Origin: Octopus vulgaris | Taxonomy: Eukaryota | NCBI GenBank assembly: GCA_951406725.2 | Contig: OX597833.1 | Span: 44,020,001 to 44,084,000 of the forward strand | Reading direction: 5' to 3' | Length of the DNA: 64,000 bases | In this document: in pieces, positions 1 through 64,000 of the stretch | Numbering within the stretch: position 1 is the stretch's first letter | Layout: each line of letters begins with the position of its first letter | The notes under the pieces: model-generated | Databases searched by the model: none | Told to the model about the DNA's origin: nothing | What the model saw: the letters and a program-made list of their open reading frames with translations, nothing else | Translations under genes and position numbers: made by a program

Positions 1-53
1 TGTTGCTGCAAATTTCAAAATCTTAGTAATAATATTTGCATCATATAATTTAT
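1..53 (-). CDS. IgSF receptor gene A: membrane-anchor exon, partial (DKLYDANIITKILKFAAT…; continues off the window)
   Basis: Strong acceptor tttttttttctttctattacag| at 54-55. Only the phase-1 frame is open. Homologous to 26181-26298. Confidence 0.6.
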
Positions 54-1616
54 CTGTAATAGAAAGAAAAAAAAAGCACATTTCATTTTAATTTTGGTAC
101 AAGACCAAAAACTTTGTTGAAGGTGGACATCGATTACATCAACTCCAGTATTCAATTGGTGCCTAATTCATTGACTCTGAAAGAATGAAAAGTAAAGTCA
201 ACTTCGGTGGCATTTTAACCCAGAAAGCCGGACAAAATGCCACCAAGCATTTTTTACGGCGTGCTCATGAATCTACCAGCTTGCAGCCTCAGAAACAGTA
301 ATCAGGGATATTGGAGATTTACATAAACACACGTAAACAATAAATAATGGGAAGAAAATCAAAACAACAAAATTCCCAATTAAAATGGAAACGTTACCCA
401 AAGGTAACCAAGTAACCTCACAGTAAACAAGTAATCCTTAGTCACCCTGTTACCAGGAATACTGTTGTGTTTCTCTCTCCTCCATGCTTCTGTAACTACA
501 TGGGCACGCTTAGGTTACGACAATTCACTCGAGATATTCTTGTTATATTCATCCACAGTGTAACAGTTTTACTGGGAGAAAGGACCTTGCTCTCCACGCT
601 CACTTTCCTTTTAAACATGAAAAGTCAATGAAGGTTTGGTCTCTTTCTCATTAATCGCATCATCTTTCACCATAAGCATCTAACAGAGGAAATCTGCCTA
701 CCCTTCAAAATCAAAGGAAAGCAAGGAAGCAATCTTCACTTTGGAGTCGACCTATAACCAGATCCTTCCGAGAAGTGATTGCAGATGGTAGACGTAACTC
801 CAGAAATCAACGAGGCTCAAGCACTATACTAATACGTGTAGAAAATCTTCATCATGCAATGTGCATCAAGTGCAAGAGCAGCTGAGGGGAATATCATGCC
901 GGTACATTTTTTTCCGCCGAGGTCGGCTTTGCCTTTCATCCTTTCGGAGGTCGATTAAATAAGTACCAGTTACGCACTGGGGTCAGTATAATCGACTTAA
1001 TCCGTTTGTCTGTCCTTGTTTGTCCTCTCTGTGTTTAGCCCCTTGTGGGCAGTAACGAAATGGGTACATTTTATTACGAATCGGCAATGTTATTCTGTAG
1101 CACTGCCAGGCAAGGGATTTTTGTAAATTATCAATGGAACCCGGCTTAAAACTTCTTCGAAAACGACTAGGCAGTTGGCATTCATTGACACTCAGAGATT
1201 CCTAGAGGATGTTATCACTTTTACTCACCACCAATTGTGAGTAGATGATCTCGGTGCAACGTCCACTAAGACCAATACCCTGCTGACAGAGGTGTGAGCG
1301 CCTGATGTCACACTAGGTGTCAGGTACCCTGCATAGGTCTATGCTTGACCCAAGAATGTCGAGTATATATTTGTGTGTGCGTGGTATCTGTGTGTATGTA
1401 TGTGTGTGTGAGTGTGTGTAGCGTGTGCATGTATGTATGTATAGACGTGTATATTAGTGTTTGTTCCCCACCATCACTGGAAAACCAGTGTTGGTTTGTT
1501 TACGTGCCCACAACGTATCAGTTCGGGAATAAGTACGACAAAGGCTATTAGAAAATAGCCAAGCATGGCCACCATCCAGTAACTGAAAGAAGCAAAAGTT
1601 AGAAGATAAAAGATAC

Positions 1617-1649
1617 CTGCATTGTCTCTGATTGCTTTCTGCTCAGTAC
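1617..1649 (-). CDS. IgSF receptor gene A: 33-nt stalk mini-exon (GTEQKAIRDNA)
   Basis: tttttatttctag|GTACT…AATGCAG|gtatct. Length divisible by 3, phase 1-1, and both splice dinucleotides conserved in copy B. Confidence 0.6.
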
Positions 1650-1961
1650 CTAGAAATAAAAATTTTAAAATTATAAACAAAATAATATATAGAAACATAA
1701 TATTTAAGTTGTTATCTTAGTTTTCAATGCAGTTTTGTTTTTCAAATTGGAAATGAAATCAAAATGTTTATCATTCAAAATGTGACCGCGTGTGTACCGT
1801 TGGCGATTTTTTTCCTCCGTCTTCCCTTCTCTGGATCTTTCCTTCTATGTTTCTGACATTAAACCCTCCTTCTTCCATTCCTTCCTGAGCGTCCAATAAT
1901 GCCATATTTGTTCTACGTCCTCGCGTTGTTGTGTTTTCTCTTTGTGTTTTCATGTTTGGAT

Positions 1962-2031
<70 letters not shown>

Positions 2032-3319
2032 ACCAGATCTACAATCGAAAAGTATGATCAAATTTGGATCCTGAACTGAAATTCATTCATTCTTTCTCCT
2101 TTTGTTTAATAAATCTTTTATAGCGGTATTGAAATTTTTTCTTTATAGTATGTGTTCTTGTTTATTTCTATGTTGACTTGCCACGCTCTATATTTTTCTA
2201 CTGCAAGCTCCTCATCTCTGAAATATGAACTAGTACCTATTGTATGTCATTCAGATAAACTGAAGCATTCTCGTGAAGTATTCTCTTTATGTCAAATTGC
2301 TGGAACCAGTCGAAATCTGTTGCTTATCTTAAGATCATTCCTGATAACTTTGACCTATGATCGAAGATTTTCCCTCCGTAACCACCCTGTCTTTTACTTT
2401 AGACATCGTTTGAATTATATTAACGAGAGTTATTCATACTTTTTAAATGAAAAGATATAATTAGAGAGATTATGTTAGTGTTTTTGACTTTTTACTTTTA
2501 TAGCTAAGTCTTCATAGTCGAATGAAACTTTCTTTTACTAGGACGATAGAATAGGCATCAGGGAGATTTAACTGCTATTTAACGCATAGAAATTCCTTCA
2601 GGATGCAGACATGTAGTTCTCTTTTCTCTTGCTGTCTAAACTCAGCAGTATTCTGTTCCAAGGAAGATGTGTTTAATTTTTTTCGTTTGTTCTATGTCTC
2701 CTTGTGGGGACATAGAACAAACGAAACAAAGTAAAAAAAATCGCAAAAATATATGTTACTAACTTAAGATGACCCGCTCTATGCGTGGGTGAGGGTGTGG
2801 TTGTTACTTTCTGTTGCTTCCCTTCTGTTTCTTTTCACCACATTCTCCCTCTTTGTTTCTCTCTCACTTTCCCACTCTCTTACTCTTCCTTTCTCTCGGA
2901 CTCTCCCTCGCTTTCTCTCACTCTCTATCTTTCTTTATCTATCTCTCTCCCATTTATAAAAAACAAAAGATCTTGAGGAAGTTGAGAAAGGAAATATTTT
3001 GAAAGATCAATCATAAATATCAGGCAGTGAAAACGGAAAGCACACTTGCGTTTTGTACGTGTCACTATTTGAGCGATTAAAAATAAGGAAAAAAGGATTT
3101 CTTTGTTAAATTTAGTACTTATTTTGTGAAGTTTTCGACGATTGACCATGCAAATGAAAGCTCTAAACTGTAAACAATAAGAGCAAAAATACGAAATAAT
3201 GAGAAATTTTTTTTCAACTTCAGAAATATTACCTTAATTTTCAAACTTTGAACCCATTTCCACGCTTAAATTACAAATCCGCTTACACTTTACTATGTTG
3301 AAAATTTGATTGAAATCGG

Positions 3320-3970
3320 GCCATTATTACATCATCTATCGTTATCATTTCTGGCATTTTCTCAATAGTTTTCTTTGGAGCCTGAATGACCGTGTTTAAG
3401 GTTTGGCCTTCGCAATGCCTACATTCCGTCGTTGTGGCCTGGAGAACCGCTATCTCTTTCTCATTTCCATGTAGGACAGTGGCTGCTATCCAGATCACGT
3501 CAACTTTTGTTCTCTCTTATCCGTTCCCCGTTCAGTTTCTCTATTGTACTCCACGAAATCTCTGACGACGACGATTGCTCCGACGGTTCCGACGAGGACA
3601 GCTCTGAGTAGCTGATATCTTCCTCTTCTGACATCTTTTCTTTTTATTCAGTCTACCTTCTTCTATGAGGAAGGAAAGCACAAATAAACTGCCGCAAGAC
3701 AGCACAAACTTAAGTGTTCAAGGAACACTACAACAATTAAACAACAATATAACGCCAGCAAATGATACAACTTTAACTCACCAAATTTTTCTCTACTACT
3801 GACTGACCTTGTTTCTCTATTGCCTACAAGGGCATACAGAGAGGGGACGAACAAGGACAGACTACAATGCACAAGTTGGACAAACAACATAAGCGGATGA
3901 ATGAAATGAAATTATATAAAAATGGTGTAATGGCTACTACTCGACCTCACTTCCGTGTAGTACCATTTTA
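3320..3970 (-). mobile_element. Tx1/L1-type ORF1 (gag-like) relic; fuller copy at 29450-30508
   Basis: Copy B translates …VEVRFKEAEK…RRALKVSVEGIPPEVDVVWIAA…, homologous to the 5631-6910 ORF1. Copy A has a ~400-bp deletion at ~3506. Confidence 0.6.
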
Positions 3971-4309
3971 ACTATATTTACACTATTTTTAATCCAACGT
4001 TTATCCGAATAATTATCTTAGCAAATTGAAAGCGGTTTCAGTTTTTCGAAATCCAACACAGGAGGCAGAGGATCGTATCTTATTTCTACCCCTAATGGGT
4101 TTACTTCGTCCCCAGGTGTACCATTAAAAGTTTGCTTTTAATTTTTAATAGTTTTTCTTGTCAATTAAAATTCACCCCATACCTGGGTCTCTCATGTTTT
4201 CTTCTTCTATAACTTTTATCAAGATGTAATCTTTCAATCTCTTTATTCGCGTGGTCTAACGCCATAAACAGCACATTCTGTTTGGCCTAAAAACAGGTGT
4301 TAATGAGTT

Positions 4310-5630
4310 TCCTGGCAAGGGTGGGGTGCTGGTCCATTTCTACCAGTCCAAAGCTTTCGACAAGGTTGAACATCAGTATCCGGTGTTGGTCCTCACAGCA
4401 TTCGGGGTCGGCCCCGTCTTTAGAGGGTGGATCATTCGTGGCTGATCAATTTAGAGGGGCTACTCGTCCGTTTTTTTGTGGAGTAGAAGTCCTCTTGTAA
4501 AGCGCTCTGCCTGCTGCCAGCACCCGCTAAATGGTGGGCAAGGGATGTCTTGGCTGTTGATGCGCAGACGTGCGCTGATGCTGAGGTATCTGTGTCTCTA
4601 CCTGGATAGTGAACAGGTGTGGTCTCCGTTCGGTCGGTTGTTAGTTACTAAGCTTACTAGTTTGGGTGAACTAGGACCTTGGGTCAAGTGTAGACGAAAG
4701 TTGAGTGTTTGGCAAGCGAAGTGTTGTGAGGCACTCAAGCTTCTCTGTCACATGGACAACGCCAGCGGAGGGGGTTCCACCTCGTATTTTTATAGAGGGT
4801 TGGTATAGGTTCAGTGTGACGACGATGTGGGGGAAGACTCTAGGCTTCGATGATGGTCAACTAGCCTGTCTGTTCCAAAGGACATTTGGGCCAGGACCCT
4901 TGGATAACTTCCAAAGATTCTCCGCCTGGCAGTGTTACTGAGGAGCCTTACCATTTCGCGATAAACTCGCAAAGCATGGTGAACCTTGCGCACCCGCGAA
5001 CAGGACAGGACAGGACAGGGAAACTGTTTTGCACACGATTGTACAATGACCCAAAATTTCCGAAATGTGGGTTTACCTTGAACACCCGCTGACGCGGCTG
5101 GGAAGAGTACAACTGTCTTTCGAGTCGATTCTATAGATTGTTCCTGCTTCCTCTTTTAACAAAGACAGCATGGCTCGTTTTCTCATTGTGGTCGCTATAC
5201 CGAAAGAAGTAGTATGGAAGACCCACGTGAAAAGAATCGTGAGAGGCATCTTCATCTCCAGCCTTGGACTGGTTAATTTCCTCATCTACCATCTTAAGAG
5301 AAAAATAAGGGTGGAGATAAAATGCCTGTCACCTGATTTATACGGAAAACGATGGAAGGCTGTAGCGAGTTTGTTGAGAATGAAGAATCCGCATAGTATA
5401 TCCATAAGGTTATACAAAACGGTTACAATGGTGGCATGGGGCTTGCGGGGTCGAAGCGAAACCCGTCCTCCACTTCATTGTATGGTTATTGTTTGGTATC
5501 ATCCTATTTATAAAAATTCTTAACGTAAATTTTTAACTATTCATCTTTTGTAAAATCATTAGTTTTATCCACTCCTCCCTCATTTGTATCGTCCCCTCTA
5601 TGTTTAACCCCTGTGGGCAATAAAGAAATA
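4310..5630 (+). mobile_element. Tx1/L1-clade LINE, 5'-truncated ORF2 relic with 3' tail (internal RT deletion in this copy)
   Basis: QSKAFDKVEH motif, with the C-terminal ORF2 region in broken frames. Ends gtcccctctatgtttaacccctgtgggcaataaagaaata. Confidence 0.8.
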
Positions 5631-6910
5631 GTCGTTCTTGTTCTTTGACTTGCTGTTGGTGACTGCAGGGGAATGGTGCGACAGCGTTGGACAGGGTGGG
5701 TGTAGGGTAGGAATTCACATTTTCACCTCGATTTCTTCTTTTCTCTCTCTTCCGTTTCTTTGGTGCCGTATTCCATCCATGTTTCTCTTCTGTCACCTGA
5801 TTATCTGCCTCCTTCTCCGGTTCTTTTTTGCTCACACATGACATCGCAAGCGCTGGAGGTGCGCTTTCTTTCGTTGGTTCCTTTGCGGCAGGTGGAGTGT
5901 ATCCTGTTTTATGTGCCTGTTTGACAGCATTTAAAGGAACAGTGAGTCCTGCTCTCCACTAAGACTCTCAGCTTTACATCCTCTCCAAATGTGATGGTTT
6001 CTACCATCTTCTCTGAATCTCCCATGGCGGCCTGGATTATCATTTCTAGTGCCAATTTCTTTGTGGTATACTTTTGGCCTGGAAGCTCACAAACTTATCT
6101 GCCATTTCCAACGGGATGGCGGCCACCATCCAGGCTACACCCACCTAAGGAGGGATCTCTTCTACCCTTACCCCAGAAGCACGCCTTCCCAGGTAAATGG
6201 TTAGAAAGACCACTTCACCCGTTTTGAAGGGAGTCACGCCATGCAACCTGGCCCAAGACTTCGACGCAAAAAGCACCTCTCCCGTTGTCTATCTTCTGCT
6301 TCTGGCAAAGTAATTCACTTCCTTCAATTCCTCTATGCCTTTTCAACCTGTGTTGTTGTTGCGACCTCTGTTCGCTGTAATTATAAACCGTAAGTTCTGC
6401 ACAGTACGGTTCTTCTTTTAACTCCTTCCGTTATCTCACTGGAAATGGACACCTTTACATCGTTCCCCTTAATTTCAAAGATTTCCTTGAATTGATTCAA
6501 TTCTTCCAAGCATACGTCCTCACTTTTATCTTTCACCGCCTGGAGTTCTTGGCCTCCATCGCCTCGTCAATCTTTTTCAAACTTCTAACAAGTTCGCCCT
6601 CGGACGACAAGTCTGAGGAGCTAACCTTTTCAGTTCTCGCTCCATTACCGTGCCTCCCCTTTCAAACAAGGAGGAAAGCGTCAACAAAGCCGCCTGAGGC
6701 AGCAAAATGATGTGCCGACGGACACAAAACAGTCAAACACAGTGAAAAACAATTCAACTCACAGAAAAATTCAAGATTTTAACCAGCCTGCAAATGAAAT
6801 AACAACTCTGCTACTACTGACTGACCAAACAACAAATGATTGCTGACTTTATAGTGGCTGAGTCATACCACTTTGCCACGTGGTAAGGGGTGTACCATTT
6901 CTCTACTACT
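5631..6910 (-). mobile_element. Tx1/L1-type ORF1 relic with degenerate CCHC knuckle and TATA-containing 5' end; copy B at 32616-33909
   Basis: Minus strand …YLGRRASGVRVEEIPP*VGVAW…RVLVESRTHCSFKCCQTGHIK… (ORF1 zinc knuckle context). The 5' end carries TGACTCA and CTATAAAA. Confidence 0.65.
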
Positions 6911-7356
6911 GTGTGTATAGTGTGTGCGTGCGTGTATGCATGTGTGTGTGCGTGTGCGTGCGTTCCTGTGTGCATACGTGTGTACGTGCGTGCGTGCATG
7001 TGTATGCATGTATTTATAAAGAGAAAGTCCGCTTTTCCGTGCTCTACGGACCTTTTCACTACAATTTCCGCCATAAGGAGGACTTTATGCAAACCATGTC
7101 ATATAGAGTGCATTTAAAGGATGCAGCTTCTTATATCAACTAAATGTCTCTATAATCTTAAAAAAGAAACTATATAAATTTGGTTAATCGTAATGATATA
7201 CCTGTCAAGGATAAATATAATTGTCAATATAACCGTGAGTGGATGTACAAATTTACTGGAAGGTGTAATTTAACCAGAAGTATTGTTTCAGGAGACGTTA
7301 AGGAACAAGAATATATAAAGACGTTAAGGAAGATAACACAAAGAAAATTTGTTTAC

Positions 7357-7662
7357 CTGTTTTGCTGGTGAGCTGTAGAGTGCGTGATTCACTGTATACA
7401 GAACATGAGACGCTTGAGTTACCAATGTCCCCCTCTCTTATAACGATTTTATAAAGTGACACTGCTGGAGATAAACACTTTCCATGCGGTCGAACATCCA
7501 CTTGACTCACATTTATCCATTTGTGGTGTTTTGTCTCATGACTCCATAAAAAGTCAGTAGCGCCAAAAGGTGCCCCGATGTATGCTGAACATCTGAAGAT
7601 CGCTAACTTGTTTACTTCAGCGGGCGGGTTAAGAAATTCAAGTTTCTTCATGAAAGATCTCA
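7357..7662 (-). CDS. IgSF receptor gene A: Ig domain 2 exon (C2/I-like, 306 nt, phase 1-1)
   Basis: Acceptor ttttttcttttcag| and donor G|gtaaac. Open frame RSFMKKLEFLNPPAEVNKLAIFRCSAYIGAPFGATDFLW…GKCLSPAVSLYKIV…GNSSVSCSVY. B-strand Cys, Trp 16 residues later, F-strand Cys. Confidence 0.88.
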
Positions 7663-7689
7663 CTGAAAAGAAAAAAACAAAAACGAATA

Positions 7690-7868
7690 GGCCCAGGAGT
7701 GGCTGTGTAGTAAGTAGCTTGCTAACCAATCACATGGTTCGGGGTTCAGTCCCAGTGCGTGGCATCTTGGGCAAGTGTCTTCTGCTACATTCCCGGGCCG
7801 ACCAATGCCTTGTGAGTGGATTTGGTAGATGGAAACTGAAAGAATCCTGTCGTATATATGTATATATA

Positions 7869-7916
<48 letters not shown>

Positions 7917-8115
7917 TCCCCCTAGCATTGCTTGACAACCGATGCTGGTGTGTTTACATTCCCGTCACTTAGCGGTTCGGCAAAAGATACCGATAGAATA
8001 AGTACTGGGCTTACAAAGAATAAGGCCCGGTGTCGATTTGCTCGACTAAAGGCGGTGCTCCAGCATGGCCGCAGTCAAATGACTGAAACAAATAAAAGAG
8101 TAAAAAGAGTAAAGA
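7690..8115 (+). mobile_element. Octopus-type tRNA-derived SINE, family B (also 34700-35147; tails at 8530-8678 and 35561-35708; split copy 12139-13770; 39560-39922; minus-strand tail 56462-56680)
   Basis: A-box TGGCTGTGTAG, B-box GGTTCAGTCCC, cttgggcaag core, internal (TA)/(TG)n, and tail gcggtgctccagcatggccgcagtcaaatgactgaaac…(aaaagagt)n. Confidence 0.9.
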
Positions 8116-8689
8116 GAATCGAAATATGTTTATCTTCGAACAAAGGGCCTCACAATAAAAGAGTAGTTTCACTAATGTAAACTACAATCTTCATACTAAA
8201 CTAAAACATTTGACAACACTCCAATTATTGTTAATCCTGGGCTTTGGGAAATGTTGCTTGGAAGTGGTTAACTGTGTAAGCAGTGCTAAGGCTGTGTGGA
8301 GCCAAGTCACTAGCAATAACTGCACAACAGATGAATGACACATTCATACACGTGTATATTTACTTACACATAAGCATGTATTTGTGTGCAATTATATATA
8401 TTTTCATGTGTGCGTGTATGTATGTGTGTGTGTGCGCATGTATGAATATGTGGACACATATATAGATACATATATATTCACATACGCAAACATATTTACA
8501 TACATTTATGCATGCATATACAGACATGCACTTAGCGGTTCGGCAAAAGAGACCAATAGAATAAGTACTGGGCTTACAAAGAATAAGTCCCGGTGTTGAT
8601 TTGCTCGACTAAAGGCGGTGCTCCAGCATGGCCGCTGTCAAATGACTGAAATAAGTAAAAGAGAGAAAAGAAAGAGAGGGACTTAAGTG

Positions 8690-9047
8690 CATGCTGGACG
8701 GTACCTACACCAGAATGTTACGTGCAGTGCCCAACATTTAATGGAGGGAGCACCCAAAAAAACAAAGGTTATACGGGAATGCATCAACTTTCTCATCAAT
8801 CATCTAAGAGCGTACGTTGGGTTTTGCTGACCATTGCTGGAGAAGTAAAGAAAAACTTGTGAGTAACGAGTTGTTGTGGGCACCAAATCACGGTACCACA
8901 GCGACTGGAAGACCACGGAAGACATATATACAACAGCTTGCAGAAGATGTTGGATGCCAAGTTGAAGACCTAAAAACACTAATGGAAGATCGGGAGTGAT
9001 GGAGAGAGGTAGTCAGGCTGGCCTGGGCAATTGACCTGACTGGATGA
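8690..9047 (+). mobile_element. RTE-clade LINE 3' fragment (copy B at 35719-36075)
   Basis: MLDGTYTRMLRA…GFADHCWRS…LLWAP…GRPRKTYIQQL…MEDRE*WRE resembles the RTE ORF2 C-terminus. Confidence 0.75.
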
Positions 9048-9160
9048 AACTTGTGTTCGATAGTGCAATAGAAACACGCAATAGAAATAAAAATAAAGAC
9101 AATGGAGTTGAATACGTGCAAAACAAGAAACGGAAGTAAAAATAGAACGAGTAAACTGAC

Positions 9161-9493
9161 CTCTTACAAGTCTAGGTTTTGAAGATCCTCGATTTGTTGA
9201 ACATTTGTAGTATGTCGCATCCTCACAAGAGGGATAACGTTTCGAGCAGGTAACCACACCTTTCTTATCTGCAGGGAACGTAGGTACAGTACAGTCAAAA
9301 CCCTTTCTCCTGGTTACTACCTCAAAAATTCGTGACTTCAATTGAAGATCGATTTGAACAACAACTTCACTGTGATTTCGCACGAGAAAAAACTGAAGAA
9401 GATTTTTTATATCATACCGACATTTTATAGTTAAGAATGTTGCGTGTGCAAAATCAATATTGCTTGAAGGAAACACATCTGCAATCTCAATAA
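9161..9493 (-). CDS. IgSF receptor gene A: Ig domain 1 exon (V-like, 333 nt, phase 1-1)
   Basis: Acceptor tttttttttctatgcag| and donor G|gtcagt. Open frame IEIADVFPSSNIDFAHATFLTIKCRYD…GFDCTVP…VVTCSKRYPSCEDATYYKCSTN. B-strand Cys and D-x-x-x-Y-x-C F-strand motif, plus 3 extra Cys. Symmetric phase-1 exon typical of Ig modules. Confidence 0.88.
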
Positions 9494-9557
9494 CTGCATA
9501 GAAAAAAAAACATAAATCAGAGATAGATGTTATAAAGAAATATATAAATGTAACTAT

Positions 9558-9660
9558 AGAAGAAGAAGAAGAAGAAGAAGAAGAAGAAGAAGAAGAAGAA
9601 GAAGAAGAAGAAGAAGAAGAAGAAGAAGAAGAAGAAGAAGAAGAAGAAGAAGAAGAAGAA
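9558..9660 (+). repeat. (GAA)n trinucleotide tract in the intron just upstream of the V exon (copy B at ~36587-36683)
   Basis: About 34 GAA units, seen directly. Confidence 0.95.
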
Positions 9661-10189
9661 TGACTGAAGTAGGAAAAAGAGAACAAATAAAAATAACGGT
9701 TGTTGTGAATACGGATTACATCTATCCACAAATAAAACTTTGCAGATAGTTTTTGATATTTTGTATTATACTAACATACCTGTGTCGTCAAAATGCCGAC
9801 AGTTTTATTAATCATAGAAAATAGTTCATCAACACAATGGGAAAAACCTTTGATAGATGTCATCAATGTGGTAAATATATGCACATGCACACAATTTAAG
9901 CTCTTCAAGTATTAAATACGGTTCTAACGTCTCAGTTGAAAATAACTTGATACATAATATGTATTTACGGACACACACACGGACTTACACATACACACAC
10001 ACACAGATATATGCATATAAATATATGTATATATATATACATGCATACATTCATACATACATAATTGTATATCATATATAGAAAGAGAGAGACAAATTTA
10101 TATATATAGATATATTGGTTGTTACATCTATATATTAGTATATATGCATGCATATCTATGCATTTATTTATCGAAATCTTTCTGCCTCA

Positions 10190-10225
<36 letters not shown>

Positions 10226-10439
10226 CTCTCTCTCTAGGAGTCACTGTAAGACGCTTGCTTCCCAGCCATACAGCTGGGAAGCAAATGTCTTAAAATATTA
10301 GAATTTTTGTCATTTGCCTTTTCTGAACAGCCCTACAACATGATAGGATACTGCTCATAGAGACAAAATATAAAAAAAAATTTAATATATTCCTTTAACA
10401 TTTCCTTTCATATTAATATCAATATAATAATTATTGTTC

Positions 10440-12138
10440 AAAATTAAAATAATGGTGTGGATTCAAAATGCCGATGTCGGGCTTTATTACCCGTCAATCA
10501 ACCAGTTTCGTCTATACACTTTTTCTCTTTTGTTCTACTGCACCAGATTTTAAGTATTTTATGTCTAAATGTAGCTTATCACAAGTCAAACATGATTTTA
10601 AAAAACTAAATTTGATTTGGATTAAAACTGAATTAGTGAGACTACTTGGAAGACGCCAACTGCAACAAAAAGCTACGTTAAGAATATTATACAACTACTA
10701 CCGTAGTGTACACATAAGTTTTTATGTGTATATACAAGTTCGAAAGAACATATGATGATATATGCAAAATTTTATAGGGTCTACAAGAAACATTCATATA
10801 TGCAAAATTGTTCAAAATTATATATAACTATATATAATAATTGTTCTAATTTATTTATTCGTATTAATATAAACTTTAGTCTTAGTAAATAAGAAAGTAA
10901 CACAAATTTACTTGGTTTATCAGAGGAGAATAGCATCATAAATCAATGTTTATTATATATTGATTGAAATGGTTCTTTTTCTTAGTTTGATTTATAATAA
11001 TATATTTGTATATTATTGAAGCAATATTAATACATATTTTCGCTGGTCTCAATGGAGAAATTACCGATTCACTTATCTTTACAAGACTTTCCTATTCCAC
11101 CTAGAAAGGATTTCATGAAGGATCTGATTAATAAGACTTTTGAATTCATTCATAGAATCCGTTGGGTGGCTTTTTACCATGAAAAGGATTTTATAACAGA
11201 AAATAACCCACATAAAAAAGATACTGAACTTTTTAAAAAGAACTTTGCGACGAAGAAATTTACACCACCAAACTGCCATTTGGAGGCTTTTGAAGACGAT
11301 TTACGGAATATTGTCAAGAATATTAAATTTGTTAAATATTCCCTCTGGGAAATTGAACGTTTAAAGAAACTAAATTCTTTACTATGTGATCTTAAAAGAA
11401 AAAAATGGGATTATGGAGCAATGAAACTTATATGACTAGTATCTATTAAAATATCATGAATGAATGAAGAAAGCGATTACTAGTGATTATAAAGTAGTAA
11501 GTAAAAGGTTTTAAGGTTCATTAACTTAGAAGCGAAGAAAATTATGAATGACTAGGGCCTTGATGATAGAACAGAGACTTTTGTGTCTATGAGGCCATGG
11601 ATAACTTTAAAAGATCACAAGGAAAACAACTTTTTAAACTCTAAAGTGAGAATAATTTTCCCAGGCCGATCTGACCTGAGTACATTAAGTAAAGTTTTTC
11701 TTGATATGTGTATACTTAAGAAAAACATATAGTCAAGAAAAACATGAAACTTGAACTTTTGTCTAATACACAGGAAACTATTTATTGGTTTGCTAGACCG
11801 GATAATAAAAATAGAAGTAAATTTATACAGATATATATTAATAAATATTATTCTTCTATTAATCCTGTTTTGCTTAATAATGCTTTTTTATCTGTTAGAA
11901 AAAAAAACTGTAACATTATATTAAAGAAATTAAAGTAAGTTAGGGAGTTCAAAAATCTATTATTTTATTTGATAATAATAAGTCCTGGGCTAGAAAAAGT
12001 AACAATGATTTTTTGACATTACCATGGGATCTGCTGATTCTGATCTATACATTCTATTTTATTTTCGTAATAAATTTCCTGATATTAAAGGTGGACTGTA
12101 TAGAGATGATGTGCTCTTTTTGATTAATAGTGACACCT
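10440..12138 (+). mobile_element. Penelope-like element, RT N-terminal relic (copy B at ~37870-39558)
   Basis: MEKLPIHLSLQDFPIP…LINKTFEFIHRIRW…LEAFEDDL, then ITLKDHK and TMGSA…GGLYRDD RT motifs in broken frames. Confidence 0.8.
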
Positions 12139-12285
12139 TCAGCAAGTGTCTTCTACTATAGCTTCAGGCCGAGCAAAGCCTCGTGAGTGGATTTGGTAGA
12201 CGGAAACTGAAAGAAGCCTGTCGTATATATATGTATATATATGTCTATGTCTATGTATATATGTATATATATATCTATGTGTATA

Positions 12286-13557
12286 CGAGGGACGTTCAAT
12301 AAGTAATGCCTCTGACCCACTTGTAGTTAGTTGCATGTGCAATTATTTATATCTCTATAGATTAAGTGGCAAATTACAGCTCTGAAGTAATTGTGGTTTC
12401 TGATTTACAGGTGTTTGAACTGAGTCAAGTGTGAAATGGAGCCTGTTCAGTGTCGAGCAGTGATTCGGTTTTTGTATTTGAAATGACGCGCACCACGGAG
12501 AGTTTTGATGAAATGAAAGTAACTTATGGTGATGATGCCCCATCATATGACCTTGTAAAACGCATGCATCGTGAATTCAAGCATGGTCGGAACTCTGTGG
12601 AAACAGCTCCCAGATCTGGTCGCCCCCCTTCTGCCATTGATGAGGCATCTGTCCGTCAAGTTGAGGCTGCTATTCTGGAAGATCGACGCATAACTATTCG
12701 CCAAATAGCCCATGAGGTCAAGATTAGTACCGGGTCCGTGGAAACTATCATTCATGACCATTTGCACATCCAAAAGTTGTCTGCCAGATGGATTCCCAGG
12801 TTGCTCACACCTTTCCAGAAGCAAGAAGGCGTCGAGTGCTCGAGGATGAATTTGGAGATGTGCCAAGAAGATGAGTCAACATTTTTCAAAAGACTGATTA
12901 CACAGGATGAAACCTGGGTCAATCATGATGATCCAGAGACCAAAGCCCAGTCAGTGCAGTGGAAGCAACGTGACTCACCTCCTCCAAAGAAGGCAAGGGT
13001 GCAGCCCTCCGCTGGCAAGGTCGTGCACAGAGTCTTCTAGGATCAGGGCGGAGTAGTGATGACAGAGTTCCTGGCAAAGGGCACCACAATTACAGGCGCC
13101 TATTATGCTTCACTTTTGAGGAATTTAAGAGAAGCTACCAAAATCAAGAGGCGGGGCAAGATCAGGAAAGGCATCCTCCTCCTGCAGGACAACGCTCCGG
13201 TCCACAACTCGTGTGTCACCAGATCAGAAGCACAGGCGTGCGGCTATGAACTCCTCCCCATCCCCCCTACTCTCCTGACCTTGTACCCTCTGATTTTCAC
13301 CTCTTCCTAGCCATGAAGTTGTTTTTGAAAGGAAAGCGTTTCCCAGATGATGCAGCCTTGATTTCTGAAGTTACGTCGTGATTGGTGGACCAAGCTGGGG
13401 TCTTCTACAAAAACGCTCTCTAGAGCTGCATCAAACGATGGGAAAATGCGTAACTCTGGGTGGTTCCTATGTAGAAAAAGACTAATAACTGTGCCAAGTT
13501 TCGTTGCTCTACAGCTATGGGAAGTGGGTTAGGGGCATTACTTATTGAACGCCCCTC
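12286..13557 (+). mobile_element. Mariner (D,D34D) transposon with pseudogenised transposase 12436-13485; copy-A specific, inserted into a SINE microsatellite
   Basis: TA|cgagggacgttcaataagtaatgcc left TIR and ggcattacttattgaacgcccctc right TIR. WIPRLL, TQDETW, LQDNAPVH and YSPDLVPSDF motifs. Empty site at ~39700. Confidence 0.93.
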
Positions 13558-13769
13558 TGTGTTTGTCTCCCCATCACCACTTGACAACTGGTGTTGGTGT
13601 GTTTACGTCTCCGTAACTTAGGGGGAGTGACAAAAGAGACAGATAGAATAAGTACCAGGCTTAAATTATAAGTAGTGTGGCATCTATTCAATCGATTAAA
13701 ATCTCAAGACGGTGCCCGAGCATGACTCTAGTCTAATGACTGAAGTAAGTACAAGACAAGAGATGAAAG

Positions 13770-13814
<45 letters not shown>

Positions 13815-13817
13815 AAG

Positions 13818-13914
<97 letters not shown>

Positions 13915-14664
13915 TTGCTAGCAACAATATTTACACCTATCATAACAATAAAAACTCTGTCTAAGTTTCGGATGTTAACCCCAACAGATTAAAGTTACTA
14001 TCGAAAAATTCCAAAATTAGAAACACCATTTACCAGTGCAAAATTTCTTCGGGAACCGATGTCTTCTTCTACATTGGAGCAACTTCTTCTAAATTAGCCC
14101 AAAGGTTATCCAACCATTATTCAACTTTCAGAGATAAGAGAAAACAACACAGCACGGGACTAAGTAAACTAGTTTGGCGTCTGAAGGACAGCAATACAAC
14201 TTTCAAACTGGAATGGTCCATATTGTCGGTGTCCTTCCCGTTTGACAAGGGCAGAAAACATTGTGGCGTCTGTAATTCCGAACTTTTTCATATTTTGTTC
14301 GCCAAAGTTCCTTTAATAAATACAATCGTAGAGAGGTCCTACAGATGTATGCACTGGCAAAAACACACCTTTCAATCATATGAAAAATGATTAATATAGA
14401 CAGCCCCTTGAATTTTAACTAATAAAACTCTTTTTTTATATATTTCACCCCCATAGTCAAAAAATTCTTTTTATACTTTCAAAGAACTACTACCCACGCC
14501 AGTGAGGTATGTGTTACCTTTGTCCCTATACCTCGCTCAACTCTTTCACTCTCTTTCTCTCTCTCTTTCCCTCTATCTATAGTAAGCACAATCATACACA
14601 GAGACACAAATCGTTCACCTCACCACTGTCTCTTTTCTGACACCCACCCATCCACAAACACAAT

Positions 14665-14711
<47 letters not shown>

Positions 14712-15256
14712 TAATGCCGTTATATATAGTCACACACACAGACACTCATTCACAAAAGAAAATTCACCATTCATTTGAACTGCACCCTTTCACCTTCCTA
14801 TTCTTATGCCTCTCTTCTCCTACTTCGTTTGAACCCTTAAACCTTTAGAACATTCTAGAATCTTCTACATCCAACCATTTTGACGTCACTCCTTATAAAG
14901 GAATTTTTTTAAAGACACTCATTATCACTATGGGCTCCGTGTGAGCTGTCATCTAAAAGTTTTTTGTGTATCTTGATGTTGACATAAGTTCCTTGCTTTT
15001 CCTGATGAGAAAGCGGCATAATATACTCCTTATTCCTTCGCAATTAGGAATATGCAGCCTTCGAAACATATGTCGAAAATAAAGGAATTTGTTAATTCGT
15101 CGTTCAACTCCATTCTTTCATATATTTATATTTTAAAAAAAACATTCAAATTTCCACACGAATGCGCGTAACTTCAAACGTGTCTTCTCTGATGTGAATT
15201 TGCTACCCAGGTATCGGCTAACCGAATTATCCTTAACAAGATAATTCATGCAACTA

Positions 15257-15260
<4 letters not shown>
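13915..15260 (+). mobile_element. Penelope-like element 3' part: GIY-YIG endonuclease (to stop at 14390) plus pLTR with hammerhead; copy-A specific
   Basis: TIYQC…FYIGATS…QRLSNHYSTF…STGLSKLVW…EWSIL…CGVCNSE…CMH. Confidence 0.88.
14989..15087 (+). ncRNA. Type I hammerhead ribozyme (Penelope pLTR)
   Basis: Stem I ttccttgctttt/aaaataaaggaa; CUGAUGA at 15002-15008; stem II gaaagcggcata/tatgcagccttc; GAAAC at 15063-15067; palindromic stem III CATATG; GUC cleavage triplet at 15072-15074. Confidence 0.85.
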
Positions 15261-15352
<92 letters not shown>

Positions 15353-15387
15353 GAGAGATGAATAGATAGATAGATAGATAGTTAGAT

Positions 15388-15660
15388 ATGTTTATTTATT
15401 AGCCACACAGGGCTGCACACAGACGGAACAGATTACAAAGTAGAGCTGTTCCTTATGGGGGGAAAAGAAAGAAGTGGAGTAGGTTTTCGATCAAAAGGGA
15501 TCGTAAAAGGGAAAGAAAGAAAAATAACGATCAATAGGGATCGTGTATCACAGTAATGTCATGATGTAAAGTGTATGGGGGAAAGTAAATAGGGTTTATC
15601 CGTGGAAAGAAAAGCATTCGGAAAATACCCCGGTAACCCTGGTCAATAATGTTAAATGTT
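15388..15660 (-). mobile_element. 3' UTR/tail fragment of a Tx1-like LINE (copy B at 46260-46535)
   Basis: Minus strand ends ctgtgtgcagccctgtgtggctaataaataaac, resembling the 5591-5630 tail. Confidence 0.5.
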
Positions 15661-16733
15661 AACATTTATAGATAGAGGAAAGGGTAGTACAAATGTCAAA
15701 ACCATACACTTCAGCCTACAAACTTTTGCTAAAATACATTCAAATATGCTTAAGTTAAATTCTTCATAATAAGGATGGATTTATGGTTTTGACATTTGGA
15801 CTACCCCTTCCTCTTTCTATAAATAGAAAATTCTTGTTTGTCTCCATTGAACCAAGATAAGAAACCCCCTCCCCACTGATAGATCTAAATAGCAAAGTGA
15901 ACTCAGTGATAAGAAATCTACCAATGGAGAAGGACATACTACCACCACGTTCTTGATGATGAAATTAACCTGTCTGTCAATATATCTACCCTCTTTGTAA
16001 TGTTGGCAAATGAAATAAGTATAAATATGTACATTGTCCATTTAATTTAAATAAAACTTCTATATGTGGCTGATGATTGCTCGACATTTAACAACTGACA
16101 TAATACTTACAATGTTTAATAAAATGAAGTAGCATGAAACGATTGTACTACACTACCTTGGATATCCTTGTTGCTTATTTTGATTATAATCATCTACATT
16201 GAGAGAAAGACGGGATGGACGCTTCATTTTTGTGCTTGTGCCGCATTATGTCGTACGCGACTGAGAGGATTTGCATCCCCAACGTAGAATTTTTGATGTA
16301 ATACATGTCCTTGAAGTAGTAATTGTGCGCGGCTGAAGAAGGCCATAGACACACATTATGCATTGTTATAAATCCGTCTAATAAAGGCCCGAAACATATG
16401 TACCGCTGAATCCTTGGCATCATGATTTTATTTTGATTAATATATATATATAGTAGAAATATGTTATAAAAAGAAAATATAAAATACACCTAGAAATGTA
16501 AGGGTAAAATATGAAAAATCAACGAAAATGCACATTGCAAATAAAAAAAGGCTATTTATGACAGGTAACGACAAATATATACATTTAGATTGACTGGGGT
16601 AGTAATACGAGTCATAAAAGTCATTATTATGAGATGATTATAAGATGATAACAAAGTAAGAGAACAAAACGATCCATGGTTTACCCAAAGCTATCCATCG
16701 TTTCAAAAACACCGGCTAATATCATATATATAT

Positions 16734-16770
<37 letters not shown>

Positions 16771-17282
16771 CAGAAGACGAAGACAGCAGGTGTATTATTT
16801 TAACGCTCGGGATGAAAGCAAAATTTTTTATGTCTCGAGCCTATGCTTTTCGACAAAAAGGATTAAGAGGAAAAAAAACGGAGAGAGAATGAAGAAAACT
16901 GTGAAAGAATAAAGAAAATTGGGTAAGAAAAGGAAGTGCAGAGAAAAATTGTCCAACATGGCGAGATGACCGGAAAATAGAGGTTGAATGAAAGTGAGAT
17001 AATAATCATAACGATAACGGTAATATCCAAGGATCTTAGGTGCACAAGCGCATGTGTGTTTGGGAGGACGGTGTCTGTGAATGTGTTTATGTGAATGGAT
17101 GCTAGTGTGTGAGTGGGTTAGCTGAAAATTATGTGGACTTCTGTGTGTCAGTGTGTACATTATGTGAAGTGACATGCATTCCATGTACTGGCTGGTGTGA
17201 GTGTGTGCGTACGGTTGTATCTAATTTTTGTGCTCCCAAGGGGCACGCTACTGATTATGTGAGAAATTTCAATAGTCTAAAG

Positions 17283-17501
17283 CAGTGCTTTTCAAACTTT
17301 TTGCTGGAGCGGAACCCCAAGGAAACATTCCACTGGCTCGAGGAACCCCTGTGCCATAATTTAATAGTCTGATGCACACATATCTGCACAGGAGAATTAA
17401 AAATTACTGCCGATTTTAGCAGTTTTGTAACTTTTTGTGGAACCCCTGGAGTGTGTTGGTGGAACCCGAAGTTTCCGCGGAACCCTGGTTGAAAACTACT
17501 G
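17283..17501. mobile_element. Non-autonomous hAT (Charlie/Buster-like) MITE (copy B at 48077-48295)
   Basis: TIRs CAGTGCTTTTCAA…TTGAAAACTACTG, 8-bp TSD GTCTAAAG on both sides, and repeated GGAACCC subterminal motifs. Confidence 0.9.
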
Positions 17502-18483
17502 GTCTAAAGCCATCCCTGGAACATAAGTAATGTACCTTCGCAGTTTGGAGGAAATCAGTTGAAAAATACTGTCGTTATAAACTTTTACAAACACAGACAG
17601 AACGGGATATGTATGTACGTATGTATGTATGTATGTATGTATGTATGTATGTATGTATGTATGTATGTATGTATGTATGTATGTATGTATGTATGTATGT
17701 TCGTACGTACGTATGTGTGTGTATGTGTGTGTGTGTGTGTGTTTGTGTGTAAAATTAACCTAGTGTATGTGTTGTGTGGAGAAATGTGCGTTTTGTGTAT
17801 CCCTCTGTATGTGTGTGTGTGTGTGTGTGCATATGGACGTGTGTGTGTGTGCATATGGACGTGTGTATATTTGTGAAGCTAACGTCTCTGTGTTCGCGTG
17901 TGTCTGTTGTGTTGCACGTGTAGCCGTTCATGTGAGCTAATTCAGGTAGTGTGTGCACGTGTGTATGTGTGTGTGTGTGTGTGTTTATCTGTAATCAAAT
18001 AGTGTGCACATCTATAGTGTATTTTTGTAGCGAATGTTATCCGTGTCAATGCGTGTTATGCGTGTTTATGCGTGTTGCGTGTGTATCTATATATTCTCTG
18101 TGTTCGGATATTATGTGTTTGTGTGGGTGTGAGAGTGTGCATCATGGTGTGTGGTGTGTGTACTGAATTAAACAGTGTGTTGTGTTGTTCGTATTATGGT
18201 ATTTGTGGCGAGCTGGCAGAAACTTTAACACGCCGGGCGAAATGCGTAGCAGTATTTCATCTGCCGTTACGTTCTGAGTTCAAATTCCGCCGAGGTCGAC
18301 TTTGCTTCTCATTCTTTCGGGGTCGATAAATTAAGTACCAGTTTCGCACTGGCGTCGATGTAATCGACTTAATACCTATGTCTGTGCTTGTTTGTCCTCT
18401 CTCTGTGTGTAGCCCCTTGAGGGCAGTAAAGAAATAGGTACTTGTGGTGACGCTGTTGAAAAGTGTATGTCGGTGTGTAGATA

Positions 18484-18559
<76 letters not shown>

Positions 18560-18639
18560 GTGTATACTGTGTCGTTCGAAGATGAAAGCATGTTATCTAA
18601 GAGAAGAAGATTCAGTGTTGTAACTTAATATTAACTTAC

Positions 18640-18802
18640 AAGCCGAGGTGTAAGAAGACATCAGTAACATCATAACTAACAACATTGTTGATCTTGTGCC
18701 ACAGGTATAAGGCAGGAGGAGAAATGATTGTCGGCTTCCAGAAAGCAGAAATTTTACGAAAAGGTATCTCTTACAAATAGCGTAGTCGAAATGGCCAAAC
18801 AT
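18640..18802 (-). CDS. IgSF receptor gene A: leader/signal-peptide exon (likely start ATG at 18685, [15 protein letters not shown]; upstream in-frame ATG at 18802)
   Basis: Hydrophobic stretch ending in T-S-A (signal peptidase -3/-1 pattern), followed by the perfect phase-1 donor GCT T|GTAAGT. It splices in frame to the V exon (…YTSA-FIEIADV…). A at -3 of the 18685 ATG. Conserved in copy B. Confidence 0.75.
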
Positions 18803-18861
18803 AACTGAAATAGAGAGAAAAACGCATGTCCAACTTGAAGTGTGAGTGAACTGAAAGTCCC
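18803..18861 (-). promoter_or_regulatory. Candidate core promoter of gene A: TCAGTT initiator-like motif (or splice acceptor) and kappaB-like GGGACTTTCA ~50 bp upstream
   Basis: Minus strand TTTCAGTT at 18803-18810. GGGACTTTCA at 18852-18861 is a 9/10 match to GGGACTTTCC and is also at 49682-49691. Motif match only. Confidence 0.25.
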
Positions 18862-18968
18862 ATCTTTCTGTTTCTTTCTTTTTCTCTCTCTATCTTTCTC
18901 TTTCTCCCTCTCTCTGTCTGTCTGTTTCTCTCCCTTTCTCTTTTCTGCTTCGAGAGGGCAGGTAAAAC

Positions 18969-18969
18969 G

Positions 18970-19009
<40 letters not shown>

Positions 19010-19010
19010 G

Positions 19011-19042
<32 letters not shown>

Positions 19043-19094
19043 ATAGATAGAGAGAGAGATAGATAGGTAGGTAGGTAGATAGATAGATAGATAA

Positions 19095-19139
<45 letters not shown>

Positions 19140-19420
19140 GAGATAGATAGAGAGATAGGTAGGTAGATAGATAGATAGATAGATAGATACATACATAGAT
19201 AGATAGATAGATAGATAAGATATAGAGAAATAGATAGATAGATAGATAGATAAATAGATAGATTGATGGATAGATAAATAGGTAGATAAATAGATAGATA
19301 GATAAATAGGTAGATACATAAGATATAGACAGATAGATAGTGAGATATAGATAGAGAAATATAGAGATATTGAGATAAATAGAGAGAGATGGATAAAGAT
19401 ATATATATAGAGATATAGAT
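18969..19420. repeat. (GATA)n/(GA)n tract absent from copy B; representative of many (TA)n, (TG)n, (TATG)n, (GATA)n and (ATT)n microsatellites
   Basis: Direct observation. Confidence 0.95.
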
Positions 19421-19909
19421 GTCACGGACGCTAGAAAACCGGAAGTAAATATTCTTAAAAACAGAAACTTAAATACACGCACACGTACACAAGCACGCAC
19501 GCACATGCGCACGCAAAAACACACACTCACACATATACACATACAAAGATGAAAAGAAAGATAGAGAATTTCGAAGTACTGAGAGATTGGGTGAAAGAAG
19601 TATTGTGATTAAGCAAAAGACGCCGACTTAGGACGCGGGAGAGGAAAGTGAGGGAAAGTTATAAGGATATGAAAGTAAGAAAGGGAGAGAAGAAGGAAGA
19701 TTGGCAAGAAGGAGTTACAGTAAAAGATTAAGAAGAACGTCATGGAAAAGTGAGAGGGAGAGAGTGAAAGGGACAAAGATAGAGAGAAAGAGCGTAAGAG
19801 GAGAGAAAGTGAGAGAGAGAGAGAAAAAAAGAGAAGAACAGTCAAAACATTTTCTTTTTTTTACTACATTTGTTTGGTATTTTTCTAATAGATTTTTCAA
19901 TATGACGCT

Positions 19910-21030
19910 ACACTGGACACTGGATGACATAGCTGACCTTGCTGACCTAGCTGCTTGAACAGCTTCCTAAGCACTCTTCCGACTCGGTTGATTCATGCCA
20001 AAGGGAATCGTCGGGAGTGGTAGGCTTACCAGGATTTCTACCTTATCGAAGCTCCTTCTTTATTGTAAGGTCATCCAGGCAGTTGAGAAAAAAAAGGATT
20101 TACTCCACTCCCCGAGCAGTCTGGATTGCTGCTACACATACCACTAGGTAACTTACGGGTGAAGCAGAAGGGATTGGAAGTGAAACGGTACGGGATCTTT
20201 TCGGTTTGAACGGCAGTTTTTTAAAAATAATTTCCACGCAACAAAACACTTTTAAACTTCTTATACTGGTAGAATGTATTTATAAAACATCTTTTTCTCT
20301 TGGTTTTATTGAGACAATTCTATAGTTTGTAGGTTTTTTGTTGTTTTTTCTACTTCAATATCTGCAATTTCAACCAATCAATGACATCTATTGAGGTAAA
20401 AACATTCTGTCCCGTATGAATCTGTCCCTCGTTTAAGAAACAGATTGGGTTTATTTACATTCCTGAAGAAAAAAAGGTACCCTTCCCCCCACCCAAAACC
20501 CTAACCCTAACTAACCCTAAACCTAAAACAGATCGATTCCAGGGTCATAATTATGGGTGACAATTTCATATGACACCGCTAGAAAAAACTGCCGTTCAAA
20601 CCGCAAAGATCCACTGTACGTTCATCTCTTCGAAATCTGACATTGTGCTTAGCAACAAGCTCACGTTTTCTTCATCAGAATATCTCATAACTCTGCTTAG
20701 TTGATTGGCGTTCCCCTCCACTGGATCCTTTGAAAGTTCCCAATTCCTCCTACCATAAATATATTTGGTAAGCGAGCAGGTTTATCTGTCGGATTTATTG
20801 TTACATACGTCAATGATGCTGAATCTGGCAACTGCTTTGCCAACAATGAGAGTTATCTCCAGCCTCAGCCGTCAACCAGCATCACCTTACCCACTGACCG
20901 TTCGGTCCTGCAAACATAATTTTGAAATTTCTGCCACTCACTCTTGTTGCTTCGTAGAGGTCATTTACCTGCTGATCAACACTGTATTTGGTTGGATATA
21001 CAAGCATATTAAAGTAGTCGGCAGGTTGGC
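19910..21030 (-). mobile_element. Degenerate LINE (probably RTE-like) relic split by the MITE (copy B at ~50155-51245)
   Basis: Coding-like GC-richer sequence with broken frames (YIYGRRNWELSKDPVEGNANQLSRVMRYSDEE). Family assignment uncertain. Confidence 0.4.
20193..20612. mobile_element. MITE with ~29-bp TIRs (GGATCTTTTCGGTTTGAACGGCAGTTTTT), 8-bp TSD and internal CCCTAA repeats (copy B at 50409-50869)
   Basis: TSD acggtacg/actgtacg in A and acggtatg/acggtacg in B. GG termini with an 8-bp TSD suggest MULE or Merlin type. It interrupts a LINE relic. Confidence 0.85.
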
Positions 21031-21032
21031 TA

Positions 21033-21113
<81 letters not shown>

Positions 21114-21115
<2 letters not shown>

Positions 21116-21735
21116 AATAGGTGAATGAATTATCCTGTTTATCGTCAGCATGGAAAATTCGTTGAACCGAAACCAGGGTAGCAAATTCACGTCAGAAACA
21201 CGGTTGAAGCGACCTATCCAAGGGTAGAAACTCCGGGTTCATGTGCAGAAATTTGAGTGTTGTATATGAATAAATGAAAGAATGGAGTCGAACGAAGATG
21301 TTAACAAAATTCCTTTACTCTCGACATATGTTTCGAAGACAACATGGTTTCATTCCAAAAAAATAAAGGGTGAATTATGCAATCTTCTCATCAGGAAAGA
21401 AAGGGAGCCTCTCTCGACAACAAGACAAACAAAAATTTCGATGATTGCCTACGTGGTAAAAAAAACGATAATGAGTGATTTTAAAAAAACCTTTAGAAGA
21501 ATTGACGTCAAAGATAGATAGTAGGAAGAGAAGGGTTAAAGGAATAGTAGGTAGGGAACAAGTGGAGTGGGAAGGGTACGTTGATTGAAAGAATGTTCGA
21601 AGGCTTGGGAAAGAATTTCGCTATATAAGTGGAGTGGACGTTAAGCTAATTGTTCAAACCACAGTGACTATCGTTATCATAATCGTCTTCTAAATGTTTC
21701 AGGTTCTTGTCCCAGTTTGTATTTTTTTTACATTT
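21114..21735 (-). mobile_element. Penelope pLTR fragment, copy-A specific, in a (TA)n tract
   Basis: Homologous in reverse to 14850-15260 and contains a hammerhead. Confidence 0.75.
21311..21406 (-). ncRNA. Type I hammerhead ribozyme
   Basis: Minus strand tccctttctttc-CTGATGA-gaaga…tcttc-GAAAC-atat-GTC-gagagtaaagga, with all three stems pairable. Confidence 0.82.
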
Positions 21736-21793
<58 letters not shown>

Positions 21794-21800
<7 letters not shown>

Positions 21801-21880
21801 GAATTAGAGATAAAACCACTATTAGGCAACTCAAACTGTTTGAGTTGCCTAATAGTGGTTTTATCACTAATTCATATTTT
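21794..21880. repeat. Short near-perfect palindromes beside (TA)n tracts (also 53706-53790, 22097-22161, 55179-55243, 2681-2726, 15675-15815)
   Basis: aatatgaattagagataaaaccactattaggcaactcaaac-t-gtttgagttgcctaatagtggttttatc.ctaattcatatt. Probably inverted Penelope ends. Confidence 0.8.
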
Positions 21881-21962
21881 ATATATTTATACTGTGAAAT
21901 TTGATTTAATCCTAAATCTAATTTTTCCCTGGAAGTTTGGAGCCATACTCCCTAATTTTATT

Positions 21963-22063
<101 letters not shown>

Positions 22064-22444
22064 TGTATATATATACAGGTACCAGAATTTAGTAAGGTAT
22101 TATCCATATAAATCAAATGGGGCGATTTTAATCACACCATTTGATTTATATGGATAATACCTTCCATCTTATGCGCATAATCAGGTCTCTAATTTTCTCT
22201 AAATGTTTCTTAGAGTATAGTTCCCTTAATGGAGTGTGTGCGTGTATAGACGTTATCGGGTATGTGCGCATATAGGCGTGTGTGTGCGCGTGCATAATTG
22301 TATGTGCGTATATAGACGTGGTTTACTCTTTCTATACTCCCATATGCCTTTTCTCTGTATTGTTACTCTTAACCCTGTTTTTTTTTCTCGGAGTTTTATC
22401 ATGGCTACAGAATAATTCGCACATATTACATTAAGAGATAAATT

Positions 22445-22508
<64 letters not shown>

Positions 22509-22701
22509 AAGTTAATCCAAACAAGAAAGCACAAAAAAAGCACAACAACGCGAGGACGTGGAACAAATATAGTATTATTGGACGCTCAGGAAAGAAGGAA
22601 AGAAGGAGGGTTTAACGTTTCGAGCGGAGCTCTTCATCGGAAACATAGGAGAAGGAAAGATCCAGAGATGGGAAGATAGAGCAAAAAAAATCGCCAACGG
22701 T

Positions 22702-22777
<76 letters not shown>

Positions 22778-23018
22778 GGAACCATTGGAGGAGGTGGCCC
22801 GATATCTGATGATGAAAGGTTAGTGTCTTACAAAGAAATAGAGTAGTAGAAATAGGGTATTGCTGTAGAGAAGCTCCATGGCTACCCAGTGAGAGAGAGA
22901 GTCCAAGAATGAGAGCAGAAATAGGTGTGCTGCTGTAGAGGAGATATATGGCTATCCAGCCAGAGGCAAGAACAAATGAAAGGGAGAGTAGGAAAGAGCA
23001 AAAGGGCAAGAGAGAGCG

Positions 23019-23053
<35 letters not shown>

Positions 23054-23689
23054 GTAGGAAACAGCAAAAGTGCAAGACAGAGAGAGAAAGAGAGATAGAG
23101 AGAGAGCAGGAGAGAGATGGTGAAGTACCAGTGTATATTTATCCGTAATTCTAAAGTTGCCAATTTTATTGCATTATTCTAGTCATAACTGGCATTACTA
23201 TTAGCATCACAAGTATTTTCACTATTTTTACTACTATCTTCATGATATTAATTTCATTTATTATAATAACTAGAACTAATATTATTGCTGTTCCTACCAT
23301 CATTAATACGGTAAATGCTGATGCGGAGAGTTGGCACAATCGTTACAACAACGGAACAAATGTTTATCGACATTTCTTGTCTTTTACCTTCTGAGTTCAA
23401 ATATCATCGAGCTCGAACTTGTCTTTCACCGTTTCGGGGTCGATAAAATAATAACCAGTTTAGAACTGGCTTAGATAGAATCGACTATCCCCTTCCACAA
23501 GATTTGGCCTTGAACCCATTGTAGAAAGGACTATTACTGTAATTATTAACATTATTACTATTACCACTACTGAGTAGTGGTAATACTTTCCATTCTCTCG
23601 CACATTATCTACCAATACATCGACTCCTGGTCTATGTGCAGCCTGTAGAGTCATTTACATTGCAATTATAAATATTAGAAAAGACCTGT

Positions 23690-24600
23690 TGAGTAAGATT
23701 TTATTATTCCATTGGAGGTATATTTTATAATAGGGTAGTTGCGTAAGACACATTAACGATATGTCTATTAAAATGTTTTATGATATCTAATAGATTTACT
23801 GAAGAGTTTATCTAATGCAGCGAAGAAAGCGGAAGCAATCAGAGGGAATACATCAAGGTTAAATACTGGATATATCATTTTTTTTCTTACGTAATCCTTT
23901 ACCGATTTTACTATTCTTGTTTTCCCTACTGTGTGCATTGTTTTGCTTATACTTTTCACCACTACCTAATGTTTGAATACAGCTGCTAGTTGTAGTTCCG
24001 TTACTTAAGTATTTTCGCTCCTTATAATTTCTTAACATCCCTCAATTTCCATCATTCCCCTCTCTTGCTATTACTTATAGTCAAGGTAGCGGGTTCGAAT
24101 AGTTAGGTTCTCATAGTAGGGCACATGTCATATATATACATACGTGTTTCACCAATCACGCTTATTGTTAATTATATCCTCATTTATTCCGTCTCCAGAC
24201 CTACACCTTTGTCTACCAATTGTAGTATTCAAGTGTTCCTGCAAGAAGGGCTGTTAACTGATTCACTACTTTGAATATAACTAATTTTTCTACATATCTC
24301 ACTCTAGCGAGTGCTACCTTATTATGACCCGCATTCGACGCAGACCAGCTCGATATTATATGCGAAACTATCAATAATAAAGATTGTAATTGAACAGGGA
24401 TGATTTGAGAATCTATCAACATTAAAATTAACGTTTGGATTATGCTAAGCTGCATATAATCCTACATTCAAGCCAGCTACATCTATAAAGTTAGCTGATC
24501 TGTAATTTGATCCCATTGGGATTGTTCGACCAAAATTTTCAAAAACTTTACACATTTTCCTATACCATCTTAGTTCCGCTACACTATACCTGTCAACGTA
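23690..24600 (-). mobile_element. Penelope RT C-terminal relic
   Basis: ANFIDVAGLNVGLYAA*HNPNVNFNVDRFSNHP aligns with ANYLDVNCNLTNGIHEPYIKPNSNLVYINRSSNHP at ~41844. Confidence 0.6.
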
Positions 24601-24679
24601 AAACATTGTCATTTCTCTTTATACTTCCCCTAACCTAGGGAAAATAGTGGCTAGTTGCAAAACGATAGAGATTGTATAC

Positions 24680-24893
24680 TTATATGCGAAAAATTGTTTT
24701 ATTATATCTTTCTAGATTCATGTGTATCAGAGAATATGTATCCATATACACACAAACACACATTAAGATATGTTTTCAATATCAGAAATCAACAAGCACT
24801 AACTGCAGAAGGCACACAATATATAGTATGGAGTCAAATATTTATTTCCGGAGAACATGTGAGTTAATTTTCGCTTGGAAGTTTCGAAATAAC
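24680..24893 (-). other. Candidate terminal exon of gene B (3' UTR or short cytoplasmic tail) with AATAAA
   Basis: Acceptor tgctttcttttttacag| at 24894-24895. Phase-1 frame GYFETSKRKLTHMFSGNKYLTPYYILCAFCS* (stop 24799-24801). AATAAA on the minus strand at 24698-24703. Confidence 0.4.
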
Positions 24894-25026
24894 CTGTAAA
24901 AAAGAAAGCATTGCCAATTTAGAAAGAAATTATACGTGTATGTAAGTATGTATGTATGTATGAATGTATGTATGTATGTATGTTTGTATGTATGTTTGTA
25001 TGTATGTATGTATGTATGTATGTATG

Positions 25027-25057
<31 letters not shown>

Positions 25058-25892
25058 TTGTGTGAGTGAAAGTGAGAGAGAATGTATGTATGTATGTATG
25101 TATGTATGTATGTATGTATGTATGTATGTATGTATGTATGTATGTATGTATGTACATATGTATGTATTTAACTTCAGCCAGCGCTTCACAACTAGTGTTG
25201 CTTGAATACGGATCCATAATTTAGAGGTTTGGTAAAAGTGATGATCGAATAAGTACCAAACTTAAAAATAGGTAGTGACGTCTCTTTGTTCGACAGTTTA
25301 AGCTGGTAGCCAAGCGTGGTCGCAGTCTAGTGACTGAAACAAGTTAAGAAGATCATCTACGCCCGTGAAAACCTGGTATGTTCAGTAATCGAATGCTTTT
25401 GCTCGATGAATGTTTATATAAATATTAAAGGAGAATTACCATAACGATGAGTTTAGAATAAAACCAATGCAGTAAGCTGTTATGATGTGGTGTTTTCCAT
25501 ATCTATAATGTGTGGTGCCTCTTGTGACTGTAGCTTTTGTATCTACTATAGTGGACATTTTTCTGGTATCGGATACAGTTTATCTCTTCTATACCGAAGT
25601 AGTAATACATCGCTTCGTCTATCGTGCTATTGCTGATAGCTCTGCAAGACAGCGACTTTGAACCGCCTACCATCACTGTTGACTCGAACTCGACTCTAAC
25701 CCTTAACTGACACTTAACTCCAACAGAGAACTCGTGCAACGATTCTACAACGACTGATAGACGACTACCCGTACTGGTTGACGTCGTCGCACCTTATAGT
25801 GGCTGAGTCATACCATTTGTCCCGTGGGAGGGGTATACCATTTCCACTACGATATAATCGTAAACTTAATCAATAATATTATATAGAAGAAC

Positions 25893-26122
25893 GGCGGCGA
25901 GCTGGCAGAAACGTTAGCACGCCAGGCGAAATGCGTAGCCGTATTTCGTCTGCCGTTACGTTCTGAGTTCAAATTCCGCCGAGGTCGACTTTGCCTTTCA
26001 TCCTTTCGAGGTCGATAAATTAAGTACCAGTTACGTATAGGGGTCGATGTAATCGACTTAATCCCTTTGTCTGTCCTTGTTTGTCCCCTCTGTGTTTAGC
26101 CCCTTATGGGCAGTAAAGAAAT
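25893..26122 (+). mobile_element. Octopus-type tRNA-derived SINE, family A, full length with 17-bp TSD (others at 18205-18437, 49062-49292, partial 915-1062, 27158-27290, 23330-23530)
   Basis: A-box TGGCAGAAACG, B-box GAGTTCAAATTCC. TSD atattatatagaagaac at 25876-25892 and 26123-26139. Confidence 0.92.
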
Positions 26123-26180
26123 ATATTATATAGAAGAACAACAAAATTAAAGGAACGAAAATGAAAAATACAATACTAAC

Positions 26181-26298
26181 CACTTTTTGATTCTGCTGGG
26201 GCTTGTTTTCCGAAATCCTTAACGAAAATGGCCAATAACAAGCAGTGTGGCTGCAAATTTCAAAATCTTAGTAATAATATTTGCATCATATAATTTAT
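26181..26298 (-). CDS. IgSF receptor gene B: hydrophobic anchor exon (DKLYDANIITKILKFAATLLVIGHFR*; either a GPI-type tail or a frameshifted TM exon)
   Basis: Polypyrimidine acceptor ttacag| at 26299-26300 and donor AGTG|gttagt at 26179-26180; 118 nt. An in-frame TAA lies 38 nt before the donor. The +1 frame continues CLLLAIFVKDFGKQAPAESKS to a phase-1 donor. Confidence 0.55.
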
Positions 26299-27692
26299 CT
26301 GTAATAGAAAGAAAAAAAAAGCACATTTCATTTTTATTTTGGTACAAGACCAAAAACTTTGCTGAAGGTGGACATCGATTACATCAACTCCAGTATTCAA
26401 TTGGTGCCTATTTCATTGACTCTGAAAGAATGAAAAGTAAAGTCAACTTCGGTGGCATTTTAACTCAGAAAGCCGGACAAAATGCCGCCAAGCATTTTTT
26501 TCGGCGTGCTCATTAATCTACCAGCTCGCAGCCTCAGAAACAGTAATCAAGGATATTGAAGATTTACATAAACACATGTAAAGAATAAATAATCAGAAGA
26601 AAATCAAAACAACAAAGTTCCCAATTAAAATGGAAACACTACCCAAGGGTAACCAAGTAACCTCACAGTAAACAAGTAATCCTTAGTCACCCTGTTACCA
26701 GGAATACTGTTGTGTTTCTCTCACCTCCGTACTGCTGTAACTACATGGGCATGCTTAGGTTACGACAATTCACTCGAGCCATTCTTGTTATATTCATCCA
26801 CAGTGTAACAGTTTTACTGGGAGAAAGGACCTTGCTCTCCACGCTCACTTTCCTTTTAAACGTGAAAAGTCAATGAAGGTTTGGTCTCTTTCTCATTAAT
26901 CGCATCATCTTTCACCATAAGCATCTGACAGAGGAAATCTGCCTACCCTTCAAAATCAAAGGAATGCAAGGAAGCAATCTTCACTTTGGAGTCGACCTAT
27001 AACCAGATCCGTCCGAGAAGTGATTGCAGCTGGTAGACATAACTCCAGAAATCAACGATGCTCAAGCACTATACTAATACGTGTACAAAATCTTCATCAT
27101 GCAATGTGCATCAAGGGCAAGAGCAGCTGAGGGGAATATCATGCCGGTACATTTTTTCCGCTGAGGTCGACTTTGCCTTTCATCCTTTCGGAGGTCGATT
27201 AAATAAGTACCTGTTACGCACTGGGGTCAGTATAATCGACTTAATCCGTTTGTCTGTCCTTGTTTGTCCTCTCTGTGTTTAGCCCCTTGTGTGTAGATGG
27301 TCTCGGTGCAACGTCCGCTAAGACCAATACCCTGCTGACAGAGGTGTGAGCGCCTGATGTCACACTAGGTGTCAGGTACCCTGCATAGGTCTATGCTTGA
27401 CCCAACAATGTCGTGTATATATGTGAGTATGCGCAGTGTCAGTGTATGTGTATGAATGTGTGTGTGTAGGGATGTATGTGTGTGTGAGTGTGTGTAGCGT
27501 GTGCATGTATGTATGTGTAGATGTGTATATTAGTGTTTGTTCCCCACCATCACTGGAAAACCAGTGTTGGTTTGTTTACGTGCCCACAACGTATCAGTTC
27601 GGGAATAAATACGACAAAGACTATTAGAAAATGGCCCAGCATGGCCACCATCCAGTAACTGAAAGAAGCAAAAGTTAGAAGATAAAAGATAC

Positions 27693-27725
27693 CTGCATTG
27701 TCTCTGATTGCTTGCTGCTCAGTAC
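27693..27725 (-). CDS. IgSF receptor gene B: 33-nt stalk exon (GTEQQAIRDNA)
   Basis: tttttatttgaag|GTACT…GCAG|gtatct. Confidence 0.55.
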
Positions 27726-27865
27726 CTTCAAATAAAAATTACAAAAACATAAACAAAATAATATATAGAAATATAATATTTAAGTTTTAATCTTAGTTTT
27801 TAATGCAGTTTTGTTTTCCAAATTGGAAATAAAATCAAAATGTTTATCATTCAAAATGTGACCGC

Positions 27866-28060
27866 GTGTGTACCGTTGGCGATTTTTTTCCTCCGTCTTC
27901 CCTTCTCTGGATCTTTCCTTCTCCTATGTTTCTGACGAAGAGCTCCGCGCGAAACGTTAAACCCGCCTTCATCCCTTCCTTCCCTGAGCGTCCAATAATA
28001 CTATATTTGTTCCACGTCCTCGCGTTGTTGTGTTTTCTCATTGTGTTTTCATGTTTGGAT

Positions 28061-28065
<5 letters not shown>
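27866..28065 (+). mobile_element. ~200-bp Penelope-derived non-autonomous repeat with minimal hammerhead at 27928-27962 (other copies: 1790-1965 with core deleted; 22504-22720 and 63265-63475 on the minus strand)
   Basis: gttt-CTGACGA-agagctccgcgc-GAAACGTTA-aac. The minus-strand copies have CCGATGA. All copies abut (TA)n. Confidence 0.7.
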
Positions 28066-28136
<71 letters not shown>

Positions 28137-30844
28137 ACCAGATCTACAATCGAAAAGTATGATCAAATTTTGATCCTGAACTGAAATTCATTCAATCTTT
28201 CTCCTTTTGTTTAATATAAATCTGTTATACCAGTATTGAAATTTTTTCTTTATAGTATGTGTTCTTGTTTATTTCTATGTTGACTTGCCACGCTCTATAT
28301 TTTTCTACTGCAAGCTCCTCATCTCTGAAATATGAACTAGTACCTATCGTATGTCAGTCAGACAAACTGAAGCATTCTCGTGAAGTATTCTCTTTATGAC
28401 AAATTGCTGGAACCAGTCGAAATCTGTTGCTGATCTTAAGATCATTCCTGATAACTTTGACCTATGATCGAAGATTTTCCCTCCGTAACCACCCTGTCTT
28501 TTACTTTAGACATCGTTTGAATTATATTAACGAGAGTTATTCATACTTTTTAAACGAAAAGATATAATTAGAGAGATTATGTTAGTGTTTTTGACTCTGT
28601 ACTTTTATAGCTAAGTCTTCATAGTCGAATGAAACTTTCTTTTACTAGGACGATAGAATAGGCATCAGGGAGATTTAGCTGCTATTTAACGCATAGAAAT
28701 TCCTTCAGGATGCAGACATGTAGTTCTCTTTTCTCTTGCTGTCTAAACTCAGCAGTATTCTGTTCCAAGGAAGATGTGTTTAATTTTTTTCGTTTGTTCT
28801 ATGTCTCCTTGTGGGGACATAGAACAAACGAAACAAAGTAAAAAAAATCGCAAAAATATATGTTACTAACTTAGGGTGACCCGCTCTATGCGTGGGTGAG
28901 GTTGTGGTTGTTACTTTCTGTTGCTTCCCTTCTGTTTCTTTTCACCACATTATCCCTCTTTGTTTCTCTCTCTTTTCTCTCTCACTTTCCCAATCTCTTA
29001 CTCTTCCTTTCTCTCGGACTCTCCCTCGCTTTCTCTCACTCTCTATCTTTCTTTATCTATCTCTCTCCCATTTATAAAAAACAAAAGATCTTGAGTAAGT
29101 TGAGAAAGGAAATATTTTGAAAGATCAATCATAAATATCAGGCAGTGAAAACGGAAAGCACACATGCCTTTTGTACGTGTCACTATTTGAGCGATTAAAA
29201 ATAAGGAAAAAAGGGATTTCTTTGTTAAATTTAGTACTTATTTTGTGAAGTTTTCGACGATTGACCATGCAAATGAAAGCTCTAAACTGTAAACAATAAA
29301 AAGTAAAAAGCAAAAATACGTAAAAATGAGAAATTTTTTTTCAACTTCAGAAATATTACCTTAATTTTCAAACTTTGAACCCATTTCCACGCTTAAATTA
29401 CAAATCCGCTTCCACATTACTATGTTGAAAATTTGATTGAAATCGGGCCATTATTACATCATCTATCGTTATCGTTTCTGGCATTTTCTCAATAGTTTTC
29501 TTTGGCGCTTGAATGACCGTGTTTCAGGTTTGGCCTTCGCAATGCCTACCTTCCGTCGTTGTGGCCTGGAGAACCGCTATCTCTTTCTCATTTCCATGTA
29601 GGACAGTGGCTGCTATCCAGACCACGTCAACTTCTGGTGGGATTCCCTCTACGCTAACTTTTAAAGCACGCCTTCTATGGTACATATATAATAGTATCAC
29701 TTCATCACTCTTTATAATGGTTGCCGCGTTCTCCTTTGTCTTTTCTGCCTCTTTAAATCTCACCTCTACATTTCCATACTTGCCCCAGGTAAGATACGTT
29801 ATCTCTTGTCAGATTGGCCTTAGTGCCTTCTCTATTTTGTAAGTAGTCATTATGTATATCTTCCCAGCAGCTACGGAATGCGTCTTGTATATAATTGTAC
29901 ATTCTTTCCTATTTTTAACCATTCCTTCTGAGGCGGTTCAATTCCACATTTAATCCTTCGTGACTCATCATTGTCATGTAATTTCTCCATTTTTCCCATT
30001 CGATTTGATATTCCTTACACTTTGCGATTTCTGCGAAGTTTTTGTTCTCTGTTATCCGTTCCCCGTTCAGTTTCTCTATTGTACTCCACGAAATCTCTGA
30101 CGACGACGATTGCTCCGACGGTTTCGACGAGGACAGCTCTGAGTAGCTGATATCTTCCTCTCTGACATCTTTTCTTTTTATTCAGTCTACCTTCTTCTAT
30201 GAGGAAGGAAAGCACAAATAAACTGCCGCAAGACAGCACAAACTTAAGTGTTCAAGGAACACTACAACAATTAAACAACAATATAACGCCAGCAAATGAT
30301 ACAACTTTAACTCACCAAATTTTTCTCTACTACTGACTGACCTTGTTTCTCTATTGCCTACAAGGGCATACAGAGAGGGGACGAACAAGGACAGACTACA
30401 ATGCACAAGTGGGACAAACAACATAAACGGATGAATGAAATGAAATTATATAAAAATGGTGTAATGGCTACTACTCGACCTCACTTCCGTGTAGTACCAT
30501 TTTAACTATATTTACACTATTTTTTAATCCAACGTTTATCCGAATAATTATCTTAGCAAATTGAAAGCGGTTTCAGTTTTTCGAAATCCAACACAGGAGG
30601 CAGAGGATCGTGTCTTATTTCTACCCCTAATGGGTTTACTTCGTCCCCAGGTGTACCATTAAAAGTTTGCTTTTAATTTTTAATAGTTTTTCCTGTTAAT
30701 TAAAATTCATCCCATACCTGGACCTCTCATGTTTTCTTCTTCTATAACTTTTATCAAGACGTAATCTTTCCAGCTCTTTATTCGCGTGGTCTAACGCCAT
30801 AAATGGCACGTTCTGTTTGGCCTAAAAACAGGTGTTAATGAGTT

Positions 30845-32615
30845 TCCTTGCAAGGGTGGGGTGCTGGTCCATTTCTACCAGTCCAAAGCTTTCGACAAGG
30901 TTGAACATCAGTATCCGGTGTTGGTCCTCACAGCATTCGGGGTCGGCCCCGTCTTTAGAGGGTGGATCATCGCTTTATACAGTAACATTGACTCTGTTCA
31001 ACAAAGGTGTCCTCTCTACCCACTTCTGTATGTATGGGCTCTAGAGTTCTTGCTGCGGAAGTTGGAGAGATTAAAGTGCGTCCCACGAGATCTAGGTTGC
31101 AGTGGGAATGTTTCGGCGTATGCGAATGACATCACCACCATAGTGTCCGAAATGGTACACCTACAGAGGGTAGGCAACGCTATTAAAGGCTATGAGGCAG
31201 GAGCAAAAGTTAACTGGAATAAGTCAATCGGCTTGCAACTCGGCACCTGGCAAGGCAAGACGATACCTCCCAACAACATTGTAGGGCGTTGGAAGGAGGG
31301 GCTGGTTAAAATGTTAGGGGTTTAGTTTTGTCCAGATCTCCAGATAAAGAATTGGAGCGAGGTCTGAGTAGCGGCTCTCCCTGAAAGGGCAGAGGTCTCA
31401 GTTGTGTTTATCGCTTCTGTGATTACTTACCGCCTAACCGTCGTGCCTTGCCCCCGTTCGTGGCTGATCAATTTAGAGGGGCTGCTCTTCCGTTTTTTGT
31501 GGAGTAGAAGTCCTCTTGTAAAGCGCTCTGTCTGCTGCCAGCACCCGCTAAATGGTGCGCAAGGGATGTCTTGGCTGTTGATGCGCAGACGTGCGCTGAT
31601 GCTGAGGTATCTGTGTCTCTACCTGGATAGTGAACAGGTGTGGTCTCCGTTCGGTCGGTTGTTATTTACTAAGCTTACTAGTTCGGGTGAACTAGGACCT
31701 TGGGTCAAGTGTAGACGATAGTTGAGTGCTTGGCAAGCGAAGTGTTGTGAGGCACTCAAGCTTCTCTGTCACATGGACAACGCCAGCGGAGGGGGTTCCA
31801 CTTCGTATTTTATAGAGGGTTGGTTGAGGTTCAGTGTGACGACGATGTGGGGGAAGATTCTAGGCTTCGATGATGGTCAACTAGCCTGTCTGTTCCGAAG
31901 GACATTTGGGCCAGGACCCTTGGATAACTTTCAAAGATTCTCCGCCTGGCAGTGTTACTGAGGAGCCTTACCAATTCGCGCGCCCAAGATGCGAGCAGGA
32001 CAGGGAAACTGTTCTGCACGCGATTGTACAATGACCCAAAATTTCCGAAATGTGGGTTTACCTTGAACACCCGCTGACGCGGCTGGGAGGAGTACAGCTG
32101 TCTTTCGCGTCGATTGTATAGATTGTTCCTGCTTCCTCTTTTAACAAAGAAGGCATGGCTCGTTTTCTCATTGTGGTCGCTATACCGAAAGAAGTAGTAT
32201 TGAAGACCCACGTGAAAAGAATCGTGAGAGGCAACTTCATCTCCAGCCTTGGACTGGTTAATTTCCTCATCTACCATCTTAAGGGAAAAATAAGGGTGGA
32301 GATAAAATGCCTGTCACCTGATTTATACGGAAAACGATGGAAAGCTGTAGCGACTTTGTTGAGAATGAAGAATCCGCATAGTATATCAATAAGGTTATAC
32401 AAAAGGGTTACAATGGTGGCACGGGGTTTGCGGGGTCGAAGCGAAACCCGTCCTCCACTTCATTGTATGGTTATTGTTTGGTATCATCCTATTTATAAAA
32501 ATTCTTAACGTAAATTTTTAACTATTCATCTTTTGTAAAATAATTCGTTTTATCCACTCCTCCCTCATTTATATCGTCCCCTGTATGTTTAACCCCTGTG
32601 GGCAATAAAGAAATA
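30845..32615 (+). mobile_element. Tx1/L1-clade LINE ORF2 relic (copy B, RT region retained)
   Basis: QSKAFDKVEHQY…QQRCPLYPLLY…SAYANDIT…GAKVNWNKS (degenerate QGCPLSP and YADD motifs); stops and frameshifts. Confidence 0.85.
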
Positions 32616-34353
32616 GTCGTTCTTGTTCTTTGACTTGCTGTTGGTGACTGCAGGGGGATGGTGGGACAGCGTTGGGCAGGGTGGGAGTAGGGTAGGAATT
32701 CACATTTTCGCCTTGATTTCTTCTTTTCCCTCTCTTCCGTTTCTTTGGTGCCGTATTCCATCCATGTTTCTCCTCTGCCACCTGATTATCTTCCTCCTTC
32801 TTCGGTTCTTTTTGCTCACACATGACATCGCAAGCGGTGGAGGTGCGCTTTCTTTCGTTGGTTCCTTTGCGGCAGGTAGAGTGTATCCTGTTTTATGTGC
32901 CCTTTTGACCGCATTTAAAGCAACAGTGAGTCCTGCTCTCCACTAAGACTCTCAGCTTTATATCCTCTCCAAATGTGATGGTTTCTACCATCTTCTCTGA
33001 ATCTCCCACGGCGGCCTGGATTATCATTTCTAGTGCCAATTTCTTTGTGGTATACTTTTGGCCTGGAAGCTCACAACCTTATCTGCCATTTCCAACGGGA
33101 TGGCGGCCACCAGCCAGGCTACACCCACCTAAGGAGATATCTCTTCTACCCTTACCCCAGAAGCACGCCTTCCCAGGTAAATGGTTAGAAAGACCACTTC
33201 ACCCGTTTTGAAGGGAGTCACGCAATGCTACCTGGCCCAAAACTTCGACGCAAAACGCACCTCTCCCGTTGTCTATCTTCTGCTTCTGGCAAGGTAATTC
33301 ACTTCCTTCCATATTCACTTCCTTCAATTCCTCTATGCCTTTTCAACCTGTGTTGTGGTTGCGACCTCTGTTCGCTGCAATTACAAACTGTAAGTTCTGC
33401 ACAGTACGGTTCTTCTTTTAACTCGTTCCGTTGTCTCACTGGAAAGGGACACCTTTACATCGTTCCCCTCAATTTCAAAGATTTCCTTGAATTGATTCAA
33501 TTCTTCCAAGCATACGTCCTCACTTTTATCTTTCGCCGCCTGGAGTTCTTGGCCTCCATTGCCTCGTCAATCTTTTCAAACTTTTAACAAGTTCCCCCTC
33601 GGACGACAAGTCTGAAGAGCTAACCTTTTCAGTTCTCGTCTCCATTACCGCGCCTCCCCTTTCAAACAATGAGGAAAGCGTCAACAAAGCCGCCTTAGGC
33701 AGCAAAACGAAGTGCTGTCGGACACAAAACAGTCAAACACAGTGAAAAACAATTCAAATCACAGAAAAATTCAAGATGTTAACTAGCCTGCAAATGAAAT
33801 AACAACTCTGCTACTACTGACTGACCAAACAACAAATGATTGCTGACTTTATAGTGGCTGAGTCATACCACTTTGCCACGTGAAACGGGGTGCACCTTTT
33901 CTCTACTATTGTGTGTATAGTGTGTGCATGTGTGTATACATGTGTGTGTGCGTGTGCGTGCGTCCCTGCGTGGGTACGTGTGTACGTGCGTTCGTGCATG
34001 TGTATGTATATATAAAGAGAAAGTCCGCTTTTTCCATGCTGTACGGACCTTTTCAATACAATTTCCGCCATAAGGAGGACTTTATGCAAACCATGTCATA
34101 TAGAGTGCATTTAAAGGATGCAGCTTCTTATATCAACTAAATGTCTCCAGAATCTTAAAAAAGCAAATATATAAATTTGGTTAATCGTAATGATATACCT
34201 GTCAAGGATAAACATAATTGTCAATATAACCGTGAGTGGATGTACAAATTTACTGGAAGGTGTAACTTAACCAGAAATATTGTTTCAGGAGACGTTAAGG
34301 AACAAGAATATATAAATGCGTTAAGGAAGATAACACAAAGAAAATTTGTTTAC

Positions 34354-34659
34354 CTGTTATTTTGGTGAGCTGTAGAGTGCGTGATACATTGTATACAGAA
34401 CATGAGATGCTTGAGTTACCAATTTCCCCCTCTCTTATAACGATTTTATTAAGTGACACTGCTGGAGATAAACACTTTCCATAAGGTCGAACATGCACTT
34501 TATTCACATTTATCAATTTGTGGTGTTTTGTCTCATGAATCCATAAAAAGTCAGTAGCGCCAAAAGGTGCACCGATGTATGCTGAACATCTGAAGATCGC
34601 TAACATGTTTACTTCAGCGGGCGGGTTAAGAAATTCAAGTTTCTTCATGTAAGATTTCA
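34354..34659 (-). CDS. IgSF receptor gene B: Ig domain 2 exon (306 nt, open)
   Basis: Same splice sites and length as 7357-7662. Sixteen amino-acid differences; all Cys and the core Trp retained. Confidence 0.85.
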
Positions 34660-34866
34660 CTGAAAAGAAAACAAAACAAAAACAAAAAAAAAACGAATAG
34701 GTGAAGGAGTGGCTGTGTAGTAAGTAGCTTGCTAACCAACCACATGGTTCCGGGTTCGGTCCCACTGCGTGGCATCTTGGGCAAGTGTCTTCTGCTCTAT
34801 CCAAGGGCCGACCAATGCCTTGTGAGTGGATTTGGTAGACGGAAACTTAAAGATGCCTGTCGTATA

Positions 34867-34943
<77 letters not shown>

Positions 34944-36188
34944 TTGTCCCCCTAGCATTGCTTGACAACCGATGCTGTTTTATTTACGTCCCCGTCACTT
35001 AGAGGTCCGGCAAAAGATACCGATAGAATATGTACTTGGCTTAAAAAGAATAAGTCCCGGGGTCGATTTGCTCGACGAAATGCGGTGCTCCAGCATGGCC
35101 GCAGTCAAATGACTGAAACAAGTAAAAGAGTAAAAAGAGTAAAGAGAATCGAAATATGCTTATCTTCGAACAAAGGGCCTCACAATAAAAGAGTAGTTTC
35201 ACTAATGTAAACTACAATCTTCATACAAAACTAAAACATTTGACAACACTCCAATTATTGTTAATCCTGGACTTTGGGAACTGTTGCTTAGAAGTGGTTA
35301 ACTGTGTAAGCAGTGCTAAGGCTGTGTGGAACCAAAGACTAGCAATAACTCCACAACAGATGAATGACACATTCAAACACGTGTATATTTACTTACACAT
35401 AAGCATGTATTTGTGTGCAATTATATATATTTGCGTGTGTGCGTGTATGTATGTGTGTGTGTGCGCATGTATGAATATGTGGACACATATATAGATACAG
35501 ATATATTCACATACGCAAACATATTTACATACATTCATGCATGCATATACAGACATGCACTTGGCGGTTCGGCAAAAGAGACCAATAGAATAAGTACTGG
35601 GCTTACAAAGAATAAGTCCCGGTGTTGATTTGCTCGACTAAAGGCGGTGCTCTAGCATGGCCGCTGTCAAATGACTGAAATAAGTAAAAGAGAGAAAAGA
35701 AAGAGAGGGACTTAAGTGCATGCTGGACGGTACCTACACCAGAATGTTACGTGCAGTGCCCTACATTTAATGGAGGGAGCACCCAACAAAACAAAGGTTA
35801 TATGGGAATGTATCAACTTTCTCATCAATCATCTAAGAGCGTACGTTGGGTTTTGCTGACCATTGCTGGAGAAGTAAAGAAAAACTTGTGAGTAAGGAGT
35901 TGTTGTGGGCACCAAATCACGGTACCACAGCGACTGGAAGACCACGAAGACATATATACAACAGCTTGCAGAAGATGTTGGATGCCAAGTTGAAGGCCTA
36001 AAAACACTAATGGAAGATCGGGAGTGATGGAGAGAGGTAGTCAGGCTGGCCTGGGCAATTGACCTGACTGGATGAAACTTGTGTTCGATAGTGCAATAGA
36101 AACACGCAATAGAAATAAAAATAAAGACAATGGAGTTGAATACGTGCAAAAAAAGAAACGGAAGTAAAAATAGAACGAGTAAACTTAC

Positions 36189-36523
36189 CTCTTACAAGTC
36201 TAGATTTTGAAGATTCTTCATTTGTTGAACATTTGTAGTATGTCGCATCCTCACAAGAGGGATAACGTTTCGTGCAGGTAATCACACCTATCTTACTTAT
36301 AGAGAGGATGTAGGTGGAGTACAGTCAAAACCCTTTTTCCTGGTTACTACCTCAAAAATTCCTGTCTTTTTTTGATAATCGATTTGAACAATAACTTCAC
36401 TGTGATTTCGCACGAGAAAAAACTGAATAAAATTTTTTACATCATACCGACATTTTATAGTTAAGAATGTTCTGTTTGCAAAATCAATATTGCTTGAAGG
36501 TAACACATCTGCAATCTCAATAA
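36189..36523 (-). pseudogene. IgSF receptor gene B: Ig domain 1 exon with +2 frameshift (335 nt)
   Basis: Acceptor tatacag| and donor AG|gtaagt intact. The exon is 335 versus 333 nt. An extra CT in TCCTCTCTA (~36301-36308) gives TAA; removing it restores …CTPPTSSISKIGVITCTKRYPSCEDATYYKC. Confidence 0.82.
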
Positions 36524-37059
36524 CTGTATAGAAAAAAAAACATAAATCAGAGATAGATGTTATAAAAAATATTTAAATGTAACTATAGAAGAAGGAGAAG
36601 AAGAAGAAGAAGAAGAAGAAGAAGAAGAAGAAGAAGAAGAAGAAGAAGAAGAAGAAGAAGAAGAAGAAGAAGAAGAAGAAGAATGACAGAAGCAGGAAAA
36701 AGAGAACCAATTAAAATAACGGTTGTTGTGAATACGGATTACATCTATCCACAAATAAAACTTTGCAGTTAGTTTTTGATATTTATTATTATACTAACAT
36801 ACCTGTGTCGTCAAAATGCTGACAGTTTTATTAATCATAGAAAATAGTTCATCAACACAATGGGAAAAACCTGTGATAGATGTCATCAATGTGGTAAATA
36901 TATGCACATGCACTCAAGTTAGGCTCTTTAAGTATTAAATACGGTTGTAACATCTCAGTTGAAAATAACTTGATACATAAGTATGTATTTACGGACACAC
37001 ACACGGACTTACACATACACACACACACACACATACACACATATATACATATAAATATA

Positions 37060-37127
<68 letters not shown>

Positions 37128-37266
37128 TACATTCTACATACATACATGTATATCATACATAGAAAGAGAGAGACAGATTTATATATATAGATATATAGGT
37201 CGATACATCTATACATTAGTATATATGCATGCATATCTATGCATTTATTTATCGACATCATTCTGC

Positions 37267-37350
<84 letters not shown>

Positions 37351-39919
37351 CTCTCTCTCTAGGAGTCACTGTAAGACGCTTAATTCCCAGCCGTATAGCT
37401 GTGAAGCAAGTGTCTTAAAATATTAGAATTTTTGTCATTTGCCTTTTTTGAACAGCCCTACAACATGATAGAATACTGCTCATAGAGCCAAAATATAAAA
37501 ATATTTTTATATTTTTATCAAATAATCTTGTTGTTAAAATAATTTATTCAAAATGGACGTTAAAAAGCCACACTACAAAAAGTTAAGCAAAAAATTTCAT
37601 TTTTTATAAAAAGTAATTTATACTAAAGAAAATAAATAGAACACTTTGTATTGATTTGTGCTGTCGTTTATCTTTGGTTGTGTGTGCAACTAAGAAATAG
37701 TTTAGTTCATACATGTCTAGTCCCTTTAATATCACGCAAAATTTGATACAAATTTGAGAATTAAAATTAATAACTTTTTCTAATGGATAACATTTTACGA
37801 AACCTTTACCAATATATTCCTTTAACAATTCCTTTCATATTAATATCAATATAATAATTCTTGTTCAAAATTAAAAGAATGGTGTGGATTCAAAATGCCG
37901 ATGTCGGGCTTTATTACCCGTCAGTCAACTAGTTTGGTCTATACGCTTTTTCTCTTTTGTTCTACTGCACCAGACTTTAAGTATTTTATGTCTAAATGTA
38001 GCTTATCACTAGTCAAACATAATTTTAAAAAACTAAATTTGATTTGGATTAAAAGTGAATTAGTGAGACTACTTGGAAGACGCCAACTGCAACAAAAAGC
38101 TACGTTAAGAATATTATTCAACTACTACCGTAGTGTACACATAAGTTTTTATGTGTATATACAAGTTCGAAAGAACATATGATGATATATGCTACATTTT
38201 ATAGGGTCTACAAGAAACATTCATATATGCAAAATTGTTCAAAATTTTATATAATTATATATAATAATTGTTCTAATTTATTTATTCGTATTAATATAAA
38301 CTTTAGTTTTAGTAAATAAGAAAGTAACACAAATTTACTTGGTTTATTAGAGGAGAATAGCATCATAAATCAATGTTTATTATATATTGATTGAAAAGGT
38401 TCTTTTTCTTAGTTTGATTTATAATAATATATTTGTATATTATTTAAGCAATATTAATACATATTTTCGCTGGTCTCAATGGAGAAATTACCGATTCACT
38501 TATCTTTACAAGACTTTCCTATTCCACCTAGAAAGGATTTCATGAAGGATCTGATTAATAAGACTTTTGAATTGATTCATAGAATCCGTTGGGCGGCTTT
38601 TTACCATGATAAGGATTTTATAAAAGAAAATAACCCTCATAAAGAAGATACTGAACTTTTTAAAAAGATCTTTGAGACGAAGAAATTTCCACCACCATAC
38701 CGCCATTTGGAGGCTTTTGAAGACGATTTATGGAATATTGTCAAGAATATTAAATTTGTTGTATATTCCCTCCGGGAAATTGAACATTTAAAGAAACTAA
38801 ATTCTTTACTATGTGATCTTAAAAGAAAAAAATAGAATTATGGAGCAATGAAACTTATATGATTAGGATCTATTAAAATATCATGAATGAATGAAGAAAG
38901 AGATTACTAGTAATTATAAAGTAGTAAGTAAAAAGTTTTAAGGTTCATTAACTTAGATGCTAAGAAAATTATGAATGACAAGGACCTTGGTGATAGAACA
39001 GAGACGTTTGTGTCTATGAGGCCTAGGATAACTTTAAAAAATCACAAGGAAAACAATTTTTTTTATTCTGAAGTGAGAATAATTTTCCCAGGCTTATCTG
39101 ACCTGAGTACATTAAGTAAAGATTTTCTTGATATGTGTATACTTAAGAAAAACATATAGTCAAGAAAAACATAAAACTTGAACTTTTGTCTAATACACAG
39201 GAAACTATTTATTGGTTTGCTAGACTGGATAATAAAAATAGAAGTAAATTTATACAGATATATATTAATAACTATTATTCTTCTATTAATCCTGTTGAGC
39301 TTAATAATGCTTTTTATCTGCTAGAGAAAAAAACTCTAACGTTATTTTAAAGAAATTAAAGTAAGTTTGGGAGTTCAAAAATCTCTTATTTTATTTGATA
39401 ATAAGTCCTTGGCAAGAAAAAGTAGCAATGATTTTTTGACATTACCATGGGATCTGCTGATTCTGATCTATACATTCTATTTTATTTAATAATAAATTTC
39501 CAGATATTAAAGGTGGACTGTATAGAGATGATGTGCTGTTTTTGATTAATAGTGACACCTTCAGCAAGTGTCTTCTACTATAGCCTCAGGTCGAGCAAAG
39601 CCTTGTGAGTGGATTTGGTAGACGGAAACTGAAAGAAGCCTGTCGCATATATATGTATATATATGTGTATCTATGTATATATGTATATATATATCTGTGT
39701 GTGTATGTCGGTGTATTTCTCCCCATCGCCACTTGACAACTGGTGTTGGTGTGTTTACGTCTCCGTAACTTAGGATGGAGGTGACAAAAGAGACCGATAC
39801 AATAAGTACCAGGCTTAAATTATAATTAGTGGGGTATATTCAATCGATTAAAATCTCATGACGGTGCCCCAGCATGACTGCAGTCTAATGACTGAAGTAA
39901 GTAAAAGACAAAAGATGAA

Positions 39920-39965
<46 letters not shown>

Positions 39966-39974
<9 letters not shown>

Positions 39975-41423
39975 TAAGGGTAATTGATATTTATCAATTA
40001 AGACCAGTGGTCTAGCATATAAAAGAATCCGAAGATTAAAATATTTATATACAGTTAGGATGAACACGAAAGTGGACATAACACGATATAGAGCCCACAA
40101 GTATTTCAGATCAATAACAAAAACCATAATAACAAGTGAAAATATACGAAATAAAATAATTACCCAGTACTAACTTAGTTTCAGCTGTATTTCGCAAAAA
40201 ACTGCAGCATCATCAGCATGGTCCGTTATAAATGTAATTTGTGGACTAAATGATACCGAAATAGCATGGAGTTCAGCCTATTACATTTGAATATATCTTT
40301 CAAATGCCTTACTTGCGTTGAGACCGAAAAAGCCTGGCATAGCAGCAGTTAATTTTCGTTAAAACATTTATTTATATAAAATTATTAGGTAGAAATTGAT
40401 ATTATCAATTAAGACCAGTGGTCTAGCATATAAAAGAATCCGAAGATTAAATATTTATATATACAATTAGGATGAACACGAAAAGTGGACAGTCAACATG
40501 CTAGATATAGACGTCAAATCGTCATTCTCCACAAAGATTATGTTCTCAGATCAAATTTCTATCCTTAATTAATTTTATATAAATAAATGTTCTCTAACCG
40601 ATAAATTAACTGCTGCTAATTATTAGCTGCAGCTAGTTTTCCGGTCTCAACGCGCCAAGTAAAGGCATTTAAGATATATTCAAATGTAATAGGCTGAACT
40701 CCAGCACGATATTTCGGTATCGTGTTTGCATTTATCCAGCAAATTACATTATAACGACCATCTGATGATGCAGTTTTCCTTGCGGAAAACAGCTGAAACT
40801 AAGTTAGTACATGGGTAATTATTTTATTTCTATATTTTCACTTGCTAATTATGGTTTTGTGTTGGTTGATCTGAAACATAATTTGTGAGAATGACGATTT
40901 GACGTCTATATCTAGCATGTTGATGTCCACTTTCGTGTTCAGTCTATGGTATATATAAATATTTTAATCTTCGGATTCTTTTAATATGCTAGACCACTGG
41001 TCTTAATTGATAAATATCAATTTCTACCCTAATAATTTTTATAAAATGTTCTCTAACCGATAAATTAACTGCTGCTATATTAGCTGCGCTGTTTTCTCGG
41101 TTTCAACGCCAAAGTAAAGGCATTTGAAAGATATATTCAAATGTAATAGGCTGAACTCCATGCACGCGATATTTCGGTATCGTGTTTCATAGTCCACAAA
41201 TTACATTTATAACGGACCATCTATGATGGCTGCAGTTTTCCTGCGAAAATAACAGCTGAAACTAAGTTAGTACATGGGTAATTATTTTATTTCGTATATT
41301 TTTCACTTGTTTATTGCTATGGTTTTGTGTTGAGTTTGATCTGAGAACATAATCTTTTGTGGAGAATGACGATTTGACGTCTATATTACATGTTGACTGT
41401 CCACTTTTCGTGTTCAGTCCTTA

Positions 41424-41430
<7 letters not shown>
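39966..41430. repeat. Tandem and inverted array of a ~410-465-bp hammerhead-containing unit (retrozyme/pLTR-like), copy-B specific
   Basis: About 1.4 units on the minus strand (39966-40554), then about 1.9 units on the plus strand (40555-41430). Hammerhead cores at 40163-40221 (-), 40758-40814 (+) and 41217-41278 (+, damaged). Confidence 0.8.
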
Positions 41431-41459
<29 letters not shown>

Positions 41460-41464
<5 letters not shown>

Positions 41465-44282
41465 AGATAGGAGTTGTAAATTCAACCCTGCATGGGATAA
41501 CATATATCCAATATACTGCTAGAGAAGTACCCAATAAAGCTAATACATAAATGTTAAAAATTGCGATGCAATTAATTCATCTACTGTATTATGTGGGTAA
41601 AGGTAAAATTATTACCGTAAATTAATAATACAAAATGAGAAGATGGAGAAACATACCTAAATCAACTGTATTATGTGGGCAAAGGTAAAATTATTACCGT
41701 AAATTAATAATACAAAATGAGAAAATGGAGAAACATACCTAAATCAATCATCAACCATCGAGACTGGATATACTGAAAAAAAGACTACATTAAATTTTAA
41801 AAGTTTTGGCCTATCCACAATTATTGAAAATGAAAACTATTCTGCCAATTATTTGGATGTCAATTGCAACCTTACTAATGGGATACATGAACCTTATATT
41901 AAACCCAATTCTAACTTAGTATATATAAACCGTTCTAGCAATCACCCCCCTCAAATTAAAAGATCACTAGTGCGTAGCATTAATCAGAGAATCTCTTATC
42001 TATCCTCAAACGGGGACATTTTTAATAAGCATTGTGATAGATATAATACAGCCTTGCTGAAAGCAGGCTACAAAAGTAAAATATGGTATATACCCAAGGA
42101 TAATCCTTCAAATATAGGTGGAACCATTAAGAACAACGCCAATAGATTTAGGACAAACAATAATAATTGTAAGACAAGGAAAAATAGGATATATAAAAAC
42201 GATTATGATAATTATAGAGGTGTTGGTAATCTTGGAGCTGTTGACGTTAGTTTAAATAAACTAGCGCACATAAGTGATGGTAGTAATATTAATAATATGC
42301 ATATTAAAACTAATGGTAGGTATGATAATAATAAAGTTTATTTACGCAATAATTATGGTAATATTGATAATGATAGGTATAACAATGATAATGTTAAGGA
42401 TAGTAAACATATGGGATGGAGGAGGAACAAGGTTTTTACTAAAAATAACAATTTGATAGGCAACCCTAATACTGATAAGGATACACTATGGCTGATAATC
42501 CCATATGCATTGCAGATAAAAACAGACATAGTTAGAGCTTTGCACAATGTAATATTTAGGCACTTTGTTAAGGGTAGGAATGAATTTGGTCAATTAATTA
42601 ACAATGGAACTGTTAGAATAGGATATAGCATTACACATAATTTAGCCACCATCATCTCATTTAATAACAGGAAGCTGGATTACTTCTATAATGATAGAAA
42701 GTTGAATTTAGATAATAGTAATTTGCCTCTCTATAATCGTAGGAACAATATATCTTTTGGAGCTAACGCGAACAACCCTCTTGCAAATTATGATGGTACC
42801 GTACCTGTAAGGAAAAATATTAATGTATTAGATGATACCACTAACAATAATACTATTACTATTGATAGGAATATCGCCAATAATGATAAATCCCATCATT
42901 CGTTGAATTTGGGATTGGATAGTAAAAATAATTGTAACACTATTAATGGGAATAGTGTTACAGAAATTTTGGCCAATGTTAGATTACCCCAACCTGTTGA
43001 TAACTGTAATTTCAGAAACAGAAATCAATGTGTGTTTGGTAATCAATGCCTCAAGAAAGAGGTAGTTTAACAATGCACTGTGGATACACAATTTAGCAGT
43101 AGGGTATACATCGGAGCAACTATGAATAGCATGAAACAGAGACTTAATTATCATAGATATACTTTTAGAAATAAAAATAGGATGTACTCTACGGGGTTAA
43201 GTGCGTATATTTGGGAACTCAAAAGTAAGAACTTAGATTTTAAATTAAATTGGAAAATACTAACTTCTGCACCTGTATATAATAGTAAAAATAAAAAATG
43301 CTCTCTATGTATTAATGAAATTTTTTTCATTATCAAAGCTGGTAGGCCTATTATTAATAATATTAATGAGCAAAATTTTTTTTGCATTCATAAACTACCG
43401 TACACTTTCTCTAGATTTAAATAGAACTTAGCTTTTCTACTAGTAATATTTTAACTTTCCTCTATATCTGATTATACTAGTAGTCTTTACAATTTGAAAC
43501 AGGCAACTTATAAATTTATAATTTTGTAGCTACACATATATATAAATATATATGTTCTGTATTGATTGTTTTTTGTTTCTTGTTTTTTTTTGTCCTGGTT
43601 TATAAGGGAAATACACTGTGGCATGAATATATATATTTTGGTATATACACAGAAATATGATATTCATGGGGATTTCCAAAATTGTTGAGTGTGTATGAGT
43701 ATCATAGTTCGGGAACCTGGTTTTAGATACTGTAATACTAATATGTAATAAATGAGAGTCTATATTGAATGTACATTGTGTGTTTTGGATGAGTATATGG
43801 GTTTTTGCAGGTATTTATTTGGCAGCCTTATATATTGTATATTTAGTGTATCTTTGTACTCATCTTAATTTGTATCTAATGTTATTTATTAATAAATCTA
43901 TTCATTTACTTACATTTGGCTTTATACATATTAGCAGTCTTATATATTTAGTCTATATTTGTACTCATCTTGATTTGTACTTTATGTTATTTATCTATTT
44001 ATTTATTCATTTATCTATAGGTAAATATTTACATAATAGTAGCCTGTATACTAAGTTTATATATGTACTCATTTCAATGTATATTTTTCATTTTATTTTA
44101 TGTTATTTATCTATCTATCTATTCATTTATGTATATGTGGATATATACATATTAGCAGTACTATATATTAGGTTTACCTTTGTATTTATCTTAATTTGTA
44201 TTCTATGGTATTTATCTATTTATTTATTCATTTATTTATTTATATGTAGATATATACATACATATCCATTATTTATTATAAT

Positions 44283-44321
<39 letters not shown>

Positions 44322-45551
44322 AGCTTTTACTTATATTTTAATTTTTAATTTTAATTATTTCATCTTATTTTATTTTATTACATTTTAATTTTAAGTAATT
44401 ACAATTATTAACTTATAATTAATTTAATTTATTGTTATTTACTTATAGACTATTTATTGGTAAGTCCTGTTAATTGCTTTATAGGTATTTATATGTCCAC
44501 TGATATTATTTAATGCTAAATCCTGTTAATTATTATATATGTATTTATGTGTCCACTGATACTTACAAATATATATATATAAGTACTACGAATGTTTACA
44601 CGCACATCATATGTGAAAATATATGGTGTGTATGTATATGTCTGTTGTTACACATGAGTATACATATGGACATGTAGATGTTAGTGTAATTCTATTAGTT
44701 CGTTGGTGAGGGTTTAAATAGGAAAATATTAGTATTGTAATAATACTGGATTTCTTACGTAGGGATGCTATCTGTATAAGCTATAAGGAGTTATTTTGAT
44801 TATATATCTTAGAATATTAGCGTATTTTGACTTTTTACAATTAATTTCTTATAATTTAATTATTATAAACCGATGTTAACTTAGTATATATATATTTTTA
44901 TGTCTTTGGATAGACAAACAGAAACGGGTATTCTATACTTTATAATTTAGCGAATGTTTGAATAAAACATAGCGGTAAAGTTTGCGGTCATTTTTAGTTA
45001 TAAAATATTATGTTTACGAAAAATACGGTGTCATATGAATTAAGTACCTTATGACAAATTACACTCTCTATCTGGATATAATTATATGTATGTTTGCATT
45101 TACTGTTTTATGGAAATATGTGAGTGGATCTATTTGTAAATACTTAGTTAATACCACGGCCATGGTGTCGTCCGGGGTGGCTGGATGTCTGCATGCATGT
45201 ATGTGCAATCGGTTGAGTTCCTCTGTTTTGCATGTGTATAGTTGCGATACAACCTATTATATTATTTATTTATTTATTTATGATTTGGTTGTGTATGTGG
45301 GTATGTCTGTGTGTATGTGTGTGTGTGTGTGTGTATATACATATAACTATGTATGTATGTGCGCACGATTTGTGGATGTGCGTGCGCGTGTGTATGTTTC
45401 CTGGCTAACTAACCGTAAAATTTCCATTGTGATTCAAATTTAAAACTATAAGCCAATCGAATCTATGAAAATCAATACCATGCGGGCAGAGGAATTCAAC
45501 TGATAGAGTATATATGTGGATGTCCACTTGCTTTGGATGGTACAATCCTGG

Positions 45552-45586
<35 letters not shown>

Positions 45587-46144
45587 ATTAATTTTATTGA
45601 CTTTTGTGGGGTGACACATTTTAATAGATTGGACTGTTCAATATATATGCCTGCTTTAAATGTGAGTGTACGTGTTGTATTTCCTTGATGTTGGTTATAG
45701 AACTGTGGAGTTCAATATGGAACATTGTTGTGTTTGTTAATGTATATTGATTTATATTGTTTATATTGTATTATTGTGTATATATATATATATATGTAGG
45801 AATATGAGTGTGTATGCACACATATTTGTATTTATATGTAAATTGTTTTCATACTTGCATTAAATTCTCTGAAGAGGCCGAGAGACATTCTTGTCATTGT
45901 CTCATTTTTACCTGCTTTATATGGCTAATAGGTTAAATGGGACACACCTGTCTTCACGGCCGAAACAGCTGTCAGCTACAATGTAAATGTATTTTCTATT
46001 TCTATTTCTATGTCTAGTTATATTTGTACTATATTAATGTATAATATCATTGCTGTTGTGTAATGGTTTAATAAAGTATTGATTGGATATTATCTGATGG
46101 TTGATGATTGATTTAGGTATGTTTCTCCACTTTCTCCTTTTGTA
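41460..46144 (+). mobile_element. Penelope-like element, copy-B specific: RT C-terminus and Asn-rich linker (41853-43070), GIY-YIG (43080-43424), long 3' UTR/pLTR, inverted pLTR fragment at the 5' end
   Basis: YIKPNSNLVYINRSSNHP; VYIGAT…QRLNYHRYTF…STGLSAYIW…CSLCINE. tggagaaacatacctaaatcaatcatcaaccatc (41725-41758) is inverted at ~46096-46129. Confidence 0.88.
45855..45986 (+). ncRNA. Type I hammerhead ribozyme with long stem II
   Basis: CTGAAGA at 45869-45875, stem II ggccg/cggcc, GAAAC at 45962-45966, palindromic CAGCTG, GTC at 45971-45973. Stem I is imperfect. Confidence 0.75.
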
Positions 46145-46153
46145 TATATATAT

Positions 46154-46241
<88 letters not shown>

Positions 46242-47155
46242 GTGAATAGATAGATAGATATGTTTCTTTATTAGCCACACAGGGCTGCACACAGACGGGA
46301 CAGATTACAAAGTAGAGCTGTTCTTTATGGGGGAAAACAAAAAAGTGGGGTAGGTTTTCGATCAAAAGGGATCGTAAAAGGGAAAGAAAGAAAAATAACG
46401 ATCAATAGGGATCGTGTATCCCAGTAATGTCATGATGTAAAGTGTAAGGGGGAAAGTAAATAGGGTTTATCCGTGGAGAGAAAAGCTTTCGGAAAATACC
46501 CCGGTAACCTCGGTCAATAATGTTAAATGTTAACATTTATAGATAGAGGTAAGGGTAGTACAAATGTCAAAACCATACACTTCAGCCTACAAACTTTTGC
46601 TATAATACATTCAAATATGCTTAAGTTAAATTCTTCATAATAAGGATGGATTTATGGTTTTGAAATTTGTACTACCCCTTCCCCTATCAATAAATAGAAA
46701 ATTCTTGTTTGTCTTCATTGAACCAAGATAAGAAACCCCCTCCCCACTGATAGATCTAAGTAGCAAAGTGAACTCAGTGATAAGAAATCTACCAATGGAG
46801 AAGGACATACTACCACCACGTTCTTAATGATGAAATTAACCTCTCTGTCTATATATCTACCCTCTTTGTAATGTTGGCAAATGAAATAAGTATAAATATG
46901 TACATTGTCCATTTAATTAAAAAAAAAACTTCTATATGTGGCTGAAGATTGCTCGACATTTAACAACTGACGTAATACTTACAGTGTTTAATAAAATGAA
47001 GTAGCATGAAACGATTGTACTACACTACCTTGGATATCCTTGTTGCTATTTTGATTATAATCACCCCATTTGATTTATATGGATAATACCATACCAAATT
47101 CTGGTGCCTTTAACTTAAGTACCATATTCATCTGGATCTAAATTTTGCTGAACTT

Positions 47156-47198
<43 letters not shown>

Positions 47199-47492
47199 AT
47201 ATATATATATAGTAGAAATATGTTATAAAAAGAAAATATAAAATACACGTTGAAATGTAAGAGTAAAATATGAAAAATCTACGAAAATGCACATTGCAAA
47301 TAGAAAAACGCTATTTATGACAGGTAACGACAAATATATACACTTAGATTGACTGAGGTAGTAATACGAGTCATAAAAGTCATTATTATGAGGTGATTAT
47401 AAGATGATAACAAAGTAAGAGAACAAAACGATCCATGCTTTAAGCAAAGCTACTCATCGTTTGAAAAACACCGGCTAATATCATATATATAT

Positions 47493-47563
<71 letters not shown>

Positions 47564-48400
47564 CAGAAGACGAAGACAGCAGGTGTATTATGTTAACGCT
47601 CGGGATGAAAGCAAAAGTCTTTTAAGTCTCGAGCCTATGCTTTTCGACAGAAAGGATTAAGAGGAAAAAAAATGGAGAGAGAATGATGACAACTGTGAAA
47701 GAATAAAGAAAATTGGGAAAGAAACGGAAGAGCACAGAAAAATTGTCCAACATGGCGAGATGACCGGAAAATAGAGGTTGAATGAAAGCGAGATAATAAT
47801 CATAACGATAACGGTAATATCCAAGGATCTTAGGTGCACAAGCGCATGTGTGTTTGGGAGGACGGTGTCTGTGAATGTGTTTATGAGAATGGATGCTAGT
47901 GTGTGAGTGGGTTAGCTGAAAATTATGTTGACTTCTGTGTGTCAGTGTGTACATTATGTGAAGTGACATGCATTCCATGTACTGGTTGGTCTGAGTGTGT
48001 GCGTACGGTTGTATCTAATTTTTGTGCTCCCAAGGGGTACGCTACTGACTATGTGAGAAATTTTAAGAGTCTAAAGCAGTGCTTTTCAAACTTTTTGCTG
48101 GAGCGGAACCCCAAGGAAACATTCCACTGGCTCGAGGAACCCCTGTGCAATAATTTAATAGTCTGATGCACACATATCTGCACAGGAGAATAAAAAATTA
48201 CTGCCGATTTTAGCAGTTTTGTAACATTTTGTGGAACCCCTGGAGTGTGCTGGTGGAACCGTAAGGTTCCGCGGGACCCTGGTTGAAAACTATTGGTCTA
48301 AAGCCATCCCTGGAACATAAGTAATGTACGTTCGCAGTTTGGAGGAAATCAGTTGAAAAATACTGTCTTTATACACTTTTACAAACACAGACAGAACGTG

Positions 48401-48431
<31 letters not shown>

Positions 48432-49469
48432 TGTATGTATGTATGTATGTATGTATGTATGTATGTACGTATGTATGTATGTATGTATGTACGTGCGTAT
48501 GTACGTATGTATGTATGTATGTATGTATGTATGCATATATGTATGTATATATGTATGTGTGTGTGTGTGTGTGTGTTTGTGTAAAATTAACCTAGTGTAT
48601 GTGTTGTGTGGAGAAATGTGCGTTTTGTGTATCCCTCTGTATGTGTGTGTGTGTGCATATGGACGTGTGTGTGTGTGCATATGGACGTGTGTGTGTGTGC
48701 ATATGGATGTGTGTATATGTGTGAAGCTAACGTCTCTGTGTGCGCGTGTGTCTGTTGTGTTGCACGTGTAGCCGTTCATGTGAGCTTATTCAGGTGGTGT
48801 GTGCACCTTTGTATGTGTGTATGTGTGTGTGTGTGTGTGTTTATCTGTAATCAAATAGTGTGCACATCTATAGTGTATTTTTGTAGCGAATGTTATCCGT
48901 GTCAATGCGTGTTATGCGTGTTTATGCGTGTTGCGTGTGTATCAATATATTCTCTGTGTTCAGATATTATGTGTTTGTGTGGGTGTGAGAGTGTGCATGA
49001 TGGTGTGTGGTGTGTGTACTGAATTAAACAGTGTGTTGTGTTGTTCGTATTATGGTATTTGTGGCGAGCTGGCAGAAACGTTAACACGCCGGGCGAAATG
49101 CGTAGCAGTATTTCATCTGCCGTTACGTTCTGAGTTCAAATTCCGCCGAGGTCGACTTTGCCTTTCATCTTTTCAGGGTCGATAAATAAAGTACCAGTTT
49201 CGCACTGCGGTCGTTGTAATCGACTTAATATCTATGTCTCTGCTTGTTTGTCCTCTCTCTGTGTGTAGCCCCTTGAGGGCAGTAAAGAAATAGGTATTTG
49301 TGGTGACGCTGTTGAAAAGTGTATGTCGGTGTGGAGTTAATATGTGTGTGTGTGTGTGTGTGTGCGTGCGTGCGTGTGTGTATACTGTGTCTTTCGAAGA
49401 TGAAAGCATGTTATCTAAGATTCAGTGTTGTAACAGAAAAAAATATTATGTTTCTTAATATTAACTTAC

Positions 49470-49632
49470 AAGCCGAAGTGTAAGAAGACATCAGTAACAT
49501 CATAACTAACAACATTGTTGATCTTGTGCCACAGGTATAAGGCAGGAGGAGAAATGATTGTCGGCTTCCAGAAAGCAGAAATTTTACGAAAAGATATCTC
49601 TTACAAATAGCGTAGTCGAAATGGCTAAACAT
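49470..49632 (-). CDS. IgSF receptor gene B: leader/signal-peptide exon
   Basis: Identical [15 protein letters not shown] (ATG 49515) and GCT T|GTAAGT donor. Three substitutions versus copy A in 163 nt, two of them synonymous. Confidence 0.72.
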
Positions 49633-51249
49633 AACAGAATTAGAGAGAAAAACGCAAGTCCAATTTGAAGTGTGAGTGAACTGAAAGTCCCGTCTTCCTG
49701 TTTCATTCTTTTTCTCTCCCTATCTTTCTCTTTCTCCCTCTCTCTGTCTGTCTGTTTCTCCCCCTTTCTCTTTTCTGCATATACACATACAAGGATGAAA
49801 AGAAAGATAGAGAATTTCGAAGTACTGAGAGATTGGGTGAAAGAAGTATTGTGATTAAGAAAAAGACGCCGACTTAGGACGCGGGAGAGGAAAGTGAGGG
49901 AAAGTTATAAGGATATGAAAGTAAGAAAGGGAGAGAAGAAGGAAGATTGGCAAGAAGGAGTTACAGTAAAAGATTAAGAAGAACGTCATGGAAAAGTGAG
50001 AGGGAGGGAGTGAAAGGGACAAATATAGAGAGAATGAGCGTAAGAGGAGAGAAGGTGAGAGAGAGAGAAAAAAAAAGAGAAGAACAGTCAAAACATTTTC
50101 TTTTTTTTACTACATTTGTTTGGTATTTTTCTAATAGATTTTTCAATATGACGCTACACTGGACACTGGATGACATAGCTGACCTTGCTGACCTAGCTGC
50201 TTGAACAGCTTCCTAAGCATTCTTCCGACTCGGTTGATTCATGCCAAAGGGGATCGTCGGTAGTGGTAGGCTTATCAGGATTTCTACCTTATCGAAAGCT
50301 CCTTCTTCATTGTAAGGTTATCCTGGCAGTTGAGAAAAAAAGGATTTACTCCACTCCCCTAACAGTCTGGATTGCTGCTACACAAGGGATTGGAAATGAA
50401 ACGGTATGGGATCTTTTCGGTTTGAACGGCAGTTCTTTAAAATAATTTCCACGTAACTAAACACTTTTAAACTTCGTATACTGGTAGAATGTGTTTATAA
50501 AACATCTTTTTCTCTTGACTTTATTGAGAAAATTCTACAGTTTGTAAGATATTTGTTGTGTTTTTTTCTTAAATTTCTGAAATTTCAACCAATCAATGAC
50601 GTCTATTGAGGTGAAAACATTATGTGCCGTATGAATATGTCCCTCGTTTAAGAAACAGATTGGGTTTATTTACATTTCTGAAGATAAAAAAGATACCCTT
50701 CCCCCCACCCCTAAGCCTAACCCTAACTAACCCTAACTAACCCTAAAACTAACTAACCCTAAACCATAAACAGATTGAAATGCAATAGATCGATACTAGG
50801 GTCATAATTATGGGTGACAATTTCGTATGACACCGCTAGAAAAAACTGCCGTTCAAACCGCAAAGATCCACGGTACGTTCATCTCTTCGAATTCTGACAT
50901 TGTGCTTAGCAACAGGCTCACTGTTTCTTCATCCGAATATCTCATAACTCTGCTTAGTTGATTGGCGTTCCCCTCCACTGGATCCTTTGAAAGTTCCCAA
51001 TTCCTCCTACCATAAATATATTCGGTAAGCGAACATACGTCAATGATGCTGAATCTGGCAACTGAGTTATCTCCAGCCTCAGCCGTCAACCAGCATCACC
51101 TTACCCACTGACCCTTCGGGTTTGCAGACATAACGTTGAAATTTCTGCCACTCACTCTTGTTGCTTCGTGGAGGTCATTTATCTGCTGATCTATACTGTA
51201 TTTGGTTGGATATACAAGCATATTAAAGGAGTCGGCACCGTGGGCTACA

Positions 51250-51288
<39 letters not shown>

Positions 51289-51290
51289 TT

Positions 51291-53673
51291 GTAGAGCAGA
51301 CCATGTACGGGCCAAAGGAAAGCATGGACATGCAGTCTACAAGAAACTCTCAGAATCTTTCCAGCTTGAACTTCTATAGTGCAAACTGGAAACAAATTGA
51401 GAAAGCGATCCTCAACCAAAACTGGCCTGAATGTCTCTCCTCGCCAGACATCGACATGAAACTCCAACAATTCATGTATGTAATGCAAGCCATATACTAC
51501 AAATGTGTCCCAGAGAGAAAGGCCACTGTACACAAGAACAAAATCCCCAGAGAGAGGAAAATTCTAATGAGACGGCGTACAAAAAAGTTTCAAGCCGCCT
51601 AAACAATCTAATTGAAAGCAGTGAAAAGTCCCGCCTGAAAATAAAACTGTTGGAAATTGAAAAATGTCTGCAACTCTCCCATGAAAAAGAAAGAGCAGAC
51701 AAAGAAGCCTGGGCTATAGACAACATTATATCTAACCCCAGAGCTTTCCACAGGTATGCCAAAGAAACAGCTACGGTGCACTGTACGATAGGGCAATTCC
51801 TTGAAAAGGATGGCACACTCACAGGAAATCCATTGAGGATAAGTGAAATACTAAATGAGCAATTCAAGTGTATTTTCACTCCACCCCTAGGGCATTTTCA
51901 AGTCAGCAATCCAACTGACTTTTTCACCACTGCAGATATAAAATCAGAGGCAGCGATGATTGAATACATCAATATAAAGGAAGACGATGTAATAAAGGCT
52001 ATAGATGAAATGAAAGCAAACTCAGCAACTGGCCCCGATGGATTCCCAGCAATCCTTCTAAAAGTATGTAAGAGAGTCCTAGCAAGACCACTGCAGTTCC
52101 TCTTTCAGAGCTTCCTTGCAACTGGCAAACTTCCAAGAAAACTGAAGGAAGGTAAAATATGCCCTATTCATAAAGGAGGTAGCAGAGCGGAGGCCAAGAA
52201 CTACAGACCTATCTCTCTGACCTCACACATCAGCAAGGTCATGGAACGAATAGTCAGAAGGAAACTAATCACCTTCCTTGAAGAAAATGACTTGCTGCCT
52301 GACACCCAACATGGTTTCCGACCAAGAAGAAGCTGCTTAACTCAGCTCCTACAACACTATGACTGGGTGCTGAAACGACTGCTCAACCACTCAAATGTGG
52401 AAGTGATATATCTCGACTTTGCAAAGGCCTTTGATAAAGTCGATCATGGAATGATATGTCACAAACTGCGTGATCTTGGCATAGTTGGAAAATTGGGAGA
52501 ATGGCTTCATGACTTTCTGAAGGATAGAAGTCAGGTGGTAGTAGCCAATGGGGCCACTTCCATTAACACGCAAATAGTGAGCGGTGTTCCGCAAGGCACT
52601 GTTTTGGGACCACTACTGTTCATAATGGCCCTCTCAGACATGCCCTCAGCCACGCAGAGAGCCACGATCACAAGTTATGCAGATGATACAAAAGTTTCAC
52701 AGGCAATACAGAACCCTGAAGACACTAAGCACCTGCAATGTGAGCTGGACAAAATATACAAGTGGGCTGAAAAGAATAACATGCAGTTCAATGCTGAAAA
52801 GTTTCAAGCTTTATGCTATCAGCTTGCAAAACTAAATGCAATACCCAATAAATACACTGGACCTGGAGGGATTGCAATCCCAGAAGCACAATCAGTGCGA
52901 GACCTGGGTATTTACATGAGTGATGATGCAACCTTTCATGTGCATGTTGCTAAATTGGCAATGAAATGTAGGCGGCTGACCGGATGAATTCTTAGAACCT
53001 TTAGAACAAGAAACCAGGAAACCATGATGGTTCTCTGGAGGACACTTGTCCTAAACCACTTTGACTATTGCTCTCAGCCATGGTCACCATCCAGTGTCAA
53101 GTTAATCACAGAACTTGAGGCGATCCAACGAAGCTACACGAAGAAGATAGCCTCTGTGCAGCATATAAGCTACTGGGAAAGACTCAAGAGATTAAGTCTC
53201 TATTCCTTAGAGCGTAGGCGAGAAAGACATGCCATAATATACATCTGGAAGATCCTAGAAGGACTTGTCCTAAACTTTGGCATCGGGAGTTACACAAATA
53301 CCAGAACTGGGCGCCACTGCATAGTGCCAAGGACTCCAAATTTACCATCAAGATGTAGGACAAGATACTGTGATAGCCTGGGCTTCAGAGGCCCACAGCT
53401 CTTCAATATCCTCCCGAAGAACCTGAGAGACCTGCATGGGGTGGATGCAGATGTCTTTAAAATAAAACTGGATCTCTTCCTGCCAGGTGTCCAAGATGAA
53501 CCAACTTCACGGCAGGAGGTGCAGATGAGGGCAGCTGCATCGAACTCTCTCATGCACCAAATGGCAATAGCTAAAAAGCATTCGTGAAGTAAAATCATGT
53601 AGCAACACCAAATTGCGGTGCCCCAGCATGGCCACAGCTCGTGAGCTAAAACTAGATAAAATAAAATAAAAAT

Positions 53674-53678
<5 letters not shown>
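51291..53678 (+). mobile_element. CR1/L2-group LINE, 5'-truncated, nearly intact RT; copy-B specific, in (TA)n
   Basis: NYRPISLTSHISKVMERIV, QHGFR, YLDFAKAFDKVDH, GVPQGTVLGPLLF, YADDTK. One frameshift (~51600) and one TGA (52985-52987). (taaaa)n tail. Copy A lacks it at 21035-21113. Confidence 0.93.
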
Positions 53679-53709
<31 letters not shown>

Positions 53710-53864
53710 GAATTAGAGATAAAACCACTATTAGGCAACTCAAACTGTTTGAGTTGCCTAATAGTGGTTTTATCTCTAATTCATATTTTATATATTTATA
53801 CTGTGAAATTTGATTTAATCCTAAATGTAATTTTTCCCTGTAAGTTTGGAGCCATACTCCCTAA

Positions 53865-55162
<1,298 letters not shown>

Positions 55163-55538
55163 TACCAGAGTTTAGTAAGGTATTATCCATATAAATCAAA
55201 TGGGGCGATTATAATCACCCCATTTGATTTATATGGATAATACCTTCCATCTCATGCGCTTAATCAGGTCTGTAATTTTCTCCAAAAGTTTCTTTGAGTA
55301 TAGTTCCATTGATGGTGTGTGTGCGTGTATAGACGTGTGCAGGTATGTGCGCATATAGGCGTGTGTGTGCGCGTGTATAAGTGTATGTGCGTTTATAGAC
55401 GTGATTTACTCTTTGTATACTCCCTTATGCCTTTTTTCTGTATTTTTACTCTTAACCCTGTTTTTTTTTCTCGGAGTTTTATCATGTCTACCGAATAATT
55501 CGCACATATTACATTTACAGATAAATTCGTCTAATTAT

Positions 55539-55608
<70 letters not shown>

Positions 55609-55611
<3 letters not shown>

Positions 55612-57075
55612 TATTATAATCTTATTATAAAAGGCAGATTTTATCTGCCTCCCTTTGTCACTTATAGAAATCTACAATATAGGATTTCTTCAATTACAAT
55701 TTACCTAGCATTTTTAAGAGTAGAATGCATCGGGTCAAGCCAGGTCCAGTTTTTAAATTTTAAACTCCAATTAAGCAAAATTTACAGAAAACTCACATTC
55801 TGGTGTGTATGTCAAATGCTTTTATTAGTCTGGTTTACAGCACACGCAAACGCACACACAGTGTGCAACGAATAAAATGAAACTAATTCACTGTGAGTGT
55901 GTTGACAGGTAGACAAAAGAATGCAATGGCGATGGGGATGGCGATGTAATATTTGTTTCTGTCTATCACGCTGATAGATACATGAGTAAAATGTATGGCA
56001 AGCTAAGAGATAAGAGTGAGTGAAAATGTTCTTGGAAGAGAGTAAATAGCGAGAGTGATTTGAGGAAGACTTTACATTAAATAACCGTAGTGGCTTGTAT
56101 ATATATATATATATATATATACATACATAAGACAGTAAGGTGTGATTTGAGGGAGATTTGGCTGCTATTTCTACCATGTCTAGCTGCCATGTAGGGGTCT
56201 CCTTCATAGGCTCATACATACATATATACATAGATAAGACAGTAAGGTGTGATTTGGGGGAAATTTGGCTGCTATTTCTACCAGGTCTAGCTACCATGTA
56301 GAGGTCCCCCTCATTGGCTCATATATATATACATACATAAGACAGTAAGGTGTGATTTGAGGGAGATTTGGCTGCTGTTTCTACCAGGTCTGTTAGGCCT
56401 TCTCATGTAAACTCAAGCTTTCTCATGCCTTGAACATAAGACCAAAGCAGAGAATGTATTCTTTTATTCTTCTGCTTTTTCCAGCCATTGGTCTGTGGCC
56501 ATGCTGGGGCAATGCTTTGAAGAATTGTAGTTTAATGAATCAACTCGTTTTATTTTTGTAAGCATTGTACTTATTCTATCTGTTTCCTTTGTCAAACCAC
56601 TAGGTGACAGGGATGTAAACAAACCAACATTCGTTGTCAAGCAGTGGTGGAGGACAATCACAAGCACAGACACGCACACACACACATACATGCATACACA
56701 TATACACACATACATACATACATACATATATATATATATATGTGTGTATATATATATTGCAGCGTGGAGGGTGTTTGTAAGCCATTTAAGAAACACACAA
56801 AAAACGTTAGATTCACTTCAACATTTAAATTTAATTTGCCAAAATATTTTCCCCGCTTTGAGACCGCGACCTGTTCACTGACAAAAATATCGTGCTAACA
56901 GGTCGCGGTCTCAAAGCGACGAAAATATTTTGGCAAATTAAATTTAAATGTTGAAGTGAATCTAACGGTTTTTGTGTGTTTCTTAAATGGCTTATAAACA
57001 CCTTCAACGCTCCAACTGTTTTCGTTCCAGCACACGATCTCAGATCAAGTCACTTGCTATGCAAGTACATCTCTG

Positions 57076-57121
<46 letters not shown>

Positions 57122-57586
57122 ATGTATATTGGTAAAAACAGTAAGATAACAAAAGAAAGAAAGAGACCTCAATATTATGTAAATAGAGGAAATCTTTATA
57201 TATAAAAGTGAGGTTGTGTGTCTGTCTCCTACGATTTAGATTCCTAACTACTCCCACATTTTGCGGTGCAGTTTAACCAAAACCGGGTATCTTATAGTCG
57301 TAATTCATATCGAGACCGTCTGGGTATTAGCACGCGTCTACGATGAGTCTACGATTTAAAAAAAATTTACCATCAATTTTTCCCATTTTTAATCCATTTT
57401 TGACATATATAAGGGAAGTAACTCTTTAAAATTTATTATTAAATCTCAGAACGTAAAAAGCTACAGTAACACCCCTCCCCCTTTGTGGTTAGCCATATTG
57501 AGATGGCTATTATACTTTACATCTCTAAAAATGCTTATATAATTATTTCCCTTACAAACCCGAGCAACGCCGGGCGATACTGCTAG
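55609..57586 (+). mobile_element. Non-autonomous Helitron unit 1 (cargo: ~110-bp tandem repeats, SINE tail, foldback)
   Basis: A|TC 5' end (TCTTATTATAA duplicated); 3' hairpin cccgagcaacgccggg plus CTAG. Confidence 0.88.
56757..57015. repeat. Foldback inverted repeat (~118-bp arms, ~20-bp spacer)
   Basis: …aaatattttccccgctttgagaccgcgacctgtt / aacaggtcgcggtctcaaagcgacgaaaatattt…. Confidence 0.9.
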
Positions 57587-59170
57587 TCTCTTATTATAAA
57601 AGGCAGATTTTATCTGCCTCCCTTTGTCAGTTATAGAAATCTACAATATAGGATTTCTTCAATTACAATTTACCTAGCATTTTTAAGAGTAGAATGCATC
57701 GGGTCATGCCAGGTCCAGTTTTTAAAATTTAAACTCCAATTAAGCAAAATTTACAGAAAACTCACATTCTGGTGTGTGTGTCAAATGCTTTTCTTAATGT
57801 GGTTTACACCACACGCACACACACAGTGTGCAACGAATAAAATGAAAGTAAATAGCGACAGAGTGATTTGAGGAAGACTAAACTGAAAGTATTTAAACCA
57901 CTACTCAAAAAATAAAAAAACACAGCAAACAGAAACAGATAAATACATAACGGTTTACTCCTCACACAATTTCTTCAATTAGAGTGTACACATGATTTTT
58001 CAGAGTACTTCAGGGGGGGATGCCATAAAAAATTTCTTTCAATTTTACCACCAATTAAGACAAAATTCGAGAAAACTCAATATTTTAACATATCACACCG
58101 AAAGCATTGATGTACATGTGTGCGTGCGTGAGTGTGTGTGTGTCATTCCTCACACACACGCATACACATACATATACAACTACATACAACTACATACACA
58201 TACAACTACATACAAACACGTGTGTGTTTGTTATTAGTAAAAAAGGCGCCAAAACACAACTCACTTATCATTCCAACACATTTGCAAAGACACACGGACG
58301 GACAGAAAAGGTAAATTGGTTTTTATTTTACTCTGTATATATTTTATTATATAATATTATATATAGATATATGTATATATAATTGCAGTATGAAACAGTG
58401 TTTATGTATAAACAAACGACACAAGAGATTAATAAATGTATGCATCCGTTTAACCCTTTCGTTACCAAGCCGCCCGAATTTACCTATTCATATTTAAATG
58501 AGAATATCAGAGCAAATCTCTTTAGTACATTCGTGAAAACACGTATTATACTTCGTAAACACTTCAACTACAGTTTTGTACAAAAATCGAAGTGTAATTT
58601 TAATTCCGTGAATTATGGGAGATTTTTTTCCGAAATTTGTTCCTATTGTGTTTTCAAAATTTGTAATTCTGACAAAAAATGGATAAATTTCATTATATCA
58701 AGCAGCGAGTCAGAATTCGAAGGATTTTCTACTGAAGACCTTCATAAATCTAACTCTATGACTGAAAAAAAAAGCATCTTTATATAAGAGTGAAGTTGTG
58801 TGTCTGTCTCCTACGATTTAGATTCCTAACTACTCCCACATTTTGCGGTGCAGTTTAACCAAAAGCAGGTATCTTATAGTCGTGATTCATATCGAGCCCT
58901 TCTGGGTATTAGCGTGCGTCTACGATGAGTCTACGATTTAAAAAAATTTACCATCATATTTTTCCATTTTAATGCATTTTTTTCGTTTTTATATACGGGA
59001 AGTAACTCTCTAAAAATATCTACGATGTGTCAACGATTTAAAAAAAAATTTACCTTAATTTTTATTCAATTTTTAATGCATTTTTTTGCTATTTTTTGGC
59101 TATAACTCTCTAAAAATGCTTATATAGTTATTTCCCTTACAACCCGAGCAACGCCGGGCGATACTGCTAG
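57587..59170 (+). mobile_element. Non-autonomous Helitron unit 2
   Basis: TC start immediately after the CTAG of unit 1; same 5' ~250 bp; hairpin plus CTAG end. Confidence 0.88.
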
Positions 59171-60812
59171 TCTTATTATAAAAGGCATATTTTATCTGCC
59201 TCCCTTTGTCTCTTATAGAAATCTACAATATAGGATTTCTTCAATTACAATTTACCTAGCATTTTTAAGAGTAGAATGCATCGGGTTTTGCCAGGTCCAC
59301 TTTTTAAAATTTCAACCCCAATTAAGCAAAATTTAGAGAAAACTCACATTGTGGTGTATGAGTCAAATGCTTCTCTTAGTGTGGTCTACACCACACGCAC
59401 ACGCACACACAGTGTGCAACGAATAAAGTGAAAGTAATTCACTGTGTGTGTGTTGACAGGTAGACAATAGAATGGCGATGGCGATGGCGATGTAATATTT
59501 GTTTCTGTCTATCACGCTGATAGATACATGAGTAAAGTGTATGGGAAGCTAAGAGATAAGAGTGAGTGAAAATGTTCTTGGAAGAGAGTAAATAGCGAGA
59601 GAGTGATTTGAGGAAGACTTTACATTAAATAACCGTAGTGGTTTGTCAAATGAAGAGGAGTGACAGGGTACTGGAGGAAATAGGGTGAGTGAGGAAGATG
59701 GCCCCTAGCAACCACACCTTTTAAGATAGGGATTTCTAAGGTAGCCCACGAGCATCGTCATCTCATTCTACGTGTCCCTGTAAATTTTGGAGCGAATCGG
59801 ACGGGATAAAGTTATCTCTAAGAAACAGAAAGATCGCCCAAAAGTGTATATAGATATTTAAATGTATTTATATATTCATCTATACACACATGTATGTATA
59901 ATGTGCGTGTATATATTTCCATAGAGGTAACCATTCAATCCATACAAAGTTTTTTAGGACGAAAATATTTATATATAAAAGAAAGCTTGTGTGTCTGTCT
60001 ACTCCAATTTAGATTCCCAACTACTCCCACATTTTGCGATGCAGTTTAACCAAAACCGGGTATCTTATAGTCGTGATTCATATCGAGCCCTTCTGGGTAT
60101 TAGCGCGCGTCTACGATGAGTCTATGATTTTACAAATAATTTACCATCATTTTTTTCCATTTTAATGCATATTTTTTTTAATAAAGGGAAGTAACTCTCA
60201 AACTTCACACCAATATGCGTGCTCATATGCGACGTAATATCACATCAGCAGCATTTCCTCACACCCTCCTGGCACTTGGCGAAGGCAAAATACCAGGGGA
60301 TGAAAATGGTAATATTGCCATCGATTCCATTTGTACCATTGTTAAGACGCCTTCTGATCTCAGAGATGCAGTGTTTCCAGATCTACAAGCTAATTATCAG
60401 AATATGGATTGGATTGGCAAAAAGGCTATACTGGCCCCGAGGAATAAAACTGTTCACCATATTAATGATGAAATGCTAAAACTCATTCCTGGGGAAGTCT
60501 ATGTATATCAGGTTATCGATACAACTCCTGACCCAGAGGACGTCATCAACTATCCAATAGAGGTACTCAATTCCTTTGAGCACCCCGGACTAACACCACA
60601 CTTTCTAAAACTTAAAGTTGGTGCCCCTATAATGCTCATCAGAAATTTGGTTCCCCCAAAACAATACAATGGCACACGTTTGATCGTTAAGTCCTTATCT
60701 TCCACCGTAAGCTTATATCAATATTTGCCTGAATAATCATCATAATTCAGTGCAATCATTAACAGTACTTTCAAGCAATTCAGCCCCGAGCAACGCCGGG
60801 CAATTCTGCTAG
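59171..60812 (+). mobile_element. Helitron unit 3 with Pif1 helicase fragment (60200-60736)
   Basis: LHTNMR…KAILAPRN…LKVGAPIMLIRNL…NGTRL; hairpin plus CTAG. Confidence 0.9.
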
Positions 60813-61233
60813 TCTTATGATAAAAGGCAGATTTCCTCTGCCTCCCAAATCGTTCGTTTTTTATACAATTGTACAATATAGAATTTCTTCAATTGGAATT
60901 TACCTATGATTTTTCTAAGTAGATTCCATTGGGTCATGGCATATAAAGTTTTTTCAATTTGACCCCCAATTTAGCAAAAATTCGAGACAACTCAATATTT
61001 TACGATTTGCCTCTCTCATTTCAAGTGCTTCACTCCTTCCATTACCACTACACTTTCTCCTCCTTTCTCTTTGCAAGTGTGCAACAATTAAAATGAAAGT
61101 ATTTATATAACAGGGATGAGTCATTAATACTGGTCGTTATTTTGCTAGAGGAAGATCCGCTATGGTCTTATATGCTACACCACTGCTTTTCAATTCATAT
61201 TAATCAAATTAATATTCAATTTTTCACCCTTAT

Positions 61234-61282
<49 letters not shown>

Positions 61283-63264
61283 TAGCAATTTGTATAAAAT
61301 TGCATCAATGACTTGAACTTGAATAAGTGCTTTCACATAAATGGGGATAAATTAAAAAGGTTTGTTGTTATTATTATTACTGTTTAACTATTGTAATCAC
61401 GTTTCTTGGTTTCTCGTCAGGGAAACGTTGTTGTGTTGCATTTGTTAAATAATTGTAAACCGCAACCCTCCCCCTTTCGGAGAAGGGGCTTTGGTTATTG
61501 TTTAAAAATTGAATTGTGTCCCTCTTTGGGGAAATTGACAATATTTTTACTGTCTTTACGGAAGCATTTTTGTTAAAATGCCTTCGATAGAAGAAAGTCC
61601 AAAAATGAATTTCGCTGCAGCCGTACACTTCTATACAAGAGGGAGGACAAGATCCAATTGATCGAAATTGCAAGAGACGGGCCTACAATTCCAGTCTGTT
61701 ATATATTTTGTGTATTGTTATCACTAGCGATATCAAGATATAACTTTGTATTTTGTATTTTATGTGTAGATGTATATATATATATAGATGTACATGTAAT
61801 ATGTACACATATATATATATACACATATATACATGCATAATATATCTACCCATACACACACACACACACACACACTCACACACACACATACATAGGGGCA
61901 GGTGTGGCTGTGTGGTAACAAACTACGTTCGAAGATACTGTACTTGATATGGGCGGTAGTGCCTTGCCGGTCTATGGCCTACCTTCAACAAACCGGGAAG
62001 GCACACACACTCTGTCTTCACATTTGCTGCGTGAGACATGTTTTAATGTTGACGAGCTTGCCGAGTACATAGTCGACAATGAGCCAAAGCTCCTTCCAGA
62101 ACAGAAGTTCGCTTACAACTCCGTTGTTAATTCAGTCCGGGCCAAAGCTGGGGGGATTTTTTTCCTGGACGCTCCTGGGGGCACTGGGAAAACTTTTGTC
62201 AACAAATTAATATTGGCTGAGATTAGGCGAACACAAGACATTGCCCTAGCTGTGGCATCATCTGGAATTGCGGCTACTTTGTTGCCAGGCGGCAGGACAG
62301 TTCACTCCACTTTCAAGCTCCCGCTTGACTTAGCGAAGACTGAGACACCAACTTGCAACATCAGTAACAGCTCCGATCAGGCAGAAGTCTTCAGACGATG
62401 CAAGCTTATCATTTGGGATGAATGCACGATGGCCCACAGAGGTGCTCTTGAGGCACTAGATAGATCTCTCAGAGACATCAAACACTCTCAGCTCCCATGG
62501 GAGGCATAACACTTCTTCTTTCAGGGGACTTCCGGTAAACACTTCCCGTTATTCCCAAAGGGACTAGAGCTGATGCAGTAAGTGCGTGTCTTAAGTCATC
62601 CACATTGTGGCCACTGGTGAAGACTCTCAAACTTCACACCAATATGCGTGCTCATATGCGACGTGATATCACATCAGCAGCATTTTCTCACACCCTCCTT
62701 GCACTTGGCGAAGGCAAAATACCAGGGAATGAAAATGGTAATATTGCCATCGATTCCATTTGTACCATTGTTGAAATTCCTTCTGATCTCAGAGATGCAG
62801 TGTTCCCAGATCTACAAGCTAATTATCAGAATATGGATTGGATTGGCAAAAAGGCTATACTGGCCCCGAGGAATAAAACTGTTCACCATATTAATGATGA
62901 AAGCACAAAAAACACAACAACGCGAGGACGTGGAACATTCCTGGGGATGTCTATGTATATAAGTCTATCGATACAACTCCTGACCCAGAAGACGTCAGCA
63001 ACTATCCAATAGAGGTACTCAATCCCTTTCACCCCACCCCCGGACTACCACCACACATTCTCAAACTTAAAGTTGGTGCCCCTATAATGCTCATTAGAAA
63101 TTTGGTTCCCCCAAAACAATGCAATGGCACACGTTTGATCGTTAAGTCCTTATCTCCCACCATAAACTTATATTAATATTTGCCTGGATAATCATAATTC
63201 AGTGCAATCATTAACAGTACTTTCAAGCAATTCAGCCCCGAGCATCGCCGGGCAATTCTGCTAG
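60813..63264 (+). mobile_element. Helitron unit 4 with Pif1 helicase pseudogene (61949-63170)
   Basis: FFLDAPGGTGKTF (Walker A), AVASSGIAATLLPGGRTVHS, IIWDECTM, GDFR*TLPV; hairpin plus CTAG|T. Confidence 0.93.
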
Positions 63265-63766
63265 TATATATATAAAGTTAATCCAAACAAAAAAGCACAA
63301 AAAACACAACAACGCGAGGACGTGGAACAAATATAGTATTTTTGGACGCCCAGGAAAGAAGGAAAGAAGGAGGGTTTAACGTTTCGAGCGGAGCTCTTCA
63401 TCGGAACCATAGGAGAAGGAAAGATCCAGGGAAGGGAAGACAGAGGGAAAAAAATCGCCAACGGTACACACACACATATATATATATATATGTATGTATA
63501 TGTGTGTGTGTTTTACAATAAACAGGGTAGTTTACACATATATACGATATTACTAAGGCCCCTATGAAGAGGTTTTGAGGGAAATATTCACCTCTTACTA
63601 AATTCATATTCTGACTCTCATACATGATTGTACATAAATTACACCCATGCTCCGCTCACATGCTTTGAAGTCCACCTCATACACCTCGATATGTACACTC
63701 ACATAAACATGCATACCTCTATATTTTCATGCACGTATCTACACGTATATACATAGATATATACAT

Positions 63767-63871
<105 letters not shown>

Positions 63872-64000
63872 TATCAAAGTAAATAAATGGTACAACGAAG
63901 TACCGATATTTACTGGAAAATAGCGAGCGTAATAAATACGACGCTATTGTATAGCTTCAATGCGTATATACTAGTAAAGACGTGTGTGTGCAACAAACAT

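What the first reader, a model, noticed from the sequence alone, without database searches (positions are those of the whole stretch)
1..18802. Hidden spliced two-Ig-domain cell-surface receptor gene, present twice in tandem
Seen: five minus-strand exons per copy (A: 18640-18802, 9161-9493, 7357-7662, 1617-1649, <1-53; B: 49470-49632, 36189-36523, 34354-34659, 27693-27725, 26181-26298). All have GT-AG boundaries in phase 1 and splice into one frame: [15 protein letters not shown] / V-like Ig (C…DxxxYxC) / C2-like Ig (C…W…C) / GTEQKAIRDNA / DKLYDANIITKILKFAAT…. Established: symmetric phase-1 exons and a leader-V-C2-anchor layout are hallmarks of IgSF receptors such as the CD2/CTX-like, SIRP and Hydractinia Alr families. 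Inference: this is a lineage-specific cephalopod IgSF family arrayed in tandem, which I cannot assign to a named gene.
Basis: partly seen in the sequence, partly recalled or inferred. Interest (0 to 1): 0.85.

Follow-up and report, generated by a model that had tools for sequence, protein, structure and literature searches.

The report
Fast-evolving octopus immunoglobulin receptor family
This stretch holds one intact and one broken copy of an unnamed octopus gene for a small antibody-like cell-surface protein, part of a family of at least 45 genes whose newest copies are changing unusually fast at their binding tip, which makes them good candidates for how octopuses tell foreign from self.

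Summary
The exons are real. Copy A splices into a 265-aa protein: leader, V-type Ig, C-type Ig, short linker and a hydrophobic tail ending in a stop (GPI-like; no cytoplasmic tail). Copy B is frameshifted (335-nt exon 2). The pair is a 26-30 kb segmental duplicate, 88-98% identical including introns, and not hidden: public models cover it, but fuse neighbouring genes. At least 45 V exons lie in three clusters on this chromosome plus one processed retrocopy. Relatives were found only in octopods, a cuttlefish and unnamed assemblies. A model of the neighbouring copy is a confident V+C Ig tandem (pLDDT 94). One member, at the cluster edge, is transmembrane, with an ITIM and an ITSM kept in cuttlefish; the others examined end GPI-like or at a stop after the C exon. 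Among six recent copies the V exon shows diversifying selection (omega 4.3; 33 replacement against 1 silent change), mostly in tip loops. Best reading: a recognition family in an arms race, organised like CEACAM, SLAM or Alr, but a member of none. Ligand, tissue and copy A's own junctions are not shown. Ten paper searches found no description.

The parts
18640..18802 (-). Copy A exon 1: open frame from an upstream ATG (18802); the leader [15 protein letters not shown] begins at 18685; GTAAGT donor, phase 1
   Evidence: the upstream 39 codons are frameshifted in copy F while the leader is intact, so 18685 is the likelier start (inference)
9161..9493 (-). Copy A exon 2, 333 nt: V-type Ig domain with five cysteines; under diversifying selection among recent copies
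7357..7662 (-). Copy A exon 3, 306 nt: C-type Ig domain with three cysteines and the C-strand Trp
1617..1649 (-). Copy A exon 4, 33 nt linker (GTEQKAIRDNA)
1..53 (-). Copy A exon 5, first 53 nt; continues 27 nt past the window edge to a stop; hydrophobic GPI-like tail
49470..49632 (-). Copy B exon 1 (leader)
36189..36523 (-). Copy B exon 2, 335 nt: frameshifted V exon, premature stop at 36297-36299
34354..34659 (-). Copy B exon 3, 306 nt, open C-type Ig domain
27693..27725 (-). Copy B exon 4, 33 nt linker
26219..26298 (-). Copy B exon 5, coding part up to and including the stop; 26181-26218 is 3' untranslated
1..22508 (.). Duplication unit carrying copy A
   Evidence: collinear blocks 88-98% identical to 26246-55592
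26246..55592 (.). Duplication unit carrying copy B, longer through later insertions

Best explanation
Copy A encodes a two-domain (V + C) immunoglobulin-superfamily glycoprotein that is exported by its leader and held on the outer membrane by a GPI anchor, or shed. It belongs to a cephalopod family built from one transmembrane gene with an inhibitory-type tail (ITIM plus ITSM), which in octopuses was multiplied by tandem duplication into dozens of tail-less surface and secreted forms. The tail-less forms cannot signal alone; they bind an outside ligand with the loops at the tip of the V domain. The seven newest copies are diversifying at those loops, most likely because the ligand belongs to microbes or parasites that keep changing; copies that lose out decay (copy B). 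Shown: gene structure, fold model, family size, tail motifs, excess of replacement changes. Inferred: GPI attachment, the V-C disulfide, phosphatase recruitment by the transmembrane member, and a foreign ligand.
For: Frame, phase and cysteines kept in 30 V and 28 C open exons, most only 25-45% alike. Model pLDDT 94; V domain on the CEACAM7 N domain at Z 11.7, rmsd 1.9 over 96 residues, tied with T-cell receptor and antibody V domains; both domains on CEACAM1, nectin-3, B7-H6 and butyrophilin at Z 11.1-11.5. 23 GPI-type terminal exons against 1 transmembrane exon in the 872 kb fetched plus the window; two whole-genome searches found only that one transmembrane exon and its retrocopy. Tail motifs LHYAEL and T-x-Y-A-x-V/I, 25 residues apart, in this genome, cuttlefish and an unnamed assembly. 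V exon of 6 copies: pN 0.106, pS 0.028, flanking introns 0.036-0.054; M0 omega 4.3, p 0.0004; 11 sites, 10 in or next to the BC, C'C'', DE and FG loops; 33 replacement against 1 silent change at single-change codons, p 0.0004. The same pattern marks pathogen-binding CEACAMs (PMC5112662 passages, PMC11646289 abstract).
Against: No ligand, tissue or infection data. The recent copies' V domains are only 28-34% identical to the transmembrane member's, whereas CEACAM decoys stay close to their inhibitory receptor (PMC11646289 abstract), so they are not simple decoys of it. No activating (ITAM) member was seen, though tails were not searched exhaustively. The tail of this subfamily is a modest GPI signal (best 15-residue hydropathy 2.05, two lysines) and no GPI predictor was run. 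Gene conversion or recurrent change is extensive (67 of 171 site pairs fail the four-gamete test), which inflates the site models. The C exon is near omega 1 overall (7 silent, 19 replacement, p 0.67; M0 1.9, p 0.09), so constraint is weak in these young copies. Many older members pair one to one with O. bimaculoides genes, which suits stable roles as well. Copy A's own junctions were not seen in RNA data.
Confidence: 0.45

Rival explanations
1. Self or kin identity code. The tail-less members are self markers read by the ITIM/ITSM member or by each other (as CD48 by 2B4, or Alr by Alr); a match sends an inhibitory signal, for example in hemocyte restraint or skin-sucker self-recognition. Diversification makes individual or cell signatures.
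For: One inhibitory-type receptor beside many variable surface relatives. GPI-anchored CD48 binds ITSM-bearing CD244 within one V-C2 family (PMC11012012 passage). The Alr family has the same cluster-plus-ITIM plan and an EF-loop cysteine bridging to the next domain (10.1101/2022.03.04.482883 sections 6, 9, 13).
Against: A single receptor would have to read ligands that differ by 70%; allelic polymorphism, the hallmark of allorecognition, was not measured.
Confidence: 0.22
2. Neuronal wiring code, like insect Dprs or Beats: two-Ig surface labels expressed in combinations on neurons.
For: Two-Ig, probably GPI-linked, lineage-expanded layout as for Dprs (PMC10084454 passages); one-to-one pairs between two Octopus species; a short tail isoform ends S-A-V or S-T-V, a class I PDZ-binding pattern (recalled).
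Against: Replacement changes at two to three times the intron rate and recent gene death are not what wiring molecules usually show (general knowledge); no sequence link to Wirins or Beats appeared.
Confidence: 0.13
3. Reproductive recognition or immune modulation (gamete surface, spermatophore, oviducal gland), like fast-evolving gamete proteins or the secreted PSG branch of the CEA family.
For: Positive selection, lineage-specific bursts, and secreted forms with a stop at the end of the C exon.
Against: No tissue data; matching contigs came from runs of four studies whose tissues are not given.
Confidence: 0.13
4. The recent copies are redundant duplicates drifting under relaxed selection; the dN excess comes from conversion patches or sequencing error, and the subfamily has no special role.
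For: Copy B is frameshifted, copy E has a frameshifted and a duplicated last exon, an orphan C exon and three more broken exons lie nearby; C exon near omega 1.
Against: Drift, error or conversion would not give 33 replacement to 1 silent change, spare all five cysteines in all six copies, and exceed intron divergence.
Confidence: 0.07

Closest known systems
Vertebrate CEACAM/PSG family
   Same: Tandem family from one ITIM/ITSM transmembrane gene with GPI-linked and secreted relatives; V then C domains; dN/dS above 1 and conversion in the V exon (PMC5112662 passages, PMC11646289 abstract); fold matches at Z 11.0-11.7, tied with others.
   Different: Identity 8-16% in the fold alignments; V domain carries five cysteines; tail-less copies are far from the inhibitory member; no ITAM member seen. 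Convergent, not homologous at family level (inference).
CD2/SLAM family (CD48, CD244)
   Same: Two-domain V-C ectodomain, a GPI member, ITSM-bearing members (PMC11012012 passage).
   Different: SLAM V domains lack a disulfide and C2 domains have two; here V has the B- and F-strand cysteines and C has three cysteines.
Hydractinia Alr family
   Same: Invertebrate cluster of about 40 divergent IgSF genes, one exon per domain, pseudogenes, ITIMs, an EF-loop cysteine predicted to bridge to the next domain (10.1101/2022.03.04.482883 abstract and sections 6, 9, 13).
   Different: No Fn3-like spacer; almost all members lack a transmembrane helix and tail; allorecognition role untested.
SIRP, B7/butyrophilin and nectin type V-C receptors
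   Same: Model of the transmembrane relative matches SIRP-gamma at Z 12.0 (rmsd 5.6, 205 residues), and its second domain matches MHC class II and IgY constant domains at Z 11.0-11.6, rmsd 2.1-2.6; language-model neighbours are CD80-like C2-set and C1-set clusters.
   Different: Two domains only; mostly GPI-like; scores tied across families.
Drosophila Dpr (Wirin) and Beat families
   Same: Lineage-expanded two-Ig surface proteins (PMC10084454 passages).
   Different: No sequence link found; strong recent diversifying selection; an ITIM/ITSM founder.
Antibody kappa light chains, many labelled rabbit
   Same: Best sequence match in solved structures (E 4e-6): the family's extra V cysteine (CxDxxxYxC) and extra C cysteine align with the light chain's QCDDAATYYC and NSADC cysteines, which form an interdomain disulfide (recalled).
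   Different: No rearranging segments or chain pairing; a shared cysteine solution only.

Membership tests
Immunoglobulin superfamily | Beta-sandwich Ig fold with B- and F-strand cysteines | tested here: met
   Model of neighbouring copy Z (85% and 91% identical to A in the two domains), pLDDT 94, nine plus seven strands; Z 11-12 to V-set and V+C chains; profile match to light chains E 4e-6. Pfam found nothing on the single exons.
CD2/SLAM | V domain without disulfide | tested here: not met
   Cysteines on strands B and F; 5 cysteines in 25 of 30 open V exons. Feature from PMC11012012.
CD2/SLAM | C2 domain with two intradomain disulfides | tested here: not met
   3 cysteines in 24 of 28 open C exons, 4 in the other 4.
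CD2/SLAM | ITSM (TxYxxV/I) in transmembrane members | tested here: met
   TPYAEV, TDYAVI, TEYADI in the long tails.
CEACAM | ITIM/ITSM transmembrane founder with GPI-linked and secreted paralogues in a cluster | tested here: met
   the GPI link itself is inferred from the tail.
CEACAM | Diversifying selection centred on the V exon | tested here: met
   for six recent copies only.
CEACAM | Decoy V domains kept similar to the inhibitory receptor | tested here: not met
   28-34% identity for the six recent copies; nearest other V exon 58%.
CEACAM | Activating ITAM-bearing partner | tested here: inconclusive
   Only one transmembrane exon found; unrelated transmembrane exons would be missed and parts of the clusters were not fetched.
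SIRP | V plus two C1 domains before the membrane (recalled) | tested here: not met
   Two Ig exons, a linker exon and the anchor exon.
SIRP / C1-set | Second domain of C1-set topology | tested here: inconclusive
   Matches to MHC II and IgY constant domains tie with nectin-3 and B7-H6; ties C2-set_2 and C1-set at 0.94. Sheet membership of the fourth strand could not be read from the model output.
Hydractinia Alr | Fn3-like spacer, transmembrane helix and tail in most members | tested here: not met
   Linker exons of 33-42 nt; 23 GPI-type terminal exons against 1 transmembrane exon.
Hydractinia Alr | Extreme allelic polymorphism and control of allorecognition | not testable with these tools
   Needs population data and assays.
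CTX/JAM | V domain split over two exons; extra disulfide inside C2 (recalled) | tested here: not met
   V is one 309-333 nt exon in all 30 open cases; C has one spare cysteine, not a pair.
Dpr/Wirin or Beat | Descent from the Wirin or Beat clade | tested here: inconclusive
   None appeared among sequence hits; no tree with these families was built.
GPI-anchored proteins | Leader plus C-terminal small-residue site, spacer and hydrophobic end without cytoplasmic tail | tested here: inconclusive
   Pattern present by eye (D-N-A or D-A-N, then 19 mostly hydrophobic residues to the stop; hydropathy 2.05, relatives 1.7-3.5); no predictor available.

The most novel reading that the evidence does not exclude
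Octopuses have independently evolved a large Ig-based self/non-self recognition system: one conserved coleoid inhibitory receptor (V plus C1-like domain, tandem ITIM-ITSM) and some 45 GPI-linked or secreted relatives whose V-domain tip loops, the equivalents of antibody CDRs, diversify under selection. It would be a cephalopod counterpart of paired-receptor and allorecognition complexes and a molecular handle on octopus immunity and self-recognition.
Probability: 0.35. Interest if true: 0.88.

Novelty: new variant of a known kind. Interest (0 to 1): 0.68.

Why it matters
In the literature I could search, no variable Ig receptor family is described for cephalopods; a 2025 review of invertebrate IgSF proteins has no occurrence of 'octopus' or 'cephalopod'. 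This family is missed by Pfam and fused in the public annotation, so expression atlases cannot have counted its members properly. It supplies named candidates, a predicted binding face and a predicted signalling member for open questions on cephalopod immunity and self-recognition, and it is another independent case of the plan 'one ITIM receptor plus many tail-less relatives'.

Tried and rejected
Pfam: no family on the single exons (0 of 3); only sub-threshold Ig hits on 19 relatives. Language-model search of the V exon: weak (recognition 2037, under the 2300 mark; unnamed mollusc clusters first), so not used. No run on record as RNA was listed as holder; 4 of 23 listed runs were laid. In one search the joints table was filled by intronic repeats (15 shown, 164 not shown) and none shown is a predicted junction. 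Homodimer prediction of the copy-Z ectodomain: no verdict (score 0.05, mark 0.32, alignment not used). Profile comparison of A3 with A4 is circular, since they share rows. Viral fold search gave only generic V-C Ig proteins. Homologue searches found nothing outside cephalopods except low-complexity or transmembrane-only matches (P0022, P0045-P0047, dropped); the word-based searches are insensitive. Transposon origin of the exons rejected: they fold as Ig domains and occur about 45 times in clusters, not genome-wide. Two E 0.03 rows were dropped as repeats. One search's protein search was swamped by microsatellites; only its DNA and domain rows were used. No Rfam match in the window. No earlier findings of this scan. 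The supplement of the skin-mucus proteome PMC11431876 could not be read; it might list these proteins. Paper searches with no description of the family: six gene ids, 0 papers; 0; 0; some searches were for comparison families.
Full report
Observation. They give one frame of 304 residues from the ATG at 18802, or 265 from the leader ATG at 18685. The last exon leaves the window and stops 27 nt later, so the protein ends in a 19-residue, mostly hydrophobic tail with nothing behind it. Copy B differs: exon 2 is 335 nt, with two extra bases near 36300-36307 and a stop at 36297-36299. Whether that is a dead allele or an assembly slip I could not test. The GT at 26181 lies behind B's stop. A and B are a segmental duplication, 88-98% identical through introns, so their likeness is no proof of coding.

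Family. The window is G000:C20:44020001-44084000 of a 2.8 Gb genome. Database proteins from a contig of the same length are labelled Octopus vulgaris hypothetical proteins; one of them, P0005, fuses pieces of B, A, the next copy Z and a fourth gene. The V exon gave 46 matches (two are the halves of B's exon, so 45 exons): 29 at 43.64-44.73 Mb, 11 at 0.86-1.10 Mb, 4 at 2.85-2.94 Mb of the same contig, and 1 on C1 (a lower bound). Seven genes at 43.99-44.21 Mb are near-identical: Z, A, B on the minus strand and C, D, E, F on the plus strand. In the stretches fetched by then, 30 V and 28 C exons were open, all phase 1 at both ends; other hits were broken, ended in a stop or were not resolved by the script. 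All 30 V exons keep CxDxxxYxC/F, 25 have five cysteines, and 24 of 28 C exons have three. Several genes have a stop at the end of the C exon and would be secreted. Among 26 distinct terminal-exon hits, 23 were GPI-type, 1 transmembrane, and 2 weak repeat hits were dropped. Relatives: O. bimaculoides, O. sinensis, Argonauta, the cuttlefish Acanthosepion and unnamed assemblies; nothing credible elsewhere among 43 hits of a full HMMER scan. In a tree of 58 V domains (108 columns, many open forks) several genes pair with single O. bimaculoides genes, while the six recent copies included form one clade (100/100) beside one O. bimaculoides gene (91/85, not firm). The other species are sampled only through cluster representatives.

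Splicing. The C1 copy is one intronless frame that joins, in order, the V, C, 41-nt linker, transmembrane and first tail exons of the gene at C20:43.58-43.64 Mb: a processed retrocopy, which shows that this exon layout was spliced. Public O. bimaculoides models have the same layout and tails. For the window itself the RNA evidence is thin. Four of 23 listed runs, all only guessed to be RNA, were laid on 1-9550. One contig stops exactly at the donor 9161 and one at 7354 (three letters shared with the next exon), both with unplaced letters beyond; one reads 12 letters into the intron at 7663-7674, so it is unspliced; one carries the extra codon of copies D-F. They are 91-99% alike and cannot be assigned to copy A. 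No predicted junction is among the 15 joints shown of 179.

Structure. AlphaFold2 of copy Z's two domains with 34 sequences gave pLDDT 94 and pTM 0.82, with nine strands and then seven. The first domain matches V-set domains (CEACAM7 N, Z 11.7, rmsd 1.9, 96 residues; T-cell receptor V, Z 11.7); both together match CEACAM1, nectin-3, B7-H6 and butyrophilin at Z 11.1-11.5, all tied. A weaker model of a transmembrane relative (pLDDT 66; domains 80-93) matches SIRP-gamma, and its second domain matches MHC class II and IgY constant domains. With this leaves C1-like against CD80-like C2 open. The family profile's best solved matches are antibody light chains, many labelled rabbit (E 4e-6): the spare cysteine of each domain aligns with the two light-chain cysteines that, as I recall, bridge V and C in rabbit kappa chains. 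I infer disulfides B-F and D-E in V, B-F in C, and one V-C bridge; bond geometry was not available.

The signalling member. Searches of the whole genome with two transmembrane relatives found one transmembrane exon, at the edge of the main cluster, and its retrocopy. A downstream exon encodes a proline run, LHYAEL and TPYAEV; its splicing to the gene is inferred from the cuttlefish and unnamed proteins, which carry the same motifs in one chain. These fit the ITIM consensus [ILVS]xYxx[IVL] (10.1101/2022.03.04.482883, section 9) and the ITSM consensus TxYxxV/I (PMC11012012, passage), 25 residues apart in all three, a spacing I recall from PD-1. Shorter tails in three other proteins lack both motifs and end S-A-V or S-T-V.

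Selection. For the V exon of Z, A, C, D, E and F (B left out as frameshifted), all 15 pairs have dN above dS; pooled pN is 0.106 and pS 0.028, against 0.036-0.054 in flanking introns. My own codon models give omega 4.3 (p 0.0004 against 1) and a selected class of 30% of sites (p 7e-8); IQ-TREE agrees on the first test (2 delta lnL 15.1). Without a tree, and leaving out 15 codons with several changes, there are 33 replacement and 1 silent change where 26% silent is expected (p 0.0004). Ten of 11 flagged sites fall in or beside the BC, C'C'', DE and FG loops, by the strand table; the eleventh alters a glycosylation sequon. Against: 67 of 171 site pairs fail the four-gamete test, which inflates site models. 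The C exon (7 copies) shows 19 replacement and 7 silent changes (p 0.67) and M0 omega 1.9 (p 0.09), though its site model is also significant (p 3e-5).

How it most likely works. The protein is exported, probably GPI-linked (pattern by eye and hydropathy 2.05; not proven), rigidified by a V-C bridge, and binds with its V tip. It cannot signal alone. Rapid change at the tip with birth and death of copies fits a foreign, changing ligand best (0.45), as in pathogen-binding CEACAMs (PMC5112662 passages; PMC11646289 abstract). But the recent copies are only 28-34% identical to the ITIM member, so they are not its decoys in the CEACAM sense. A self-identity code read within the family (0.22), a wiring code (0.13), a reproductive role (0.13) and drift (0.07) remain.

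What is known. It works like CEACAM, SLAM or Alr in organisation, but fails defining features of each (see membership tests). Papers seen: 10.1101/2022.03.04.482883 abstract and sections 6, 9, 13; passages of PMC10084454, PMC11999971, PMC5112662, PMC11012012, PMC11431876; abstract and outline of PMC11646289; the rest as search listings only. Ten searches of an open-access library found no account of this family; subscription papers and most supplements were not covered, and genome-paper supplements could list it as an unnamed expansion.

Verdict. A real gene family, undescribed in what I could search: a new variant of a known kind. Interest 0.68.

Noticed in passing
L061:4436-5404 (G000:C1, about 165.12 Mb): Intronless processed retrocopy of the transmembrane member; leader, both Ig domains and transmembrane helix are still open, but the tail shifts frame and stops before the tyrosine motifs, so it may be a tail-less receptor.
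   Followed up: partly
L082:1480-1848 and L091/L083 (G000:C20:43.576-43.644 Mb): The single transmembrane gene of the family; relatives show two alternative tails, one with ITIM and ITSM, one ending in a PDZ-type motif. The exon for the short tail's end was not found in the 86 kb searched.
   Followed up: partly
G000:C20:44.578-44.733 Mb (L071-L074): At least five near-identical plus-strand members; the public model P0010 shows Thr/Lys-rich mucin-like stalks and fuses them into one 1202-aa protein.
   Followed up: no
G000:C20:44.093-44.236 Mb: Copies C-F lie inverted against A and B, flanked by remnants of a neighbouring gene's last exon, which suggests an inverted duplication; copy E has its last two exons duplicated, the first terminal exon frameshifted.
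   Followed up: partly
G000:C20:1.037-1.081 Mb: Four V exons with the same score at about 13.6 kb spacing: another very recent tandem run, or an assembly repeat.
   Followed up: no
P0044, P0039, P0034: Public models of relatives that lack the C exon (V, linker, GPI-like tail); symmetric exons allow one-domain isoforms, and copy B could likewise stay in frame by skipping its broken V exon.
   Followed up: no
window:12435-13040 (+): Mariner-like transposase fragment in intron 1 of copy A only (HTH match E 4e-6; the class is my reading of the translation).
   Followed up: partly
window:51431-53587 (+) and 30795-31325 (+): LINE reverse transcriptase remnants (RVT_1, E 3e-31 and 4e-5).
   Followed up: partly
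window:54570-55097 (-) and 41721-43070 (+): GIY-YIG-like fragment (E 0.003) and an AT-rich 449-codon frame without Pfam match, possibly Penelope-like remnants.
   Followed up: partly
window:60185-63012 (+): PIF1-type helicase fragments (E 5e-43), Helitron-like, next to 1.6-2 kb local repeats at 55617-61000.
   Followed up: partly
window:912-1067, 7759-8117, 8529-8677: Short interspersed repeats that draw very large numbers of contigs in the laid runs; probably high-copy SINE-like elements.
   Followed up: no
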